From Gammaproteobacteria bacterium (GTDB lineage: Bacteria > Pseudomonadota > Gammaproteobacteria > SZUA-152): 64,000 nt of DNA. The stretch spans positions 27,420 through 91,419 of the forward strand of contig DROS01000062.1 in assembly GCA_011321815.1 (NCBI GenBank), in the 5' to 3' direction. A program made the position numbers and the translations under genes. How positions within the stretch are numbered: the stretch's first letter is position 1; every line of letters starts with the position of its first letter. This document shows positions 1-64,000 of the stretch, in pieces. The notes beneath the pieces were generated by a model. The model had not been told where the DNA came from. It did not search any database and saw only the letters and a program-made list of their open reading frames with translations.

Positions 1-792
1 ATGGCCTGTAGCCATTGTCACAACCTCAACGACAATGGCGCCGACCATCATGCCCATGCGCCAGGGCGTGATGGCACTACTTTAAACGTCAATACCCTGA
101 CTGTTTTCAATAGTGGTTTTAATCATCAACAATTCTGGGATGGCCACGCCCGCACTTTGGAGGAGCAGGTTGATGCCGTGGTCACCAATGCCAAAGAATT
201 TGCCACCACCTGGCCAACAATCATTGGTAAACTGAAACAGGACAAAAGCTATGTCCGCAGTTTTACGAAGCTGTACCCCGATGGCATTACAGCAGACAAC
301 ATCCGTAATGCCATCGCCACCTTTGAGCGCAGCCTGACAACCATCAATTCACCCTTTGACCGTTTTTTACGGGGTGATGCCGATGCCATCAGCCCGGAGG
401 CAAAAGCAGGTTACCGCCTGTTCAAAACCTATGGCTGCGTCGCCTGCCATCAAGGCAGTAACGTGGGCGGCAATCTGTTCGTAAAGCTCGGAGTTTTCAA
501 AGACTATTTTGCCATACGCGGCAACCCCACTCGTGCAGACCTGGGGCGTTTCAATGTCACCGGCAAGGCACAGGATCGCCATGTCTTCCGCGTACCCAGC
601 CTGCGGCTCGCTGCACTCACTCCCCCCTATTTTCATGATGGCAGCGTCACAACACTGGCGGAAGCTGTGAGCTTAATGGCTGAACACCAACTGGGACGTA
701 CAATTCCGGGTCAGGATATCCTGCGCATCGTCACCTTTCTGAAAACCCTGCCGGGTGAATATCGCGGGCAGCCACTGGGACACCAGCCATGA
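1..792 (+). CDS. di-heme cytochrome c peroxidase (CCP/MauG family), 5'-truncated by the window edge
   Basis: Two CxxCH heme motifs (CSHCH at the window start, CVACH mid-protein). Length and C-terminal conservation are typical of bacterial CCP. The stop overlaps the start of the downstream kinase (ATGA). Confidence 0.7.
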   Translation: MACSHCHNLNDNGADHHAHAPGRDGTTLNVNTLTVFNSGFNHQQFWDGHARTLEEQVDAVVTNAKEFATTWPTIIGKLKQDKSYVRSFTKLYPDGITADNIRNAIATFERSLTTINSPFDRFLRGDADAISPEAKAGYRLFKTYGCVACHQGSNVGGNLFVKLGVFKDYFAIRGNPTRADLGRFNVTGKAQDRHVFRVPSLRLAALTPPYFHDGSVTTLAEAVSLMAEHQLGRTIPGQDILRIVTFLKTLPGEYRGQPLGHQP

Positions 793-3700
793 ACAGAAAC
801 TGGATCAAGTTTTTTGTGCTGGGGCTGGGTGCACTACTGCTCATGTCCTTTCTTTACATCAAGACCCAGGCCGTTGACCTTGACAAACATAATCAGGTCA
901 TCAGCCACGCCAACCAGTTCAAGCGAGTGGATGCCATTCTTAACCAGCACATCCTGGAAATACGCCAGGGCCTGCTGCCCTATTACGACCCCACTGTTCA
1001 CAACATAACTGAACTCAAAGAACATCTGGATGCCACCACTGTGATGGCAATGCAGTTGTATCCCGTGCTTCCGGGCAATATCGCACAGCACCTGCAAACA
1101 ACCACCCAGGCACTGGCACAAAAACGAGAGCTGCTTGAAAATTTCAAATCCAGCAATGCGATATTGCGCAACTCACTGCGTTATCTGCCCATCGCAGTCA
1201 CCCGCTTCAATGATCAGCTGCCTTCCAGTGCCACAGCCAACAAACTGAAACAAACCCTGAACACCCTGTTGCGTGATACGCTGGTCAGCAATCTCAACAG
1301 TGATATACCATTCAGTCCCACATTGTTATCCCGTAGTAAAGCACTGAAAACCGCACTAGCCTTTCAGGCGCCTGAATTGCAACAGGAACTGGATGTATTA
1401 CTCGCCCACGTGCGCATTGTGCTCGACAACAAGACACAAACCGATGAGCAAGTGCGGCAATTGCTCATCCTGCCCACAGCGCAAAACATGGATGCTCTGC
1501 TTGTCGCTTATGGTGTCGAGTACGATAAAGTAGTCCAGAGCGCCAATAATTACCGCCTGGCCTTGTACGGACTTTCGCTGCTTTTACTGGTTTACATTGC
1601 AGGTATCCTGCTTCAGCTCAACCGGACCGCTGCCACCCTGCGCCATGCCATTACCGATCTGAACTACCAGAAATTTGCCCTGGATCAGCATGCCATTGTC
1701 AGCATCACTGATCAAAACGGCACCATTACCTACGCCAATCAAAAATTTTGCGATATCAGCCAATATCCAGCAGCAGAACTCATTGGTCAGAATCACCGTA
1801 TTGTAAAATCTGATTACCATCCGCCCGAATTTTTCAAACAATTATGGGACACCATTACCCAAGGCAATGTCTGGCACGGACAAATACAAAACCAGGCCAG
1901 CGACGGCAGCCGCTACTGGACCGACACCACTATCGTGCCGTTCATGGATAACCAGAACAAACCCTATCAATACATTGCCATTCGCACCGACATCAGCGCC
2001 ATAAAACAAACCAAACAGTCCCTGCAACGTCTGAACCGTTCATTGCAAGCGCTCAGTGCCTGCAATGAAAGTCTGGTAAAAGCCACAGACGAAGCAACAT
2101 TGCTACGCAGCATTTGCAACGTTATCGTAAAAGATGCCGGTTATCACCTTGCCTGGGTTGGTTATGCCGGACACGATAAGGAAAAAACCATTCGCCCCGC
2201 AGCACAAGCAGGTTTTGAGCACAATTACCTCGACACTCTGAACCTGACCTGGAGTGACGATATTCAAGGAAGAGGTCCCACTGGCACAGCCATCCGCAAT
2301 GGTGAACTCAACATTATTCGCAATATCACAAATGACTCGCGCTTCACCCCCTGGCGTGATGCCGCAGTAAGATGCGGCTATCGTTCTTCCATTGCACTAC
2401 CACTCAAGGAAAAAAACCAGACCTTTGGCGCACTTAATATTTATGCCAGTGAGGCAGATGCCTTCGATGACGATGAAGTGAAATTTCTACAGGAACTGGC
2501 CCGTAACCTTGCCTATGGCATTACCACCCTGCGTTCATATGAAGAGCGTGAGCTGTTGCAAAAACAACTGCAACACGCTCAAAAAATGGAAGCCATTGGT
2601 CAGCTCTCCGGTGGTATTGCGCATGATTTTAATAATCAGCTCAGCGTCGTCATCGGCTATCTGGATTTTCTGCGCGAGCATTTGAAAGGCACAGGGCAAC
2701 CACAACAATGGGTGGAAATCGCCGCCCGCTCCAGCCTGCGCTGCATTAACCTGACCCGGCAATTACTGGCCTTTTCCCGTCATCAGCTCCGGGAAAAAAC
2801 CGTGGTCAACCTCAATACCACGATCAAAGAAATGAAAACCATGATAGAACGCTCGCTGACCCCGGAAGTCGAAGTACAGTATTTCCTCAACGACGCCCCA
2901 TGGCTGACAGAGATTGACCCTAACGAATTTCAGGATGCCTTACTGAACATGGTCATCAACGCACGGGATGCCATGCCAGCAGGAGGCAAACTGCTGATTG
3001 AAACCAGCAATAAATATCTGGATAACGACTATGTTGCTCTCAACCCCTGGCTTGAGGCGGGTGACTATGTGCAATTGATACTGACTGATACCGGCACCGG
3101 TATGAACAAAGAAACCCTGGAACATGTTTTCGAGCCCTTCTTCACCACCAAACCCAAAAGCAAAGGCACAGGCCTGGGCATGTCCATGGTCTATGGCTTT
3201 GCCAAACGTTACCGTGGCCATATCAAACTCTATTCAGAACCCGGTGTCGGCACCACCATACGCCTGTATCTGCCGCGTACCCACGCCACCAAACCCGCTA
3301 TTGGCGCCCAGGATGCTCGGCCGGCACCACTGGCCACGGGTAACGAATCCATCCTTATCGTTGACGATGAAGTTGATCTGTTGCAACTGGCCGACCAATA
3401 TTTGAAATCACTGGGCTATCGCACACAACAGGCGGAAAACGCCGCACAGGCACTGGAAATCCTCAAAGCCGATAACAACATCGACCTACTGTTCAGTGAT
3501 GTGGTAATGCCCGGAGGCATGAACGGCTACGAACTCGCGCAACAAGCCACGCAACTGGCCCGCTCGCGCAACCTCCCCGAACCCAAAGTGTTACTGACAT
3601 CGGGCTTTACGTCCAAAACCATGGCGCACAATGGCCTCGCCCGGTTTTCCGCCCATTTGCTCAGCAAACCCTATCGCAAACACGACCTGGCCCAACGTAT

Positions 3701-4163
3701 CCGGCTGATACTGGATGAAAAAAAGGTGGATGAAAAAAAAGAAGGTACTGCTCACCGGCAGCAAGCAAGCAGCCCGACGGACACACTTTCCGGCCTCAAC
3801 ATTCTGGTGGTCGACGATGACCAGGACATGCAAAAACTGTTTCAACTCAACCTGGAAAAACTGGGCTGCAACGCTATTCTTGCAGATGATGCTGACAATG
3901 CCATCAGCCTCTATCAAGAATCACTGCACAACAAACAGCCCATTGATATCGCGATCCTCGACCTCACCCTTCCTGGCGGCATAGGTGGCGTTGAAATCGC
4001 CAGCAAATTAAAATCCATAAATTCACAAATAAAAATCATTGTCGCCAGCGGCTACACAGACGGCCCTGAAATGACCCAATACAAAAGATACGGTTTTCAG
4101 GCCGCACTGGAAAAAAACTCCAGCCGGGAAAAAATCCGCCAGGTGCTGGAATGTGTATTGTAG
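789..4163 (+). CDS. hybrid sensor histidine kinase (TM, PAS, GAF, HisKA, HATPase_c, two receiver domains)
   Basis: N-terminal hydrophobic segment. PAS-like SITDQNGTITYANQKF. H-box GGIAHDFNNQLSVV. G-boxes DTGTGM and GTGLGMSMV. Two DD..D receiver cores (ILIVDDEVD and ILVVDDDQD). Translationally coupled to the upstream CCP gene. Confidence 0.85.
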   Translation: MNRNWIKFFVLGLGALLLMSFLYIKTQAVDLDKHNQVISHANQFKRVDAILNQHILEIRQGLLPYYDPTVHNITELKEHLDATTVMAMQLYPVLPGNIAQHLQTTTQALAQKRELLENFKSSNAILRNSLRYLPIAVTRFNDQLPSSATANKLKQTLNTLLRDTLVSNLNSDIPFSPTLLSRSKALKTALAFQAPELQQELDVLLAHVRIVLDNKTQTDEQVRQLLILPTAQNMDALLVAYGVEYDKVVQSANNYRLALYGLSLLLLVYIAGILLQLNRTAATLRHAITDLNYQKFALDQHAIVSITDQNGTITYANQKFCDISQYPAAELIGQNHRIVKSDYHPPEFFKQLWDTITQGNVWHGQIQNQASDGSRYWTDTTIVPFMDNQNKPYQYIAIRTDISAIKQTKQSLQRLNRSLQALSACNESLVKATDEATLLRSICNVIVKDAGYHLAWVGYAGHDKEKTIRPAAQAGFEHNYLDTLNLTWSDDIQGRGPTGTAIRNGELNIIRNITNDSRFTPWRDAAVRCGYRSSIALPLKEKNQTFGALNIYASEADAFDDDEVKFLQELARNLAYGITTLRSYEERELLQKQLQHAQKMEAIGQLSGGIAHDFNNQLSVVIGYLDFLREHLKGTGQPQQWVEIAARSSLRCINLTRQLLAFSRHQLREKTVVNLNTTIKEMKTMIERSLTPEVEVQYFLNDAPWLTEIDPNEFQDALLNMVINARDAMPAGGKLLIETSNKYLDNDYVALNPWLEAGDYVQLILTDTGTGMNKETLEHVFEPFFTTKPKSKGTGLGMSMVYGFAKRYRGHIKLYSEPGVGTTIRLYLPRTHATKPAIGAQDARPAPLATGNESILIVDDEVDLLQLADQYLKSLGYRTQQAENAAQALEILKADNNIDLLFSDVVMPGGMNGYELAQQATQLARSRNLPEPKVLLTSGFTSKTMAHNGLARFSAHLLSKPYRKHDLAQRIRLILDEKKVDEKKEGTAHRQQASSPTDTLSGLNILVVDDDQDMQKLFQLNLEKLGCNAILADDADNAISLYQESLHNKQPIDIAILDLTLPGGIGGVEIASKLKSINSQIKIIVASGYTDGPEMTQYKRYGFQAALEKNSSREKIRQVLECVL

Positions 4164-4352
4164 ATATATTCAATCGTCATATTTTTGCGCACCAAAACCG
4201 GTGAACGGCGGTAACCGCCCCTAAAAAAATTAGTGGCCATAATGAATCTCTTTGGATATTCCGGCACAGGCTCCGCCGGAGTGGTGTTATTCATGTTGAC
4301 ACCCCCGCCAGCCCGCCTTAGCACCGGCTGTTGGCACTACGGGGTAGTTTAT

Positions 4353-5345
4353 TTAGCGTGACATGCTTATTTTTACGTCACTCACCGCTAACGCTTTTTT
4401 GTTACATGGCACAGCCGCTCTCCATGTCATGCTGAGCGTTAACTGGTTCGGTTCAATAACCAATGTTTCCAAATTGAATTGAGGAGAAAGTGAGTTGCCC
4501 ATTATGTTTACATCTGCATGTAACTGAATAAAAGGCAGTTCAAAATTGACAGTGCCACCGGGGTGCATATGGGTAATCTCTACAGACTCTCCACCCTTAA
4601 GAAAACCGGGATAAATCAAATCCGGATGCGCCATACTAAAAAAACGCTTGTCGAAATCCACAGGCAAATAGGGTGCCCGCTGAGCTTGCCAGGCTTCATC
4701 ATAAGTACCGGAAAAACCGGAACGGGGTAACCAGTGCGGACAGACAAACCCAAAACCGGCCGGCATGGGTCGCTGCCCGGTACGGACAATCAGGTTATCC
4801 GGATCTTCCAGATTGGGAAGCGGTATATCATTCATTTCAGATGACTTGCGTTTCCCGGCAAAACCACAGCCAACCGGATTTCGTACTTCTGTTTCCACAA
4901 TCTGTCCATCGACAATGTGCGCCCCGCCAAAAGCCTTTTCATAAACCATGGCCATGGTCCGGAAAGGTTGCGGAGACGAAATCCGTCCATCCTGCCAACA
5001 ACGATCACCAAAGACACGCACCGTTTTATGCACTTTTCCCACTGTCAGGCGGACATCCAACTGGCGCACATCCTTTCCGCCAGGGGCAAAGGCATGACCG
5101 AGCATGATAATGTCACTGCTTAATTTACCAATGTGGTAATCAGAAGCCTGTTTGATACTGGATTCACCCGGCTCACCCCAGTATTCATCACCTTCCAGCG
5201 GCGGTAATTGTTCATCGGCCAGGGTCCATTGCTTACCGATGATAAACGTGGCTTTAACTAACAAATAGAGTGTATCAATGGCCTCTTCATTGGGGAACAG
5301 AGCCATATTGGCGGCGAAAGGTGTGCGGTTATGAAGTTGTAACAT
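4353..5345 (-). CDS. DUF2169-family protein (T6SS VgrG-associated adaptor family); start assigned at internal Met (MLQLHNRTPF)
   Basis: N-terminal NRTPFAA...VKATF signature as remembered for DUF2169. Position immediately downstream of vgrG. The ORF track extends to 5411, but that would overlap the upstream gene. Confidence 0.55.
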   Translation of the reverse strand: MLQLHNRTPFAANMALFPNEEAIDTLYLLVKATFIIGKQWTLADEQLPPLEGDEYWGEPGESSIKQASDYHIGKLSSDIIMLGHAFAPGGKDVRQLDVRLTVGKVHKTVRVFGDRCWQDGRISSPQPFRTMAMVYEKAFGGAHIVDGQIVETEVRNPVGCGFAGKRKSSEMNDIPLPNLEDPDNLIVRTGQRPMPAGFGFVCPHWLPRSGFSGTYDEAWQAQRAPYLPVDFDKRFFSMAHPDLIYPGFLKGGESVEITHMHPGGTVNFELPFIQLHADVNIMGNSLSPQFNLETLVIEPNQLTLSMTWRAAVPCNKKALAVSDVKISMSR

Positions 5346-5370
5346 AAGCGATACGGTAACAGAACCAGTC

Positions 5371-5904
5371 CTAGTTGAGCCGTATCGAACCACCCAGAAT
5401 CCGGTTGACACCGGTTGAGCGCGTTAATAAATTTTTTCCACGGATTAAAATTTTTCCATCACGGGTTAAAATGATGCTTGACTCACCGCATTTCAGGACA
5501 ATTTTCTCTTTGGCCTCAAAAACAATTTTACTGCCGTCAACCATAACGTCATCAACTTTCAGATGCTCTTCCTGCCCGCTTTCAACGGCAACTTCTTCCT
5601 GTCCAAAGTTTTCCAGCATCTCTTGCAAAGGGCTACGGATCATCCCCATGATTACCGGATTTTGCAGATTACCACCTGCAAACAGCAGGGCAACTTGCCG
5701 ACCAATATGTGACCGGGCAAGCTCGAGCGTTGTTATCGCTTTTAATGAATGATCAGATGGATTACCGGAAAATTCGACAAAAGGGTTCCCCAGTTTATCA
5801 ATTGAAACCAAGGTCCCGAGAATAACTTCACCCGGCGCGACAGACAATAACGCAGGCGATGTCTCCTCGACGGGTTGAACTATATATGATTTTTCATCTT
5901 TCAT
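5371..5904 (-). CDS. small hypothetical protein (177 aa) with VgrG/gp5-like C-terminal beta-helix-type segment
   Basis: The C-terminal motif KIVLKCGESSIILTRDGKILIRGKNLL mirrors the VgrG C-terminus in this window (KIVMKNNGDITLSGKTINIKGSGNVVIKG). Lies between vgrG and DUF2169, with a 16 nt gap after vgrG. Confidence 0.5.
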   Translation of the reverse strand: MKDEKSYIVQPVEETSPALLSVAPGEVILGTLVSIDKLGNPFVEFSGNPSDHSLKAITTLELARSHIGRQVALLFAGGNLQNPVIMGMIRSPLQEMLENFGQEEVAVESGQEEHLKVDDVMVDGSKIVFEAKEKIVLKCGESSIILTRDGKILIRGKNLLTRSTGVNRILGGSIRLN

Positions 5905-5920
5905 GATAAATCATTATTCA

Positions 5921-7900
5921 CTAATTGGTAATGACCTTACTTCCTTTAATCACCACATTACCCGATCCCTTGATGTTAATTGTTTTGCCACTCAGAGTGA
6001 TATCACCATTATTCTTCATCACAATTTTTGCGGCCCCGGTTTGAATAATAATTTCATCATCAGCATTCATAGTGATGGTTTTTGCACGCAAGCCATAGTC
6101 TTTTGTGACATCCTCCAGATACTTACCACGAACAGACTCTTTAAGATCCTTGGCAACCGTGATCGTCATGTTGGCCTGGACGGTTTCTTTATGGTCTTTG
6201 CCAACTTCGATGGTTTTGTTGTTTTTTATGGTTTCTGTGTGGTCGTTGCCAACATCAATGGTTTTATTGTTTTTTATCGTTTCCGTCTGATTATTATTAA
6301 CTGTTTTGTTACGATCATTCTCTATTGTTGAGTTTTCATCATTTTTGACAACTTTAGTACGGTCATTATCAACCGTTAAAGTCTCATCATTTTCAACCAT
6401 TGTATCCAGGTTTTTTTCAGCATGGATATAAACCTGTTCCGAGCCTTTTTTATCTTCAAAACGCAGCTCGTTATAATTTGCTGATGTACCACTTTTGGTT
6501 GAATGAGTTTTGATACCGCTTTGTGTTTTTGAGCTATAAGGAGGCTTATTGACGCCATTATAAACCGTTCCGGTCACAATCGGCCGATCAGGATCGCCAT
6601 CAAGAAAAGTGACAATCACTTCGTGGCCAATGCGGGGAATAAAGGACGTTCCCCACCCATTGCCTGCCCAGGTTTGCATCACCCGCAAGAAACAGGAGCT
6701 GTTCTCATCATTTTTCCCTTCGCGATCCCAGATAAACTGGACTTTGATACGGCCAAATTCGTCAATGTAGATTTCTTCACCCGCCGGGCCTGTAACCATT
6801 GCCGACTGTGGCCCTTTCATCACAGGGCGACGATGACCTTGACTGGGACGAAAATGCACGTCAGATGGAATACATTCAAAAGTATTTGCATAACCTGTTG
6901 TGCCACTTGCATCTGCAAAATAGCTGGCATCAGAAGCATGATGCCCAACTTCCACCAAAACATAACCGCCTTGTTCGCTTGCGGCATCGTGTTTATCCAG
7001 ATTGAACAACCCACCGGCAAAAAAGGTGCTACAGTTACTCGCCCCGGCAATTATATTCATGGGCACTTCTTCTGCTTCCATCCGGATTTTAATCAGTTCA
7101 GCACCTGCATCAACATCATACATGCCAGGGTATGCGTAATTTTGAAACTTACCATTATTGGCAAACTTACTTTTTGATTTTGTTTCAACGATTAAATTTT
7201 TAGTGGGCTCTTTAAAATTGTAATCATTTAAAGCCCAGCCACCTTTTCTGAACTCATATTTATGTTCCCATTTCAGAATTTGTTGGTCAGGGGTCGAGCC
7301 TTTTGAATAAGTTAGATTTGTTTCAGCACATTCATTATAAGCATTCGCTTTGTCAACAATAATCAGCGTATGTTTACTTTCTTCGTGGGCAAAATAATAA
7401 GCGTAGCCTTCTTCTTCCAGTAGCCGTGAAACAAATTGCAGATCGCTTTCATCATATTGAACACAATATTCTCTTGGCGCACCACCAGCCGCCCTGAAAT
7501 CAAAATCAGTAAAACCCAGGTCAGCAAACACCTGGCTGACAATATCTTTTGTGTTTTTATTTTGAAAAATACGGCGGTTTTCAGTTTTGGTAAGAAACCA
7601 AAGCCATGGCACCATAACCAACCCATATTCACGAAAGCTGCTGGATGTGATTTCACCAAACGAAAACTGACTTACAACGCCATGAAAAATCCGGCCATGT
7701 TCATTTTGTATTTTAACGGTAATTTGCTTACCGATAAGTTCTTCCGGCTTAATGTCAAGATTTAGAGATAACGCCGTCAGGTAAAACTCAAAGGAAGATG
7801 ATATAGATTCCGTACCATCAAACTTAGTGAGTAAAAGCACGTCTTTGCCCAACGGCGTATCAACCGCGATAAGACGATTATCTTGGGTAAAATCATTCAT
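5921..7900 (-). CDS. vgrG: type VI secretion system spike protein VgrG
   Basis: N-terminal gpD/gp27-like region and gp5-like OB region (VMVPWLWFLTKTE, FIPRIGHEVIVTFLDGDPDRPIVTGTVYNG). C-terminal repetitive beta-helix octapeptide-like repeats. AT-rich. Confidence 0.85.
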   Translation of the reverse strand: MNDFTQDNRLIAVDTPLGKDVLLLTKFDGTESISSSFEFYLTALSLNLDIKPEELIGKQITVKIQNEHGRIFHGVVSQFSFGEITSSSFREYGLVMVPWLWFLTKTENRRIFQNKNTKDIVSQVFADLGFTDFDFRAAGGAPREYCVQYDESDLQFVSRLLEEEGYAYYFAHEESKHTLIIVDKANAYNECAETNLTYSKGSTPDQQILKWEHKYEFRKGGWALNDYNFKEPTKNLIVETKSKSKFANNGKFQNYAYPGMYDVDAGAELIKIRMEAEEVPMNIIAGASNCSTFFAGGLFNLDKHDAASEQGGYVLVEVGHHASDASYFADASGTTGYANTFECIPSDVHFRPSQGHRRPVMKGPQSAMVTGPAGEEIYIDEFGRIKVQFIWDREGKNDENSSCFLRVMQTWAGNGWGTSFIPRIGHEVIVTFLDGDPDRPIVTGTVYNGVNKPPYSSKTQSGIKTHSTKSGTSANYNELRFEDKKGSEQVYIHAEKNLDTMVENDETLTVDNDRTKVVKNDENSTIENDRNKTVNNNQTETIKNNKTIDVGNDHTETIKNNKTIEVGKDHKETVQANMTITVAKDLKESVRGKYLEDVTKDYGLRAKTITMNADDEIIIQTGAAKIVMKNNGDITLSGKTINIKGSGNVVIKGSKVITN

Positions 7901-8251
7901 TAAAATCCCCTAACCCGGAGGCCGACTACATATATAATCTTATACAATTACTTACAATCCAAATTGTCAAGCCAAACACTTTCTTCAGTATCAGTTAAAG
8001 TTGGAGGTATAGTTTTTACACAGACAATTGTATTTTCATTTACCACGCCCAGACATGAGTACATTGTCCATATTATTTTGTCGGATTCAGTTGGCCTGTC
8101 AGTGCTCATGGTAAAACACCACTGCAATGCTGAACCCGTCAAATATTAACGGGCTGATGTGCTGGCTTGGCCTCCTTTGAAATCCATATCAACAGGAAAA
8201 TGTTGTATGCGTAGTGAATTTATATGGAAGCAAAATATGACACAGCAACAG

Positions 8252-8281
8252 TTAATGCTGCTCACAAGTGAGCAGCATTAA
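8252..8281 (-). terminator. rho-independent terminator downstream of hcp
   Basis: Perfect 14 bp inverted repeat TTAATGCTGCTCAC..GTGAGCAGCATTAA, 14 nt after the hcp stop, followed on the minus strand by a U-rich stretch. Confidence 0.6.
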
Positions 8282-8294
8282 CGTCGGTGGTTCT

Positions 8295-8777
8295 TTATAA
8301 CGGTATGGCTTTTGCCAGATCGTAACCAGCACGTTGCGGATTACCCGTTTTGTTGGTTGCGTCGTGATCTTTGTAATTGATCTCACATTTGGAAAAGCTC
8401 AGCATGATTGTTTCCACAGGCTCCGCATCACCGGAGGCCGAAATTTGGTAACTGCTTACCAGACAGTTTTCCAGTGAGTATTCCATAAACTCTTCAACAC
8501 TATCGCTACCGGTGCGGGTAAACTTAAGCACCGCCGTTTTACCGGATGAGCCAGAAACTGACTCTTTGAACAATGCAGCAACAGAATTATCGGCTTCTTT
8601 CGTTAAAGTCACTTCAGAAATATTGGGTTTGCCGACTTCACGGTTAGCCATTTTACCGGCTTCCATAGTGATTGGGCGTGACACACCAAACTCGACAGAA
8701 CTGATTTTGACACATTCTTCAAAACCTTCGGCCGTCACATTCCCCTTAATTCCATCATAATCAAGATATATCGCCAT
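8295..8777 (-). CDS. hcp: type VI secretion system tube protein Hcp (start at MAIYLDY; GGAGAG RBS upstream)
   Basis: About 160 aa Hcp1-family sequence (MAIYLDYDGIKG...KFTRTGSD...EINYKDHDATNKTGN). A GGAGAGAGG Shine-Dalgarno sits 8-12 nt upstream of the internal ATG. Confidence 0.85.
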   Translation of the reverse strand: MAIYLDYDGIKGNVTAEGFEECVKISSVEFGVSRPITMEAGKMANREVGKPNISEVTLTKEADNSVAALFKESVSGSSGKTAVLKFTRTGSDSVEEFMEYSLENCLVSSYQISASGDAEPVETIMLSFSKCEINYKDHDATNKTGNPQRAGYDLAKAIPL

Positions 8778-9315
8778 TTTTACTTTCCTCTCTCCATCCT
8801 GTTTAAACAAAAAATACCCGTAAATCGACTTGCAATAATAGGGTAGTTGTTAGCGCTGGACAACCAATATTCTGTTGCAAACCGCATGTTTTCAAGCGTT
8901 TATACTGAGTCGCCTAACATAGTTTATCATTTTGTGCTCTGCCCATCTCGTCTTCTCGCCAAACCGAACATGACCCTGAGCAATCCTGGCATTTTAGAAC
9001 GAGTATACATACCCTTTCCAGCAGCGACACGCATGATACCGCTTCATTGTAATGAAGTTTCCGAATATTTATGTGACATATTCACACAAGGCTGTATTTT
9101 TCTTTATTTTCAACTAGAACAATGGGTTAAATTGCATTTTATGGCCAACTCGCCACTACACACACGCTCAATGTTGGAAAAACGGTCGCTATTTGTTAAC
9201 CAAACGCATTCGATATACCGTTTCTGCTCAGGTGACGTGAATGTAAATGGGTGGTTTTTACAGTACCGCCGTCAGGCAAACCTAAACACAAACTGAACGG
9301 CAGCGGCGCATTTGC

Positions 9316-11205
9316 TCAAAAACTGTACTGCATATCAAACAACAATCTTTTATTATCTATTTCGGGTTGCCCGGTAATGCCAGTAAACTGATCAAGGACT
9401 TTGAAACCCAATTGTAAATTTCCACTGAATTTATAGCCATACGAAAACTGCAACCCGATACCCACATCAGCCAATTGTCCAGTGGGGTCTTTTTCGCCAG
9501 ACTCAAGTGCGTACTGTTTGCCATAGGCATAATCGAAAAAGACAAAAGGCTTGGCAAACGATTTCAAATTCACTGGACCTATTTGGACATCGAATATATC
9601 GGGACTGTTAAACACCCAGTCGGTGCCCAGATACAGCGCATCATCCGCAGTAAACAAACTGGGCGAAAACCCCCGCACCCGCGTTGGCCCGGCCAAAGAA
9701 AACCGTGCGATTGCAGACAGGTTGGTCCCGGAATACTGGAGATTCGAGCGAAAAATAAGCCGCGAAGTGCTTTCCGTAAACGGAACCTGCAAAAAAGTTA
9801 ACAACGTGTAATCGACGGAAAAAATATTGTAGTTTTCATCCTGGTTATTTTTCTTCTGACCCTTTCTATCCGCGAGTTTACCCCGTGTATATTTAATGCT
9901 TCCTTCATGCAGGCGCTTGTTGACGCCATCCAGGTAGTCGAGATTATACTTAATGGAAAAGTGCCTTAATTCATTGGCATCACTAGAAGATTTACCAATC
10001 TGCACATCAGATTGTATTGTTTCAGAGCGCAGTTCATAACTGCTGTTTTCTGTCCGCCCACGTTTTTGTATGTATTTTCCATAGATACTCAGAACATCCA
10101 CTTGGCCACTCAGATCAAAATTTGAAGGGATGGTTTGATCCACGACAAATTGATTTTGCGATGATTCAATACCGGCCCGGAAACGCGGACTAAAAAAATT
10201 ACTCTCAAATGCCAGCTGCCAATATGTGGTATTGCTGGGTGATGTTGCCTGCAATACACCGATTTTCGTATAGTCGGCAATACCTAATAAATTATTCGCC
10301 TGAAAATCTGCATAAAACCGGTATAAACCGGATTCATCGGTGCCATGGTTATCTGCTCTGAGATTGGCATTGTAACGGGATTCATTTTTAACATTAATGT
10401 TCAGCCGGGTATCGCCGACCTGATAGCCCGGTTCAAAATAACCATCCACATTAATTCCCGGAAAGCTGTTGATGATAAACAGGTTTTCCTCGACCGTTTT
10501 ATTGGTGACTGGCTTTGTTAAAAGGTCTGCAAAAACCGAGCGCAATAGCTCCGCATCGTACATATCGTTATTTTTTATCGAAACTTCCCCCAATATTCCC
10601 AGCAACAATGTCAGACTGACCACGCCATCCCGCACACGTTGTTTGGGAATAAAGGCCTTGGCAAGAATAAAACCACGCTCCCGGTAAAAATTGGTGATTT
10701 CGCTTGCGACGGCTTCGATTTGCCCCAGCGTAACACCCCGTTTGCCGCGTTGCTCCCTGATCAGCCAGACCAGTTTTTGGACTTCAAGTGGAGAAACATG
10801 CCGCTCCAGCGTTTCCTCCTCAATCTCAACGAGAAGATTCGATATTTCACCCAGCTCATCAATGGTATAACCGGATTCAAGCAGTTTGTCCTCTTTCATA
10901 ATGGCAAAGCGAATATTTTCAACCAATTGGGTTAATGCCTCACGGGTGATACCCAACTCCGGAAACTCAACCAAGCCTTGAATTCTGAACTCCGAGACGG
11001 CAAGCCTTGGCCCGGCAGAAGGGTCCGGCGAGCGTTCACGCACGGTGGGCACATCCAGATCCCGCAGCAGCGTTTTTTCTTCCACGTCTCCAAATTGCTC
11101 AACCTCTGGCATTTCCAAAAAGCCTGCTGCTGCAATCGAACTGTAAACGCTGATAATAATAAATATTAACGCATTGATTTTTTTAACTATTACACTAACC
11201 ATCAT
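9316..11205 (-). CDS. TpsB-type outer-membrane transporter (ShlB/FhaC/HecB family, two-partner-secretion or CdiB-like)
   Basis: Signal peptide. POTRA-like segment ITNFYRERGFILAKAFIPKQRVRDGVVSLTLLLGILGEVSIKNN. Long beta-barrel region with alternating hydrophobic pattern ending in terminal F. No TpsA partner is detectable adjacent. Confidence 0.7.
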   Translation of the reverse strand: MMVSVIVKKINALIFIIISVYSSIAAAGFLEMPEVEQFGDVEEKTLLRDLDVPTVRERSPDPSAGPRLAVSEFRIQGLVEFPELGITREALTQLVENIRFAIMKEDKLLESGYTIDELGEISNLLVEIEEETLERHVSPLEVQKLVWLIREQRGKRGVTLGQIEAVASEITNFYRERGFILAKAFIPKQRVRDGVVSLTLLLGILGEVSIKNNDMYDAELLRSVFADLLTKPVTNKTVEENLFIINSFPGINVDGYFEPGYQVGDTRLNINVKNESRYNANLRADNHGTDESGLYRFYADFQANNLLGIADYTKIGVLQATSPSNTTYWQLAFESNFFSPRFRAGIESSQNQFVVDQTIPSNFDLSGQVDVLSIYGKYIQKRGRTENSSYELRSETIQSDVQIGKSSSDANELRHFSIKYNLDYLDGVNKRLHEGSIKYTRGKLADRKGQKKNNQDENYNIFSVDYTLLTFLQVPFTESTSRLIFRSNLQYSGTNLSAIARFSLAGPTRVRGFSPSLFTADDALYLGTDWVFNSPDIFDVQIGPVNLKSFAKPFVFFDYAYGKQYALESGEKDPTGQLADVGIGLQFSYGYKFSGNLQLGFKVLDQFTGITGQPEIDNKRLLFDMQYSF

Positions 11206-12107
11206 TGTCCATTTTTGATCTAAATTGCACTGCCGGTAATAAGGGCGTATTAAGCGCAGTTATATTTTTAATGTCAGATTTTTTACAAACGGAGAGGGCG
11301 AACTTATGTATTGCGATGCAGCCAAAACATACATGCCAAATATTATTTTAATAATTTACCATTCCCAGCATGCATGCCAGCGATTTTTGGTGTAGCAGTC
11401 CCTGAATTTTCCGCTACAGGAAATCACCCGACAATTACCTTACGGCCTGCCCGTCTTCTTTATCACCCTTGTTGCTATAATGCTGGCCGCCCAGTAGCAG
11501 TAGAGGTAGCGCCATTATAATTGTAGTTTCTGGCTTCAGCAAAAATGGCCTGACCAAATTCACTCAGACTTTCAAATTAATGCGGTGCCAGCGCGATAGT
11601 CCGGTAAACCCCAGGATAACCAGTAGTCGCAAGTTTCTACAGATGATGACATTATCTGGTCTGCCTGCGCATCACCGGCAGAAATAATACCATTTGATTC
11701 AATCAGGGTTACACAACTTGTGTCACTCAACGAATCATCTATTTTTATAAAAAACCAAATTATGGCCTCAACATAGGCATTTTGTTGGTATTCATTATCA
11801 TGTTATTCAAGTGGAAAAGTCCTAATGGTCAGCGAATTCTCACCATTAACAATCGATTCAGAAACTGGTTTTTGTGGTGACGTTCGCCCTCTTGTATCAG
11901 ATATTAAATTCCAGAGAGAACATGGGTTGTTTATAACCGACATCCGCAAGCGAAGCATTTATAAATAACATTCCAGTTAGTAAAATAAAAAATACACTTT
12001 TTTTATTTTAGTGTTTCACTCTGTAGTGTTTTGCAGATTATTGCTTCTCATCATTTTCATTCGGCTTAAGCCAGCTCCAACGCTTTTCTTTTTTTGCCTT
12101 GATTTCC

Positions 12108-12401
12108 TCATAACTTGGTCAAAGTAACATCAGCCCCCTTAAACTCTACTGTATTCGGGAAATAGATACCTTTATCGTCATTGCCAAATTCATATACGGG
12201 TAACGGAGCCAGGGAAATCACGGAGCCCGGAATATCAACCTGAATATCGATATCCAACAGTGGTTTCGCGGTTAGTTTTATGCGGCAGTCATGTTCAACG
12301 TAGTTAGTGGTGGTAACGGCGTCGAAAACGATCCTGAATGATATTGGCGTGCATGCACGTATCTTTTTACCGATGCCCGCAATATTAACCAATAATTGCA
12401 T
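12108..12401 (-). CDS. hypothetical small protein (97 aa)
   Basis: ORF only. No recognisable motif. Lies between the ORF-free AT-rich region and tRNA-Pro. Confidence 0.25.
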   Translation of the reverse strand: MQLLVNIAGIGKKIRACTPISFRIVFDAVTTTNYVEHDCRIKLTAKPLLDIDIQVDIPGSVISLAPLPVYEFGNDDKGIYFPNTVEFKGADVTLTKL

Positions 12402-12505
12402 TAATCGCTAACATGGATTGTGGACACTTGCGACAGCATACGCGCATCAGTCAGGCTAGGGACAACACCCTGCCGGGGGTATCCGGAGGATGAAAACGAA
12501 GGGAA

Positions 12506-12584
<79 letters not shown>

Positions 12585-12691
12585 TTTTTCTGCCAGAAAC
12601 CTCAAAAAACAATTTGAGCCCCCTGCAACAGAGCGGCGTATTCTACTCCAGGTGTGCACTGATAGGAAGGGCGCGGGGTGCTTTAGCATTA

Positions 12692-13048
12692 TCAGCGCTT
12701 AAGAATTTCCAATACATCTTCCAGCTCACTGATCATCTGATTGATAATCTGGCGGCTGTGATTCACATCCTCTTTTGCCTCACCACCCGCCAGCTTTTGC
12801 CGCGCACCACCAATGGTGAAGCCGTGCTCATACAACAGGCTGCGGATCTGGCGAATCATGATGACATCATGCCGTTGATAGTAGCGGCGGTTGCCGCGAC
12901 GTTTCACTGGCTTTAACTGCGGAAATTCCTGTTCCCAGTAACGCAACACATGCGGCTTTACACCGCACAATTCACTCACCTCACCAATGGTGAAGTAGCG
13001 CTTGCCGGGTATGGGAGGAAGTTCGTTATTGTTGGCTGCTTCCAGCAT
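12692..13048 (-). CDS. MerR-family transcriptional regulator (conserved partner downstream of ihfA)
   Basis: Mer[29 protein letters not shown]...RRGNRRYY. Overlaps the ihfA 3' end, as in the pheST-ihfA operons of other gammaproteobacteria. Confidence 0.7.
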
Positions 13049-13328
13049 AGGCCTCAACTCGTGCTTTCAGTTTTTGGCCGGGGCGAAAAGTTACCACACG
13101 ACGGGCTGAAATAGGGATTTCCTCACCGGTTTTTGGGTTTCGGCCGGGACGCTCGTTTTTGCTGCGTAAATCAAAATTTCCGAAACCTGATAACTTCACC
13201 TGACTGCCACTTTCAAGCGCATCTCGAATCTCTGCGAAAAAAAGCTCAACAATTTCCTTTGCTTCGCGCTTGTTCAGGCCCAGCTCCTCATACAACTTGT
13301 CTGCCATTTCAGCTTTGGTTAACGCCAT
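13026..13328 (-). CDS. ihfA: integration host factor subunit alpha
   Basis: [18 protein letters not shown]...[41 protein letters not shown] is near-identical in pattern to IhfA. Confidence 0.92.
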
Positions 13329-13389
13329 GCTTTTTCTCACCTATGTCGAAGCTATCGGTTGAAATTTTAGTGGTCCACTTTGTCGTCAT

Positions 13390-15771
13390 TTATTGTCGTA
13401 GCGTTGCGCCCAGTTGGTCTGTCAATGCCGCGAGTATGGGGGTCATAGCCTCTTCGACATCGGCTTCCTCCAGTGTGCGTGAGCGTTCCTGGAAGGTCAA
13501 GCCAAATGCGACACTTTTTCTACCGGAATCAATACCTTTGCCCTGATACACGTCAAATAACTGGAAGTTGTCCAGTAAGTCTGTAGCGGCATTTTTCACC
13601 ACATCTTTAAGTTGCTTCAGGGGTATTTTTTCATCAATAATCACGGCCACATCACGCCGGATGGAGGGAAATTTCGACAAAGCTGAAAACTGTGGAATTA
13701 CAGCATTTTCGAAACATTTCAATGCAATTTCAAACAGAAACACTTTCTGCGACAAACCGAGCCGGGCCTCCAGCGCAGGATGCAATGCACCAATGCTGCC
13801 GATTTTTTCACCCTTTTTGCGGTAGATTGCCGCCGACTGACCGGGATGCAATGCGGGATTTTGCTCATTCACAAAAGTAAAACTCTCAGCTTCTGCGACG
13901 GTAGCCAGTAAATTTTCCACATCGCCCTTGAGGTCAAAGAAATCCAGCAGACGCGGCTTCTGCGCCCATTGCTCCGGAACAAAATTCCCGGTGACAACGC
14001 CAGACAGATAACTTTCCTGTTTTATTTCATCACCTTGTGGAATAAACTTCAGGCCTGACTCAAAGAATTTCACGTCTGTCTGTTGACGATTCAGGTTGTG
14101 CAATACGGCCTGCACCAGCCCAGGCCAGTGACTGGTACGCATCACTGACATATCCGTCGAGATCGGGTTTGTCAGCGCGATACCCGCTTGCCCGGGGTCA
14201 AACAGTTGCTGTAACTCCGGGTCGATAAAACTGTAGGTAATGGCCTCTTGGTAGCCACGCCCCACCAAAATTCCCTGCAAGCGCGACAGCGGCACACAGC
14301 CCTCCGGAATCGGCTGGATATGCGCTGCGGACTGCGGCAGTGTCGTTGGCAGATTGCCGTAACCATAAACCCGTGCCAGCTCTTCAATGAGGTCTTCTTC
14401 GATGCTGATGTCAAAACGAAAACTTGGTGCTGTCACCTGCCAATTTTCACCGTCCGGTTTTACGGTCATGCCCAACCGGGTCAGAATGTCGGTCACATCA
14501 TCCGCAGAAATCACCTGCCCTAAAACACGCGCAATACGCTTGGCCCGCAGCAAAATGGTATTGCGTGTCGGCATATGTGCATCGTGAACAACTTCAACCA
14601 CCGGGCCCACAGCGCCACCAACGGTTTTTAGTAACAACGCAGCCGCACGGGCCAGCGCACGTTGCTGCAATTCCGGGTCAACGCCCCGCTCAAAACGATG
14701 GGATGAATCAGTGTGCAGGCCATAGCTACGCGCCCGCCCCGCAATACTGTGTGGGTTAAAGAAAGCGCTTTCCAACACGATAGAAGTTGTTGCTTCACTC
14801 ACCGCAGAGTCCGCACCGCCCATAATGCCCGCCAGCGCCAACGGCACTGCTGCATCGGCGATCAGCAAGGTGCCAGGCACCAAATCAATTTTTTGTCCAT
14901 CCAGCAAACGCAGCGACTCACCCTGCCCGGCATGCCGCACCTGAATACCGCCGGTGATGCTGGCGAGATCAAAGGCGTGCATGGGCTGACCCAGCTCAAG
15001 CAGCACAAAATTGGTGATATCGACGACGGGCCCCAAACTGCGCAGGCCACTGCGTCGCAATGCTTCCTGAATCCACATGGGTGTCGTGGCGGCGGGATTA
15101 ATGCCTTCGATGACCTGACACAAATAACGTGGGCAATCCTCGGGGGCTGTGACCGTCACCGGAAGCTGTTTATCCGAGGTAATTTCTACTTCAGCACCTT
15201 CATCCACCGTCACCGTGGTTTTGCACAGTGTGGCAACTTCCCGTGCAATACCGGCAATGCCCAGACAATCACTACGATTGGGGGTAAGGCTTAATTCAAT
15301 GGAATTATCATCCAACCAGAAGTATTCACGAATATCCTTACCGATGGGCGCGTCTACTGGCAGGGCCATCAAACCCTCCACGCCCTCGCCCATGCCCAGT
15401 TCTTTTGATGAACACAGCATGCCAAAGGATTCCACACCGCGCAGTTTTGCTTTTTTGATTTTCATGCCGCCCGGCAGTGTTGCGCCCACTTTGGCCACGG
15501 GTACACGCATATCAACAGTCACATTGGGTGCGCCACAAACAATTTGCTGATATTCACTTTCGCCCACATCCACTTGGCACACTTGTAATTTGTTGGCATC
15601 AGGATGCGGTGCAATATTTTTTACCTGCCCCACAACGGTATTGTTAAATTCGCCGGCAACAGGTTCAATGCCCTCCACCTCCAAACCCGCCATGGTCATC
15701 ACCACAGAGAGTTCTTCGGTGCTCACTTTTGGGTCAACCCATTCACGTAACCAGTGTTCGCTGAATTTCAT
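13390..15771 (-). CDS. pheT: phenylalanine--tRNA ligase beta subunit
   Basis: 793 aa. N-terminal MKFSEHWLREW, tRNA-binding and B3/4 and B5 regions. Position after pheS. Confidence 0.95.
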   Translation of the reverse strand: MKFSEHWLREWVDPKVSTEELSVVMTMAGLEVEGIEPVAGEFNNTVVGQVKNIAPHPDANKLQVCQVDVGESEYQQIVCGAPNVTVDMRVPVAKVGATLPGGMKIKKAKLRGVESFGMLCSSKELGMGEGVEGLMALPVDAPIGKDIREYFWLDDNSIELSLTPNRSDCLGIAGIAREVATLCKTTVTVDEGAEVEITSDKQLPVTVTAPEDCPRYLCQVIEGINPAATTPMWIQEALRRSGLRSLGPVVDITNFVLLELGQPMHAFDLASITGGIQVRHAGQGESLRLLDGQKIDLVPGTLLIADAAVPLALAGIMGGADSAVSEATTSIVLESAFFNPHSIAGRARSYGLHTDSSHRFERGVDPELQQRALARAAALLLKTVGGAVGPVVEVVHDAHMPTRNTILLRAKRIARVLGQVISADDVTDILTRLGMTVKPDGENWQVTAPSFRFDISIEEDLIEELARVYGYGNLPTTLPQSAAHIQPIPEGCVPLSRLQGILVGRGYQEAITYSFIDPELQQLFDPGQAGIALTNPISTDMSVMRTSHWPGLVQAVLHNLNRQQTDVKFFESGLKFIPQGDEIKQESYLSGVVTGNFVPEQWAQKPRLLDFFDLKGDVENLLATVAEAESFTFVNEQNPALHPGQSAAIYRKKGEKIGSIGALHPALEARLGLSQKVFLFEIALKCFENAVIPQFSALSKFPSIRRDVAVIIDEKIPLKQLKDVVKNAATDLLDNFQLFDVYQGKGIDSGRKSVAFGLTFQERSRTLEEADVEEAMTPILAALTDQLGATLRQ

Positions 15772-15840
15772 TGTTTGTTTACTCTACTGTGAATTAAGCG
15801 CTAAAAACGCGCTGCTTTTAAAAAATCACCGGGTATTTAA

Positions 15841-15912
15841 CGCAGAGGTCGCAGAGACGCAAAGGGCGCAGAGAAAAACACGAAAAACTTTGCGTCCTCT
15901 GCGACCTCTGCG
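15841..15912. repeat. long imperfect palindrome / REP-like structured element in the pheS-pheT spacer
   Basis: Arms CGCAGAGGTCGCAGAGACGCAAAG and CTTTGCGTCCTCTGCGACCTCTGCG (24/25 bp complementary) flank a 23 nt A-rich loop. The heptamer CGCAGAG occurs three times. Confidence 0.6.
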
Positions 15913-16092
15913 TTTACAACACGTTACTTGTCAGCGCCACGACAACATAACGTCTCAATGTACTTCCAGGTAACCTGCCCGGTTCAGAGGTTTACACTCC
16001 TGGATTCCGGCTAAAAACATGCCGGAATAACGGTGCTTTCAACAAATAAAGTGCTAATAAAATGATTTAGCCTTTAATTTGCATTTTACCCT

Positions 16093-17154
<1,062 letters not shown>

Positions 17155-17173
17155 TCAATAAAAGCCGACCCAA

Positions 17174-17203
17174 TAAAAAAAGGGAAAGGTGTTGGCCTTT
17201 CCC
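17174..17203 (-). terminator. rho-independent terminator/attenuator-like hairpin between rplT and pheS
   Basis: Stem GGGAAAGG/CCTTTCCC with a 6 nt loop, followed on the minus strand by UUUUUUUAUU. This is the position where Enterobacteria carry the pheST attenuator. Confidence 0.6.
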
Positions 17204-17273
17204 TTTTGCTTTACTCTGCGGTCAAAACAAATGGTCACTCACTCAGGAACGCGCATGAGCGACAAACAAATAA

Positions 17274-17633
17274 TTAACCGGCGAGATTTGCCTTGGCTTT
17301 TTCAGCCAGCTCCGCAAAGGCCTTTTTGTCAAAAACCGCGATATCCGCCAGCATCTTGCGATCGACTTCAATCTCGGCGTTTTTCAGACCATTGATAAAT
17401 CGGCTGTATGACAAACCACATTCACGGGCTGCCGCGTTGATGCGGGCAATCCATAATGCGCGGAACTGACGTTTACGTTGACGACGGTCACGATAAGCAT
17501 ATTGACCGGCTTTGGTTACCGCCTGAACGGCAACCCGATAGACGTTTTTGCGACGACCGCTGTAACCTTTGGCCTTGGCAATGACTTTTTTGTGTTTGGC
17601 GCGCGCCTGTACGCCGCGTTTTACTCGTGCCAT
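17274..17633 (-). CDS. rplT: 50S ribosomal protein L20
   Basis: [17 protein letters not shown]... Confidence 0.95.
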
Positions 17634-17680
17634 TTCTCTTCTCTCCTAATAACTTAACAAAAAGCAGATACGTGATCGGC

Positions 17681-17878
17681 TTAAACGTACGGCAACATAC
17701 GGTTCAACATGCTGACATCTGCATCATGAACCATTTCGCCAGAACGCAAATGACGTTTCCGCTTCGTGCTTTTCTTGGTGAGAATATGACGACGGTGTGA
17801 CTGGGCGCGTTTAAAGCCCCCGGATGCTGTGCGTTTAAAACGCTTGGCAGCACCACGATTGGTTTTCATCTTTGGCAT
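17681..17878 (-). CDS. rpmI: 50S ribosomal protein L35
   Basis: [24 protein letters not shown]... Confidence 0.95.
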
Positions 17879-18073
17879 AACAACTCCGCATTTTGCTTAC
17901 ATTATGTTAAAAAAACAGCGCATTTTCGACTGGAAGTCTGGGTGTGCCACACCTGACCGACAGTAGCGCCCTCGTGCCAGCGCGTTTTTAATTCGGGAAT
18001 AACCGGCCAACACTTTATCACTCCGGTTTTCGCCGGAATGACATCAGTCAGATATTCCTTAAAGTAAAAAGGC

Positions 18074-18598
18074 CTAGCTTTTTTTCGGCGAGATCACCAT
18101 GACCATCAAACGACCTTCCATTTTGGAACGTTGCTCAACACTGCCATGGCCTTCTGATTCCACATCATGCGCCACCCGGTCCAATAATTTTGCGCCGAGT
18201 TCCTGATGGGCCATTTCCCGCCCACGGAAACGCAGAGTCACTTTCACCCTGTCTCCGTTGTTAAGGAACTTGATAAGGTTGCGTAGTTTTACCTTATAGT
18301 CCCCGATGTCCGTTCCCGGACGAAACTTCACTTCCTTGACTTGCGTCTGTTTCTGCTTTTTCTTTGCCGCGTGCTTCTTCTTGTTTTCTTCAAACAGGAA
18401 TTTGCCGTAATCCATTACACGGCAAACCGGAGGCGCAGCATTCGGCACAATTTCCACCAGATCCAGATCGGCATCCAGTGCCGCCTGCTGCGCAGCATCA
18501 ATCGGTACCACCCCAACCTGTTCACCTTCTGCTCCAATTAAACGCACTTCCGGTGCAGTGATGTCTTCGTTCAGGCGAACCTTTTTTTCTTGAGCGAT
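18074..18598 (-). CDS. infC: translation initiation factor IF-3, with non-AUG (apparent AUC) start 4 nt after the thrS stop
   Basis: Reading frame continues upstream of the tracked ORF through [18 protein letters not shown](GTG)RLIGAEGEQ, matching E. coli [20 protein letters not shown]. Only Ile/Val codons are available as initiators before an in-frame stop. Confidence 0.85.
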
Positions 18599-18601
18599 GC
18601 T

Positions 18602-20527
18602 TCAATCCTCCAAAGTAGTGCGGCCGCGACTCGCGACATCTGTGGCAAGACCTTCCATAAACGGCGAAAGCGCCATGCTTCCAAGGTCTTTGCCACTGCG
18701 CGTGCGTACGGCCACTGTATTATTTTCCACCTCCTTATCGCCCACAACGAGCAGGTAAGGAATGCGTTGTAAAGTGTGCTCGCGGATTTTAAAGCCGATC
18801 TTCTCATTTCTCAAGTCCGATTTTGCGCGGAAGCCCTCGCCACACAACGTATTTTCCACTTTTTGCACATATTCGTTATTACGGTCGGTGATTGGCATCA
18901 CCATTATTTGGGTTGGAGCCAGCCAGGCAGGAAAGGCTCCAGCGAATTCTTCGATCAAAATTCCGATGAAGCGCTCCAGCGAACCCAGGATGGCGCGATG
19001 CAGCATTACCGGTACCTGTTTGGAACCATCTTCGGCAATATAGTGGGCATCGAGGCGACCCGGCATGGAAAAATCCACCTGAATCGTGCCGCATTGCCAG
19101 ACCCGACCGATGCAGTCTTTCAGCGAAAATTCAATTTTCGGGCCATAAAAAGCACCCTCGCCCGGCTGCAAATCCCACTCCAACCCTTTGTTGTTCAACG
19201 CCTTTTCGAGTGAATGCTCGGCCTTGTCCCAATCCGCATCCGACCCCACCCGTTTTTCCGGCCGGGTCGATAGTTTGATGATGACCTCTTCAAAACCAAA
19301 ATCCCGGTACACCCGGTACAGCAGGTCAATAAATTCGGATACTTCGCTCTGAATCTGATCTTCTGTACAAAAAATATGCGCGTCATCCTGGGTAAAACTG
19401 CGCACCCGCATCAATCCATGCAATGTGCCAGAGGGCTCGTTTCGGTGGCAGGAACCAAACTCTGCCATGCGTAACGGCAGGTCACGGTAACTTTTTAAGC
19501 CTTGATTAAATATTTGCACATGGCAGGGGCAGTTCATGGGTTTGATGGCATACGTGCGCTTTTCCGACTCGGTGACAAACATATCGTCGCGGAATTTTTC
19601 CCAGTGACCGGACTTTTCCCACAATACCCGGTCCACCACCTGCGGGGTCTTCACTTCGCCATAACCGTTTTCTGTCAACACGCCACGAATGTATTGCTCC
19701 ACCTGTTGATACAGTGTCCAGCCATTGGCATGCCAGAACACCATGCCCGGCGCTTCTTCCTGGCTATGGAACAAATCCAGCTGGCGGGCCAGGCGACGGT
19801 GATCACGCTTTTCCGCCTCCTCTAAACGATGCAAATAGGCCTTAAGATCCTTTTTATTGCACCAGGCGGTACCGTAAATACGTTGCAGCATTTCATTATT
19901 GGAATCACCACGCCAGTAGGCGCCGGCCAGTTTCATCAGTTTGAAGGATTTGAGTTTGCCGGTGGACGGCACATGCGGACCACGACAAAGGTCGATGAAA
20001 TCACCCTGCCGATACAATGAAAGTTCTTCACCGCGCGGAATGGCTTCGATCAATTCGGCTTTGTATTTTTCACCTTTCTCCAGAAAAAAGGGAATGGCCT
20101 CTTCCCGAGACATCACACTGCGCTCAATCGGCAGATCCTGTTTGACGATCTCTTTCATACGTTTTTCGATAGCAACGAGATCATCAGGACCGAAACCCGG
20201 TTCATAAGCAAAGTCGTAATAAAAACCGTTTTCAATCACCGGGCCGATGGTGACCTGCGCCTCGGGATAAAGTTGCTGCACGGCCTGTGCTAACAAATGT
20301 GCGCTGGTGTGGCGGATGATTTCCAGTCCTTCCTCGTCACGTTCGGTAATAATTGCCAGGGTGCTGTCATCATTAATAATGTACGACGCATCCACCAGCA
20401 CATCATTGACACGCCCGGCCAGGGTGGCCTTGGCCAAACCGGGGCCGATGTCGGCAGCGACATCCAGAACCGAAACGGGGTGATCAAAAGTACGTTGGGA
20501 ACCATCAGGCAGGGTTACGAAAGGCAT
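18602..20527 (-). CDS. thrS: threonine--tRNA ligase
   Basis: 641 aa. TGS/second-additional/class II core motifs (…[21 protein letters not shown]…). Operon position. Confidence 0.95.
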
Positions 20528-20701
20528 ATTCTTTTTCTCCAGTGGTGATCCATACGAGAGATCACTTGTTGTGCGGTAAAACCGCTGTAATCATTTAATA
20601 GGGACTCAGACGAACGCGCCATGTCTATGGTTGCATAGCGCACGGCAAAGCGGGCGAACTTTACCCGCCTGACCACAAACTGTCAAAGGCAAAGACACCC
20701 G

Positions 20702-22393
<1,692 letters not shown>

Positions 22394-22487
22394 TTATCAT
22401 ACCCTAACACGTCGTGTTTTTTGGTGCATTGCTTCGAGATAAAACCCAAACACACTGGGCCACTGCATCCCCGCTTACTCTTTAGAG

Positions 22488-23408
22488 CTAAAGCCTGGGC
22501 GCCCCGACACTTTCAACCTGTGCGCTGATACTTTGCCTGATATAAGCGCGTGTTTTTTGTGTTGCACGCACCATTTCAGCTGGATTGCTCAGCGTCGCGG
22601 TGAGACTACCCACGCGACCATTGCCTCTGACACCCGTTCCAAGCTGAACATCGAGGGTGACGCCACATTCGGCCATTATCCTGTCCTGTCGTTGAGAGGC
22701 AATCAGGCGATCTATGGATACCCTGGACGCCTGAGTGCAACGCCGCGCCTGCACAGAAGATGCGGATGCTACCCTGTTGCCCGCTTTATCATGTAGCCAA
22801 AACGACATGTGCATCCTGTTTTTTCTATTTTCCATTGTAGGGGCGCCATATTTTTGCCGCAGTGCCTGCTGTGTTTTAACCAGGGCCGGACGCGCGCCTT
22901 CCATATATTTCGTCGTCCGCGTCAACCTGACGATAACCGCTTCACGCGGTGGCGGAGCAAATTCGATAACCACCTGCTCTCCTGCATTTGAAATAGCATG
23001 AATCTGATGGAGATATCTGGAATCAGGCACTCTGGGTAACTGACTATATTGCTCTTGCACCTGCATCGTCATGTCGTATGTTTGAAGAGCCGCCTTGGCT
23101 TCTTGCGCCGTCATGCCCAAGCGCAGCCCGATGACATCCATGTTATTGGTAAATCCAGCGCCGGGCTGCATGGAAAAATTGCCGGCATTGTTGATGGATT
23201 GCCTGGCTTGCTCAAGCGCCATTGCAGTCTGATCAACCTGACCATCAATCTGCTTGGCCAGATCGTTAATCTGATTGGCCTCCTCGTTGGCCTCATTGAT
23301 TTTTGCTGTAAGCTGCTCCGTGAGACCGCCCAAATAATTGCCCGCACTGGCCAACAAAGGCAAGCCCGTCATACACAGCATTATTGCGATAGTTGGTTTG
23401 TTTCTCAT
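22488..23408 (-). CDS. hypothetical secreted protein with N-terminal coiled-coil region
   Basis: Signal peptide MRNKPTIAIMLCMTGLPLLASA. Heptad-like region INDLAKQIDGQVDQ. Confidence 0.45.
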   Translation of the reverse strand: MRNKPTIAIMLCMTGLPLLASAGNYLGGLTEQLTAKINEANEEANQINDLAKQIDGQVDQTAMALEQARQSINNAGNFSMQPGAGFTNNMDVIGLRLGMTAQEAKAALQTYDMTMQVQEQYSQLPRVPDSRYLHQIHAISNAGEQVVIEFAPPPREAVIVRLTRTTKYMEGARPALVKTQQALRQKYGAPTMENRKNRMHMSFWLHDKAGNRVASASSVQARRCTQASRVSIDRLIASQRQDRIMAECGVTLDVQLGTGVRGNGRVGSLTATLSNPAEMVRATQKTRAYIRQSISAQVESVGAPRL

Positions 23409-24078
23409 CGTAATACTCTCCCTTTAGTCTGAGACACCCCATTAACAATAGTGTTTCTGATACAAAAACGATGCTTCAATATTGCGGATTCCATACACAA
23501 CTCACCGTTTCGATAATCAAATTAACCATGTCACTACCAACAATTTTTGTGGCCATAACAAATATCTGACGGAACAAATTAAAACATCATTGGAAGACTG
23601 CTGAGCATTGTTACCCTTCTCGCTTTGATTATTATTTTTTGCCCGGTGACATCGAGCTGTTTACAGTAGTAAATACCGTTGCGCAGATATGCATTATTTA
23701 TACCCTTGCAAGAAATAATCATTTATAACAAAAGAGTAAAATTTTAATTTACCGTGGATACTCTCCCACCCATGCGAAGTGTAAAATTATCCGACGCCCC
23801 ACACAGGTGCGGAATTGATCAAAAAGCAAGCAAGAGTGGCCAGCTTTATACAACAGCCTTCGCTGCCCAAGCTGCTGCCCGTTTAGGTAAGCGAGCGGGA
23901 ACACACGACACTGCACTGATCAACGGAACAGCATTGGGTGTTCACCGCCGTACAAACCACCAGATGGGAATAGAGGAATTTACAAACTTAAAAAAGCTGC
24001 ATTGCAGCCGGAGGGAGGGATGCGAATACACGGGAAAGGGCAAGCCCTGCTGATGTACTGCACGCCCGGTTTTCGACA

Positions 24079-24105
24079 CCGGCCCGGGGTTTTAAACCGG
24101 GCCGG
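24079..24105 (-). terminator. GC-rich hairpin downstream of the 24131..25003 gene
   Basis: CCGGCCCGG-N9-CCGGGCCGG perfect 9 bp stem, 26 nt after the stop. Weak U-tract. Confidence 0.35.
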
Positions 24106-24130
24106 CACGGATGAAAACAACGATTAACCG

Positions 24131-25003
24131 TTATTTATATTTGTATGTGACTTTGACTTTCTTGAAAGAAATGTAATAAAAGAAACGATGTGTGGGAGGC
24201 ATATTACCGTTCATTTCACCATTCGGAATATCAAGGAAAGACAAGTTGAGGTTTATTTTGTCTGGATAGACCAAACCTTCGGAGGCCAGCGATGGATTGA
24301 AAACCTCGCCAGAGGTGGTGCGAACGACACCGTCGTCGCCACGAAACTCTTCAGAGAGCAAAATATGACCACCCCACAATGAACCCTTAGGAGTCATAAA
24401 AGGCAGCGAACCTGATCTATCAGGGAAAGGGTTATCAAAGCGTTGACCATTAAGGGTGATTTTTGCCGGACCCCAAATCGCAACTTGAGCAAAGAACGTA
24501 GGAGTTACGGGTCCACCAATGCCGGTATCGCCATGCAGATAGACGTTGGTGGTGATAGGATCACCCACGATTTCCGTCACTGTGTCCCGGGATGCCCCGA
24601 TACGTATCCCGGTGCCATGAGGCGGTGTGCCGAACGTATCCTGTCTGTATGTCCAGCGACCGTATTCATCTTCCCACTCGGCTCTGATTCTGCCGGTGTT
24701 GGCGATAGGGTCTATTTCCAGTCTGGCGTGACCCTTGATCGGAGTCAAGGCCTGGCCTCCCCAGTCAAAGGAATCGACAGGTTCTGTAGGCACGCCCAGG
24801 ATTCTGTTAGCATCATCGACGGGGCCCGTAACACGGCGGATACGCACAGGATTACTGGCTTTAATGGAAATGCGTGTACTATTTTTCTTTACACCCGGAG
24901 CAGTACTACCACCTTTGCCTCCCCCATGAGCAGCAGCACCGCCGACCCATAGCGCAAGGGCAAGCCCACTGGCAAGAATGCCGAGCTGTGTTGAGCGTTT
25001 CAT
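24131..25003 (-). CDS. hypothetical secreted protein
   Basis: Signal peptide (MKRSTQLGILASGLALALWVGGAAA), Gly-rich linker, C-terminal ...KVKVTYKYK. Confidence 0.45.
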   Translation of the reverse strand: MKRSTQLGILASGLALALWVGGAAAHGGGKGGSTAPGVKKNSTRISIKASNPVRIRRVTGPVDDANRILGVPTEPVDSFDWGGQALTPIKGHARLEIDPIANTGRIRAEWEDEYGRWTYRQDTFGTPPHGTGIRIGASRDTVTEIVGDPITTNVYLHGDTGIGGPVTPTFFAQVAIWGPAKITLNGQRFDNPFPDRSGSLPFMTPKGSLWGGHILLSEEFRGDDGVVRTTSGEVFNPSLASEGLVYPDKINLNLSFLDIPNGEMNGNMPPTHRFFYYISFKKVKVTYKYK

Positions 25004-25790
25004 TATATTCCCTCTTTTTTACTTGTTAATAATCATTCTTGATTGATTACGATTCTGGCCGCCAGCGCAAAATCCTGCTAGCCGTCCGTTGCTAATTGAT
25101 TTGTGTTTTAGCCTCCTTTTTTATTTCTTGAATGGGCGATTTATAGCTTGTGTTTTTTGTTTTTATTATTTTTTATACTTATTTTTTATGGCGTACATAG
25201 CATTACACCGTACGGGATTCTGTTGCGTATTTGCGATCAATGCAATAAGGAATTTTACTTACCTGTATTAGAAGATTACCAATCTCTTGCCTGCTCAATG
25301 CAATGCCGCTGCTATTTTAACTGAGCAATGTAAAAACAGAAAAATAACCAAATCTGTAGTTTTGACAAACTGTTTATTATTGTTAAGAAGAAGACGACAC
25401 ATATTTGTTTACAGCGCTTTACTGTTCGGGCAGTAATTTTATGGTTTTGTTATTTTATAACCACGTTAAAAAACCTACTACAAGTTATGCACTATTCCTC
25501 CCTCTGTAGTATTTCCAAGCCGGAATAAAATTTTTCTCAAAAAAACCACTACAACTGGGTAAAATACTGGTTTTCCAACGAACCATATTCCGTTCCAGCG
25601 TTTCCACGAAAAATCTGTATGCCAATACTGCCTTCCATATTATTTGTCAGTGAATAGCGCACGCCAAGTGCAAAAAAATTTGGATACAGTTTGTATTATT
25701 TCACCATGAATACCGATCACTGCAATCTGGCCGGAAAATACGACACACCTGTAGCGATTGAAATTGAGGTTGTCGCGCTAAAATCAAGAG

Positions 25791-26738
25791 CTAAAACGTA
25801 TATAAAAACCCAACTGAGACTTCGGTAGTATCAGCAAGCCCGTATGTCGTTTCCATTTTCTCTTTTCCTGAGCTGTCAACAAAAGAAAACCGCCTTCTTG
25901 TATTTTGTTGAAATGAAAATGACAGGTAACTTTCATACGTAAACTCATAATCAAGCCGAATACCAGAACTGTTATATTCATCCTCAAAATAACCGCCCTG
26001 CATGCCGGCCACTGGGCTGCTGTCAGAGAGCCTGATTGTGTTGGTTCCGCCTTCACCATAAAACATCGTCGTTGAAAATTTCCTGGTGAAATGATAAGTC
26101 AAACTTGTTTCCGGAAATTCACTGCTTATTTCAAATTCACCCGACCAACCTTCTTTTTTGTCATGATTCCATTCAATTTCGAAATCAACCCCAAGCTCTG
26201 CTCCCGTTGCATCGAGATATTCCAGATTAACATTTAATGTATAGGCCCATGCTTTTGTTGGCTCATAAATAAAGTCTACGCCTAACTCATACTCATTGGA
26301 TTCGCTCATTTCTTTTTCAAAAGAGGATTCGGCCTCAATATAATAATTAAATTCCCAGTCATCACCTATTTCATGCTCATAAGCAAAACCAAACTGTAAC
26401 GTGTTGAAAGTGCTCCAGGGGACACTGTCTACATCAGAAACAAAAATAATATCCCGCGAGTTTGTCCAGTTATAATTCCAGCGTTCGTAATTAAATGTAA
26501 AAACCATATTATTTGTTTCGTACTCAGACTGAACAAGCACACCCGATGTATCAACTTGTGCATTTCCAACATTCAGCGTTGAATCAGATATGCGGAAATA
26601 TTCTATTTCGATACTGCTTTCAGCATGATGGGGGGCATTCGTCGCATCAGTCGCATCGGCTAAAACAACTGACGGTAGGCCAAAAACAAAAATACACGCG
26701 AGTAAAAGAAACCATTTTTCACATATCGGAGACTTCAT
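25791..26738 (-). CDS. putative outer-membrane beta-barrel protein
   Basis: Signal peptide. Alternating aromatic/hydrophilic beta-strand pattern. C-terminal ...VGFLYTF with terminal Phe. Confidence 0.5.
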   Translation of the reverse strand: MKSPICEKWFLLLACIFVFGLPSVVLADATDATNAPHHAESSIEIEYFRISDSTLNVGNAQVDTSGVLVQSEYETNNMVFTFNYERWNYNWTNSRDIIFVSDVDSVPWSTFNTLQFGFAYEHEIGDDWEFNYYIEAESSFEKEMSESNEYELGVDFIYEPTKAWAYTLNVNLEYLDATGAELGVDFEIEWNHDKKEGWSGEFEISSEFPETSLTYHFTRKFSTTMFYGEGGTNTIRLSDSSPVAGMQGGYFEDEYNSSGIRLDYEFTYESYLSFSFQQNTRRRFSFVDSSGKEKMETTYGLADTTEVSVGFLYTF

Positions 26739-27062
26739 GCGATTTATCCTTATAAACTTATATTCAACTCTGGAATAAAGCTACTGTATAAGATATAAAT
26801 CACCTGAACATTACCGTTAAGTTACCAAATGGTAATCCGGTATACTTTTATCAGAAAATGGATAAGGGAAAAACAACCTCTTCAGGCACCTCGCCGGCAC
26901 GCATTTCATCAATGCCTTACCCAAGTGTGCCATGACATGGAACCGGTCCAGGATCTTGATGGCTGATATGTTTTTAGCCAGAGCCCAAAGACTTGCACGC
27001 CTGGGCCCCGGCCTGCGCTGGGGTGCGCTGTGGGATTAGATTTAAAGAAACTGCCTCCCGGT

Positions 27063-28016
27063 TTACCAGAAGCTGCAAATTGTGCTCTGTTCTGGCTTCT
27101 TTGAAGTTACCGCATATTTGTTGGCAGGGACTTTCAATTCCTTGCAAATACAAACACCCTCCTCATTTTCTGCTGCGCACTTCAAAACGGCCTGATAGTT
27201 AAGGGCCGAGTGACAAGCCAGCAAGTCGGCCTTTCCTATCCAGCTGTCTTTGTAGAAGGCAATAATGTAAGCATGAGAGAGATGATGGTAGCCCATGTCT
27301 TCCAGCGGAACACACGGAACCTTGTCGTAGGTGTTTTGCACGCGAAGTGTTCGCGTACTGCTGTTCTGTTGCGCTGGCTGTTGTTCATAAAAGGTAACAA
27401 AATCACGATTACCTACCCGTGGACAGGCGTAATTGATATTCGATGCGGTTATGGAGGGACGTGATAAAGCAACATCCAGCGTAAAGAGTTCGCTCAATGC
27501 TGATCCGAGACTATGGCCGGTAATATACAGTTGCTCGATGGGTTTACCTGAAGTTTCATATTTATCAATCAGGTGAAATAACTGGCTTTGCATGGAAGGT
27601 GTATTCTTCCGGCGTTCACTATAAATATCATAAAACCCGGATTCAACCGTTACCCCTGAAGGTACCGCCACATCTTTTTCATACGGTGTAAATGATGTCG
27701 ACTCCGCGCCAAGGTCATCGAGTATATCCAATATGGACGAGGTGCCACGAAAAGCGAAAATATACGTGTACGGCGCCGCTTTTGAGCGAAATACAACACC
27801 ATAGCATTCAACGGTCTTGTCATGACTGAAAATGGCGTCGATGCCTGTCCAGCATTCGACACATTCAAAACCAGCGGGTGCGGAAATATTTTCTTCCTGA
27901 CATTTTTTTGGCGCATTATCATTAAAGGCGTTGTAGGCCTGGAGACTGGCCTCGATCAACAACAGAATTTTCGTTTTGTCGGTGTCATTAATACTGGTAA
28001 TGTATTGTATTTCCAT
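27063..28016 (-). CDS. class-3 lipase (alpha/beta hydrolase, GHSLG nucleophile elbow), no signal peptide
   Basis: YITGHSLGSALSELFTLDVAL plus the upstream FAFRGT motif, typical of the Lipase_3 family. Cys-rich C-terminus. Confidence 0.65.
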   Translation of the reverse strand: MEIQYITSINDTDKTKILLLIEASLQAYNAFNDNAPKKCQEENISAPAGFECVECWTGIDAIFSHDKTVECYGVVFRSKAAPYTYIFAFRGTSSILDILDDLGAESTSFTPYEKDVAVPSGVTVESGFYDIYSERRKNTPSMQSQLFHLIDKYETSGKPIEQLYITGHSLGSALSELFTLDVALSRPSITASNINYACPRVGNRDFVTFYEQQPAQQNSSTRTLRVQNTYDKVPCVPLEDMGYHHLSHAYIIAFYKDSWIGKADLLACHSALNYQAVLKCAAENEEGVCICKELKVPANKYAVTSKKPEQSTICSFW

Positions 28017-28714
28017 TTCAGAAAACCTCCATAGTGGTTATTTGTCATTATTATGGAACATCTATTCTTCACGGCAAGGTGGACGACCATGTGTCAGGCC
28101 TCATAACAAAATCATCCCGGCGGAAAAACAAGCCGATAACCGGAGCAACCATAGCACAATAATAACCGGAAAAATTTCCTGTACGCGGAAGAAAACCTCG
28201 GGTTTATCAGCAGTCTGTACCAGGCAGCAATACCTACACAAAATTTATCATACCTAAAAAGTACACTGGCCTCTCATTTTCGGCGCACTGTTTTCCAGCC
28301 TATAGAGGTCAAGCCAATCTTTTGCTACTGAGAGTACAGCAGGTTGAATGACATAATTGATCTATGGTTTGGGGCATTGGCCGGTTACATTATTTTCTTC
28401 ACGGAAAAGTAACGTTGGCGCGCCGCACAATTATATGGAAAATTTAAAAATGGTGGATTCGAAAAAAAAGGACCAAAGAAGATAAACCGAATACAACAAC
28501 ATGAAAGACAACTGACGGATTCCTTATCGTTCCTTCGGTTTCATTTTATCGGTAATTTTACCTGGAATATTATCTGGATGATAACATCGTACTGCTGTAG
28601 CCTCGCCCGCAGTTTCATTAATCAGTCTGTTCTGTAAAGGCTAAAAACATATGTATAAAACAAGACAGAAGCGACTAAAAATATAAACCGGACAAATATT
28701 TCATTGAGGAAATT

Positions 28715-29317
28715 ATGAGAAAAAAACTGATTTTTGTGAAACACCTGGTTGCATTGTTTTTATTTTCTTCGGCTTGCCATGCTCAGTCCGGTTTTGATAA
28801 AGCCGGTTTTGGTAGTAACTTTAATGAAGGAAACTTAATAATATACATGCCAATACAGTTTAAAAAATTTATTATTGAACCAACCCTCCGGTGGTCATCA
28901 TATGAAATAAATGAGCGTTTTTATGACGGAAGTGTTGATGAATATGATACGTCAATTTATGAGATTGGCATTGGTGTATTCTCCAAAAATGAAGTCTATG
29001 AAAACACATTTATTAACTATGGCGTCAGAGTAGGGTATTCAGAAGGTGAATATGTATCAAGGTATACCTCTTCCCCCTCTTATTCTTATTCAGACTTTCG
29101 TAAACAGGAAAGTGAAACGTATTTCGTTTCACCAACAATATCATTTGAATATTTTTTGTTCCCCAAAATATCCATTGGTACAAATGTTGGCCTGATTTAC
29201 ACAAAGACCGTAAGAACCTACAAAGATTCAGATTCTGATGCGCACTATGAAAATCGTGCCACCCTGAGGAAAAGCGCGACATATACCACTGAGGCAATAG
29301 TCAGATTCTATTTTTAA
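28715..29317 (+). CDS. small outer-membrane beta-barrel protein
   Basis: Signal peptide. About 8 predicted amphipathic strands. Terminal RFYF. Confidence 0.45.
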   Translation: MRKKLIFVKHLVALFLFSSACHAQSGFDKAGFGSNFNEGNLIIYMPIQFKKFIIEPTLRWSSYEINERFYDGSVDEYDTSIYEIGIGVFSKNEVYENTFINYGVRVGYSEGEYVSRYTSSPSYSYSDFRKQESETYFVSPTISFEYFLFPKISIGTNVGLIYTKTVRTYKDSDSDAHYENRATLRKSATYTTEAIVRFYF

Positions 29318-29399
29318 AAATCCGGCCCGATAAAATAACGTGGGCAAGGTATCACTCAGATTTTTTTCTGTGGCAAGACGGGTGTTATCTTGCCTGCCC

Positions 29400-30950
29400 T
29401 TACACTGATTTCTTTGATCGCATATGCGGAAACAACAGCACATCACGAATAGAGGGTGAGTCGGTAAACAACATAACCAGACGGTCAATACCGATACCTT
29501 CACCGGCTGTGGGTGGCATGCCGTGTTCCAAAGCTGTGATGTAATCCTCATCGTAATGCATGGCTTCGTCGTCACCGGCTTCTTTTTCTTCCACTTGTTT
29601 GCGGAACCGTTCGGCCTGGTCTTCGGCATCATTCAGCTCTGAAAAGCCGTTGGCCAGTTCACGACCACCAACAAAAAATTCAAAACGGTCGGTAACAAAG
29701 GGGTCTTCGTCACTGCGGCGGGCCAGCGGTGATACTTCGGTGGGGTATGCGGTAATAAAGGTGGGATCTTTGAGTTTGTGCTCAACGGTTTTTTCAAAAA
29801 TTTCAATTTGCACCTTGCCCAGGCCGTAGCTGTCCTTCAACGGGATTTTAAGTGATTCAGCGGCCAGTCGGGCAGCGTCCAGAGTCTGCAAATTTTCTAA
29901 CTGCAAGTCGGGATTATAGTGCAAAATGGATTCCACAATGGTCATGCGCGCAAAAGGTTTGCCGAAGTCGAATGTTTCACCCTGATAAGGCAACACGGTA
30001 GTACCGTGAATTTCCTGCGCCATGCCGCGCAGCATTTCTTCGGTGAGGTCCATCAAGTCTTTATAGTCGGCATAGGCCTGGTAAAATTCCACCATGGTAA
30101 ATTCGGGATTGTGGCGGGTGGACAGACCTTCGTTACGGAAGTTGCGGTTGATTTCAAACACCCGTTCAAAGCCACCTACCACCAAGCGCTTCAAATACAG
30201 TTCCGGCGCAACACGCAAATACAAACCCATGTCCAGGGCATTGTGATGGGTGACAAACGGACGTGCTGTGGCGCCGCCAGGGATAACGTGCATCATGGGC
30301 GTTTCCACTTCCATGAAGTCGCGCTCCAGCAAAAACCGGCGCATGTAATCCACCACTTGTGAGCGCACACGGAATGTTGTCCGCGTGACTTCGTTCATGA
30401 TGAGGTCTACGTAACGTTGGCGATATTTGGTTTCCTGATCGGCAAGGCCGTGCCATTTTTCCGGTAACGGACGCAGGGATTTGGTGAGCAGACGAATGTC
30501 ATCCACACGCACGGACAGTTCACCGGTCTGGGTTTTGAACATCACGCCTTCGGCACCGATAATGTCGCCGATATCCCATTTTTTGAATTGCTGGTTGTAA
30601 AAACCTTCGGGTAGTTCATCACGGGTGACAAACAGTTGCATCTTGCCTGACATATCCTGTACATGGGCGAAGCTGGCTTTGCCCATGATACGGCGGCTCA
30701 TCATGCGCCCCGCCACTTTCACACGCACCGGATTGGCTTCCAGCTCTTCTTTTGATTTTTCGCCGTATTCGGCGTGCAGCTCACCTGCCATCACATCACG
30801 GCGGAAGTCATTGGGAAAGGCGTTTCCTGTTTCGCGCAGTGCTGACAATTTGCTGCGGCGCTGTGCGATAAGCGCATTGGTGTCTTCTGCGATTTCGGTT
30901 TTTTGTTTTTTGTTATCTGGCATGGGGTGCATCTCGCTATGTTTTTGCAT
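29400..30950 (-). CDS. lysS: lysine--tRNA ligase
   Basis: …[11 protein letters not shown]… anticodon-binding N-domain. Class II motifs. Confidence 0.95.
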
Positions 30951-31022
30951 TTTTCCCTCTCCCCTAAGGGGAAAGGGTCGGGGTGAGGGAAAAGGCTGAA
31001 GAGTATTACAATATTAAAAATA

Positions 31023-32121
31023 TCAAAGCCCTGACTTCAAACTCGCTTCAATAAACTGATCCAGTCCACCATCCAACACGGCCTGTGTATTTCCCGTTTC
31101 CACGCCGGTGCGTAAATCCTTGATGCGTGATTGATCCAGCACGTAAGAGCGAATCTGACTGCCCCAGCCGATGTCGGCCTTGCTGTCTTCCACCACCTGT
31201 TGATCGGCATTGCGTTTTTGCATTTCAAATTCGTACAGTTTGGCCTTGAGTTGTTTCATGGCCGAGGCCTTGTTTTTATGCTGTGAGCGATCATTCTGGC
31301 ACTGTACTACGATGCCCGTGGGATTGTGGGTAATGCGCACAGCGGACTCGGTACGGTTAACGTGCTGACCACCGGCACCCGAGGCACGATATACGTCAAT
31401 ACGTAAATCCGCAGGATTGATGTCAATATCAACATCGTCATCTATTTCTGGTGAGACAAACACTGATGCAAACGAGGTGTGCCGACGGCCACCGGAATCA
31501 AAGGGTGATTTGCGCACCAGGCGGTGTACACCGGTTTCGGTACGCAGCCAACCGAAGGCGTATTCACCTTCAAAGTGAATGGTGGCGCTTTTAATGCCTG
31601 CCACGTCACCGTCCGAGGCTTCCACTAATTCGGTTTTAAAACCGTGCGCTTCACCCCAGCGCAGATACATGCGTAACAGCATTTCGGCCCAGTCCTGGGC
31701 TTCGGTGCCGCCGGAGCCGGACTGAATATCGAGGTAGGCATTGTTGGGGTCCATTTCGTTGGAAAACATGCGGCGGAATTCCAGCTTGGCGAGTTGGGTT
31801 TCCAGCTCGTCAAGGTCTGCCACCACGGCATCCACCGTTTCCTGGTCATCCTCCTCGGCGGCCATTTCCAGCAGGTCAGCGGCTTCACCCAGGTTGTTGT
31901 CCATACTGCGAATGGTGTTGACCACCAGTTCCAGCGACGCACGTTCTTTGCCTAATGCCTGGGCGCGCTCAGGATCATTCCAGACCTCGGGGACTTCCAG
32001 TTCGCGCACGACTTCATCCAGCTGTTCGCATTTTGTTTCATAGTCAAAGATACCCCCTCAGAGCGTCGGCGCGCCCTTGCATGTCTTTGATGCGGGAGGA
32101 GATGAGGCTGATTTCGAGCAT
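31023..32121 (-). CDS. prfB: peptide chain release factor 2, with programmed +1 ribosomal frameshift at CTT TGA C (about 32043-32049)
   Basis: Frame 0 encodes [25 protein letters not shown] then TGA. Frame +1 continues [35 protein letters not shown]…, colinear with E. coli RF2. An internal SD AGGGGG sits 3 nt before CUU UGA C. The SPF and GGQ motifs are present downstream. Confidence 0.93.
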
Positions 32122-32457
32122 GTGCAATAAACCCCGTTCAGGCTTGGGAAAAACGCGCCATTCTACAGCAGGTGGCGGCCGGGGTGAATGACGCTGCTCT
32201 TTATTTATTTGTTTTCCACGTCACCGTTGTTGACTGTGGGCCGGGCAATACCGGCATGGGTAGCAGGCTGCGTGTTGTAAACGCAAAGGCCACAAAGCCA
32301 CAGAGGACGCGAAGAAAATTGCGATTTTTAGCGCCTTTGCATGAACTACAGTGACGTTTACAAACAGGCTGAGGTGGCCGGAACATAATTCCGGAGGCAG
32401 GCTGTTGTTCTGGCACGTTGGGGTTCATAAAAAACATTCACCCCAACCTACGCTCTT

Positions 32458-34206
32458 TTAGACTGGCTCGATGTATTCCACCATCAACTGGGCACTACGT
32501 TTGCCATTAAACTCATTGACGTCCAGCCGGTAGGCCAGTTCAACCTGCTTCACATCCACCGGCCAGTCGTCATCGGTGGTATTAAAGGCAATGGCGTCAA
32601 TCACCTGCTGGCTCCCCGCGGGCCGCACTACCAGTTTCAGGTGTTTTTCACCCACAATGCGCCGATTCACCAGTTCAAATACACCGTCAAACAAGGGTTC
32701 GGGAAAACCCTGCCCCCAAGGGCCAGCAGCACGCAGGGCTTCAGCCAGTTCCAGATTCAGTTCATTGTCGCCCAATGCGCCATCACTGAGAATTTCCCGG
32801 CGCAGATCTTCAGCTGTCAGATGACGCCGCACTTCCTCATCAAAGGCCTCACGAAAACGGTCAAAGTCCTCCGCTGCCAGGCTCAGTCCGGCAGCCATGG
32901 CGTGGCCACCAAACTTACTCAGCAAACCAGGGTGGTGGGCCGCCACTGCGTCCAGTGCATCACGAATATGCAGTCCGGGCACGGAACGCGCCGAACCTTT
33001 GAGACTGCCATCATCGGCCTGAGCAAAAATAATCACCGGCCGATGCAGCCGGTCTTTGATACGCGACGCAAGAATGCCGATAACCCCCTGATGCCAGTGG
33101 GGCTCGAACAGACACAGGCCCGTGGGCAGCTCCTCATTTTTATCCTCCGATGCTTCCAGCTCCATTTCATCCAGAATGAGCATGGCTTCTGCTTTCATTT
33201 CGTTTTCAATCTGCCGGCGTTCGTGGTTGAGGTCATCGAGGCGCTGCGCCAGCTCGGTAGCACGCACCGGGTCATCGGTAAGCAGCAGTTCAATACCCAG
33301 CGACATATCGTCCAGCCGGCCTGCGGCATTGAGTCGCGGACCCAGCGCAAAGCCCAGATCCGTAGCGGCCAACGTGGACGGGTTGCGCTTCGCCACAGCA
33401 ACCAGCGCCGAAACGCCCGCCGTGCATTTCCCCGCACGGATGCGCGCCAGTCCCTGCCCCACCAGAATGCGGTTGTTGTGATCCAGTGGCACCACATCCG
33501 CCACCGTGCCCAGTGCCACCAAGTCCAGCAATCCGGCCAGGTGGGGACCGTGCCCATCGGCAAATACACCCTGCTTTCGCAACAGCGCACGCACAGCCAG
33601 CATCACGTAAAAAATCACCCCGACGCCGGCCAGGTGCTTGCTGGGAAAATCATCACCCTGTTGATTGGGATTCACAATAGCCGCTGCCGCTGGCAATGCG
33701 TCACCCTGTAAATGATGGTCCGTCACCAGCACACGAATGCCGCGTTCATTGGCCGCAGCCACACCTTCAATGCTGGAAATACCGTTATCCACGGTAACAA
33801 TTAAATCGGGAATACCGTCAGGTTCGCGTTCTGCCGCCACAGCAACTATTTCCGGCGTCAGCCCATAACCATACTCAAAACGATTCGGTACCAGGTAGTC
33901 CACCTGTGTCGCACCCAGCATGTGCAATGCGCGTACCGCCAGCGCTGAACTGGTGGCGCCATCGCAATCAAAATCCCCGATAACAAGAATGCGTTGTTGG
34001 CTGCTCACCGCCTCGGCCAGCAATGCCGCCGCTGACGCAACACCTTTCAACTGATCCGGCGGCAACAGACAGGCAAGACCTTGCGCCAGTTGTTGTGCAG
34101 ATTCGATACCCCGCTGGACATAAATACGTGCCAGGGTGGGATGAAGACCTGCCCCGGCCAAAACAGCCGTATGGCCAGCGGGGCGGCGGTTAATAGTAAC
34201 GCTCAT
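32458..34206 (-). CDS. recJ: single-stranded-DNA-specific exonuclease RecJ
   Basis: DHH motifs (VIGDFDCDGATS, VTDHH) and DHHA1. Conserved position next to prfB-lysS. Confidence 0.92.
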   Translation of the reverse strand: MSVTINRRPAGHTAVLAGAGLHPTLARIYVQRGIESAQQLAQGLACLLPPDQLKGVASAAALLAEAVSSQQRILVIGDFDCDGATSSALAVRALHMLGATQVDYLVPNRFEYGYGLTPEIVAVAAEREPDGIPDLIVTVDNGISSIEGVAAANERGIRVLVTDHHLQGDALPAAAAIVNPNQQGDDFPSKHLAGVGVIFYVMLAVRALLRKQGVFADGHGPHLAGLLDLVALGTVADVVPLDHNNRILVGQGLARIRAGKCTAGVSALVAVAKRNPSTLAATDLGFALGPRLNAAGRLDDMSLGIELLLTDDPVRATELAQRLDDLNHERRQIENEMKAEAMLILDEMELEASEDKNEELPTGLCLFEPHWHQGVIGILASRIKDRLHRPVIIFAQADDGSLKGSARSVPGLHIRDALDAVAAHHPGLLSKFGGHAMAAGLSLAAEDFDRFREAFDEEVRRHLTAEDLRREILSDGALGDNELNLELAEALRAAGPWGQGFPEPLFDGVFELVNRRIVGEKHLKLVVRPAGSQQVIDAIAFNTTDDDWPVDVKQVELAYRLDVNEFNGKRSAQLMVEYIEPV

Positions 34207-34387
34207 AATAAGGCGGCAACCTGGAATGAATAGTGAAGGCGCATTATACGCAGTGACAGGCGGGAAAATGTAGCCATCTCCGGCGTATACCCGTGGCGTT
34301 TGGGGTTTCGGTTTAAGTGTGCGTCATATTTTCTTCATGACGAGGCGGTGAAATTTTTATGGCAACCGGGGAAACATGCAATAAAAA

Positions 34388-34414
34388 AGGCCTGAACATT
34401 TACTGTTCAGGCCT
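34388..34414 (-). terminator. rho-independent terminator after ppiC
   Basis: AGGCCTGAACA-TTTAC-TGTTCAGGCCT perfect 11 bp stem, flanked by an A-run and T-run (bidirectional-capable). Confidence 0.65.
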
Positions 34415-34449
34415 TTTTCAAAACACCTCTGCTTTTGCCGGAACAGAAC

Positions 34450-34737
34450 TCAGTCTGTACGGCTCGTGACTTCCAGCAAATGATAACCAAACTGGGTTTT
34501 AACCGGGCCTTGTACCGTATTGATATCAGCACTGAAAACCACCTGATCAAACTCCGGCACCATCTGACCGGGACCAAAAGAACCGAGATCACCACCCTGT
34601 GCACCCGAAGGACAACTGGAATGTGCCTTGGCCACTCCACCAAAATCGGCACCCGCCTCGATTTCATCCTTCAATTGCTGACATTGTTCTTCACTGGACA
34701 CCAGAATGTGTCGCGCTGTTGCTGTTGCTGTTGCCAT
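34450..34737 (-). CDS. ppiC: parvulin-type peptidyl-prolyl cis-trans isomerase PpiC (start at MATATATARHILV)
   Basis: HILV…GADFGGVAKAHSSCPSGAQGGDLGSFGPGQMVPEFD…TQFGYHLLEV matches E. coli PpiC. The long N-terminal extension in the ORF track is not supported. Confidence 0.85.
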   Translation of the reverse strand: MATATATARHILVSSEEQCQQLKDEIEAGADFGGVAKAHSSCPSGAQGGDLGSFGPGQMVPEFDQVVFSADINTVQGPVKTQFGYHLLEVTSRTD

Positions 34738-34897
34738 GATGTTCTCCACTGTTTGGATTACCTGAAAATACCCTGTGCAAAAATACACCCGGTAGATTTT
34801 GCGCAGTATAACAGAGCCGGGGCAGCCCGAGAAACAGCCGTACTGACAACCGCAAAGCACCCTACCTTCATCACAATCAATCATAATATGGTATGAC

Positions 34898-35728
34898 TCA
34901 TGGTGTTTTTTCGGTGTGTTGGCTGAGAGGCAAGCCGGGAACAGGCTTGTGCTCCTTACCAATCATTTCTGTATAAACAACAAATTTGAATGGATCAAGA
35001 AACTGTGCCGCACTTCTGATTCGGTCGGCTGCCTCTTCCTTCAGTTGTATAATGGCCTGGTTGGCGTCGTAGCGTTTTTCTGCGGCAATGGCGAATTGAA
35101 ATGCCAGTTCGAGATCACCACCAGCGATTTTTCTTTGCAACGCATTTTCGACATCGCTTGCAGAAAGCCCCAGATAAACATCTAAAAGCCGCCCATATTC
35201 AACAGAAGTCAGATTGTCCAATCCCATGGGTTCCTCACCTGAGGCATCTTCCTCCCAGATACCAGTCATATGATCCACAACCCGGGCAATAAGATGATCC
35301 CGTGGCGCCAGATAAGATAAATAAATATCCGGATGATCCTGAAGACCGGGTGGTATTAAATTGAGACGCACAATATCCTTAACCGAGTAACCATTGCGCA
35401 CAAGCTTCCTGGTGATATCAACCAACCATATATATGCGTCCCGGTATTTTCAGATTTGTTCAGGCCCATACAATAGGGTCAGAGGATAATGACCATGCAA
35501 TACCTGTTTTGCATTGCGCTTTATCACTTCGCCCATCGTTGTCATCGCTTCATCAATGAACCCCTCTTCAACCCAAGGCTCCCCGTAATACGGCATCAAT
35601 ATATCCCCAGTGAAGATAACATTTAGTATCGGCATAAAAACAAGCATGGCGTCTTCAGTTTCGCCACCCACTACAGGTATCAGTTCAATTGACGTTCCAT
35701 CAATTATTATTTCTGTACGTTGGTCCAC
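34898..35728 (-). pseudogene. remnant of an MBL-fold hydrolase (alkyl/aryl-sulfatase-like), split over at least two frames and lacking the N-terminal HxHxDH region
   Basis: The 92 aa fragment has the MBL C-terminal half (…FTGDILMPYYGE…LHGHYP). The contiguous 175 aa fragment in another frame resembles the sulfatase dimerisation region. No N-terminal metal-binding motif and no C-terminal SCP2-like domain. Confidence 0.4.
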
Positions 35729-35996
35729 AATGACATCCGGGCGGTAATTTTCGACCCATTCATTTTTGAAACCAGCTCCACGAAATTGCTGATGCTTTTC
35801 ATGGCTTTGTTTCCTTTAGTGTATATACACACATATATTCTCAAAAAAATACGCCGGCCAGAATCACCCCATAAAACGCCTTGTGAATGGGGTAGTTTGT
35901 GATATTTTTCATCTATACGTGTATATACACCCATAATCATAAACCACCAACCGGAATTATCCGTTGAACCATAGCGGGAACGACGGTGCTACGTCG

Positions 35997-37247
35997 TTAT
36001 TGGAGGTTGGGCAATGTGTCCCATAAGGCATCGAAGCGGTCCTGAAACGCACCGGCAACCACAGTATTATCAAGAAGTACGCTCAGTTCATGAGTGTATG
36101 CGAACGAGGTACGGGTCCAGTTGTGGCTCCCGACCACACACACTTTCCGGTCGACAACCAGCACCTTGGAGTGTAACAGCGTTTCTTTGGTATCCAGCTT
36201 AACCTGCACCGCGCCTGCCTGTAGGCGTTTAACAAGCGCCCGGTTGATTAATGCGCTTTTGTAGGGTACGCCGTCATCATCCTGATCCAGGATCACACTA
36301 ACCTCGACACCCGGGCGATTGGCGGCCGCCTCAAGCGCTTCCACAAGGGGTAATGGTGCACGCCCGGCCTCACCATCGCTCGCCGACCCCAGAAACACCA
36401 TCAGACTGACCGACGTCGTTGCCGCCTCAATCGCGGCTTTGGTGGCTTCGACATAGGCATCATTCACCAACAGAGCGCCTGTGGTTTTTTGGGTCGAGGC
36501 CAATAATTTTTGCCGGAGCTCGTGGCGGTTCAACCAACGCACTGCCTCGCTGGCCAAAGAACCGGCTGCGCCCGACACCGATACTTCTGCACGCTCAGTA
36601 ACAAATGCGATGAAGGCCGAAAAGCGTTCGTATGATCCTGCGCCAGCTGCGGGCAGACGGCGCTCAATGGCATTCGCATCACCAAAAACAAAAGACACAT
36701 CCGACGTTTCAAACAATACCAGGGCACGGGGAATGCCCGGCATCGACGCGAATGCCCACATCGCCGGCGAAACCAGGACAGCGCTAGGCTCATCCAGATA
36801 GCTCGTGTCCTGTAGCTGCTCAACACGCTCGGAACCAATGCCCCGAATCGCTCGCAGGGCCGCCAAATCACGGACCGGGGGACGCATCGCCAGACGTTGA
36901 CGGACATCGGTGGCAAGCTCGGCGCCAATGCCGGGCAGGGATTCAAGCTCTTGCTGTGTGGCGCTGCGCAAGCCTACCTGCGCGCCACTTCTTGAGGATA
37001 CGGGAAACTGATGCGCCGCCGCCATGACTAACCAGTCTTCCAGGTGAGCGACCGTCCGGGCCAAAAAATAGCGCTGAGCACGCTCGGGTTCCAACGGTAC
37101 ATCCGGAACCAGATGCGGTTCAACAAAACGGGCAAGCCTCACCAGCTGGCCGGCAAGGTCAGCCTGCTGCTGTTCAGTCCACGGCGAAGCAAGCCCGGCC
37201 GACCATTCACCAATACGCCCACGGGCGGTGACTTTATCGAGCGACAT
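35997..37247 (-). CDS. PLD-family protein: N-terminal tandem helix-hairpin-helix (ComEA-like) module plus C-terminal HKD domain
   Basis: HhH signatures LESLPGIGAELATDV and LRAIRGIGSERVEQL. C-terminal HxKx4D LHSKVLVVD…GSHNWT. Overlaps the upstream HKD gene by 14 nt in a different frame. Confidence 0.6.
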   Translation of the reverse strand: MSLDKVTARGRIGEWSAGLASPWTEQQQADLAGQLVRLARFVEPHLVPDVPLEPERAQRYFLARTVAHLEDWLVMAAAHQFPVSSRSGAQVGLRSATQQELESLPGIGAELATDVRQRLAMRPPVRDLAALRAIRGIGSERVEQLQDTSYLDEPSAVLVSPAMWAFASMPGIPRALVLFETSDVSFVFGDANAIERRLPAAGAGSYERFSAFIAFVTERAEVSVSGAAGSLASEAVRWLNRHELRQKLLASTQKTTGALLVNDAYVEATKAAIEAATTSVSLMVFLGSASDGEAGRAPLPLVEALEAAANRPGVEVSVILDQDDDGVPYKSALINRALVKRLQAGAVQVKLDTKETLLHSKVLVVDRKVCVVGSHNWTRTSFAYTHELSVLLDNTVVAGAFQDRFDALWDTLPNLQ

Positions 37248-37755
37248 TTTTTGGCAGCCCCTTTCCGTTATCCCATAGCGTCAAAAACTGCGCGGCAAGT
37301 TCATGAACCGCACTGCCGGTCAGCAAAACTGCATCTTCGATGTTTGCGGTGAACGCATCATCGGTCCAGTTCTGACTGCCCAGCACTGCTGTATCATCGA
37401 AAATGGCAAATTTCGCGTGCGATCCGTTTCGTTCTGCATCCGTCGAAAATATACGCCGCTGGGGAACACCTGCTCCTGCGAGATATAACCCGCTGGCAAG
37501 GTTTGCAACAGCAATATTTTGCGTCCGCACATGCCCTGTCATCAATACACGCACATCCACGCCACACTGCCGCCGTTCAATAAGCGCCGTGGTAAGCTCA
37601 AGAACCAAACCTTCGAGATCCTGACCGGGGCGGATGTCATAAATAAACAGCGATGCCCAGATACGTCGTTTCGCTGCCTCAACACTGGCAAGCGTGACAT
37701 CAAAATAGTCACGATCGTCAATGCGCACAGCCTGTGAATCTGTGAACGTAGTCAT
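37234..37755 (-). CDS. PLD-family single-HKD protein (first half of a split two-HKD enzyme)
   Basis: HxKx4D HAKFAIFDD…GSQNWT. The fold-start IWASLFIYD is colinear with the C-terminal HKD repeat of the downstream gene. Confidence 0.6.
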   Translation of the reverse strand: MTTFTDSQAVRIDDRDYFDVTLASVEAAKRRIWASLFIYDIRPGQDLEGLVLELTTALIERRQCGVDVRVLMTGHVRTQNIAVANLASGLYLAGAGVPQRRIFSTDAERNGSHAKFAIFDDTAVLGSQNWTDDAFTANIEDAVLLTGSAVHELAAQFLTLWDNGKGLPKNVAR

Positions 37756-38048
37756 GAAGTTCCTTCGTATTCGTCCAGCTCGGCAATTCGTCGGCGGATT
37801 TGCTCAATGCGGTTCTGAAAAACCAGATCGTTTTCCCGTGACACCGCCATCTCACGCATCAGGCGCTGCTGAAGTTTAAAACGCCGGTTCGGGTCCTGTT
37901 CGTTTCCTTCAAGCTCGATACTCATGCGAGTCATCACCATTGCGCTTGCACGGCTTGCCGCGCGATAGGCATGGTACAGGCGTTCAAGTTTCAGCGCACC
38001 GATGCGCGCCTTGACAGCTTCATCTCGGGTCATCATCCCCAGGGCCAC
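37752..38048 (-). CDS. hypothetical small helical protein (98 aa), operon member
   Basis: 4 nt ATGA overlap with the downstream HKD gene. Charged helical composition. Confidence 0.4.
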   Translation of the reverse strand: MALGMMTRDEAVKARIGALKLERLYHAYRAASRASAMVMTRMSIELEGNEQDPNRRFKLQQRLMREMAVSRENDLVFQNRIEQIRRRIAELDEYEGTS

Positions 38049-38320
38049 TCCAGTTTCACGCCGGGACCATCGTTCCAGTCCGGCGTCGCTCTCCCACCAC
38101 CGGGCAAATCAACGCCAGGCACTTCGAAATCGTCGAACAAACCGCCATCTGCGTCATCAGGCGCCGGGTCCCAAAAGTCATCCGGCAACCCCCCATCATC
38201 ATCCCAGTCGTCAAAATCATCCGGTACATCCAGATCAATATCATCATCTTTCAACCAGTCGTCATCGCACACCTCGCATTCGAGGCATTCTGAAAAACAA
38301 CCCAGGTTTGGATAAGACAT
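38033..38320 (-). CDS. hypothetical poly-acidic protein with N-terminal Cys4 cluster and DD[FW] repeats
   Basis: CFSECLECEVC followed by DDDWLKDDDIDLDVPDDFDDWDDDGGLPDDFWDPAPDDADGGLFDDFEVP. Estimated pI about 3. Confidence 0.45.
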   Translation of the reverse strand: MSYPNLGCFSECLECEVCDDDWLKDDDIDLDVPDDFDDWDDDGGLPDDFWDPAPDDADGGLFDDFEVPGVDLPGGGRATPDWNDGPGVKLEWPWG

Positions 38321-38322
38321 GG

Positions 38323-38601
38323 CTATTCGCTAAAGCCGAGTTCGGCCAGACTGGAATCCACAAACATCGTGAGTTCCTGTTGCGTGTACACCGATTGATA
38401 CAGAAGCCGCAGGCGTTTGATTTCACTCGGTGGATCATCAGGTGAAGCTTTGTTAATCGCACCCAGCGCCTCGGCCTTGATGCGGGCAAGGCTACCGCTG
38501 GCAGCAAGCCGACGCTGAATAAGCGATGCCTGTCGCGCCGCCAGCTGCCGCGACATCGGAATGGGTTGTAGGGTCAAGGTCTCTTTGAACACCAAGGGCA
38601 T
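38323..38601 (-). CDS. hypothetical small protein (92 aa), first gene of operon
   Basis: ORF with a 2 nt gap to the next gene. No motif recognised. Confidence 0.35.
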   Translation of the reverse strand: MPLVFKETLTLQPIPMSRQLAARQASLIQRRLAASGSLARIKAEALGAINKASPDDPPSEIKRLRLLYQSVYTQQELTMFVDSSLAELGFSE

Positions 38602-38919
38602 GCTCTAACTCCATGTTGCGTGTCATGACGACAATAAAAGCACTTTTCCAAAAAGTCCATACCTGACTCGTTTTTCTTTTCAATTCCCGGGACACCAAAG
38701 GTTTATTGCAGACATATACCCGTAGCGTTTGGGATTCAGGTCTCATTGCACGCCCTGTTTCCGCCATGGCCACGCTGTTGTCCTTGCCATAGAATAACGA
38801 TGGCGCGTCATGTCGCCTCGCCATGAAGAAAATATGACGCACACTTAAACTGAAATCCCAAGCGCCACAGGTAGTATAAACCCTGAAAGCCGGGTCATCC
38901 TTCAACCATAAACAAATAA

Positions 38920-38943
38920 GGCGAACCCCAAATGGGGTCCGCC
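38920..38943 (-). terminator. rho-independent terminator after nirK
   Basis: GGCGAACCCC-AAAT-GGGGTCCGCC hairpin, about 50 nt after the nirK stop, followed on the minus strand by UUAUUUGUUUAU. Confidence 0.6.
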
Positions 38944-38991
38944 TTACAAGGCTCAACCATAAAACAGCAGGTTGATAAATCAATACATTCT

Positions 38992-39948
38992 TTATTTATC
39001 CACAGCGCGCGGCAGAATGTTGTCACCCTTGCCCGCCTTGGGATCAGCATCCGGGCTGTTAATCAGCACAGTGATGGCGCCACGAAGAGCAGCACTCATG
39101 GTGTGGTCAACAATGGCATTGGCAGTATTTCTGCCTTCCGGCGATACGATATCCACAGCCACGGCTTCAGAAACTGCGACACCATAAGTGGCAATATCAT
39201 AAAGCGTATTTTTAGGGCTGCCATTGATGTAGACACGATCCCAGATACCCGCAATAGGATGTAAGGCAACAGGCTCATTGATGTTGGCATTCACAAAATA
39301 AAAGCGCACACGTTCGCCTGGCTTGGAGGCCAGGGCCAGAGAAGCAGCCGGATCATGCACGGGATCATAATGGAACATACGGCCATTGATCAAAGAGCCT
39401 TCCGAGCCTTCGTTACGCAGCATGGCTTTGTAGTTATCTGCATCAGGAAAATACTGGCCCTGAATCAACACATATTCACGATCAGGTTTCGGGAAATCCT
39501 TGGTGTAACCCTCTTTGGGGTCAACAATGATTACGCCATACATACCTCGTGCAATATGTTGCGCCATGACGCTGGCGCCACAATGGTACATCCACACGCC
39601 TGCCCGTTTGGCCTCAAACTTGAAATGCTTGGTTTGACCGGGTTTGACCGGGGCAAATTCTTCCAATACATGAACTTCTGCCGCATGGAAATCCATGGAA
39701 TGAGATTCTTTGTTGGTTTTGGGGTTAATAAGCTTGAAGTCGATAATATCGCCTTCAGTGACACGTACAGTTTTACCCGGAATCGCGCCATCAAAAGTCC
39801 AGGCCTTGTAGGTGGTGCCCTTGTTGTCGATTTGCACCGTGGTTTCTTTCGCGGTCATGGTGACATGTACCGTTTTGGCTTGTGCAATTTGCGTACCCAC
39901 CAGACCAATGGTCAATACCATGGCGCTTACGGATAGTTTGTTAAACAT
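38992..39948 (-). CDS. nirK: copper-containing nitrite reductase family protein (NirK-type two-cupredoxin-domain enzyme)
   Basis: Signal peptide. HSMDFHAA and MYHCG…H type-1/type-2 Cu ligand patterns. About 320 aa. Last gene of the MCO/cyt c/cyt c/NirK cluster. Confidence 0.7.
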   Translation of the reverse strand: MFNKLSVSAMVLTIGLVGTQIAQAKTVHVTMTAKETTVQIDNKGTTYKAWTFDGAIPGKTVRVTEGDIIDFKLINPKTNKESHSMDFHAAEVHVLEEFAPVKPGQTKHFKFEAKRAGVWMYHCGASVMAQHIARGMYGVIIVDPKEGYTKDFPKPDREYVLIQGQYFPDADNYKAMLRNEGSEGSLINGRMFHYDPVHDPAASLALASKPGERVRFYFVNANINEPVALHPIAGIWDRVYINGSPKNTLYDIATYGVAVSEAVAVDIVSPEGRNTANAIVDHTMSAALRGAITVLINSPDADPKAGKGDNILPRAVDK

Positions 39949-40082
39949 AGTTACTCTCCCTTTTTCGGTTAGAAAGCGTGGCTAAAATCAAAACCACTTT
40001 TAAAAAGCAGCATCCCGGCTAAAACACTCAATCCTCCATTAATAAAGTCACTCATGCACACTGCTGACTGTTTTATCAGTAA

Positions 40083-40433
40083 TCAGCCGCATTGGCAGAG
40101 TTTTCTCAGGTACTTGACCAGATCATGAATTTCATCATCGCTCAGGCTGTCGCCCCAGGGCGGCATCAGCACAGATTTGTCAATTGCCAACCCACCTTCT
40201 TTGATGACTTTAAAAAGATCGGCATCACTGCGCCCGCCCATGGCTTTGGCACTGGTATGATCGCGCGGTTGTACAGACATATCCTGCACATTGAGTCCCA
40301 TGCCATCACCTGACATTCCATGACATTGCCAGCAATAGTTTTTGTAATTGTCTTCCGCATCATCAGGCCATGCTGCTGTAGAAAAAATCAGTAGCATCAT
40401 AAAAAAAGCCGGGAATAATTTATTTTTTCTCAT
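40083..40433 (-). CDS. mono-heme c-type cytochrome (ncgC-like)
   Basis: Signal peptide from the internal Met MRKNKLFPAFFMMLLIFSTAAWP. Single CWQCH motif. Downstream Met ligand region. Confidence 0.6.
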   Translation of the reverse strand: MRKNKLFPAFFMMLLIFSTAAWPDDAEDNYKNYCWQCHGMSGDGMGLNVQDMSVQPRDHTSAKAMGGRSDADLFKVIKEGGLAIDKSVLMPPWGDSLSDDEIHDLVKYLRKLCQCG

Positions 40434-41109
40434 CCCAGTTCTCCTTTGCCAACGCTTGCAAATACTGCACAATTTTCTGAATATTGGGTTCTGCAACATG
40501 TTTATTGGGCATGGGTGTTTTCGGGTTCCACGCTTGTGGGCTGCTGATAAAGCTGACCAGATAATCCGCCTGATAACGTTTGGCGGCGGTGTAAACCTCC
40601 GGTCCGGAGAGACCACCGTAACCCGGCTCAATTTCGTGACAGGCCATACAGCCATTAAATTTGTCGAACACCATTTCACCGAAACTGACGGAAATACTGC
40701 CTCCCTTAAAAGCAGCGGCACCCATCATCTCCGCAGGCGCCTTGAGCTTCATCAAAGCCTCGGCAACATCCTCCGCTTTATCCGATGACAAGACTGGATG
40801 CGGTGTCAATGTTGCGGCATCAATCATGTCGCGTTTTTTACCTGGCTTGATGTGCTGAATATAGTGATAACCGGCAGGCCGGATGCGGCGTGGTTTAACC
40901 AACCATTTTTCCAGCCATTCACGATTGTATTTGGAACCGGCATAAAACAAATCAGGGCCTTTACGCTGCCATAATGCCTGCACACTTTGTGCGGCAGGAC
41001 CGCTGAGGTCATGACAATTCGCACAGCGTTTTTGCAGTATGGCCATGCCATCATCCGCCAGGGTTGCGCTGGCAAAAGTGAAACCAAGAAACAAAAGAAG
41101 ATATTTCAT
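40420..41109 (-). CDS. di-heme c-type cytochrome (ncgB-like, c4-like)
   Basis: Signal peptide. Two CxxCH motifs (CANCH, CMACH). Confidence 0.7.
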   Translation of the reverse strand: MKYLLLFLGFTFASATLADDGMAILQKRCANCHDLSGPAAQSVQALWQRKGPDLFYAGSKYNREWLEKWLVKPRRIRPAGYHYIQHIKPGKKRDMIDAATLTPHPVLSSDKAEDVAEALMKLKAPAEMMGAAAFKGGSISVSFGEMVFDKFNGCMACHEIEPGYGGLSGPEVYTAAKRYQADYLVSFISSPQAWNPKTPMPNKHVAEPNIQKIVQYLQALAKENWDEKK

Positions 41110-41118
41110 ATTATCCCC

Positions 41119-42201
41119 CTAGTCCCGATGCCGACGCCGTTCGCGGGTGAGAGGTGTGCCTTTGAAACGTGGGTTCTCGATCAGGCCATAACCTTTTTTC
41201 ATGGCTTCGCTGAAGAAGAAGTCCGGGTCATAGTCGATGTCTTTCCACACATACCAATCGTCCATGGGTGTGCCCTCGTATTCCATTACGGTAATGGGAC
41301 CTCCGGGAAATTTACCTCGCGCAGTCACATGCTTGTCCACATGGTCATGGAAGATAAAACGACCTTCATCGTGATTGGCTTTGATGATGACGTCATAACG
41401 CTCGCCAGGGCCGATGAGCACGGTATCGACAGAATAGGGATTGGACAGTGGCAGACCGTCTTTATGGGTAACGAGCATGTCGTGACCATGTGAATGCATG
41501 GCATGAATCGCACCGCCGGCACCCACAAAACGTACCCTCACCACATCCCCCGTTTTAAAGCGTATGGGCTGGGTCAGTGGAAAGGATTTGGCATTGACGG
41601 AAAAATAATCCTCAACATCATACGGAGTGGAGCCTTGACCGAATTTGTCAGCATTTTTACTCTCCCAGGTGGAAAGCATCATGATCACGTCTTTGGTCAC
41701 ACGTTTTTCGATCGGCAGCGGATTTTTGGGATCAACGATCAGCGGGCCCCACATACCGCGAATACCGACATGCTCGTTGACGTTGACATGACAGTGATAC
41801 CAAAGGCTGCCGATGCGGTCGGCCTTGAATTTATAAGTGTAAGTGTCACCGGGTTTGATCGGCTGCTGGGTGACACCGGGCACACCATCACTGCGCCAGC
41901 TTCCGGTCTGTAACACCCCATGCCAATGGATCGTGTGGGACAGTGTGGTGTTGTTGGTGACGTGGATAACCACATCATCACCTTCCTGAACATGGATCAG
42001 TGGGCCAGGTACCTGACCGTTAAAAGCAAAGACTTTGTATTTCAGATCAGGGGCTACATCAATCACCATCTCGTCAATGGACATGGACATCTCACGTTTG
42101 GCCGCTTGGACGAAGCTGCCAAACCCCAACGCAAAACTCACCAAAAGCAGGCAAATTGTCTGTCGGATTTTGCGTGGGCTCTTGAATCTCAAATCGCTCA
42201 T
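41119..42201 (-). CDS. two-domain multicopper oxidase (ncgA-like)
   Basis: HWHG, HCH, HAMHSHGHD and HDH copper-binding motifs. Signal peptide. A GGAGGGAG RBS precedes the MSDLRF start. Confidence 0.75.
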   Translation of the reverse strand: MSDLRFKSPRKIRQTICLLLVSFALGFGSFVQAAKREMSMSIDEMVIDVAPDLKYKVFAFNGQVPGPLIHVQEGDDVVIHVTNNTTLSHTIHWHGVLQTGSWRSDGVPGVTQQPIKPGDTYTYKFKADRIGSLWYHCHVNVNEHVGIRGMWGPLIVDPKNPLPIEKRVTKDVIMMLSTWESKNADKFGQGSTPYDVEDYFSVNAKSFPLTQPIRFKTGDVVRVRFVGAGGAIHAMHSHGHDMLVTHKDGLPLSNPYSVDTVLIGPGERYDVIIKANHDEGRFIFHDHVDKHVTARGKFPGGPITVMEYEGTPMDDWYVWKDIDYDPDFFFSEAMKKGYGLIENPRFKGTPLTRERRRHRD

Positions 42202-42253
42202 GGGTACTCCCTCCAAAATCAAATACCGTGTATATCCATCAACTTTCTCATAA

Positions 42254-42274
42254 ACATGTAGAACGAATACATTT
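42254..42274. promoter_or_regulatory. candidate operator palindrome upstream of the MCO-cytc-cytc-nirK operon (possible Rrf2/NsrR-type or other dimeric regulator site)
   Basis: ACATGTA-GAACGAA-TACATTT: a perfect ATGTA/TACAT inverted repeat with 7 bp spacer, about 55 nt upstream of the start codon in an AT-rich divergent promoter region shared with moaB. Confidence 0.3.
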
Positions 42275-42538
42275 TTAGATAATCAACAACCATTTGTCAA
42301 GCATGGATTTTTCATATATTTTTGGATTTCATCTAAGCAATTAATATAAATAGAAAATATCTTATAATTTGACATTTGCGATGGAGAATTCATATCCGCT
42401 ATCCACGCCCAAAAAGCGGATTGACGGCTTCCACCCCCTCGCCTTTCACAAATTCCCCGGCTGCGGATACAGCCGGTATAATCCCCTTGCACACAATGCC
42501 TTTGGCAAACGAATCCATTACTGAATGAGCAAAAATCA

Positions 42539-43069
42539 ATGAGCCTCTCGAAAAAACAACACGACTTTATCCCCCTCAACATTGCCATCCTCACCGTGTC
42601 TGACACTCGCACAGAAGCCGAAGACACCTCAGGCAAAGTGCTGGTCAGCCGGCTGGAGGAGGCGGGTCACCAACTGGCTGAAAAGAGCATAACCCCCGAC
42701 GATATTTATCAAATCCGCGCTGTTGTTTCGCGTTGGATCGCCGACCCTGAAATTCACGTCATAATCAGCACCGGCGGCACTGGTGTTACTGGCCGTGATG
42801 GTACGCCGGAAGCATTCCAGCCTCTGCTGGACAAAGAGATTGAAGGTTTTGGTGAGATGTTCCGGATGATTTCTTTTGGGGAGATTAAAACATCGGCATT
42901 GCAATCCCGCGCCCTGGCGGGAGTCAGCAATGGCACCTATCTGTTCTGCCTGCCCGGTTCTTCCGGCGCCTGCAAAACCGGCTGGGACAACATCATCAGG
43001 GATCAACTGGATCACCGCACCGTGCCCTGCAACCTGGCCATGTTGATTCCCCGATTGAAAGAATGCTGA
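42539..43069 (+). CDS. moaB: molybdenum cofactor biosynthesis protein B (MoaB/MogA family)
   Basis: …ISTGGTGVTGRDGTPEA… and GxSxG-free MogA-like fold signature. 176 aa. Confidence 0.75.
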   Translation: MSLSKKQHDFIPLNIAILTVSDTRTEAEDTSGKVLVSRLEEAGHQLAEKSITPDDIYQIRAVVSRWIADPEIHVIISTGGTGVTGRDGTPEAFQPLLDKEIEGFGEMFRMISFGEIKTSALQSRALAGVSNGTYLFCLPGSSGACKTGWDNIIRDQLDHRTVPCNLAMLIPRLKEC

Positions 43070-43072
43070 AAA

Positions 43073-43690
43073 ATGGGATTGGTTTCAATCGAAGTGGTTT
43101 TCTATGTTTTAGAGGCCATCACTGCGCTGGGCCTGATTGCTGTTATTGTTTTTTTCTGGAAACAATCACGCAAAAGCAAACACCAGCGCCATACCCGTAA
43201 AGTAGTGGAATCCCTGGGGGTGAAATATTTACACGATGTCGTTTTGCCGGATGGTATCGACGGACTGGTATTTATCGACTACTTGTTGTTAGTCCCTGAT
43301 GGATTTGTGGTACTGGGCACACAACACAATGCAGGCCATTTATTTGGCGGCGAAACAGTTGATCAGTGGTCGCAGGTTAGTAACAATAAAACCTATAAAT
43401 TCAACAACCCGCTGTATGACAATCAAAGCGCCTGTCAGGCAGTGCGGTGGAATTTGCAACACGCCGACAATCCATCGGCCAATACACACTGGCAGGTACA
43501 GGGCTGGGTGACGTTTTCCAATGCGGGAAATTTTCCCAAGGGCATTCCAGCACAAGTCAGCATGATTGATGAGCTGAAAAGTAATCTGGCGCCAGTGATC
43601 AAGAACAACAATATTGATGAAAATCTACAAAAGGCATGGGATGCCTTACACGATCTTTCCATCAGCACCCGGGCGGCAAATAAACACTAA
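43073..43690 (+). CDS. NERD (nuclease-related domain) membrane-anchored protein
   Basis: N-terminal TM helix. Core GIDGLVFIDYLLLVPDGFVVLGTQHNAGHLFGGETVDQW typical of the NERD family. Confidence 0.55.
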   Translation: MGLVSIEVVFYVLEAITALGLIAVIVFFWKQSRKSKHQRHTRKVVESLGVKYLHDVVLPDGIDGLVFIDYLLLVPDGFVVLGTQHNAGHLFGGETVDQWSQVSNNKTYKFNNPLYDNQSACQAVRWNLQHADNPSANTHWQVQGWVTFSNAGNFPKGIPAQVSMIDELKSNLAPVIKNNNIDENLQKAWDALHDLSISTRAANKH

Positions 43691-43843
43691 AGCGGGTTTT
43701 TGCTGAAAAGCAGGGAAAGTGCTTTGCCGGTATGTGGTGTTAACACATCAGTTGAACCTGTTGCGAACACCGATGGCGCAGAATCTAAAAGCCATTTTGA
43801 AAAAATGTTTCCTTCTGGGTATTTCGATGCCGTATTCCGGGGT

Positions 43844-44920
43844 TCATACCCGTGCCGCAGTGACTGCCAGTGATTTCTTTCGACGCCACCAGCGTCGTAA
43901 TCCGGCACGGGACAGGATAAACCTGTTGCCATTGCAAGCATAAAGCATGAGTTCGTCAATCTCGTTCCGGCGTAATGCGTTCAACAAAGGCGACATCCAT
44001 TCACGATTGACTGCCTGCACCTGTTGCACCCAGCCTGCCACTTCCCCGCTTTGCCAGCAACGCGATAAATCATCCAGCACCAGCAGATGCTCACCGGGTA
44101 AAGTGGCGGCATCTAACCACGCTGCCGCATTTTCTGGCAAAGCCTTGCCCGTGGTGTTTGAAAGTACAGCCAATCCCTGACCCACCGGTTCATTGCTCCA
44201 CACTTGATGCCATGGGCTGTCCGTATTGGCCGAAGGTATCTCTGGCGTTTCTCCGCCACCCCAAAACCACAGGCTGCTTACCGGGGGCTGCCCGGTGGCT
44301 TGTCTTTCCCGATTTACGACACTGGTATGCAAAACCATTTGCACTTCATTCATCAGGCGATGCCATTGTTTGCCATCTTCTCCCACGGGCAAATATTGAC
44401 CAATCGCCCGACCACGCACCTGCGTCAAGCGGTAAGTACGCAACCTCGGTGCATCGGATTGGTGTAAATACCAACGTGTGGGGCTCGCCGTTTCGATGCG
44501 CCAGCCATCCTGTGCAAACTGCTTGTTCAGGTCTGACACCAGCAAATCAGCCTCGGTTTGGGACAAGGACAAACTTTCCGGCCCCATCAACACCAGTTGA
44601 TCACGATCAGGAATCAGTTGCACCGGATCGGCCCGCAGGCACCAGCCCGTGGCTGGCTGTCCCGTATCTCCCGCATAACCAACGGCAGCGACAGGCAAAT
44701 CACTATCCGCTGGCAAAACAACATCAAAAAGTGCAAACAACACCGTGTCAAAATCAGCGCCTGAAAAAGCCTGTTTTTGCGCACGGGAAAAAAACCATTC
44801 CAATTCAGGCAAACGGCCTGCTTGTGCAAACGCGGACTCATGCTCAACAGAGGGTAAATCCAGCAGGCCCGGCAGTACCAATGTGCAACGGCGAGCCGGC
44901 ATATGTTGATCGTGCCCCAT
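43844..44920 (-). CDS. conserved hypothetical protein (358 aa)
   Basis: ORF with coding-like composition. No confident family. Confidence 0.4.
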   Translation of the reverse strand: MGHDQHMPARRCTLVLPGLLDLPSVEHESAFAQAGRLPELEWFFSRAQKQAFSGADFDTVLFALFDVVLPADSDLPVAAVGYAGDTGQPATGWCLRADPVQLIPDRDQLVLMGPESLSLSQTEADLLVSDLNKQFAQDGWRIETASPTRWYLHQSDAPRLRTYRLTQVRGRAIGQYLPVGEDGKQWHRLMNEVQMVLHTSVVNRERQATGQPPVSSLWFWGGGETPEIPSANTDSPWHQVWSNEPVGQGLAVLSNTTGKALPENAAAWLDAATLPGEHLLVLDDLSRCWQSGEVAGWVQQVQAVNREWMSPLLNALRRNEIDELMLYACNGNRFILSRAGLRRWWRRKKSLAVTAARV

Positions 44921-44925
44921 GAGGT

Positions 44926-45951
44926 TCAGGTAGTCTTCCGATGAAGAAACATCGCATCGCCATAACTGAAAAAACGGTACCGTTGCGCAATCGCATGCGC
45001 GTAAGCGGTCTTCACCTCATCAAAACCGGCAAAAGCACTTACCAGCATCAACAACGTGGACTCCGGCAAATGAAAATTGGTGATCAGCGCATCCACCACA
45101 CGAAATGTATAACCGGGAGTAATAAAAATATCCGTATCCCCCTGAAAAGGCATCAGATCCCCACCGCAGGCAGCACTCTCCAATGCGCGCACGCTGGTCG
45201 TACCTACCGCCACCACCCGGCCACCACGGGCGCGCGTCTGTTGCACTGCCGCCACCGTGTCCGCTGGCACGTCAATAGCCTCTTTGTGCATGTGATGCTC
45301 GGCAATATTATCCACACGCACGGGTTGAAATGTACCCGCCCCCACATGCAGCGTGACAAAAGCCGACTCAATTCCCTTCTTTGCCAATTCATCCAACAGA
45401 TTCTGATCAAAGTGCAGACCCGCCGTTGGTGCAGCAACCGCCCCCTGCCGCCGGGCAAACACCGTTTGGTAACGCTCACGGTCTTCAGGCTCATCGGCGC
45501 GCTCGATGTAGGGTGGTAATGGCATATGGCCATGGCGCTCCAGTAGCGTCGCCACGGGTTCTGTTCCTGCAAAGCACAGACAAAAAAGTGCGCCTTCACG
45601 CCCCGTTACCGTCGCCCGCATTTCATTTTCCAACAATAAACAGCTGCCCGGTTTAGGGGACTTACTGGCTCGCACATGGGCCAGTACACGATGCGCATCC
45701 AGCACCCGCTCCACCAGCACCTCCACTTTGCCACCGGTGTTTTTCTGGCCAAACAGGCGCGCCGGAATAACCCGGGTATTGTTCATAACCAGCAAATCAC
45801 CCGGCTGCAACAGCGCAGTAATTTGTGCAAAAAAAGTATCCTCCACCGTATCACCACGCAGCACCAGCAACCGGCTGGCTCTCCGTTTGGCGAGCGGACG
45901 CTGGGCGATCAGTTCAGGAGGCAGGTCAAAATGGAAATCACAACAACGCAT
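44926..45951 (-). CDS. queA: S-adenosylmethionine:tRNA ribosyltransferase-isomerase
   Basis: [31 protein letters not shown]… is colinear with E. coli QueA. Confidence 0.9.
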
Positions 45952-46058
45952 GGCGCGGGAGTGTAACAAACTACCCTGTGTTAAATCTTCCCCCTTCTCA
46001 TCACTTGCCTGTGAAGCGCTAAACACATATCATGTGCGCCGTCTCAACAAGTGAGGAT

Positions 46059-46145
46059 GCCGGGGTGGCGGAACTGGTAGACGCGCCGGATTCAAAATCC
46101 GGTTCCTTCACGGGAGTGCCGGTTCGATTCCGGCCCTCGGTACCA
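46059..46145 (+). tRNA. tRNA-Leu (anticodon CAA)
   Basis: GCCGGGGTGGCGGAACTGGTAGACGCGCCGGATTCAAAATCCGG…GGTTCGATTCCGGCCCTCGGTACCA. Long variable arm. Anticodon loop UUCAAAA. Confidence 0.9.
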
Positions 46146-46352
46146 TTCTCTCTTGTTTTCGACTTGCCGCAACACGCGGCCATCCCCCCTATTCATTTGA
46201 TTTTAAAGGGTTTTTATTCTTTCTGTTTTCCAGAACAGGAGCAGCGCGCTGTTTTATCCCGGTCTTCAACATCCGGTTATTGGGAAAGGCGCTCGCCGTT
46301 GATGATGGAGCTGCTTTCTTTGCTGATTCTGTCTGTGTGCCCCTCCCCTGAC

Positions 46353-48113
46353 TTACTGGTTTTCATTCAGGCGCACTAATTGCCGTTCTAACATATCGAA
46401 CATTTTTTGTTCTCTGCTGTTATCCGCTGGTGCCCTGGCAAGCGTTTCCGCAAACGCATCGCGCTCAGGTTTTGTGCTGCGACGGGCCAACAAGTCCAGC
46501 ATACGCTCATAACCCATGGCGTTACCGGGGGAGTATGCTATCGCTTTTCCTGCAAAAACCTTTGCGTCCGGTAACAGCCCTCTACGTTCGAGAAGTGAAG
46601 ACAATTCCATCCATACTTTTAATTCGGGGTTATTCACCGATTGTCGCATGACCTGGTAATAATATTTTTCTTTTTTCAGCTTTTTTTCTTCTTTGGCCAG
46701 GAACAGATTACGATCTTTAGCCCATCCTGGACCGTAAGGAATGAGGTGGTTCAATCCCCATGTTCCTCCATATAAAATCAGAATAAGTCCTGCACTTAAT
46801 ACAACCCTCTTTTTTGACCGGTGTCGAAAGATACGCCACACACCATATGCGGCAATCGGAACCAACAGAACAACCAGGGTTAAACGATAACGCTCCCCAA
46901 CAAAAAACACCCATACTGATAACGCGTAAAACAATGAACCATAAACTATAAAAGCTATTCCTGGTTCTCGAAACCTTGAACGTAAATAATACACGCCAAA
47001 CCCCGACAAGATCAGCAGTAGCCCCGTATCAATAAAAGCAATAATTAAAGCAGGTCGTTCCCAACGCCACATATGATACTGTTCCGGCAACCCTTGGGAA
47101 TATTGCGCCACCAACAAGCCGGCTTTTCGCAACTGCAAAATGATGTATTCATATGGGTGCTCGACATAATAATCAAACGATTTCTTAAACCAGAACTGAC
47201 TGACCTCCCAACGATTCAGTGACCGCCCGGATTTTTCTTCCGCAAATTTTTGCGGCTCGGTACGATGGCCGATGATGTCATCCTGTATACCGTCAATAAC
47301 GGTATACCCTCCCCATGAGCCTGGTGAATTACCAACAAAAAAATTAAGTCCTACCGGGGAAAATACTTTTGGCTCAACCTCGGATGGATTCCAACCTGAA
47401 ATAACAAGTAAAAGAATAATGGCTGAAATACAGGCTGCTCCGATAAAACCCCGTTCTTTTTTGAAAGCGCTACGCCAGCCATGTAAAACAATCAATACAA
47501 TGAGAAGAATGATGAGCAGCAAAAGATTCTGCCTCTCTAACGCTGCCAGACCAAGCACAAACACAGCCAAAAAGGCCCACCAATAACGTGTCTCCTGGAA
47601 AAAACGAACGGCAAAATAACAGGCCATGGCCACTAAAAACAAAACCAGATTGGTCTTAACAGTAATTCCGGCAAAGAAAACAACAGGGCCAGTGAGGGTC
47701 AGCATTATGCCCGCAATCCAGCCAACCTGCTCACCAAACAAACGCCTGGCAGTCAATGCGCTGAAAACCGCAGCAAAACTTACCAGGAGTGCATTTACAA
47801 ACAAAGGCACAAAATAATCCGGGCCGAACCATTTATAAGCAATCGTTTGCAACCACACATACAAAGAAGGTGACATAAATTCACCAGTGATGCCGCCACT
47901 ACTATCAATAAATGCGGAAAACCATGCCTGATATATATAGATGTAGGCATCTGAACGGGGATATGGTGATAAAAGCCCTGTCCCCCACTCCGCCATGCCC
48001 AGGTGTATAAGATGGATGGTAAGCGCCAGCCCCAAGATAGCCACGGGCATTTGAATCGTTTTCCAACAGAAAGAAACCAAAAACAATTGCAGTTTTGTCA
48101 ACACTTTTTGCAC
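46353..48113 (-). CDS. GT39/GT83-type (ArnT/PMT-like) polytopic membrane glycosyltransferase with C-terminal TPR-like region
   Basis: More than 10 predicted TM helices. Periplasmic loops with conserved acidic residues. Soluble helical-repeat C-terminus. Confidence 0.6.
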   Translation of the reverse strand: MQKVLTKLQLFLVSFCWKTIQMPVAILGLALTIHLIHLGMAEWGTGLLSPYPRSDAYIYIYQAWFSAFIDSSGGITGEFMSPSLYVWLQTIAYKWFGPDYFVPLFVNALLVSFAAVFSALTARRLFGEQVGWIAGIMLTLTGPVVFFAGITVKTNLVLFLVAMACYFAVRFFQETRYWWAFLAVFVLGLAALERQNLLLLIILLIVLIVLHGWRSAFKKERGFIGAACISAIILLLVISGWNPSEVEPKVFSPVGLNFFVGNSPGSWGGYTVIDGIQDDIIGHRTEPQKFAEEKSGRSLNRWEVSQFWFKKSFDYYVEHPYEYIILQLRKAGLLVAQYSQGLPEQYHMWRWERPALIIAFIDTGLLLILSGFGVYYLRSRFREPGIAFIVYGSLFYALSVWVFFVGERYRLTLVVLLVPIAAYGVWRIFRHRSKKRVVLSAGLILILYGGTWGLNHLIPYGPGWAKDRNLFLAKEEKKLKKEKYYYQVMRQSVNNPELKVWMELSSLLERRGLLPDAKVFAGKAIAYSPGNAMGYERMLDLLARRSTKPERDAFAETLARAPADNSREQKMFDMLERQLVRLNENQ

Positions 48114-48121
48114 TGCCAGTA

Positions 48122-48859
48122 TCAGCTATATTTCAAACGGTATTTAACTAATGCCCAACAAGCCACGAAACCGTCTATCCAGCCGATTTTTTTACCTTCT
48201 GATTTGGTTCTGGCGTTATATTTTATAGGCACCTCTTGAAAGCGTACTGTATCTTTCAGCAAATGAGCGGTTAACTCAATGTCTATACCAAACCGGTTTT
48301 CAGTCAGGTAATCAACATCAATCAACTCACGCCGAAATAATTTATAACAGGTTTCAACGTCGGTAATTTTTTCCCCAAATAAAACACTTGCCAATAAACT
48401 TAAAAAACGATTTGCTATCCAGTTAAAGGGATGCCATCCATTTCCACCCCCCATGAATCTGGAACCATACACAACATCCATATTTTCCCCATCAATAAGG
48501 TCAAGCATTTGTTGCCAATCAGAGGGCTGATACTCATTATCAGCATCCTGAATCAGCACAAGCTCGCCACGGGCCCGTGCCAGACCAGTACGAATAGCCG
48601 CGCCTTTGCCACAGTTTTCGGCATGATCCACCAGTATGAAAGGATATTTTTTATTTAACGTCTGAAGAATATGATGTGAGCCGTCCGTGGAACTGTCATC
48701 AATAATGATGACCTCTTTTTGATAGCGCCCTGTCGGTGCTGTAAAAACGGTTTCAACAACCTGGGCAATCGAACTGTCCTCATTAAAAACCGGAATGATA
48801 ATGGATAACAAAGCACTAACCGTTGAAGGGGGAGGCTGCTGATCAACACCTGCATTCAT
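48122..48859 (-). CDS. family-2 glycosyltransferase (polyprenyl-phosphate sugar transferase, ArnC/DPM1-like)
   Basis: IIIPVFNE…IIIDDSSTDGS… DxD-type GT2 signature. Confidence 0.7.
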   Translation of the reverse strand: MNAGVDQQPPPSTVSALLSIIIPVFNEDSSIAQVVETVFTAPTGRYQKEVIIIDDSSTDGSHHILQTLNKKYPFILVDHAENCGKGAAIRTGLARARGELVLIQDADNEYQPSDWQQMLDLIDGENMDVVYGSRFMGGGNGWHPFNWIANRFLSLLASVLFGEKITDVETCYKLFRRELIDVDYLTENRFGIDIELTAHLLKDTVRFQEVPIKYNARTKSEGKKIGWIDGFVACWALVKYRLKYS

Positions 48860-49115
48860 AAAAACTACCTTTAAGCGAGAACGTTTCACCAGCATTTAAC
48901 ACCAGCCCATTATATATTCTACCCGTCCCTTATTGCCACATCACCCCAAGGGGATTCCGTCAGCGCGTATGGCAACACTACCCCGCCCCACAGGCGGCAA
49001 CCTTCGTTCCGAAACACGCTGCACCCTATCAATCCGCTGCAAACCTTGCTTGAAATTCATTCCCATCGCACATATTTCGGAAATTTACGTAAGACGTTCT
49101 CTGGAGAAAAGCGCT

Positions 49116-49583
49116 ATGGAACAAAACGGAAAAAATCCCGGTGTATTTACCGAGACCCGCAAACACTGGCCCGTAATGACTTTTTATGAACGCTTTGAGC
49201 AAGTGGTCGCCATCATCCTCAGCTTCGCCATTGCGGTGGTGGTGATCGTGGCGCTATGGGAGCTGGTATCACATATCGTCAGTTTGCTGCTGGCCGGGAC
49301 ACTGGACCCGCTGGAGCACAGTGGGTTTCAAAACATTTTTGGCATGATCATGACACTGCTTATCGCCATGGAGTTCAAACACTCCATTATCCGCGTCATC
49401 CACCGCCACGAAAGCATCATTCAGGTGAAAACCGTACTGCTCATCGCCATGCTCGCCCTGGCGCGCAAGTTCATAATTATCGACTCCGCCACTATTGATG
49501 CCGATAAGCTGGCGGCGCTGGCAGCCGTCCTTCTCGCTCTGGGTGTAGCCTATTGGCTGGTGCGCGAAGGTAAAAGCCATTAA
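49116..49583 (+). CDS. PsiE-like small inner-membrane protein (start at MEQNG, GGAG RBS)
   Basis: Four predicted TM helices. Topology and size like the phosphate-starvation-inducible protein PsiE. The N-terminal extension in the track lacks an RBS. Confidence 0.4.
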   Translation: MEQNGKNPGVFTETRKHWPVMTFYERFEQVVAIILSFAIAVVVIVALWELVSHIVSLLLAGTLDPLEHSGFQNIFGMIMTLLIAMEFKHSIIRVIHRHESIIQVKTVLLIAMLALARKFIIIDSATIDADKLAALAAVLLALGVAYWLVREGKSH

Positions 49584-49939
49584 CCCGTTAAAGTACCCCA
49601 CTGACCATAAATAACCATAGTATTAAGCAGGATACCCACAGCCATATCCACTATTTCATCATGGTATTTGGGTGGTGTTGACCCAGATTTACATATGCTT
49701 TACCCTGCTTCAGCCTGAAAGCTAACTGTTATCCGGCATTTTTCACATCATTGATACAATCAGATAAAGGGGAGTTGGCTATGACATTTGCTATTACGCT
49801 TTTTGTTATACTTATGGGTACTGCATTTGTAGGTATGTTTACCTCTTAATTGGCCATAACCAGCGGTTTTTCCACTGGGTAAATTGCCAAAAAAGGGCTG
49901 AGACAGCAGTATATTGCTTCAGCCCTTTTTTATTGCGTG

Positions 49940-52672
49940 TTATCTTAAACCCGGTGGTTCCCCGCAAGTTTGTAATAAATATTTTGCGGTAAAATCTACC
50001 TCGTGCTCGATTTCGCGCACCAAATCGGCAAAATTTTCTGCAAAACCATTTTTTCTGGCCCGGTCAACAAGCGCATCACACATTTCCGATAGCTTCCGGG
50101 CACCGAGATTGGCGCTACTCCCCTTTAATGAATGAGCAGAAAACTCAATGTTATCCACATCAAGATCTTGAATGGCGATGCGCAACTCATCGAGCCGCTT
50201 GTCAGCACCATCAATAAATAACAGGACAATCTCGGCATACTGTTCTTCTGAAAGCACCGAAGCCAGGTCATTCAACAATTTAAAATCAAAATGTGTGGAT
50301 AAATTTACATCATCATCGTGAGCGCCCGTGAAACTGTCGTCCGTGACGGCAGGGCTAACCTCACTCTCGGCACCGCCACTGTCGATTTTGAACCTGGAAA
50401 AAACGTCACGCAGTGCTTTTATGCGTATGGGCTTGACCAAAAAATCGTCCATCCCTGAAGACAAACAGGCCTCACGGCCTGTATCCAGCGCATTTGCAGT
50501 CAGTGCAATAATCGGCGTGCGTTCCAGATTTTTTTCATACTCCAGGTTTCGCATCTTCATCGTGGCTTCAAACCCATCCATGACCGGCATCTGACAATCC
50601 ATTAAAACCACGTGATATTTCTTCGACTGAAATAACAAAAATGCCTGTAAACCATCATCAGCAACATCAACGCTATAGCCTTGCTTTTGCAGCAGTGCCA
50701 CCGAAATCTGTTGGTTTATCGCATTGTCCTCAACTAAAAGTACTGTCGTAACATCATTCTGCATTGAAGGGTATTGACATGTATCACCTCTATCGCCGGC
50801 GCCCCCCCTGTCCCGCAATAATGAAAAAATCTCAAACAATGCCGCACGCCGAAGCGGACGGCTTATACTCTCATCAAGTTGAAAAGTCCTGACCTTGTCT
50901 GTGCTATTGCTGTCCGAGAGCCGGAAAAGCCCGATATATTTTTTGGCGGCAACGACTTTTTTTCGTAAATTACAGGCATCAGTGATATTGCAGTCCAGCA
51001 ATGCATCAATATCCAGTATGGCAAAATCAGCTGAAGGAACGTCCTGGCCGGCAAAAGCATCACTCGTACAATCACTAGACTTCACCACGGTACAGCCCCA
51101 ATATTGAACAAGACTGGTTATTGCCTCCCGAACAACAGCACTTGGCACAAAAATATAAACGCTTAAGCCATGAAAATATCCCTTTTCCCGATGATTTACC
51201 GCTCTTCCCGAAGGGGCAAGCTTAACGGTAAACCAAAATGTACTGCCAATTCCTTCTATAGAATCAACCCCCATTTGCCCATCAAATAATTTCACCATTT
51301 GTTGACAGATTGACAACCCCAGACCAGTCCCACCATATTTCCGGGTGGTGGATTCATCGGCCTGCGTAAAAGTATTAAATATTAATTTTTTAGCGGAATC
51401 AGAAATACCAACACCGGTATCACGTATGATAAATTTAAGAAATCCACCCTCCTCTGAGGAGTAATTTTTATCGCATTCCAAGCCAATAAATATTTCACCG
51501 TTATCAGTGAATTTCATGGCATTACCAATCAGGTTGTTTAAAATCTGCCGTAATCTGGTCGGGTCACCAAGCACGTAGTCAGGAACATCATTATCAATAT
51601 GACAAATAACCTCGACACCCTTGTCCTGTATTTTTTTGGCGTATAGACCGACCACTTCCTCAAGCAAATGCCGCACATCAAAGGGAATAGACTCAAATTC
51701 AATTTTCCCTGCTTCAATTTTCGAGAAATCCAATACATCATTGATTACGGACAACAACGCTTCTGCCGAATTATAAGCCGTATCAACAAAATATTTTTGC
51801 TCAGAAACCAAACGGGTATCACGCAATAAATCCAACATACCCAATACCCCGGTCATAGGCGTCCGAATCTCATGACTCATATTGGCAAGAAAAGTTGATT
51901 TTGCTTTTGTTGAATCCTCGGCCTGCGAATACGCCAACGATAATTCGGTATTTTTTGCACTTAATTCCTGGCTCTTCTTTTTTACGTTCTGTGTTACTGC
52001 CCGCGCAATAGCAACACCTACCACCAGCGTAAAAACGCCTAGCAAAAGCAGCATCAGCCAAATAAACTGATAGTCATTTCTATTGCTTTGTACAGCGGTA
52101 TCAGTATATTGCTGCTGCAAATCGATTAATCCATCCAAAGTATCAAGCAATATTTTTTGTGCCTCAAGGCCTTCAGTTACCGCAACAGAGATAACATTAT
52201 CCGGTGTTTCCTGCATCAACAGCTCAGCAACCTTGCGGTTCTTCAGCTGTGCCTCATTTGCCGCCATTTCCAGGTGTTTATAAATTTCCTGTTCTTTTTC
52301 ATTTGCACCCAACTTAACCAGCTCTTCCCTGCGACTGCGATAATCACCAGCATATGAATAAAAACGTAACAGTTCCGCGTCACGGGAAAAATAATCATCC
52401 ATTGCCAACATTGTGTAAATGCTGATCGCTCTTTGCAGAATGGCATCGCGCATGGCAAAAGCCAATGCAACCTTTTTATTATGTACATCAACAATAGCCT
52501 CCATATTGGAATTAAATTCGTTTAACCGATACAAGCTCACTGAGGTAACCAGCAAAACAAGAACCAATATGGCGCTAAACCCCATACCCACCACATTTGA
52601 CAAACGACTATATTCTGTACGTTTTTTTTGCTTCTGATGAAAACGTTGCCACGGCGCTCGCATTACCGCCAC
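49940..52672 (-). CDS. hybrid sensor histidine kinase (periplasmic sensor, HisKA, HATPase_c, REC, Hpt)
   Basis: H-box [12 protein letters not shown]-boxes. Receiver [12 protein letters not shown]…[13 protein letters not shown]-terminal Hpt [11 protein letters not shown]. Confidence 0.85.
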
Positions 52673-52953
52673 CTCGAAGCGTAACTATCAGTTTTTAAAT
52701 AAACAGGCATGACACCGTGTTGGGATCGACCGCTGTTAGAATAACGGCACACCCCTGAAAAACAGGCCGACTTTAGTATTCTCTTATTATTCAAAGACAT
52801 ATAACCCACCATCAGTATCACTCTGTCAGTAAAATAGTGATTTTTTCGGGAAAACCCCTGAAGTTCCGATGCATTTTGCCGCTATTTTGCAGAGAAATCA
52901 TTACTTATGGATATCAATCTTCATGGGTTTCAGCACAGCTGGAAATTAAACAT

Positions 52954-54804
52954 ATGTGGAATAGGGTCAGGACGATTCCGCGACAACACCGCGTGCGTAA
53001 GATTAACGTCTTTGCAAAGGCATTAATGTGTGCCGCTTTTTTACTTCTTTCAACATTTAGTGTGGCAGCTGAAAACGCCACCATGCCAACAAAAACCGCC
53101 ACACCCATAAAAGATATACGAATTCTGATTGATATTTCAGGAAGTATGAAAAAAACGGATCCCAACAACCTTCGCCAACCTGCCGTCAAACTGTTTGCCA
53201 ACCTTTTACCAGAAAATATACTTTCCGGTGTGTGGACGTTCGGCAAGTGGGTCAACATGCTGGTTCCCCACGGTATGGCCGACTCAGCATGGAAAGCCAA
53301 TGTCCATACACAGGCACAAAATATCAATTCAACGGGTCTGTTTACCAATATTGAAGAAGCACTGCGGCGCGCAACCTGGGACTGGAAAGAATATGATCCC
53401 GCATATGAACGCTCGATGATTATTTTATCGGATGGAGTGGTCGATATATCAAAAAGCCCAGAAGAAAATAGAAACTCAAGATCAAGAATCCTAAAGGATA
53501 TACTGCCATCCCTCACCAATGCCAAAGTAACAATCCATACCATTGCCTTATCATCCTTATCCGATAAGGATTTATTACAACAGCTGTCCTTCGCCACTGG
53601 TGGTATATATGAAACCATTGAAACAACAACAGAATTGGATAAAACATTTATGCGCATATTTGATGTCGCAACACCACGGGATGAAATACCCCTTATTGAC
53701 AATCTGGTAAAAATTGATGAGAGCATCAAAGAAATAACATTTTTGATATTTCGTAAAGAAAAATCACCAAAAACCGTTATCATCGCCCCATCAGGCGGTA
53801 AATATACTAAAAACAGCGAAGGTGTTACCTGGCATTCTGAAAAACGATATGATTTGGTTACAATAAAAAACCCGGAAACAGGGACCTGGAGAATCAATGC
53901 AGACACTGACCCGGATAATCGGGTTATGGTGGTAACCGATTTACGGTTTATCACCAACCAGCTTCCTGACAACATCCTGTCAGGAGATAGAATCCCCTTT
54001 TATGCGCACCTGGAATCTGAACAGAAAATCATAAAACGCCGGGACTTTCTTCATTTTGTACGCATGTCCATCAGACACTTCAACGAAACAAAGAAAAAAA
54101 AACGCTCTGTTAAACTAAAAGATGATGGAATAGGCGTTGATGAATACAAAAGGGATGGGATTTATTCAGCAGAAATAAAAAAAACCAAAACCTTGGGAAA
54201 GCATACATTTGAGCTTCTCGTTAATGGAACCACATTTAAACGGAAAAATACAAAAATAATAAATATTGTTAAATATCCTGCAATTATCAACATAAACGAC
54301 ACGCCTGATGGTGATATCGCCATAAAAATTGTTCCTTACCAAGACCTGGTTGATACAGAATCATTACAAATTACCGCCATCCATCATCCACCTGTTAACG
54401 ATAGCGAAGAGTATCGCATTAAGAAAACAAATTTATCAGCGTGGAAAGCGACGATTCCAACAAATAATATTTCCGGAAACCACACAGTCACCATTGAGGT
54501 TATCGGCAAAAATAAAAGTGGTAAAACAATAAACTTCGTGACAGAGCCGGAAAGTATTTTTATTGGCGAAAAAAATCAGGGACATGAAAACAATAACCAC
54601 CATTCAGAAAAAAACCATGAAGAAAGTAATCACGAAGAATCTGACAATAAGGAAAATAAATCAACAACCTGGTTTGATGTAATTTTATCGATTGTTGGAT
54701 TTAACCTGGTTTTACTATTTTTCACATTTTCCTTATATAAACTATGGGGTAAGTATAAGCATAAATTGCTACCTCCACCTTTCGAGGAAATGATTAATGC
54801 CTAG
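52954..54804 (+). CDS. von Willebrand factor type A domain protein with signal peptide, His/Glu/Asn-rich linker and C-terminal membrane anchor
   Basis: VWA MIDAS-containing core IRILIDISGSMKKTD…VWTFGKW…IILSDGVVD. C-terminal TM WFDVILSIVGFNLVLLFFTF. Confidence 0.7.
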   Translation: MWNRVRTIPRQHRVRKINVFAKALMCAAFLLLSTFSVAAENATMPTKTATPIKDIRILIDISGSMKKTDPNNLRQPAVKLFANLLPENILSGVWTFGKWVNMLVPHGMADSAWKANVHTQAQNINSTGLFTNIEEALRRATWDWKEYDPAYERSMIILSDGVVDISKSPEENRNSRSRILKDILPSLTNAKVTIHTIALSSLSDKDLLQQLSFATGGIYETIETTTELDKTFMRIFDVATPRDEIPLIDNLVKIDESIKEITFLIFRKEKSPKTVIIAPSGGKYTKNSEGVTWHSEKRYDLVTIKNPETGTWRINADTDPDNRVMVVTDLRFITNQLPDNILSGDRIPFYAHLESEQKIIKRRDFLHFVRMSIRHFNETKKKKRSVKLKDDGIGVDEYKRDGIYSAEIKKTKTLGKHTFELLVNGTTFKRKNTKIINIVKYPAIININDTPDGDIAIKIVPYQDLVDTESLQITAIHHPPVNDSEEYRIKKTNLSAWKATIPTNNISGNHTVTIEVIGKNKSGKTINFVTEPESIFIGEKNQGHENNNHHSEKNHEESNHEESDNKENKSTTWFDVILSIVGFNLVLLFFTFSLYKLWGKYKHKLLPPPFEEMINA

Positions 54805-55495
54805 CCCTGGATTAAGTACAATAATGATTTTGGGTGAAATAGTTTTAATAGAAACCATTTTAATTATTTTATACCTGGTATATCTATACTTGAAATCAAA
54901 AAAGAAAATATTAAAACTTAACGCTCTTCTTGAATCCTTTCTGAAAGATGAGAAAAACAGACTGGATATTCTCTCCTCAATGTTTCATAAATCTGAACTT
55001 ATTGATGAGGAAAAATATACCGCTGCACTAAAAAGTATCATCGAAAAAGAAAACCTGTTTTATAAATACCTGATTACCGTTTTATATCACAACGACTTAA
55101 AATCACTGGATTCCCTTTCTTCAGAAGTTCAGGAAATAATCAAACCCTGTGTAGAATTGATCCCCATTAACAAAGAAATGGATGCAGAGGAAGCCGAAGA
55201 CTCTCCCGAGGTTAATGTGGATGATGTAATGGATGAATTATTATCCGATGATGAACCAAAAATTGAAAGTGATCCCGCACTCGATTTAAGTGAATCCGTC
55301 GACGATACACTCATTACAGAAAATGAACCATTAATTGAAACAACGCTGGAAACGGATGAAATTGCAGAAATTCCCAGTGATCTGTTAAACAGTGCTGATT
55401 TGCCAATTGAAAATGAAATAGAAGCAAAAGACAGCACCGAAGAAGACACGTTTGACGACAGCAATAAGCCCAGTGAAAGTCATCAGGAAAAATAA
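54797..55495 (+). CDS. hypothetical membrane-anchored protein with highly acidic C-terminal half
   Basis: N-terminal TM helix. D/E-rich tail. 8 nt overlap with the VWA gene. Confidence 0.45.
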   Translation: MPSPGLSTIMILGEIVLIETILIILYLVYLYLKSKKKILKLNALLESFLKDEKNRLDILSSMFHKSELIDEEKYTAALKSIIEKENLFYKYLITVLYHNDLKSLDSLSSEVQEIIKPCVELIPINKEMDAEEAEDSPEVNVDDVMDELLSDDEPKIESDPALDLSESVDDTLITENEPLIETTLETDEIAEIPSDLLNSADLPIENEIEAKDSTEEDTFDDSNKPSESHQEK

Positions 55496-55506
55496 CTGTG
55501 TAAATT

Positions 55507-57147
55507 TTGACCAAAATGAAACTTTGGAACTTAAAAAACAAGTACATCCTGATTGTGGATGATTTTGCTGGCATGCGTACAATGTTACGCAACATGCTCT
55601 CCCCTTATCGTCCGGAACATATTTCGGAGGCCAACTCAGGAGAAGAGGCATTGAGCGCTATTCGGGAGCATGATTTTGACATCATTCTTTGTGATTATAA
55701 TCTTGGCCCGGGAAAAGACGGGCAGCAAATATTGGAGGAAATCAAAGAGCGGGAACTGCTCCCCTACTCTTCAATATATATTATGACAACCGCAGAAAAT
55801 ACTTCTGAAATGGTTATGGGGGCTGTGGAATATTCCCCGGATGATTATTTATCAAAACCATTTACAAAAGAAGTATTAATATCACGACTCAAAAAGCTCC
55901 TTAAAAGAAAATCAAGCCTTAAAAAAATATCCAACGCCACCCAACAACGTGATTATGAGTCTGCAATCACTTTTTGTGATGAACAACTTTCCGGGACGCC
56001 CAACAACCGTTTTGAATTACTAAAAATAAAAGCGGAACTTTTATTACGCATCAACGACTATGATGCTGTTGAAAAACTTGTCAAACCTGTCCTTGAGGAG
56101 CGTGAAATACCCTGGGCGTTGCTTTATCTGGGGCAGGCACATTATTACCGGGGAAATTATGATGAGGCAAAATTTATTTTTGAGGATTTAATCGAGGACT
56201 ACCCCAATTATCTATTTTCACATGACTGGCTTGCCAAACTTCATAGAACCCAAAAAAATTACAACGAAGCCCAAAAAATCCTGGAAAAAGCCACAATAAA
56301 ATCCCCTAAGGCCATAAAACGCCAACAACTTCTTGCTGAAGTTTCATTTGAAAATGAGGATCTTGATACATCTGAAAAATCATATAAACGGGTGACAAGA
56401 ACGGGGAAAAATTCATATTACCTGAACCCGGATGATTATTCCGGCCTTGCTGAAGTTTATTTGAAAAAAGGGATGGTTTCTGATGCATTAAACACAATTT
56501 CCGATATGAGAAAAGAATTCAGTGATGCCGCCCCATCAAAAAACATGAAATCACATATCAATGAGGCTTTTTTATATGATCGACTAGAACGGAAAAAAGA
56601 GGCCAATGGCCGCCTTGATAAAATAATTTCGATTTTCTCAAAGGACCCGGGGACGGTGACCAGTGTTGACGCTATCGAGCTGGCAAAACTTTGTTATTCT
56701 TACGAAAGAAATGATGATGGAAACAGGTTTATAAAATATACCATTAAAAATAATCATGACAACCAGGAAATCATTGATGGAATCATCGGAATCCTCACTG
56801 ATATTGGCTTCTCTAATGCAGAGATTAATGCATTGTTAAAATCACGGGATGAGGTCATCGAAATCAACAATCGCGGGGTAAAACTGGCTACCACAGGTAA
56901 AATTGCCGAATCCATATCCTTGTTCGTTGAGGCGGCAACTGCAATGCCGGAAAATCACGTCATCAATCTGAATACGGCACAATCATTGATCATGCACATG
57001 AATAAATCCGGTGCAACAGAAAAACTAATGGCGGAAACAAAAAAATATCTGGACAAGGTAAAATTTACAGGAAAACCAAGTGATAAATATAAAATATTGA
57101 CGGCTTCCTACCAAAACCTTCTGGAAACACTCGGCCTGCAATCCTGA
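55507..57147 (+). CDS. response regulator receiver domain protein fused to TPR repeats
   Basis: REC core ILIVDDFAGMR…ILCDYNLGPGKDG…YLSKP. Then multiple TPR-like 34-residue repeats. Confidence 0.75.
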   Translation: MTKMKLWNLKNKYILIVDDFAGMRTMLRNMLSPYRPEHISEANSGEEALSAIREHDFDIILCDYNLGPGKDGQQILEEIKERELLPYSSIYIMTTAENTSEMVMGAVEYSPDDYLSKPFTKEVLISRLKKLLKRKSSLKKISNATQQRDYESAITFCDEQLSGTPNNRFELLKIKAELLLRINDYDAVEKLVKPVLEEREIPWALLYLGQAHYYRGNYDEAKFIFEDLIEDYPNYLFSHDWLAKLHRTQKNYNEAQKILEKATIKSPKAIKRQQLLAEVSFENEDLDTSEKSYKRVTRTGKNSYYLNPDDYSGLAEVYLKKGMVSDALNTISDMRKEFSDAAPSKNMKSHINEAFLYDRLERKKEANGRLDKIISIFSKDPGTVTSVDAIELAKLCYSYERNDDGNRFIKYTIKNNHDNQEIIDGIIGILTDIGFSNAEINALLKSRDEVIEINNRGVKLATTGKIAESISLFVEAATAMPENHVINLNTAQSLIMHMNKSGATEKLMAETKKYLDKVKFTGKPSDKYKILTASYQNLLETLGLQS

Positions 57148-57153
57148 TCGTAA

Positions 57154-57870
57154 TTGAAAATCACCATGAAGACCAATATCAAAAAACTGGATTTTTCCAC
57201 TGTATTGGCGGGAAGCGTCCATGATATGAAAAATTCACTGGCAATGCTGCTGGGGTCACTTGCCGATATTTTATCTGAATGCCAAACTGATACCTGTTCA
57301 ATAAAAAAAGAACTTTCACGAATCCAGCATGAGGGTCAACGGGTTAATCGTGACTTAATTCAATTATTAACACTCTATAAAATAGACCAGTCTCAGTATT
57401 ATCTTAATATTGCGGAGGTTTATATTTACGATTACCTGGAAGAAATAATCCTGGAGCATGAGTCTCTACTAAGTGAACGGGGGATTGATATCTCCCTTCA
57501 GTGCGACACTGCTTTACATGGTTTTTTTGATGCTGAACTTGTTTCGGGTGTACTAAAAACAATCATAAACAACGCTTGCCAGTATACTAATGATAAAATA
57601 CTGGTTAGCGCCGAATCCGTAGACGGCTTTATAAAATTAACCGTTGCGGACAATGGAAAAGGTTATCCGGCGCACATGTTATTTGAACAGACAACGTACA
57701 AAACCACCAGTAATTTTGGCACAGGCAGTACTGGCCTTGGGCTTTATTTTTCTTCGCAAGTTGCGGAATTGCATAAAAATAAAAAAAAATGTGGCTATAT
57801 ACAGATTACCAATACCACTGACTCCAGCTCTGCACTCAAAGGTGGCTGCTTTTCGATTTTTCTGCCATAA
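57154..57870 (+). CDS. soluble histidine-kinase-like protein (H-box plus HATPase_c, no TM or sensor)
   Basis: SVHDMKNSLAML H-box. N, G1 (DNGKGYP) and G2 (GTGSTGLGL) boxes. Confidence 0.65.
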   Translation: MKITMKTNIKKLDFSTVLAGSVHDMKNSLAMLLGSLADILSECQTDTCSIKKELSRIQHEGQRVNRDLIQLLTLYKIDQSQYYLNIAEVYIYDYLEEIILEHESLLSERGIDISLQCDTALHGFFDAELVSGVLKTIINNACQYTNDKILVSAESVDGFIKLTVADNGKGYPAHMLFEQTTYKTTSNFGTGSTGLGLYFSSQVAELHKNKKKCGYIQITNTTDSSSALKGGCFSIFLP

Positions 57871-57956
57871 TTTCCTGTCGCATATCTCGTCATGGAATAC
57901 GATGTCTTCTTTGATTTTATATTTGGCCTGATTATAAAAATAAGCACACTCATAGC

Positions 57957-60371
57957 ATGGTATTTGAGTTGCGTTCATTGCCCAAAAAAATGGCTCAATT
58001 CTCTCAAAACAAACAGGTTAATAATGCCAAGCCGCTTATCATGGTGGGGTTTTCCACCATATTGATACTGATGATTTTATTGATTGGGTTTTGGAGCAAA
58101 AGCCTTTCTGATAATAAAAATCTGCTATTCAGCATGGCAAATATAACGCTTGAAAGCGGATTGATTACAAAACTGTTCAACACAGTGCATCAACAAACAA
58201 CTGTACTGCACCAGATAAATACGGCACAAAACGCTAAAAAGAAAAAAGACTATTACGATCAATATCTGGCCTTTGGAGAAATATTATCCGATACCTATGC
58301 ACAGCTGGCTGAATTTGAATTTACCGATGATGCCGCACAATCCTGGGATTTAATACAACAACAATTATCGCAATGTCGCAATATTGAAAAGGTATCCAGA
58401 AATTTTTATCTGAGTGGGGAGCATGAAAAGTCTTTCGAATACCTGACAGACAATATTTCACCAATACAGGGTCGTTTGATGAATGAATTGTCGACCCTGC
58501 TCAATAAAAATCTGTTAAATGGCAGCGAAAGTAATGTCGATGACATTATCAATGAAGCAACACACAAAATTTCCACCACCTATTTTTTTGTTTATTTATT
58601 AGGCGGAATCTCCATTTTTCTCGGTATTTTTACTATTTATATCCTCAAGCGTAAAGAAAGCACCGAGGAGGCACTGGTTGATCAGGGCGAGAGAATTCAA
58701 TGGTTATATGAAGCAACATCAATATCCGGCATCAGCCTTGATGATCGCATTACCGAAACCCTGAAGTTAGGTTGCCGCGTACTGGGTATGGAAGTCGGGA
58801 AACTGGGCCGCCAGTTTCCCGAAAAAAATGAATCGGTATTCCTGAACACTGTTGCTCCTCCCGAACTTCCTGCAAAACGTGGATTGGTTCTCCCTCTTGA
58901 TAAAACGTTTTGCAATATTACTTTTTCAACAGATGGGCCAATTGCCATACAACACGTCAGCAAGTCCTCTTATCAGGATCACCCTGCCGCTGAATTTCTT
59001 GGTATGGAGGCCTATATTGGCACCACCATCTATGTGCACGATAAAAAATTCGGGACCGTTAATTTTTCCAACAGACAACCCATGGAAAAGCCCTTTACAC
59101 AAACGGACATGGATTTTGTCAACCTGTTGGGAAAATGGATCAGCGTGACCATGGAGCAGATTATTATCGAGGATGAGTTACAGCAATCCAAGGATGAGGC
59201 AGAAGCGGCAAACCATGCAAAAACTGCTTTTCTGGCAAACATGAGTCATGAAATCCGCACACCACTAACAGCAATTCTGGGTTATTCTGAAATGCTGTTG
59301 GATGATGATCAATCGCAGGAAGAAATCGAACATGAAATTGATTCCATCGTTACCAGCGGTAAACATCTACAGCAAATTATCAACGATATTCTCGATTTAT
59401 CAAAAATTGAAGCCGGACAGCTCATCGTTGAACACCGGGAGGTTTCTCCCATTCTTTTCATGAATGAACTTGATGCCATTCTGGGCTCACAAGTAAGTGA
59501 AAAAGGCTTAACATTTGACATGGAATACCAGTTCCCTATTCCTGGAATGATTAGCACAGACCCTACCCGTTTAAAACAGATTCTCATCAATCTCTGCAGC
59601 AATGCCATAAAGTTTACCAAGGAAGGCAGCATTGGTATTTCCGTCCAATATCTTGCGGATTCGAATCAATTACAAATCAGCGTTACCGATACCGGCATTG
59701 GCATCTCTGAGGAAGAGCAGAAAAAGATTTTTCGCCCCTTTACTCAGGCCGATGACTCGACGACACGCATTTACGGTGGAAGTGGGCTTGGTTTATGTAT
59801 TTCCAGACAATTGGCCAAAACGCTGGGCGGTGATATTACTGTGTCCAGCGAAAAAGGAAAAGGCAGCAAATTTACCACAACCATTGATGTCTGTATTGCG
59901 CAAGACAAGCTGGAAATGATTCATGAAGCCCCCGTTAAAGAAACCCTTCTTAATACCAAACCGGCCCATATCCATTTGAATGGGCACGTATTATTGGTGG
60001 AAGACAACAGCGAAAACCAACAACTCATTACAAAATTGATTCGTCAAACCGGTCTGACCGTCGAAATTGCTGAAAATGGAAAAATTGGTGTGGAAAAAGC
60101 GCTATCCGGCAACTACAACCTTGTACTGATGGATATGCAAATGCCCGTAATGAGCGGTTTGGAGGCCATACAAAAATTGCGCGGCAGCGGGTATAAAATA
60201 CCTATCATCAGTCTGACGGCCAATGCCATACAGGAAGATAAAACCAGTTGCTGCGCTGCCGGTGCGAATGACTATCTCACAAAACCTCTGGATTTCAGTC
60301 ATTTTTATACGGTACTTTCTGCTCACCTGGCTACCGGTAAACAGCAAAATTCAAACAATTCCGTAACTTGA
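57957..60371 (+). CDS. hybrid sensor histidine kinase (TM, GAF, HisKA, HATPase_c, REC)
   Basis: H-box [12 protein letters not shown]-boxes. Receiver VLLVEDNSENQQ…VLMDMQMPVMSG. Confidence 0.85.
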   Translation: MVFELRSLPKKMAQFSQNKQVNNAKPLIMVGFSTILILMILLIGFWSKSLSDNKNLLFSMANITLESGLITKLFNTVHQQTTVLHQINTAQNAKKKKDYYDQYLAFGEILSDTYAQLAEFEFTDDAAQSWDLIQQQLSQCRNIEKVSRNFYLSGEHEKSFEYLTDNISPIQGRLMNELSTLLNKNLLNGSESNVDDIINEATHKISTTYFFVYLLGGISIFLGIFTIYILKRKESTEEALVDQGERIQWLYEATSISGISLDDRITETLKLGCRVLGMEVGKLGRQFPEKNESVFLNTVAPPELPAKRGLVLPLDKTFCNITFSTDGPIAIQHVSKSSYQDHPAAEFLGMEAYIGTTIYVHDKKFGTVNFSNRQPMEKPFTQTDMDFVNLLGKWISVTMEQIIIEDELQQSKDEAEAANHAKTAFLANMSHEIRTPLTAILGYSEMLLDDDQSQEEIEHEIDSIVTSGKHLQQIINDILDLSKIEAGQLIVEHREVSPILFMNELDAILGSQVSEKGLTFDMEYQFPIPGMISTDPTRLKQILINLCSNAIKFTKEGSIGISVQYLADSNQLQISVTDTGIGISEEEQKKIFRPFTQADDSTTRIYGGSGLGLCISRQLAKTLGGDITVSSEKGKGSKFTTTIDVCIAQDKLEMIHEAPVKETLLNTKPAHIHLNGHVLLVEDNSENQQLITKLIRQTGLTVEIAENGKIGVEKALSGNYNLVLMDMQMPVMSGLEAIQKLRGSGYKIPIISLTANAIQEDKTSCCAAGANDYLTKPLDFSHFYTVLSAHLATGKQQNSNNSVT

Positions 60372-60388
60372 CCCGCGGTCGTTTTGCG

Positions 60389-61555
60389 ATGAATATACCC
60401 ACCATGCCATCGTCTCATACATCTTCAAAAATCAGTCTGCAACAGGAGTTTCCACTGCTTGATTCAATCGCTTATCTGAATCATGCCGCAGTCTCCCCAT
60501 GGCCAAGCCGGACAGTGGATGCCGTCACGACGTTTTCGCATGAAAATGCCACGCAGGGGTCAAAACATTATCTTCAGTGGGTCAATACCGAAACAACATT
60601 GCGTAAACAGTTACAACAGCTGATCAATGCCGATTCAATCAATGAAATCGCGCTACTCAAAAACACGTCGGAGGCCCTTTCCGTTGTCGCATTCGGGTTA
60701 CCCTGGCAAGCCGGGGACAATATTGTCAGCGTCAAGGGGGAGTTCCCTTCAAACCGGGTGGTGTGGCAGGCCCTGAAACCCAAAGGGGTTGAATTGCGCC
60801 TAGCCGATGTTAACAGTGCCAATCCCGAGCAGGACTTACTGGCGCTTGTCGATAAACACACTCGTCTTATCACTGTCAGCTCAGTGCAATATGCTTCCGG
60901 GTTTCAGCTTGATCTTGCCCGCATTGGCGCATTTTGCAAGAAAAACGATATCCTGTTTTGTGTCGATGCCATCCAGACTATCGGAGCACTGCAATTTGAT
61001 GTGCAGGCAATACAGGCGGACTTTGTCATGGCCGACGGCCATAAGTGGATGCTGGGGCCTGAGGGGCTTGCATTGTTTTACTGCCGCGCAGAATTACTTG
61101 AAAAACTGGCATTACACCAGTACGGCTGGCACATGACCGATACGTTTACTGATTATGACAACAATAACTGGCAGCCGGTCGATACCGCCCGCCGGTTTGA
61201 ATGCGGCAGTCCCAACATGCTGGGCATTCACGCACTTTCCGCCAGCCTCTCATTGTTGCTGGCGTTTGGAATGAAAAACGTGGAAGCCCGTATTCTGGAA
61301 AATACACGTTATCTGTTTGACCACATCAACAATGCAAAACAATTGATATTATTGAGCAATATGAATGAAGGGCGTTACAGCGGTATTGTGTCCTTTCGTC
61401 ATCGCACAGTGGACAATGACAGGCTTTTTTCACTGCTCACCGAAAATGATGTGATGTGCGCACAGCGAGGGGGCGGTATTCGTTTTTCACCGCATTTTTA
61501 TACGCCGAGAGAAAAAATTCTGCATGCCCTTGGTATTGCTATGCAGGCACGGTAA
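60389..61555 (+). CDS. class-V aminotransferase (cysteine desulfurase / selenocysteine-lyase-like)
   Basis: Fold-type I PLP pattern. Lys-containing segment DFVMADGHKWMLGPEG. Confidence 0.7.
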   Translation: MNIPTMPSSHTSSKISLQQEFPLLDSIAYLNHAAVSPWPSRTVDAVTTFSHENATQGSKHYLQWVNTETTLRKQLQQLINADSINEIALLKNTSEALSVVAFGLPWQAGDNIVSVKGEFPSNRVVWQALKPKGVELRLADVNSANPEQDLLALVDKHTRLITVSSVQYASGFQLDLARIGAFCKKNDILFCVDAIQTIGALQFDVQAIQADFVMADGHKWMLGPEGLALFYCRAELLEKLALHQYGWHMTDTFTDYDNNNWQPVDTARRFECGSPNMLGIHALSASLSLLLAFGMKNVEARILENTRYLFDHINNAKQLILLSNMNEGRYSGIVSFRHRTVDNDRLFSLLTENDVMCAQRGGGIRFSPHFYTPREKILHALGIAMQAR

Positions 61556-62354
61556 ACCGTCGAAAATAATTCTCTGTCGTTTGTGTGGCGACGGTTTCCC
61601 AGCGGGTATCACGCAATCCGGCAATGCATTCAGCAACGTACCGTACATAGGCCGGCTGGTTCGGTTTGCCGCGATGTGGCATCGGTGCAAGGTACGGGGA
61701 ATCCGTCTCCACCAGCATACGTTCCCTTGGTATTTTTCTGGCAACTTCTTTTAATTCTTTTGCGGAGTTAAAGGTCACAATACCGGAAAAAGAAATATCA
61801 AAATTCAGATCCAGCGCCCGTTTGGCCACATCCCAGTTTTCCACAAAACAATGCATTACGCCGCCCACTTCATCGGCACCTTCTTCTTTCAGGATACGCA
61901 GGGTATCTTCCGTTGCTTCCCGCATATGAATAATCAACGGCTTTTTCGTCGCTTTTGATGCGGCAATGTGGGTGCGAAAACGCTCACGCTGCCATTCCAG
62001 GTCACCCTCTTCCGCTTCCGTACAACGAAAATAATCCAGGCCGGTTTCACCAATGGCCACTACTTCCGGTTCGGCGGCCAGGCTGATCAGTTTTTCACCG
62101 GAGGGTTCTTCACCGCCCTGTTCTGTAGGATGCACGCCGACAGAAACAGAAATTTGTGCATAGGCCTTGGCCAATTCCAACAAAGCCGGATAGTGTTCCA
62201 GATCAATGGAAACACACAGGAAATGCCCGACACCCTGTGTCGCGGCATGATCAAGCGCGCCTTGTAACTCACCGTTCCACGGCGAAAGTTCCAGACGGTC
62301 CAGATGACAATGTGAATCGACTAGCGGGGTATTTTCAGGCAACAAAATAGACAC
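61539..62354 (-). CDS. tatD: TatD-family metal-dependent DNase (YcfH-like)
   Basis: DSHCHLD N-terminal motif. Conserved tmk-holB-ycfH neighbourhood. Confidence 0.85.
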   Translation of the reverse strand: MSILLPENTPLVDSHCHLDRLELSPWNGELQGALDHAATQGVGHFLCVSIDLEHYPALLELAKAYAQISVSVGVHPTEQGGEEPSGEKLISLAAEPEVVAIGETGLDYFRCTEAEEGDLEWQRERFRTHIAASKATKKPLIIHMREATEDTLRILKEEGADEVGGVMHCFVENWDVAKRALDLNFDISFSGIVTFNSAKELKEVARKIPRERMLVETDSPYLAPMPHRGKPNQPAYVRYVAECIAGLRDTRWETVATQTTENYFRRFTVPA

Positions 62355-62406
62355 GGGAAAACCGTCCTGTTGGAAAAATCAAAGGGGTTGGCGGGTAAAA
62401 ACGAAA

Positions 62407-62757
62407 CTACATGGTATGTGTCTGGCGGTCAGACTTCAATGCGCCGGCAAGGTAGGTTTCAATTTTGTTGCGTACCGCACCGTTGTCCTGATTACTGAAT
62501 TGCACACCGATACCGGCAATGCGCGCACCTTGAGCGCCTGCGGGTGTAACCCAGATAATTTTACCGGCCACCGGTAATTTTTCTGTTTCTTCCATGAGCG
62601 TGAGCAACATAAACACTTCATCGCCCAGTTTGTATTTTTTGTTGGTGGGAATGAACAGTCCGCCGTGTTTCACAAAAGGCATATAGGCCGCGTACAGCGA
62701 GCTTTTGTCCTTGATAGCCAAAGAGAGAATGCCGCCCTGCCGAAAATCACCGCTCAT
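62407..62757 (-). CDS. pilZ: type IV pilus assembly PilZ protein
   Basis: 116 aa non-canonical PilZ. Conserved holB-pilZ linkage. Confidence 0.75.
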   Translation of the reverse strand: MSGDFRQGGILSLAIKDKSSLYAAYMPFVKHGGLFIPTNKKYKLGDEVFMLLTLMEETEKLPVAGKIIWVTPAGAQGARIAGIGVQFSNQDNGAVRNKIETYLAGALKSDRQTHTM

Positions 62758-62784
62758 TTATGTGCTGACTCCTGATCTCATTTT

Positions 62785-63786
62785 CTATTTTGCAACAGTT
62801 CGTTGTCGACTCCAGCTCACCATCAGGTCTTCCATGGCCAGCTGTGCATTTAACTGCCCATTGGCCCAGCGCGCAGTTTCGGTGATTTGTGCCAGATAGG
62901 CAAACAACTGTTTCAGTTCCAGTCCGCCCACCAGCTTTTGCAATTGCGGGCGCAGATCACCATTGGTAATAGCGACCGGGTCAACCCCTGACTTGAGGCG
63001 GATCAAATCCATGACCCAGCTGCTGAGCCACCGGGTGGCTTGGGGCAGCCCCAGTTCGGACCACTGTTTTGCGCAGACTAACGGATCAGCCCTGCCTTCT
63101 GCCACACCCACCCACAGGCTGGCAAGATCGTGACGCACCGCCACTCCCCCTGTTTCATGCAAGGCCTGGGCAGCCAGCGGCGCACCGTTGCTCAACGCCA
63201 GCAAATTTTTGATCGTTGCAGGTTCAACCGCGTTTTTGAGTTGCGCCTGCAACCAGGCTTCGCTGACCTGTGCCGCCGGTTGCGGAAAAACCACCTGCTG
63301 GCAACGACTGCGAATCGTCGGCAATAGTAACGAAGGCTGGCTACTGATCAATATCAACAACGCATCTTCACTGGGTTCTTCCAGGGTTTTCAGCAGACTG
63401 TTGGCAGCATGCCGGTTCATGGCTTCGGCAGGGTTGATGAACACCACCTGGCGGTCACTATACTGGCCCTTCAGGGCGAGAAATTCTCCTACGGCGCGAA
63501 TACGATCCACAGGAATTGCCTTGCCCGCCTCTTCGGGCTCCAGCCACATCAAATCCGGATGAGTGCCAGCCATCAACAAGTTGCAACTTTGGCATTCACC
63601 ACAGGCAACGCCGTCATCCGTGGGAGACTGACACAGCAACCCATGAATCAACGCCTCAGCCAGCACCGATTTGCCATACCCCACGCTACCGGTAAACAAC
63701 AAGGCATGTGGCAGACTGCCGGCGCGAAAGCGTGAAATCAACCCATCCCAGAGGGGGGTCTGCCAAGGCAGCGGTGCTTTTGTCAT
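62785..63786 (-). CDS. holB: DNA polymerase III subunit delta prime
   Basis: AAA+-like HALLFTGSVGYGK. Zinc module CGECQSC. SRC motif. Confidence 0.9.
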   Translation of the reverse strand: MTKAPLPWQTPLWDGLISRFRAGSLPHALLFTGSVGYGKSVLAEALIHGLLCQSPTDDGVACGECQSCNLLMAGTHPDLMWLEPEEAGKAIPVDRIRAVGEFLALKGQYSDRQVVFINPAEAMNRHAANSLLKTLEEPSEDALLILISSQPSLLLPTIRSRCQQVVFPQPAAQVSEAWLQAQLKNAVEPATIKNLLALSNGAPLAAQALHETGGVAVRHDLASLWVGVAEGRADPLVCAKQWSELGLPQATRWLSSWVMDLIRLKSGVDPVAITNGDLRPQLQKLVGGLELKQLFAYLAQITETARWANGQLNAQLAMEDLMVSWSRQRTVAK

Positions 63787-64000
63787 GCCAACCCAGCCAG
63801 CAAAGGGGTTAATGCAATATCAATTTGTGCCTGCACCTGTTCAATACCCTGTGCTGCATCAATAATGTGATAACGCCCCGGTTCCGCAGCCGCCCGCTCC
63901 CGGTAAGTTTGCCGCACCCGTTCAAAAAATGCCCGTTGTTCGCGTTCAAACCGATCCAGTTCACCACGGTCACCCGCACGGGCCATACCCACCTCCACCG
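63783..64000 (-). CDS. tmk: thymidylate kinase, C-terminal part (gene continues beyond the window)
   Basis: C-terminal LID-distal region …YHIIDAAQGIEQVQAQI…. Stop overlaps the holB start. Confidence 0.8.
   Translation of the reverse strand, partial: VEVGMARAGDRGELDRFEREQRAFFERVRQTYRERAAAEPGRYHIIDAAQGIEQVQAQIDIALTPLLAGLA

Follow-up and report, generated by a model that had tools for sequence, protein, structure and literature searches.

A DUF6484-family (short TvpC) protein whose C-terminus matches the VgrG tip, encoded in a truncated gammaproteobacterial T6SS cluster

What does the small protein encoded between vgrG and a DUF2169 gene do in this T6SS cluster, and why does its C-terminus look like that of VgrG? 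A sequence-only reading had proposed that its rung-like tail may let it stack on the tip of the VgrG trimer, as a spike extension, a cap or a cargo adaptor. In the window, that is, the whole 64-kb stretch of DNA analysed, the small ORF was found where that reading had placed it, in the gene order hcp-vgrG-tvpC-tvpA:

8295..8777, minus strand: hcp, 160 aa from MAIYLDY... (Pfam T6SS_HCP, E 4e-33; also a 160-aa gene call on metagenome contig L081)
5921..7900, minus strand: vgrG, 659 aa, gp27-like hub, OB fold and beta-prism, no C-terminal extension
5371..5904, minus strand: tvpC-like gene, DUF6484 family (short TvpC), 177 aa; ATG at 5904, stop at 5371-5373
4353..5345, minus strand: tvpA (DUF2169), 330 aa from the ATG at 5345 (Pfam PF09937, E 1e-92)

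The stop codon of vgrG and the start of tvpC are 16 nt apart, and about 25 nt lie between the end of tvpC and the likely start of the DUF2169 gene (MLQLHN..., 5345). The ORF list extends the latter to a GTG at 5411; the gene call on the near-identical contig L081 gives 330 aa, and the local DUF2169 protein is a single-domain protein of this length. VgrG matched Pfam Phage_GPD, Phage_base_V and Gp5_trimer_C as well as TIGR03361 (E 1.6e-182), and NCBIfam contained no family for either the TvpC ORF or the DUF2169 protein. A promoter and terminator scan around the operon revealed nothing beyond the shuffled expectation, except for a terminator-like hairpin at 8242-8261 (minus strand), directly after hcp and before vgrG. 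This hairpin may be an attenuator that keeps hcp expression above that of the downstream genes.

Pfam assigned residues 29-89 of the ORF to PF20093 (DUF6484; E 2.7e-18, 66.9 bits against a cut-off of 27.6), with a match over the full length of the profile (1-61). Judged by this sequence match, the gene encodes a DUF6484-family (short TvpC) T6SS accessory protein, a family that is already known. Sub-threshold matches were obtained with DUF2345, which corresponds to the C-terminal region of VgrG, and with the OB domain Phage_base_V (PF04717; 14.5 bits, below the cut-off of 23.8), and the OB domain of the window's own VgrG matched the DUF6484 profile. Pfam gave no match at E<=1 between TvpC and DUF3540, PAAR (PF05488) or Tox-PAAR-like (PF13665), in agreement with the earlier view that the protein is not a classical PAAR tip. 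The VgrG-type hub (Phage_GPD) is missing as well, and the only VgrG parts present are the OB fold and the last rungs:

5635..5826, minus strand: OB-fold domain, residues ~27-90, related to the VgrG/gp5/gpV OB fold
5590..5631, minus strand: conserved helix SPLQEMLENF, residues 92-105, helical at 92-105 in the AF2 model and followed by a variable acidic linker (~104-116)
5374..5559, minus strand: beta-prism rungs of the C-terminus, residues 116-177, in-register homologues of VgrG's final 62 residues
5924..6109, minus strand: terminal rungs of VgrG, residues 598-659, the counterpart of the TvpC tail according to hhalign

An AF2 model of the monomer, computed from a 48-sequence alignment, placed the OB fold (residues 28-88) at a pLDDT above 90 and the beta strands of residues 120-155 at 70-80. 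The linker (104-116) fell below 50; in the family alignment its length varies, and P92 and L93 are conserved. The last 15 or so residues were also modelled without confidence (pLDDT below 50 for 160-177), as would be expected of a prism that needs trimerisation to fold. Single-sequence AF2 on three concatenated copies, with the natural disordered N-terminus serving as linker, reached a pLDDT of 35 and a pTM of 0.21. The closest solved folds to TvpC are the central spikes of contractile injection systems. A set of 5.8 billion proteins contained 610 homologues at E<=1e-3, all of about 180 aa, and an exhaustive search retrieved 4096 family representatives at 50% identity. Among these 4096, the best 150 measured 101-270 aa, and in each of them the match reached the last residue, so that all stop at the last rung.

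The relationship between the two C-termini was apparent at several levels of comparison. BLASTP of the two window proteins aligned ORF residues 47-173 with VgrG residues 551-654 (E 7e-4). A profile-profile comparison of 48 family members with 35 cognate VgrGs equated ORF 121-175 with VgrG 603-657 (Prob 95%, E 3e-8), and hhalign on the C-terminal part alone equated ORF 116-177 with VgrG 598-659, including the last residue of both proteins (E 1e-9). An ungapped comparison anchored on both C-termini in 76 loci scored +1.05 BLOSUM62 per residue, and all shifts of 1-6 residues scored negative in the same loci. An invariant Asn is the C-terminal residue of both the TvpC and the VgrG families. The last rungs of Salmonella VgrS (PDB 9mlp) were matched by the ORF alone with an E value of 0.0018, and residues 602-655 of this structure by the TvpC family profile with an E value of 2.4e-5. 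Matches to mannuronan C5-epimerase entries of the PDB (E 0.006-0.03) disappeared when the family profile was used and were set aside as low-complexity or beta-helix noise. The resemblance noted by the sequence-only reading is thus well above chance, and the TvpC tail is a true VgrG-type beta-prism module. The OB parts matched weakly in the profile comparison (ORF 27-95 against VgrG 368-452; E 6e-4, Prob 28%). If this match is accepted, TvpC would be colinear with a VgrG that lacks residues 1-367 (the gp27 hub) and 453-597 (the greater part of the prism). Within VgrG residues ~537-572 (window ~6185-6292, minus strand), a 16-residue rung unit (NDHTETIKNNKTIDVG / KDHKETV...) is duplicated almost perfectly, and this repeat also produces spurious repetitive ORFs on the other strand (5903-6331 and 6105-6290).

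The earlier statement that the protein has no PAAR motifs or cysteine pattern was correct for PAAR and needs a qualification for cysteine, in that Cys139 (5488-5490), in a K-C-G-E-S motif, is invariant in 48/48 aligned family members. The same C-G is present in the terminal rungs of Salmonella VgrS and of P. protegens VgrG1, and the equivalent position is a Thr in the cognate VgrG clade. A metal site at Cys139 was considered and found no support; in the paper describing VgrS, ICP-MS shows no metal, and Arg/Lys residues inside the prism hold an anion.

Within TvpC, conservation is highest in the tail: mean pairwise identity is 50% over the whole protein, 76% over the last 57 residues and 87% over the last 20. 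These values can be compared with 77% for PIPY, the PAAR-like protein encoded in related clusters, and 61-72% for the VgrG tail; the TvpC tail is closer to PIPY and lies above the VgrG tail. Mimicry specific to the cognate partner could not be detected between TvpC and VgrG tails (mean 59.6 for cognate and 59.8 for non-cognate pairs, permutation p 0.66). Conservation at the PIPY level together with the lack of VgrG-specific co-variation is what would be expected if the tail serves PIPY, and residues 116-177 are likely a docking platform for a PAAR-like tip.

We examined the gene neighbourhood in 80 loci from species-representative genomes, mostly from uncultured marine or sediment Gammaproteobacteria together with Colwellia, Psychromonas, Cellvibrio and Kangiellaceae, using crude ORF calls. 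The best TvpC match among them had 65% identity, so the collection does not include the window organism. The vgrG gene was directly upstream of tvpC in 73 of 76 evaluable loci, with gaps of typically 0-20 nt, and DUF2169 directly downstream in 71 of 78. Co-occurrence with DUF2169 thus extends to other genomes, TvpC homologues are almost never found outside a T6SS setting, and the protein can be described, as had been supposed, as an accessory protein of the T6SS that is linked to vgrG and DUF2169. The accompanying remark that the gene sits where PAAR or effector genes normally lie turned out to be misleading, as the site directly after vgrG is the DUF6484 family's own conserved position. Within 6 kb downstream of tvpC, a Tox-PAAR-like/DUF4150 (PIPY) gene of 127 aa was found in 51 of 56 loci, a HEAT-repeat protein gene likewise in 51/56, and a thiolase-like gene in 44/56. 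The PF13665 proteins of the relatives form a separate 127-aa gene family. Further on, the relatives encode either a Tle1-like lipase with DUF2931 or an AHH nuclease with Imm11 arrays. Immunity-like genes are repeated in many of them (e.g. L005:13148-16782, L046, L076), Tle1 being followed by as many as four copies of DUF2931, or AHH nucleases by several of Imm11; such arrays are typical orphan-immunity islands.

This layout is the "synteny type A" of DUF2169 clusters described by Sachar et al. (PMC11883445) and the "Class II Tvp system" of Monlezun, Earl and Coulthurst (bioRxiv 10.64898/2026.02.23.707444). Short TvpC proteins of Class II, such as P. aeruginosa PA0096 and V. parahaemolyticus VP1395, belong to the same Pfam family, have about 180 aa and combine an OB fold with a very short prism, and the DUF6484 gene of synteny type A clusters, including the pef operon of P. 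mirabilis, occupies the same slot between vgrG and DUF2169. Like Class II systems, the relatives of the window cluster carry the full set of PAAR-like DUF4150, thiolase-like TvpD and HEAT/ARM protein, whereas the window cluster stops after DUF2169 and has no PIPY, TvpD, HEAT or effector genes. In this marine clade of Gammaproteobacteria, PIPY (127 aa) is encoded as a protein of its own, with cargo effectors (Tle1 or AHH) behind it, in contrast to the toxin fusion of Tse7. With 659 aa the window VgrG is below the 700-800 aa called usual in bioRxiv 10.64898/2026.02.23.707444.

The only TvpC tested experimentally is the long, Class III protein (DUF3540) of Serratia marcescens Db10. It resembles the window protein in its proposed architecture, a trimeric OB fold and prism without gp27 that carries Paar-TvpA before VgrG takes over, but belongs to another Pfam family, has a prism of 81 A instead of the ~28 A of PA0096, and works with pentapeptide-repeat TvpAB/TvpB (DUF2169 fused to pentapeptide repeats), which are absent from the window. 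The C-terminal part of VgrG and T4 gp5 shares homologous domains with TvpC, the OB fold followed by the terminal prism rungs, and ends at the same Asn. Unlike VgrG, TvpC has neither the gp27/gpD hub (Phage_GPD) nor the long Gp5_C repeat region and therefore cannot sit on Hcp. Small phage and tailocin spikes of the P2 gpV type (R2 pyocin 4s37, Mu gp45, P1 Gp5) are similar in length and in the order from OB fold to beta-helix and are among the best structural matches; however, they are parts of a particle and have a sharpened apex domain, whereas the DUF6484 family ends in a blunt prism. PAAR and PAAR-like (DUF4150, PIPY) proteins are encoded in the same clusters and act at the spike tip, but have no sequence or fold relationship to TvpC, which in the best-supported model would carry the cone from below rather than form it.

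The cluster itself ends immediately after tvpA:

4164..4352, no strand: cluster boundary; 189 nt separate the stop codon of tvpA from that of a hybrid histidine kinase gene running towards it (789-4163, plus strand)

A tblastn search of the 64-kb window with the PIPY, HEAT, thiolase-like, Tle1, DUF2931, AHH and Imm11 proteins of the relatives gave no match, and the small island ORFs at 12108-12401, 8847-9296, 4097-4324 and 11311-11520 have no Pfam family. The same tvpA/kinase junction and the same truncated layout were present on the independent metagenome contig L081, from which PIPY and thiolase-like TvpD (PRK06147) are also missing. Its TvpC (P0001), 99% identical to that of the window, occurs in three independent datasets (ENA, Logan and JGI), L081 being the one long contig among them. 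Hcp, VgrG, TvpC, TvpA and TpsB, the product of a transporter gene upstream of hcp, showed 0-2 deviations at the 45-177 positions conserved at >=90%, and the two deviations of TvpC are V to I and V to L. By this measure the retained genes hcp, vgrG, tvpC, tvpA and tpsB look fully conserved and not decaying. The local oddity is the truncation: PIPY and TvpD are marks of the system and not of the protein, so TvpC still belongs to the DUF6484 family, and it is the local system that is incomplete.

The segment from TpsB to tvpA (TpsB-hcp-vgrG-tvpC-tvpA, ~4.35-12.5 kb) has a GC content of 39-45%, compared with 48-55% in the flanks, and abuts the 3' side of a tRNA-Pro(GGG) gene (12507-12583, minus strand), a pattern suggestive of an acquired island. 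When att-like direct repeats of the tRNA-Pro end were sought at the island borders, only short matches at chance level appeared. The remainder of the window is housekeeping (pheST, thrS, lysS, recJ and others). The intact ShlB/FhaC-type TpsB transporter gene (9316-11205, minus strand) lies just upstream of hcp, and its partner, usually of ~1600 aa, is cut to a 44-aa tblastn remnant in the window (11514-11645, minus strand). In the relatives (e.g. L003:87-7111) the ~1600-aa protein precedes hcp-vgrG in 42/80 loci and TpsB does so in 53/80; Pfam identified only DUF5649 repeats in the former. On the other side, the hybrid sensor kinase that converges on the end of the T6SS module (789-4163, plus strand; 1124 aa) contains DAHL, PAS, GAF, HisKA, HATPase and further domains, with two receiver domains read from the sequence; the gene before it encodes a MauG-like di-haem cytochrome c peroxidase (1-792, plus strand). 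Two more hybrid kinases are encoded in the window, at 49940-52672 and 57957-60371.

A related case was found in the MAG D96SM.bin.23, which supplied two of the 80 loci. One of them, L012, is the closest relative of the window VgrG (84% identity) and has a disrupted PIPY/DUF4150 gene (11099-11563) after tvpA and nothing further. The second locus, L017, has no vgrG and carries the full downstream set in the order tvpC-tvpA-PIPY-HEAT-thiolase-Tle1/DUF2931. This pair suggests split or trans-acting modules.

The reading that we favour, at a probability of roughly 0.6, is that short TvpC is a cut-down copy of VgrG which stands in for it during spike-tip assembly. In this model TvpC, which runs from a disordered N-terminus through an OB fold and a short helix with linker to about 60 residues that reproduce the last VgrG rungs up to the C-terminal Asn, would form a trimeric stub of a spike, with a blunt end that mimics the tip of VgrG. 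The PAAR-like DUF4150/PIPY cone would be kept soluble by DUF2169 (TvpA), in most relatives also by thiolase-like TvpD, and would first be assembled on the TvpC stub as a cytoplasmic pre-complex. The tip-chaperone unit would then be passed to the real VgrG, which would displace TvpC, and TvpC itself would not be fired. The homotrimer, PIPY binding and the replacement by VgrG are inferred from what is described for the family and from published work. The L017 locus, where tvpC accompanies tvpA and PIPY in the absence of vgrG, speaks for this model.

The published work points in the same direction. Monlezun et al. (bioRxiv 10.64898/2026.02.23.707444) describe short TvpC as a trimeric partial mimic of VgrG, predicted to hold the DUF4150/PIPY tip with TvpA and TvpD until VgrG replaces it. 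According to the same preprint, the Serratia DUF3540 TvpC is a predicted trimer of OB fold and prism that lacks gp27 and is needed for the VgrG1-Paar1 complex, and pull-downs show that TvpC complexes and VgrG1 complexes are mutually exclusive, with TvpAB, TvpB and Paar1 as common partners. For the DUF6484 proteins PA0096 and VP1395, short TvpCs in which an OB fold is joined to a prism of 28 A and which were modelled by AlphaFold with the Tse7 PAAR domain on top, the role is predicted, the experiments of that preprint covering the DUF3540 TvpC. According to the summary in PMC11883445, killing by P. mirabilis is lost when a transposon hits any one gene of a cluster that includes DUF6484.

Several other readings can be weighed against surrogate-tip assembly. 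The original proposal, taken as a model in which TvpC stacks on the VgrG trimer tip through its tail and is fired with the spike as an extension, cap or cargo adaptor, is in keeping with the prism-type sequence of this tail, with the close translational spacing of tvpC and vgrG, and with the absence of a PIPY gene from the 64 kb, which might leave VgrG to be capped by another protein. The homology is however parallel and ends at both C-termini, so that the free end of TvpC is equivalent, and not complementary, to the VgrG tip; the opposite end of TvpC is an OB-fold base, and in VgrG that base rests on gp27, not on the tip of a prism. This geometry favours the surrogate-tip model over stacking. 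In addition, the tails of cognate TvpC and VgrG do not co-vary, most relatives encode a dedicated PIPY cap nearby, and in Serratia the counterpart of TvpC failed to co-purify with VgrG1. We consequently regard stacking as very unlikely and do not retain the extension or cap; "cargo adaptor" applies only loosely, in the sense of a tip assembly factor. Less probable still is an autonomous mini-spike, a gpV/gp45-like puncturing protein that would replace the gp5 part on some gp27-only hub. The size and fold order of TvpC are indeed like those of the R2 pyocin spike (172 aa), P1 Gp5 (207 aa) and Mu gp45 (194 aa), but TvpC ends flush with its rungs, without an apex or metal-binding domain after the prism, and its Phage_base_V match is below threshold; no gp27-only hub gene was found in the window or in the conserved neighbourhood, and tvpC is almost always alongside a complete VgrG.

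The incomplete state of the local cluster raises a different set of explanations. With neither PIPY nor TvpD in 64 kb, surrogate-tip assembly cannot run on local parts alone, and the module must either rely on a PIPY tip from another locus of the genome or have been orphaned recently. Use of a PIPY tip from elsewhere in the genome of the window organism is plausible, because the MAG that contains L012 holds a PIPY set in its second locus. Alternatively, tvpC could be a functionless relic, as yet undegraded, of a decaying island that has lost its TpsA and its tip and effector genes. The missing PIPY, HEAT, TvpD and effector genes, the 44-aa TpsA remnant, the PIPY pseudogene of L012, and the low GC content and tRNA-Pro border of the island would all be compatible with decay. 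They have to be set against the near-complete conservation of the five retained proteins, the recurrence of a 99%-identical TvpC in three datasets and of the same truncated layout on L081, and the plausibility of trans-complementation as provided by L017, and we consider a relic unlikely. We give about the same low credence to the idea that hcp-vgrG-tvpC-tvpA was kept without a local tip either because TvpC and TvpA form a generic, trans-acting tip-assembly platform for PIPY proteins encoded anywhere in the genome, or because TvpC has a second, PIPY-independent job, for instance in the entry of VgrG into the baseplate. The near-invariant tail (87% identity across genera) and the lack of VgrG-specific co-variation fit a generic platform. 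A role of TvpC independent of PIPY, such as nucleating the recruitment of the baseplate (TssK) for the window VgrG, taken by itself appears improbable. A two-hybrid interaction between Serratia TvpC and TssK (bioRxiv 10.64898/2026.02.23.707444) and the retention of tvpC and tvpA in a cluster devoid of PIPY would agree with it; the former is, however, a single two-hybrid result from a different family (DUF3540), and the strongest conservation of TvpC is at the tip-equivalent tail and not at the OB base.

A previously unannotated gene thus receives a name and a likely role, and the idea that its product stacks on VgrG is corrected. The exact C-terminal register in 76 loci, the common Asn, and a tail conservation that tracks PIPY provide independent support, at the sequence level, for the prediction that DUF6484 proteins act as surrogate VgrG tips. 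The window cluster is a natural case in which tvpC and tvpA have been retained without the tip presumed to be their client. Truncated clusters of this kind and the L012/L017 pair would be natural test cases for TvpC and TvpA working in trans.

Follow-up and report, generated by a model that had tools for sequence, protein, structure and literature searches.

A cassette of five tightly packed genes (A–E, about 2.6 kb) was confirmed on the minus strand at 35997–38601 of the window, which is the whole stretch of 64,000 nucleotides that was analysed. With a probability of roughly 0.4, it is read as encoding a multi-subunit HKD nuclease that is tethered to DNA and gated by small partner proteins, probably as a conflict module serving defence or addiction. 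The cassette is a good candidate and not a discovery, since its catalytic domain is of an ordinary kind, very few genomes carry it and its role is proposed from the genes alone. The features are collected in Table 1.

Table 1. Genes, domains, motifs and transcription signals of the cassette (positions in the window)
Feature	Position	Strand	Length or residues	Description
Gene A	38323-38601	-	92 aa	small helical protein, no recognisable family
Conserved motif of A	38371-38430		residues 58-77	PSExKRLRLLYxxVYTxxEL
Gene B	38033-38320	-	95 aa	strongly acidic protein
Cysteine cluster of B	38267-38299		residues 8-18	CxxxCxxCxxC
Gene C	37752-38036	-	~94 aa	small helical protein, probable ATG start 38036
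Gene C, alternative	37752-38048	-	98 aa	GTG start at 38048
Gene D	37234-37755	-	173 aa	PLD-fold protein with single HKD
HKD motif of D	37369-37419		residues 113-129	HAKFAIFDDTAVLGSQN
Gene E	35997-37247	-	416 aa	four-part protein
E part 1	36984-37247	-		family-specific N-terminal helical domain
E part 2	36807-36983	-		ComEA-like (HhH)2 module
E part 3	36483-36806	-		family-specific helical middle domain
E part 4	36015-36482	-		Nuc-like PLD domain
HKD motif of E	36120-36173		residues 359-376	HSKVLVVDRKVCVVGSHN
Cassette promoter-like block	38631..38659	-		TGGACT, 17 nt, TATTGT
nirK intrinsic terminator	38916..38947	-	14-bp stem	8 GC pairs, then T-run

An earlier note on this DNA had described five co-directional minus-strand genes, and every open reading frame was found where it had been placed. 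The junctions were also given correctly, with a gap of 2 nt between A and B, an overlap of 16 nt between B and C, an ATGA at C/D and an overlap of 14 nt between D and E. Database homologues of C are 92–96 aa long and start at the methionine of MMTRDE; hence, C probably begins at the ATG, so that B and C, too, would meet in an ATGA overlap. The two ATGA overlaps and the 14-nt overlap suggest that translation may be coupled and the stoichiometry of the products matched. A GGAG ribosome-binding site precedes the start codon of A, and about 65 nt upstream of A are conserved in four Nitrosomonas-like loci, while the remaining intergenic sequence is not. The promoter-like block, which matches 8 of 12 consensus positions and falls under the threshold of the scanner, is the putative promoter of the cassette. 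The nirK terminator upstream of the cassette, reported previously, was confirmed and marks the upstream boundary of the transcription unit. An Rfam scan of the block for RNA elements gave sub-threshold, terminator-driven matches only. In a hydrophobicity scan, no segment of the five proteins, N-terminal ones included, reached the transmembrane level (E peaks at a KD of 1.39), and the products are therefore read as cytoplasmic.

D and E belong to the PLD (HKD) superfamily by catalytic motif and by Pfam domain. Both score above the gathering score of Pfam PLDc_2 (49.8 bits for D and 73.7 bits for E, cut-off 27) and both keep the complete HxK(x)4D...GSxN catalytic motif in every homologue. The motif of D is intact in 22 of 22 aligned sequences, distant variants included, and the gene has a dN/dS of 0.06; in E, 24 homologues show no change at the residues of the motif. 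The second part of E has the two HhH motifs of a ComEA-type (HhH)2 module, with both G-h-G hairpins conserved (LPGIG, residues 104–108, and IRGIG, residues 134–138). The domain matches thus bear out the view that the enzyme core consists of two single-HKD PLD-superfamily proteins, one of which carries a DNA-binding (HhH)2 module. D and the PLD domain of E are about 31% identical and look like paralogous single-HKD subunits. It had also been suggested that a two-HKD enzyme is split here; one HKD is indeed present in each polypeptide, but a fused form was never seen and the splitting is a matter of interpretation. All 24 clusters with the architecture of E are 414–433 aa long. The adjacency, overlap and paralogy of the two genes suggest that D and E may form a heterodimer, and the fused (HhH)2 module, together with the nearest structural neighbours, hints indirectly at a nuclease acting on DNA or RNA, with DNA as the probable substrate. 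The PDB entry matched best by profile, 7e0m (E 1.2e-17), is a bacterial phospholipase with two HKD motifs, and sequence alone does not tell nucleases from lipid-acting PLDs. PLD enzymes are metal-independent.

Nuc (Salmonella pKM101) and NucT (Helicobacter pylori) are single-HKD nucleases of the PLD superfamily, and their single HKD recurs in D and E. Both form homodimers without partner proteins, Nuc after secretion to the periplasm. The cassette, in contrast, has two diverged paralogues, pointing to a heterodimer, and three additional small partner genes, and signal peptides are absent; E also bears about 255 extra residues, which comprise a new N-terminal domain, the (HhH)2 module and a new middle domain. 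The NCBIfam equivalogs for NucT (NF010490-93) gave at best 32 bits, against cut-offs of 211–351. Zucchini/MitoPLD (PLD6) likewise has a single HKD per polypeptide, but it is a eukaryotic protein of piRNA biogenesis, anchored in the mitochondrial outer membrane, with neither an HhH module nor a partner operon. The module of E is of the same (HhH)2 type as that of the competence DNA receptor ComEA. ComEA itself binds DNA as a small protein, membrane-anchored or periplasmic, and lacks an enzymatic domain, whereas in E the module is an internal domain of an enzyme read as cytoplasmic; E scored 28.7 bits with the ComEA model TIGR01259 (cut-off 152.35).

The best NCBIfam and PADLOC matches of D and E are to DrmC of DISARM, and also to MkoB (Mokosh) and ZacB (Azaca), at the level of the domain. 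With the DrmC model NF038319, D reached 46.7 bits and E 45.4 bits, far under the equivalog cut-off of 133; the PADLOC models of DrmC match D/E down to E 2e-12, and those of MkoB, MkoC and ZacB match the PLD domain alone (E 6e-6 to 9e-9). DrmA/DrmB (helicase, DUF1998) and the methyltransferase are absent around the cassette in the window and in any related locus. Neither the MkoA helicase nor the ZacA/ZacC partners were found in or adjoining the cassette. The combination of genes, which the earlier note had not recognised as a described system, has no match in PADLOC, NCBIfam, Pfam or PHROGs, and a full-text literature search did not find it described. Elsewhere in defence, PLD-type END nucleases have been reported (PMC12191111), as have HKD endoDNases in BREX-related systems (PMC12839542).

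As single sequences, A, B and C gave chance-level matches only in Pfam, NCBIfam, PADLOC and PHROGs; the same was observed for every aligned sequence of A and of C against Pfam and for the A and C profiles against the PDB sequences. A showed no recognisable DNA-binding fold of the antitoxin type. In C, which has a dN/dS of 0.07–0.15, the residues L24, Y25, A30, R80 and R87 are invariant. A and C have an RLxxLY motif in common, and their being paralogues was rejected at an hhalign probability of 0.9%. In one Myxococcales copy (L011), A is fused to C via a short acidic linker and B is absent; read as a Rosetta stone, the fusion indicates that the two proteins work within one complex.

B has a net charge of −28.5, a pI of 4.05 and a dN/dS of 0.04–0.09. 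Two motifs had been singled out in it previously. The cysteine cluster is present in the copy of the window; a conserved metal site was rejected, since the cysteines are lost in several homologues (three have two and two have none). B of the window has five [DE][DE][FWY] triplets, where shuffled sequences would give 1.2 (p = 0.001). Outside the lineage of the window, the DD[FW] repeats are not significant, and they were discarded as a motif of the family. Judged from its homologues, B is characterised as a family by a very acidic protein rich in Pro, Gly and aromatic residues, in which the four cysteines and the repeats are lineage-specific. The ends are conserved (MS[YF]xxLG at the N-terminus, PxW[DN]xxG at the C-terminus), and the acidic Pro/Gly/aromatic-rich stretch between them is a linker; the protein is predicted to be largely disordered and no folded mimic. 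That an acidic partner is a recurrent trait was borne out, as the homologues of B have net charges of −14 to −32 in 12 of 12 cases and, among six distant D–E pairs that were read, four have an unrelated very acidic protein (−10 to −51) upstream and one a mildly acidic protein. B itself is not universal: besides its absence in L011, its place in a Bacteroidales variant is occupied by a basic Cys-rich protein, and a universal 'acidic plug' is hence not required.

Barstar and the colicin immunity proteins are acidic nuclease inhibitors. Barnase–barstar, colicin DNase–Im and the DNA mimics Ocr/ArdA are likenesses of the cassette in that an acidic small protein accompanies a nuclease (here a presumed one); the analogy is purely functional, as B is without sequence or structural relationship to barstar, Im, Ocr or ArdA and differs from them in its predicted disorder and its loss in one variant. 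B may have an inhibitory role.

In the proposed mechanism, D and the C-terminal domain of E would form a heterodimer that builds one phosphodiesterase active site of the Nuc/Zucchini type, and this site would be kept on nucleic acid (probably DNA) by the (HhH)2 module of E. The obligate, non-enzymatic partners A, B and C would gate or target the nuclease. A and C, as helical proteins acting together, could serve as an adaptor or sensor, and B, probably disordered, could be a polyanionic, DNA-like plug of basic DNA-binding surfaces. The nuclease would be turned on invading DNA or on the own cell (defence or abortive infection), or the whole would work as an addiction element in the manner of a toxin and its antidote. 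PLD-family nucleases act as effectors in known defence systems, which speaks for the gated-nuclease reading. It is doubtful that the cassette is, further, the founding case of a new defence or abortive-infection nuclease system, in which B silences the nuclease and a sensor made of A and C releases it upon foreign DNA or a phage factor; such a mechanism would comprise three protein families without known relatives.

The full cassette was found in 10 of 185,579 species genomes, and the N-terminal architecture of E in 24 protein clusters among 1.84 billion. The A–E block as a whole is kept in at least 14 loci, and every full locus carries all five genes together. The cassette is spread over at least seven phyla in unrelated flanks, its hosts being Acidobacteriota, Myxococcota, Alpha- and Gammaproteobacteria, Planctomycetota, Bacteroidota and a cyanobacterial MAG. 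Cultured strains that bear it include Paraliomyxa miuraensis SMH-27-4 and Arenibacter algicola E3M18. The nearest relative of the betaproteobacterial copy is acidobacterial (72% identity in D and 55% in E). This distribution fits the lateral spread of an autonomous module, and its patchiness supports ancient transfer between phyla. Against relatives at a dS of 0.6–1.4, a dN/dS of 0.04–0.15 was obtained for each of the five genes, indicating strong purifying selection.

The earlier note had also proposed a horizontal acquisition, in part from the GC content. The excess is real: the GC of the block is 0.560 and the window averages 0.475, which places the block in the top 0.7% of all stretches of 2.6 kb. 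It is no sign of recent transfer, however, because the neighbouring housekeeping gene recJ has the same excess (GC 0.577, and equally so in GC3) and the cassette is syntenic in relatives with matching dS. Within the Nitrosomonas-like lineage, the cassette has been passed on vertically at one locus beside ppiC-recJ and has diverged in step with both genes; it is more stable there than typical defence genes. Adjacency to recJ is restricted to this lineage, flanks differ in the other loci, and an all-against-all comparison of 14 loci gave no conserved flanking genes besides A–E. The remnant downstream of the cassette had been called sulfatase-like, an identity that found no support, as its reading frames are without Pfam or PDB match.

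A link to defence islands or mobile elements was not upheld. Of 75 flanking open reading frames around eight genomic copies, 3 match PADLOC, a small sample that weakens the defence reading without excluding it. By their Pfam content, the flanks consist of metabolic or housekeeping genes, and the Thiocapsa locus is the sole one with a known defence gene nearby. The cassette was not found by tblastn in plasmids (PLSDB) or phages (INPHARED), nor was it found in IMG/VR. The role as a toxin/immunity or defence module thus stays a working hypothesis; it is weakened by the missing guilt by association in the flanks, by the empty plasmid, phage and viral collections and by the fixation at one locus in the Nitrosomonas-like lineage.

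The same stable, vertically inherited locus beside recJ, the strong selection on all five genes and the lack of links to mobile elements or defence islands would also suit an accessory machine of DNA processing or repair, in which the DNA-tethered HKD phosphodiesterase cleans DNA ends or adducts, or degrades DNA to salvage nucleotides, as has been proposed for NucT, and A–C are structural subunits. Tdp1 is known to clean DNA ends or adducts. For NucT, one paper implicates the enzyme in purine salvage and natural transformation (PMC5714352). Such a role is nonetheless unlikely: the cassette is extremely rare, its distribution across phyla conflicts with the phylogeny, which is unusual for a repair function, it neighbours recJ in a single lineage, and no repair genes are conserved together with it.

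Rather less probable is a selfish toxin–antidote cassette with no anti-phage role, in which D–E would be a nuclease toxin, at least one of the small proteins would serve as its labile antidote, and the cassette would persist since cells that lose it die. The autonomy of the unit in unrelated chromosomal contexts, without integrases or defence neighbours, would agree with it, as would the tight translational coupling and the likeness of the acidic small partners to barstar and colicin immunity proteins. Known toxin–antitoxin pairs, however, need far fewer than five genes, A has no recognised antitoxin-type fold, and the plasmids searched, although a frequent home of addiction modules, lack the cassette. 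Multi-copy or decayed copies were not seen either, save for a D-like fragment in L006.

It is quite improbable that D–E acts on a lipid or another phosphodiester, for example in head-group exchange like a cardiolipin or phosphatidylserine synthase, with the HhH module serving another purpose. NCBIfam gave weak matches to cardiolipin synthases, and some loci have lipid genes as neighbours (an acyltransferase and a CDP-alcohol phosphatidyltransferase in L002 and L003, a fatty-acid desaturase in L092 and a 3-hydroxyacyl-CoA dehydrogenase in L093). These neighbours vary between loci, though, and the synthase models remained near 27 bits (26.8 against a cut-off of 281 for ClsB, NF008427; 27.3 against 290 for TIGR04265). 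Also against a lipid enzyme speak the canonical (HhH)2 module with both hairpins conserved, the absence of membrane segments and the single HKD per polypeptide, which is the arrangement of Nuc, NucT and Zucchini. Finally, by their shortness, their lack of a database family and the low complexity of B, the three small genes might pass for chance reading frames in the GC-rich leader of a two-gene PLD operon; this is refuted for practical purposes by their order and size being kept across phyla at 33–65% identity, by the low dN/dS at a dS near 1 and by their translational coupling.

If the gated-nuclease reading is true, a PLD-family nuclease would here be packaged and controlled in an uncharacterised manner: it would be a heterodimer instead of a homodimer, carry a ComEA-like DNA clamp by fusion and depend on three small proteins without recognisable family. 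B, as a disordered polyanion, could then be a DNA mimic encoded by the host; such mimics are more familiar from phages, which use them as weapons. The unit is compact, autonomous and conserved across phyla. For the genomics of nitrifiers, it follows that five 'hypothetical' genes between nirK and ppiC-recJ are a stably inherited functional unit and not junk acquired recently. In GenBank, A, B, D and E are each named 'hypothetical protein', and the 94-aa homologue of C carries the same name.

Five open reading frames on the minus strand, genes A to E, were found with the positions and spacing described in the earlier note, and a strong terminator (38947-38916) was found for nirK, as had been proposed. 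Homologues of C in the databases are 92-96 amino acids long, their first residue being the Met of MMTRDE, and ATG 38036 of C overlaps the stop codon of B as ATGA, seen in GGATGATGAC. On this evidence, the junctions from A to E are most likely a 2-nt gap, ATGA, ATGA and a 14-nt overlap. The promoter-like block upstream of A and a GGAG ribosome-binding site 5' of A are conserved in four Nitrosomonas-like loci; the remainder of this intergenic region is not conserved among them. Hydrophobic segments of sufficient length to form a membrane helix or a signal peptide are lacking in all five proteins. In GenBank, A, B, D, E and a 94-aa homologue of C are hypothetical proteins (ENK04_09915-09935) of a metagenome-assembled genome (MAG) labelled 'Gammaproteobacteria bacterium'.

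Genes of the cassette, domains of protein E (AF2 model) and structures listed under the E model with their values
Feature	Position	Strand	Size or value	Remark
Gene A	38323-38601	-	92 aa	
Gene B	38033-38320	-	95 aa	
Gene C	37752-38048	-	98 aa	
Gene D	37234-37755	-	173 aa	
Gene E	35997-37247	-	416 aa	
Promoter-like block	38631-38659			TGGACT, 17 nt, TATTGT; upstream of A
E, N-terminal helical domain	residues about 1-88			
E, (HhH)2 module	residues 89-147			
E, helical middle domain	residues 148-255			
E, PLD fold	residues 256-411			
Nuc			20.1	
NucT			19.0	
Bacterial phospholipase 7e0m			18.8	
Vaccinia F13			17.6	
Zucchini			17.3	
BfiI			14.1	
ComEA			11.0	HhH module

The cassette is real, rare and so far uncharacterised. 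With E as the query, only 27 relatives were found among 5.8 billion proteins, and genes of about 90, 90, 95 and 172 aa precede E in every relative with a readable contig. When A-E were compared by tblastn with the loci fetched up to that stage, the full A-B-C-D-E order was observed in an acidobacterial MAG, Paraliomyxa miuraensis (Myxococcota), a Wenzhouxiangellaceae and a Thiocapsa MAG (Gammaproteobacteria), a Porphyrobacter MAG (Alphaproteobacteria), a Planctomycetota MAG, Arenibacter algicola (Bacteroidota) and two more Pseudomonadota MAGs. A motif scan for protein A in 241 million metagenome records gave five loci, and the whole cassette is present in all three that were new (L097, L099, L101). 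All-against-all comparison of the flanking ORFs of 14 loci revealed no further conserved genes beside A-E. Each of the five genes has a dN/dS ratio of 0.04-0.15 when compared with relatives at dS 0.6-1.4, and the ratios of the adjoining recJ and ppiC lie in the same range; these values and the conserved gene order exclude chance ORFs.

D and E constitute the enzyme core. Both exceed the PLDc_2 (Pfam) cut-off of 27 bits (D 49.8, E 73.7), exactly one complete HKD motif is present in each, and helix-hairpin-helix (HhH) models match E residues 89-147; the proposed PLD pair with an HhH module is thereby confirmed, and the proposed nuclease core is supported as a prediction. Among 24 homologues of E the HKD residues are invariant, and no fewer than 90% of these proteins keep the HhH glycines; the HKD motif of D is intact in 22 of 22 aligned sequences, distant variants included. 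The AF2 model of E is confident (pLDDT 88.5); its N-terminal and middle domains gave no convincing match and are found in this family only. In single-HKD enzymes such as Nuc, the active site is formed by two subunits. Since D and E are adjacent, overlapping and diverged paralogues (D shares about 31% identity with the PLD domain of E), they would probably work as a D:E heterodimer.

The small proteins A, B and C have no family match in Pfam, NCBIfam, PADLOC or PHROG, and A and C have none among PDB sequences. C is helical, with invariant L24, Y25, A30, R80 and R87. B in the window has a net charge of -28.5, the CxxxCxxCxxC cluster and five [DE][DE][FWY] triplets, compared with 1.2 in shuffles. 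The cluster is present as claimed but is not a general feature, as only 7 of 12 homologues have four cysteines, three having two and two having none (replaced by R/N, K, L and I); likewise, the DD[FW] repeats are enriched in the window's own lineage but not significantly elsewhere. B is conserved at its ends (MS[YF]xxLG and PxW[DN]xxG), and its net charge is -14 to -32 across homologues. The composition of its linker (Asp+Glu 18-35%, aromatic 11-17%, Pro+Gly 20-35%, almost no Lys/Arg) suggests an intrinsically disordered polyanion. In a Myxococcales MAG (L011, JANNHJ010000477.1, 1030-1614), A and C are fused into a protein of ~190 aa with a short acidic linker, followed by D and E, and no separate B gene is present. 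The fusion argues that A and C would physically work together and that a separate B may be dispensable in at least one lineage.

A wider, divergent family of D and HhH-E pairs was also found (L014, L015, L016, L019, L021, L031 and L034; E 27-30% identity), and the upstream ORFs were read for six of them. A helical protein of 104-125 aa precedes D in five; in four of these the preceding gene encodes an unrelated, very acidic protein (-10 to -51), and in the remaining one the preceding protein is only mildly acidic (-2.5). A basic, Cys-rich protein of 73 aa occupies the position of B in L014, a Bacteroidales MAG. Given this protein, the mildly acidic case and the lack of B in L011, the co-encoded acidic partner is recurrent but not universal.

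The cassette block, with a GC content of 0.560 (window mean 0.475), ranks in the top 0.7% of equal-sized windows. The excess noticed earlier is thus real, but it is not a mark of foreign origin, since recJ is as GC-rich (0.577) with a similar GC3. In all Nitrosomonas-like relatives (E 81-97% identity) the cassette lies beside ppiC-recJ, with nirK or its remnants upstream, and divergence is similar (D 91% and E 81-83% versus RecJ 86-91% identity). With GC shared by recJ, and synteny and matching divergence in relatives, recent horizontal transfer does not hold; the comparison indicates long vertical inheritance within this lineage. For this betaproteobacterial copy, the closest relative is acidobacterial (55% identity in E and 72% in D), the full cassette is found in 10 of 185,579 species-representative genomes, and a profile of E residues 1-262 recovered 24 full-length clusters, all of 414-433 aa, from 1.84 billion cluster representatives, every other match covering the generic HhH stretch only. 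Hence, great rarity and lateral dispersal go together with stability once the cassette is resident. Short NirK-like remnants (63-81% identity over 68-80 aa) upstream of the cassette at L085 1240-1479, L087 8231-8434 and L088 2434-2637 suggest that nirK decayed here in some Nitrosomonas-like lineages.

The reading we hold most firmly is biochemical: D and E would form a cytoplasmic, DNA-tethered HKD phosphodiesterase, in complex with A and C and usually also B, as tight translational coupling and strict co-inheritance suggest. For its role we favour, with a probability of about 0.4, a gated conflict nuclease serving defence, abortive infection or addiction. This fits an autonomous module, its rarity and phylogenetic patchiness, a potentially dangerous nuclease encoded with small partners able to restrain it, and the PLD nucleases that are effectors in known systems. 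The toxin/immunity or defence function put forward in the earlier note is plausible, but it is unsupported by genomic context: among the 75 ORFs around eight genomic copies, only 3 have PADLOC matches, and the genes nearby are of metabolic or housekeeping kinds such as P450, aldehyde dehydrogenase, peroxiredoxin, LigA and oxidoreductases, neighbourhoods with precomputed Pfam annotation being housekeeping as well. Moreover, no copy was found in 72,556 plasmids, 50,697 phages or IMG/VR. A known defence gene lies near the cassette at the Thiocapsa locus only; it is situated ~1 kb downstream (L008 12281-14002) and encodes a DUF4041 plus T5orf172/MUG113 protein of the PD-Lambda-1 type (PADLOC). A DNA-processing role outside conflict is unlikely, a purely selfish addiction module appears rather improbable, and a non-nucleic-acid substrate is very doubtful.

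In its mode of working, the cassette is most like the Nuc/NucT/Zucchini class. It falls within none of the curated families, the scores being 32 bits or less for NucT (cut-off 211 or more), 45-47 bits for DrmC (cut-off 133), 28.7 bits for ComEA (cut-off 152) and 26.8 bits for ClsB (cut-off 281), and it lacks the partners by which DISARM, Mokosh and Azaca are defined. A description of the A-E combination was not found in the full-text literature searched, the coverage of which is incomplete and gives absence of evidence only; this agrees with the view that the combination is undescribed. PLD-family nucleases in autonomous modules are known, and the novelty would lie in the heterodimeric, HhH-tethered, three-partner architecture.

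Several observations concern the flanks. A 60-nt inverted repeat (34288-34347 and 38814-38873; 92% complementary, core ~90 nt) occurs in only these two copies in the 64-kb window. Its arms bracket the cassette, a 951-bp remnant and ppiC: one follows the nirK terminator, and the other is placed between recJ and the terminator of ppiC. Both arms are present in the sister MAG L090, but L084 and L088, which are related more distantly, have neither. The repeat could be a recombination/inversion site, a MITE-like element or a shared regulatory element. The 97%-identical sister MAGs L090 and L091 lack exactly the 951-bp low-GC segment (35020-35970) that directly follows the stop codon of E, and they retain only the tail of a degraded ORF from this region; the ORFs of the segment, earlier labelled 'sulfatase-like', have no Pfam or PDB match. 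The upstream neighbours (38992-42222) encode a multicopper oxidase, two c-type cytochromes and a NirK-like copper protein, which we take to be the arrangement of Nitrosomonas ncgABC-nirK, and a NERD-domain protein is encoded at 43073-43690. A markedly low-GC stretch (52800-60400; 0.36-0.40) codes for a VWA-domain protein, several histidine kinases and a response-regulator-TPR protein, and may represent a signalling island that was acquired independently.

At other loci, eCIS_core domains occur in two flanking ORFs, with no established link to the cassette. In the Wenzhouxiangellaceae MAG, the intact cassette is preceded, ~4 kb upstream, by an extra D-like fragment (L006 5352-5507; 65% identity over 52 aa), perhaps what is left of a second copy after decay. 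Downstream of the cassette in L092 (4533-12411) lie large genes for proteins of 441, 315, 491, 1241 and at least 4254 aa without a Pfam domain, the last with a faint LysM match.

Follow-up and report, generated by a model that had tools for sequence, protein, structure and literature searches.

The ncgABC-nirK cluster of Nitrosomonas europaea, accompanied by a divergent nsrR gene, was reportedly described by Beaumont et al. in 2004 and 2005 and lies in what we take to be the NE0924-NE0928 region. It is also treated in three further sources (PMC1274295, PMC3603346 and PMC4940428). The N. europaea nirK is an experimentally demonstrated target of NsrR, and nirK is documented as belonging to the NsrR regulon in this organism, in Neisseria and in Chromobacterium violaceum (PMC1274295); the published NsrR consensus is gATGyAT-N5-ATrCATc (Rodionov et al. 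2005, PMC1274295). A cluster resembling ncgABC-nirK has also been reported in Loihi Zetaproteobacteria of a hydrothermal iron mat, where the roles discussed for it were to detoxify nitrite or to reduce it with Fe(II) as the coupled donor (Singer et al. 2013, PMC3603346).

The window, the whole 64-kb stretch of DNA that was analysed, comes from a hydrothermal-vent MAG of an uncultured organism labelled Gammaproteobacteria bacterium. Its minus strand carries a four-gene cluster, ncgA-ncgB-ncgC-nirK (38992-42201), which is an ordinary, well-preserved example of the already known ncgABC-nirK copper nitrite reductase operon; there is direct support for the genes themselves, for how they are ordered and spaced, for the metal ligands of their products and for the homology with the N. 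europaea operon. Reading along the minus strand, a 9-nt gap separates ncgA from ncgB, the start of ncgC lies inside the end of ncgB (14 nt shared) and a 134-nt gap precedes nirK. All coordinates hold on re-reading the minus strand. An earlier note on this DNA had given the same spacings, which are exact, and its domain order on a single strand (multicopper oxidase (MCO), di-haem cytochrome c, mono-haem cytochrome c, NirK) and G+C content of about 50 % hold equally well (~0.50 over the cluster, 38001-42000, within a range of 0.36 to 0.56 across the 64-kb window).

The likeness to the Nitrosomonas cluster, also proposed in that note, is borne out by blastp comparison with an N. europaea-type reference locus (L083, whose NirK is ~100 % identical to PDB 4KNS). 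All four products have full-length homologues there, in identical order (E-values of 1e-36 to 9e-140), with identities of 58 % over 337 aa for NcgA, 46 % over 226 aa for NcgB, 51 % over 112 aa for NcgC and 57 % over 300 aa for NirK. The two clusters share four genes in one order on a single strand, the structural subfamilies of their MCO and NirK (3G5W and 4KNS), and an NsrR-type box that sits at the -10 hexamer of a TTGACA promoter or shortly past it. They differ in host (a vent gammaproteobacterium here, a betaproteobacterial ammonia oxidiser for N. europaea), in the ncgC-nirK spacer (134 nt versus 18 nt) and in the position of the box, which overlaps the -10 hexamer in the window and lies ~5 nt downstream of it in N. 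europaea. Moreover, the N. europaea-type intergenic region has two clear boxes beside the divergent Rrf2 gene, whereas the window has one strong box and a doubtful weak one, and nsrR, divergent and 233 nt upstream in N. europaea, has no counterpart in the 64-kb window. Among 80 genome loci from many lineages, the gene order is identical in 61; the same two cytochrome genes follow the MCO gene in 77 (the remaining three are interrupted by contig ends), and nirK completes the set in the same fraction, 61 of 80. With the Loihi Zetaproteobacteria the likeness is that of an ncgABC-nirK cluster in a non-nitrifier, whereas most of the Zetaproteobacteria loci retrieved carry ncgABC without an adjacent nirK, unlike the window.

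The first gene, ncgA (41119..42201, minus strand), encodes a periplasmic two-domain multicopper oxidase of 360 aa, recognised by Pfam domains (Cu-oxidase_3, Cu-oxidase_2 and Cu-oxidase), PDB matches, homology and metal ligands. Its start is the ATG at 42201, with a Shine-Dalgarno sequence, GGAGGGAG (42207..42214, minus strand), read directly ahead of it and kept in the close relatives L001-L004; the ORF tool lists a TTG at 42222 instead, which is less probable, and an independent public gene call also yields 360 aa. The copper ligands, on which the earlier note had made the MCO assignment depend, are complete and invariant on alignment: H89, H92, H94, H136, C137, H138, H144 and M150, together with H233, H236, H238, H240, H285 and H287, are conserved throughout the 80 loci, as are the copper motifs HTIHWHG, HCHVNVNEHVGIRGM, HAMHSHGH and HDH, each of which is found. 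We sort the histidines among the type 1 and trinuclear copper centres as is presumably general for MCOs. The two-domain family to which NcgA belongs has more than 3000 homologues, and its top PDB matches are 2ZWN (mgLAC, 4.7e-178) and 3G5W (N. europaea MCO, 9e-126). The identity with mgLAC reaches ~80 % over 325 residues, with the same copper-binding motifs. mgLAC is reportedly a metagenome-derived two-domain laccase studied in isolation, without genomic context, whereas NcgA of the window has such a context as the first gene of a nirK operon predicted to be NO-regulated. This leading position in a nirK operon suggests that mgLAC is an NcgA orthologue, and the operon is a likely native context of this structurally characterised 'metagenome laccase'.

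The two following genes encode c-type cytochromes. The ncgB product (40420..41109, minus strand; 229 aa) is a di-haem cytochrome c with haem motifs at residues 29 (CANCH) and 154 (CMACH) and a Pfam Cytochrom_C match, and the ncgC product (40083..40433, minus strand; 116 aa) is a mono-haem class I cytochrome c with a single CWQCH motif at residue 34 and a Pfam Cytochrome_CBB3 match. The last gene, nirK (38992..39948, minus strand), encodes a copper nitrite reductase of 318 aa and of the N. europaea type, as identified by PDB matches, homology and ligands, with 4KNS (N. europaea NirK) as best PDB match (4.6e-104). Its type 1 copper ligands are H83, C123, H131 and M136, its type 2 ligands H88, H122 and H282, so that none of the type 2 ligands that the earlier note had singled out is missing, and its catalytic residues are D86 and H230. 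H83, D86, H88, H122, C123, H131, M136, H230 and I232 are invariant among 60 orthologues, and H282 pairs in the alignment with the histidine of 4KNS and of Geobacillus NirK. The protein misses the equivalog cut-off of TIGR02376 (170 versus 296 bits) and by its sequence is a member of a divergent N. europaea-type subfamily (4KNS); since the catalytic residues are complete despite this score, it probably works like NirK.

The 134-nt spacer between ncgC and nirK (39949..40082, minus strand) contains no operator and no significant structure (fold z-score of -0.59), and no promoter-like or terminator-like match was found on its minus strand. An NsrR box is likewise absent from all 62 ncgC-nirK gaps scanned (61 related loci and the window). 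The mean column identity of the spacer is 81 % among close relatives. Being far longer than its 18-nt counterpart in N. europaea, it could hold an unrecognised internal promoter or a processing site. Downstream of nirK lies an intrinsic terminator (38906..38947, minus strand), a strong hairpin where the earlier note had placed a terminator, with a stem of 14 pairs (38947..38916; 8 G-C), a 4-nt loop and a downstream TTGTTTAT. One promoter and operator, the gene overlap, a spacer without box or terminator and the terminator at the end suggest that the four genes are co-transcribed.

Upstream of ncgA, consensus matching predicts a promoter and start site: a -35 hexamer, TTGACA (42295..42300, minus strand), kept in the loci with the closest promoters (L001-L005), and a -10 hexamer, AAAAAT (42271..42276, minus strand), or alternatively TAAAAA with a 17-nt spacer. 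TTGACA-18-AAAAAT has 10 of 12 consensus matches. The promoter is overlapped by an NsrR-type operator of 23 bp, AAAATGTAT-TCGTT-CTACATGTT on the minus strand (42253..42275), which is identified by PWM, consensus and conservation. The palindrome pointed out in the earlier note, ACATGTA-GAACGAA-TACATTT at 42254-42274 of the plus strand, is present and longer than described, extending past its 7-nt arms to 10-nt arms with 9 of 10 positions paired (TAAAAATGTA / TACATGTTTA; 42253-42275). Set against known NsrR sites, as that note had proposed, it agrees with the published consensus (Rodionov et al. 2005, PMC1274295), aATGTAT-TCGTT-cTACATg matching gATGyAT-N5-ATrCATc at 11 of 12 core positions. It shares with the NsrR operators of beta- and gammaproteobacteria the 6-5-6 palindrome ATGyAT-N5-ATrCAT, the A/T-rich outer flanks and the placement upstream of an NO-related operon, and departs from the published operators in that the right arm opens with C instead of A, the only core mismatch, and that the outer flanks are a...g instead of g...c; this variant is common to the close relatives L001-L004. 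The pattern AANATGYAT-N6-TRCATNTT has a single match in the 64-kb window, versus 0.09 expected from shuffles, and the operator is also the top-scoring site of the window (20.7 bits; runner-up 14.1) for a PWM trained on 46 orthologous sites, which themselves score 15.0 to 33.4 bits. Its left arm is overlapped by the predicted -10 hexamer (operator 42275..42253, hexamer 42276..42271), which is a repressor-blocking position.

Two further elements of this region are less certain. A weak, uncertain second NsrR-like site adjoins the -35 hexamer (42300..42322); at 13.2 bits it falls below the weakest training site (15.0 bits), and it may instead be an A-rich UP-like element. The GTGTATAT motif to which the earlier note had drawn attention does lie in the 5' UTR (42228-42235), but it is not kept in the five closest orthologous promoters and so is probably due to chance.

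The consensus match of the operator, its overlap with a consensus promoter and its conservation in orthologous promoters are directly supported. Of 71 orthologous promoters, 47 have an NsrR-type box (at least 14 of 16 positions) 5' of ncgA, versus 0.1 in shuffles, and none of 323 composition-matched control segments has one. Its distance from ncgA is variable (-25 to -335), over loci that differ widely in G+C and taxonomy. Sites of at least 18 bits number 66 upstream of ncgA versus 4 elsewhere (1.05 Mb), and two boxes precede ncgA in N. europaea and in many other loci. The consensus of the orthologous sites, AAGATGTATTTAAAATACATCTT, agrees with the published NsrR motif. The palindrome, whose absence from orthologous promoters the earlier note would have held against its proposal, is found in them, its arms conserved and its spacer variable, as is apparent in L001-L005; a drifting spacer between conserved arms is typical of a site bound by a dimer and not of a -10 element. 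Because the box upstream of ncgA is conserved in Gammaproteobacteria, Gallionellaceae, Nitrotoga, Methylococcaceae and Zetaproteobacteria, control of the N. europaea type is probably the rule for the ncgABC-nirK cassette, and NcgA is probably part of the NO-stress response.

Taken as a whole, an ncgABC-nirK operon under NsrR-type control and dedicated to periplasmic nitrite/NO handling is a reading we hold with good confidence. Transcription would start from a single sigma-70-type promoter, TTGACA-N17/18-TAAAAAT, whose -10 hexamer and probable start site lie under the 23-bp palindrome, and end at the hairpin after nirK. An NsrR-type Rrf2-family [4Fe-4S] repressor, encoded outside the window, would bind the palindrome and block RNA polymerase without NO; nitrosylation of the cluster by NO, through which nitrite would act, would release the repressor and turn the operon on. 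The four proteins, with predicted N-terminal signal peptides, would act in the periplasm, where NirK, with its type 1 and type 2 copper, would reduce nitrite to NO, NcgB and NcgC would most likely carry electrons to it, and NcgA would reduce O2 at the expense of a putative substrate. Within this scheme, we infer what the repressor is and that it is present, together with the response to NO, the electron path and the NcgA substrate. The operon would serve nitrite/NO handling as in N. europaea, by detoxification or auxiliary denitrification, and it adds one more well-annotated case of an operon and an operator type that are both known, from an uncultured vent gammaproteobacterium.

A different physiological role, energy-conserving respiratory denitrification (for example coupled to S, Fe or H2 oxidation at the vent) in place of nitrite/NO tolerance, is possible, though we regard it as rather unlikely. 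NirK is, on sequence grounds, a genuine nitrite reductase that forms NO and has all its catalytic residues, the cluster also occurs in chemolithotrophs of low-oxygen habitats, and Fe(II)-coupled nitrite reduction was raised for the Zetaproteobacteria copy (Singer et al. 2013, PMC3603346); yet the operator is an NO-stress repressor box and not an FNR/DNR box, which is the pattern of a detoxification regulon (PMC1274295), and the N. europaea cluster serves nitrite tolerance, as cited in PMC3603346. The 64-kb window, moreover, contains no nar, nap, nor or nos genes. NsrR controls true denitrification genes in Neisseria, so the argument from the NO-stress box is not decisive. No amo, hao, pmo or sox genes were found within the 64-kb window either. 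The cluster is present in Zetaproteobacteria, Gallionella, Nitrotoga, Methylococcaceae and Chromatiales, its hosts including iron oxidisers, nitrite oxidisers and methanotrophs, and this spread across varied lineages means that it is not diagnostic of lifestyle, so that it does not single out the nitrifier, methanotroph or sulfur-oxidiser life at which the earlier note had hinted.

As to the regulator, tblastn with two NsrR probes found no Rrf2/nsrR gene within the 64-kb window, so it is a protein whose involvement we infer. Among 80 related loci (8-kb flanks), 16 have an NsrR-like gene close to the cluster, with 42-58 % identity to the N. europaea-type one, and in about 11 of these it is directly upstream and divergent. 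These Rrf2 proteins score above the Rrf2 superfamily cut-off and below the NCBIfam NsrR equivalog cut-off, with RirA scores almost equal to their NsrR scores; the NsrR assignment therefore draws on gene context and resemblance to the N. europaea protein. The near-equal scores and the lack of nsrR in the window would also fit a palindrome bound by some other regulator (RirA/IscR-type Rrf2, FNR/DNR/NnrR, NorR, Fur or NarL/P-type), and an AT-rich site overlapping a -10 hexamer, where AT-richness is expected anyway, could be plain promoter sequence, but we consider both improbable: the orthologous consensus agrees with the published NsrR motif, the arms are kept while the spacer drifts, and the 23-bp box recurs in 47 of 71 loci at -25 to -335 and is almost absent elsewhere. 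The 339-nt upstream region has no match to NnrR, sigma-54, the NorR core or Fur at the mismatch limits used. Its matches to IscR (8 mismatches of 25), to NarL/P (3 of 12, with an approximate pattern) and to FNR/DNR (2 of 10) are weak, the two FNR-like matches lying between -35 and -10 and in the 5' UTR and neither at an activating position. An FNR/DNR/NnrR-activated nirK promoter was rejected, there being no adequate TTGAT-N4-ATCAA or TTGCG-N4-CGCAA box near -41.5.

That the MCO acts as a laccase, a cuprous oxidase or a metal oxidase in Cu/Fe homeostasis or phenol oxidation, fortuitously adjacent to nirK, is very improbable, for although its nearest solved relative, mgLAC (2ZWN, ~80 % identical), is described as a two-domain laccase, one homologue is named 'manganese oxidase' in one database source and NCBIfam returns sub-threshold CopA and laccase matches, the cytochrome pair follows the MCO in 77 of 80 loci and nirK in 61, the MCO gene is promoter-proximal downstream of the NsrR box, and the Mariprofundus MCO gene is linked to nsrR and clustered with those for truncated globins and a reductase, an NO-detoxifying gene set of known type (PMC1274295). 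Beyond the NsrR-controlled nitrite/NO-handling operon of the window, we raise as a speculative extension, itself rather doubtful, that ncgABC, under NsrR control, forms a periplasmic NO-handling module that is widespread, horizontally mobile and independent of NirK, in which the mgLAC/NcgA 'laccases' would oxidise NO, HNO or NH2OH with O2, NcgB and NcgC serving as redox partners. If true, this would give a physiological role to the large two-domain MCO family found in vent and low-oxygen chemolithotrophs.

In Mariprofundus the ncgABC genes are linked to nsrR and have no nirK beside them, and their cluster also encodes truncated globins and a ferredoxin reductase; at this locus (L020) ncgB is fused to ncgC, and ncgA is preceded by two truncated globin genes and the reductase gene.

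The minus strand carries four tightly spaced genes that form a further example of the already known ncgABC-nirK type of operon. The first, ncgA (41119..42201), encodes a 360-aa multicopper oxidase and has an ATG start preceded by GGAGGGAG. After a 9-nt gap follows ncgB (40420..41109), encoding a 229-aa cytochrome c with two CxxCH motifs, which overlaps by 14 nt with ncgC (40083..40433), encoding a 116-aa cytochrome c with a single CxxCH motif. A 134-nt gap then leads to the gene of a 318-aa NirK-like protein (38992..39948), and a 14-pair hairpin with a T-rich tail is found on its 3′ side (38947..38916). The earlier note had described this layout, and a direct reading of the minus strand of 38700-42700 bears out all of its structural statements; the same four products are listed in an independent public gene prediction for this contig. 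The N-termini of all four products, read from their sequences, show typical signal peptides.

Pfam annotation identifies three multicopper-oxidase domains in NcgA, cytochrome c domains in NcgB and NcgC, and cupredoxin/multicopper-oxidase domains in NirK. Comparison with solved structures places NirK nearest to N. europaea NirK (4KNS, 4.6e-104) and next to the Geobacillus enzyme; its score of 170 bits lies below the TIGR02376 cut-off of 296 bits, as expected for a divergent N. europaea-type NirK subfamily. The nearest solved structure to NcgA is the two-domain ‘laccase’ mgLAC (2ZWN, 4.7e-178), followed by the N. europaea two-domain oxidase 3G5W (9e-126). Because NcgA is ~80% identical to mgLAC, this ‘metagenome-derived two-domain laccase’ probably represents an orthologue of NcgA that was isolated from the context of an NO-regulated nirK operon. 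The type 1 copper ligands (H83, C123, H131 and M136) and type 2 copper ligands (H88, H122 and H282) of NirK are present together with the catalytic residues D86 and H230, as are the copper-ligand motifs HTIHWHG, HCH-x5-H-x5-M, HAMHSHGH and HDH of the multicopper oxidase. The earlier note had named missing ligands in either enzyme as grounds against its assignment, which stands at the protein level because the metal ligands are complete and every residue that was counted is the same in all of the 60 to 80 orthologues compared.

An N. europaea-type reference locus was reached through the 4KNS sequence, rebuilt from a printed alignment, which led to the full-length protein P0121 and from there to its contig. 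Its gene order comprises a divergent Rrf2 gene, then a multicopper oxidase, a di-haem cytochrome c, a mono-haem cytochrome c and NirK, and the window products show identities of 58 (NcgA), 46 (NcgB), 51 (NcgC) and 57% (NirK) to its products over essentially their full length.

Upstream of ncgA, the palindrome lies where the earlier note had placed it, but it is longer than described there: it reads TAAAAATGTA-TTCGTTC-TACATGTTTA, with 9/10 arm positions complementary. A degenerate palindrome pattern finds its sole match in the 64 kb window at this operator (0.09 expected), and a position weight matrix (PWM) built from orthologous ncgA-promoter sites ranks 42253-42275 as the top site in the window (20.7 bits versus 14.1 for the next). 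The operator overlaps the −10 hexamer of TTGACA-N18-AAAAAT, the sequence that most resembles a promoter on this strand of the region, and thus extends from about −12 to +11. Of the 12 core positions in the published NsrR motif gATGyAT-N5-ATrCATc (Rodionov et al. 2005, PMC1274295), 11 are matched by the window site, aATGTAT-TCGTT-cTACATg. The same study lists nirK of N. europaea, Neisseria and C. violaceum as NsrR targets, that of N. europaea being experimentally established (PMC1274295). A scan of the 339-nt upstream region revealed nothing convincing for FNR/DNR, NnrR, sigma-54/NorR, Fur, IscR or NarL/P motifs. A weak second NsrR-like site (13.2 bits) at 42300-42322 abuts the −35 hexamer and may act as a further operator or as an UP element; an A-rich AAAAATCCATGC just upstream of TTGACA is kept in two of the closest relatives (L001 and L004).

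In the five closest relatives (82-92% identity in the multicopper oxidase), TTGACA and both arms are kept and the central 5-7 bases differ in every sequence, a pattern that would be expected of the site of a dimeric regulator. The orthologous sites give the consensus AAGATGTATTTAAAATACATCTT. Matches of at least 14/16 to AANATGYAT-N5-ATRCATNTT occur in 47 of 71 usable ncgA upstream regions, a count that is circular in part, the pattern having been shaped by the first six sequences and prior knowledge of the consensus; dinucleotide shuffles give a mean of 0.1, and none of 323 control segments, taken from the same loci and matched in composition, reaches this match. Sites of at least 18 bits number 66 upstream of ncgA versus 4 elsewhere in 1.05 Mb, as counted with a PWM trained on such sites and hence likewise partly circular; one of these 4 immediately precedes an nsrR-like gene. 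The box was also sought in 62 ncgC-nirK gaps (61 related loci and the window) and found in none. The shuffles, control segments, gaps and independent N. europaea locus are free of this circularity.

Comparison with the N. europaea reference shows differences in regulatory layout. In the N. europaea-type intergenic region, a TTGACA-N17-TAAAAT promoter is closely followed by two such boxes, whereas the window has one strong box that overlaps the −10 hexamer; the window box differs slightly from the reference in having a right arm that begins with c and flanks of a/g, a variant common to its close relatives. Unlike the reference, the window has no adjacent nsrR: the gene upstream of the operon is moaB-like and divergent, and tblastn with E. 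coli NsrR and N. europaea-type NsrR detects no Rrf2/NsrR gene in the window, which is why we infer a regulator acting in trans. Within 8 kb flanks, 16 of 80 related loci contain an NsrR-like gene, directly upstream of ncgA and divergent in ~11 of them. The encoded proteins are 42-58% identical to N. europaea-type NsrR, contain three cysteines in the expected motif and score above the threshold of the Rrf2 superfamily; their scores against the NsrR equivalog do not reach its cut-off and are nearly matched by those against RirA.

The ncgC-nirK spacer (39949-40082) measures 134 nt in the window compared with 18 nt in N. europaea. It is 81% conserved among the five closest relatives, a GGATGCTGCTTTTTT stretch included, and yields neither a promoter or terminator call nor a stable RNA structure (fold z-score −0.59). 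Support for a common transcript of ncgA-ncgB-ncgC-nirK is indirect, coming from the gene overlap, the single operator and a spacer free of promoter-like, terminator-like or significantly structured elements. As to the 5′ UTR of ncgA, the GTGTATAT motif pointed out in the earlier note is indeed present at 42228-42235, but is not conserved in the five close orthologous promoters. In L001-L004, four of these relatives, TTGA(C/T) at ~42243-42247 and GGTATTTGA at ~42219-42227 are kept and the intervening GTGTATAT is not. The same 5′ UTR contains TTGATGGATATACA (within 42222-42250), an FNR-like match with 2 mismatches.

In the mechanism that we propose, holo-NsrR would sit over the −10 hexamer and start site and keep the operon off; NO would damage the NsrR cluster, the repressor would leave, and transcription would give a transcript of ~3.3 kb ending at the hairpin after nirK. 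All four products would act in the periplasm, where NirK would reduce nitrite to NO, drawing electrons from NcgB and/or NcgC, and NcgA would reduce O2 at the expense of some donor. The ncgABC genes of N. europaea are reportedly needed for NirK-dependent nitrite tolerance. A detoxification role of the N. europaea cluster is cited in PMC3603346.

The cluster is found in Chromatiales and other gammaproteobacterial MAGs, Zetaproteobacteria, Gallionella, Nitrotoga, Methylococcaceae and others, and its presence outside nitrifiers was noted already in 2013 (PMC3603346). Pfam annotation of 40 window ORFs reveals no amo, hao, pmo, sox, nor, nos or nar genes, and no nitrification, methane-oxidation, sulfur-oxidation or further denitrification genes. 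The nitrifier, methanotroph or sulfur-oxidizer lifestyle at which the earlier note had hinted is compatible with these data and is not informative, because the cluster is spread over many lineages, outside nitrifiers too. Most Zetaproteobacteria loci (a pattern seen in L010-L019 and L024) have ncgA, ncgB and ncgC, usually with an upstream NsrR-type box, and no adjacent nirK. In a Mariprofundus MAG (L020:5423-10144), an nsrR-like gene of divergent orientation precedes the genes of two truncated globins and of a Fer2/FAD/NAD (ferredoxin) reductase, after which come ncgA and an ncgBC fusion encoding a 359-aa tri-haem cytochrome; nirK is absent from this cluster. These loci suggest that ncgABC has a part in NO detoxification for which NirK is not needed. 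A tentative and rather unlikely extension is that ncgABC serves as a general, NirK-independent module for NO handling and that mgLAC/NcgA oxidases act on a nitrogen species; the Mariprofundus locus, with its nsrR, truncated globins and lack of nirK, lends this modest support.

The window belongs to a contig of 120 kb, k127_712074 of ERZ940665 (SRR4453772), assembled from a hydrothermal-vent metagenome, and the NCBI record of the contig, with proteins HHI93788-HHI93800, calls the MAG ‘Gammaproteobacteria bacterium’. Its housekeeping genes comprise pheST, thrS, infC, lysS, prfB, recJ and queA, and several hybrid sensor kinases are also encoded. Type VI secretion is represented by Hcp (8295-8810) and VgrG (5921-7900), accompanied by DUF6484 and DUF2169 proteins (within 4353-8810), and 9316-11205 codes for a ShlB/FhaC-type two-partner-secretion transporter. 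The stretch that follows immediately on the nirK terminator, 35997-38601 (minus strand), holds three small ORFs of 92, 95 and 94 aa without family match, the middle one extremely acidic and Asp-rich, then two PLD-like nuclease-domain proteins (173 and 416 aa) with weak DrmC-like matches in PADLOC; this region may be a defence or toxin-like module. The 22488-29317 segment, of lower G+C (0.41-0.44), contains several 200-317-aa ORFs without Pfam match and one class 3 lipase, and may be a horizontally acquired island. At the window start (1-4163), a partial di-haem cytochrome c peroxidase (CCP/MauG) gene lies beside a DAHL-PAS-GAF hybrid histidine kinase, and further hybrid kinases, grouped with response regulators, occupy 49940-60371, a region of 36-44% G+C.
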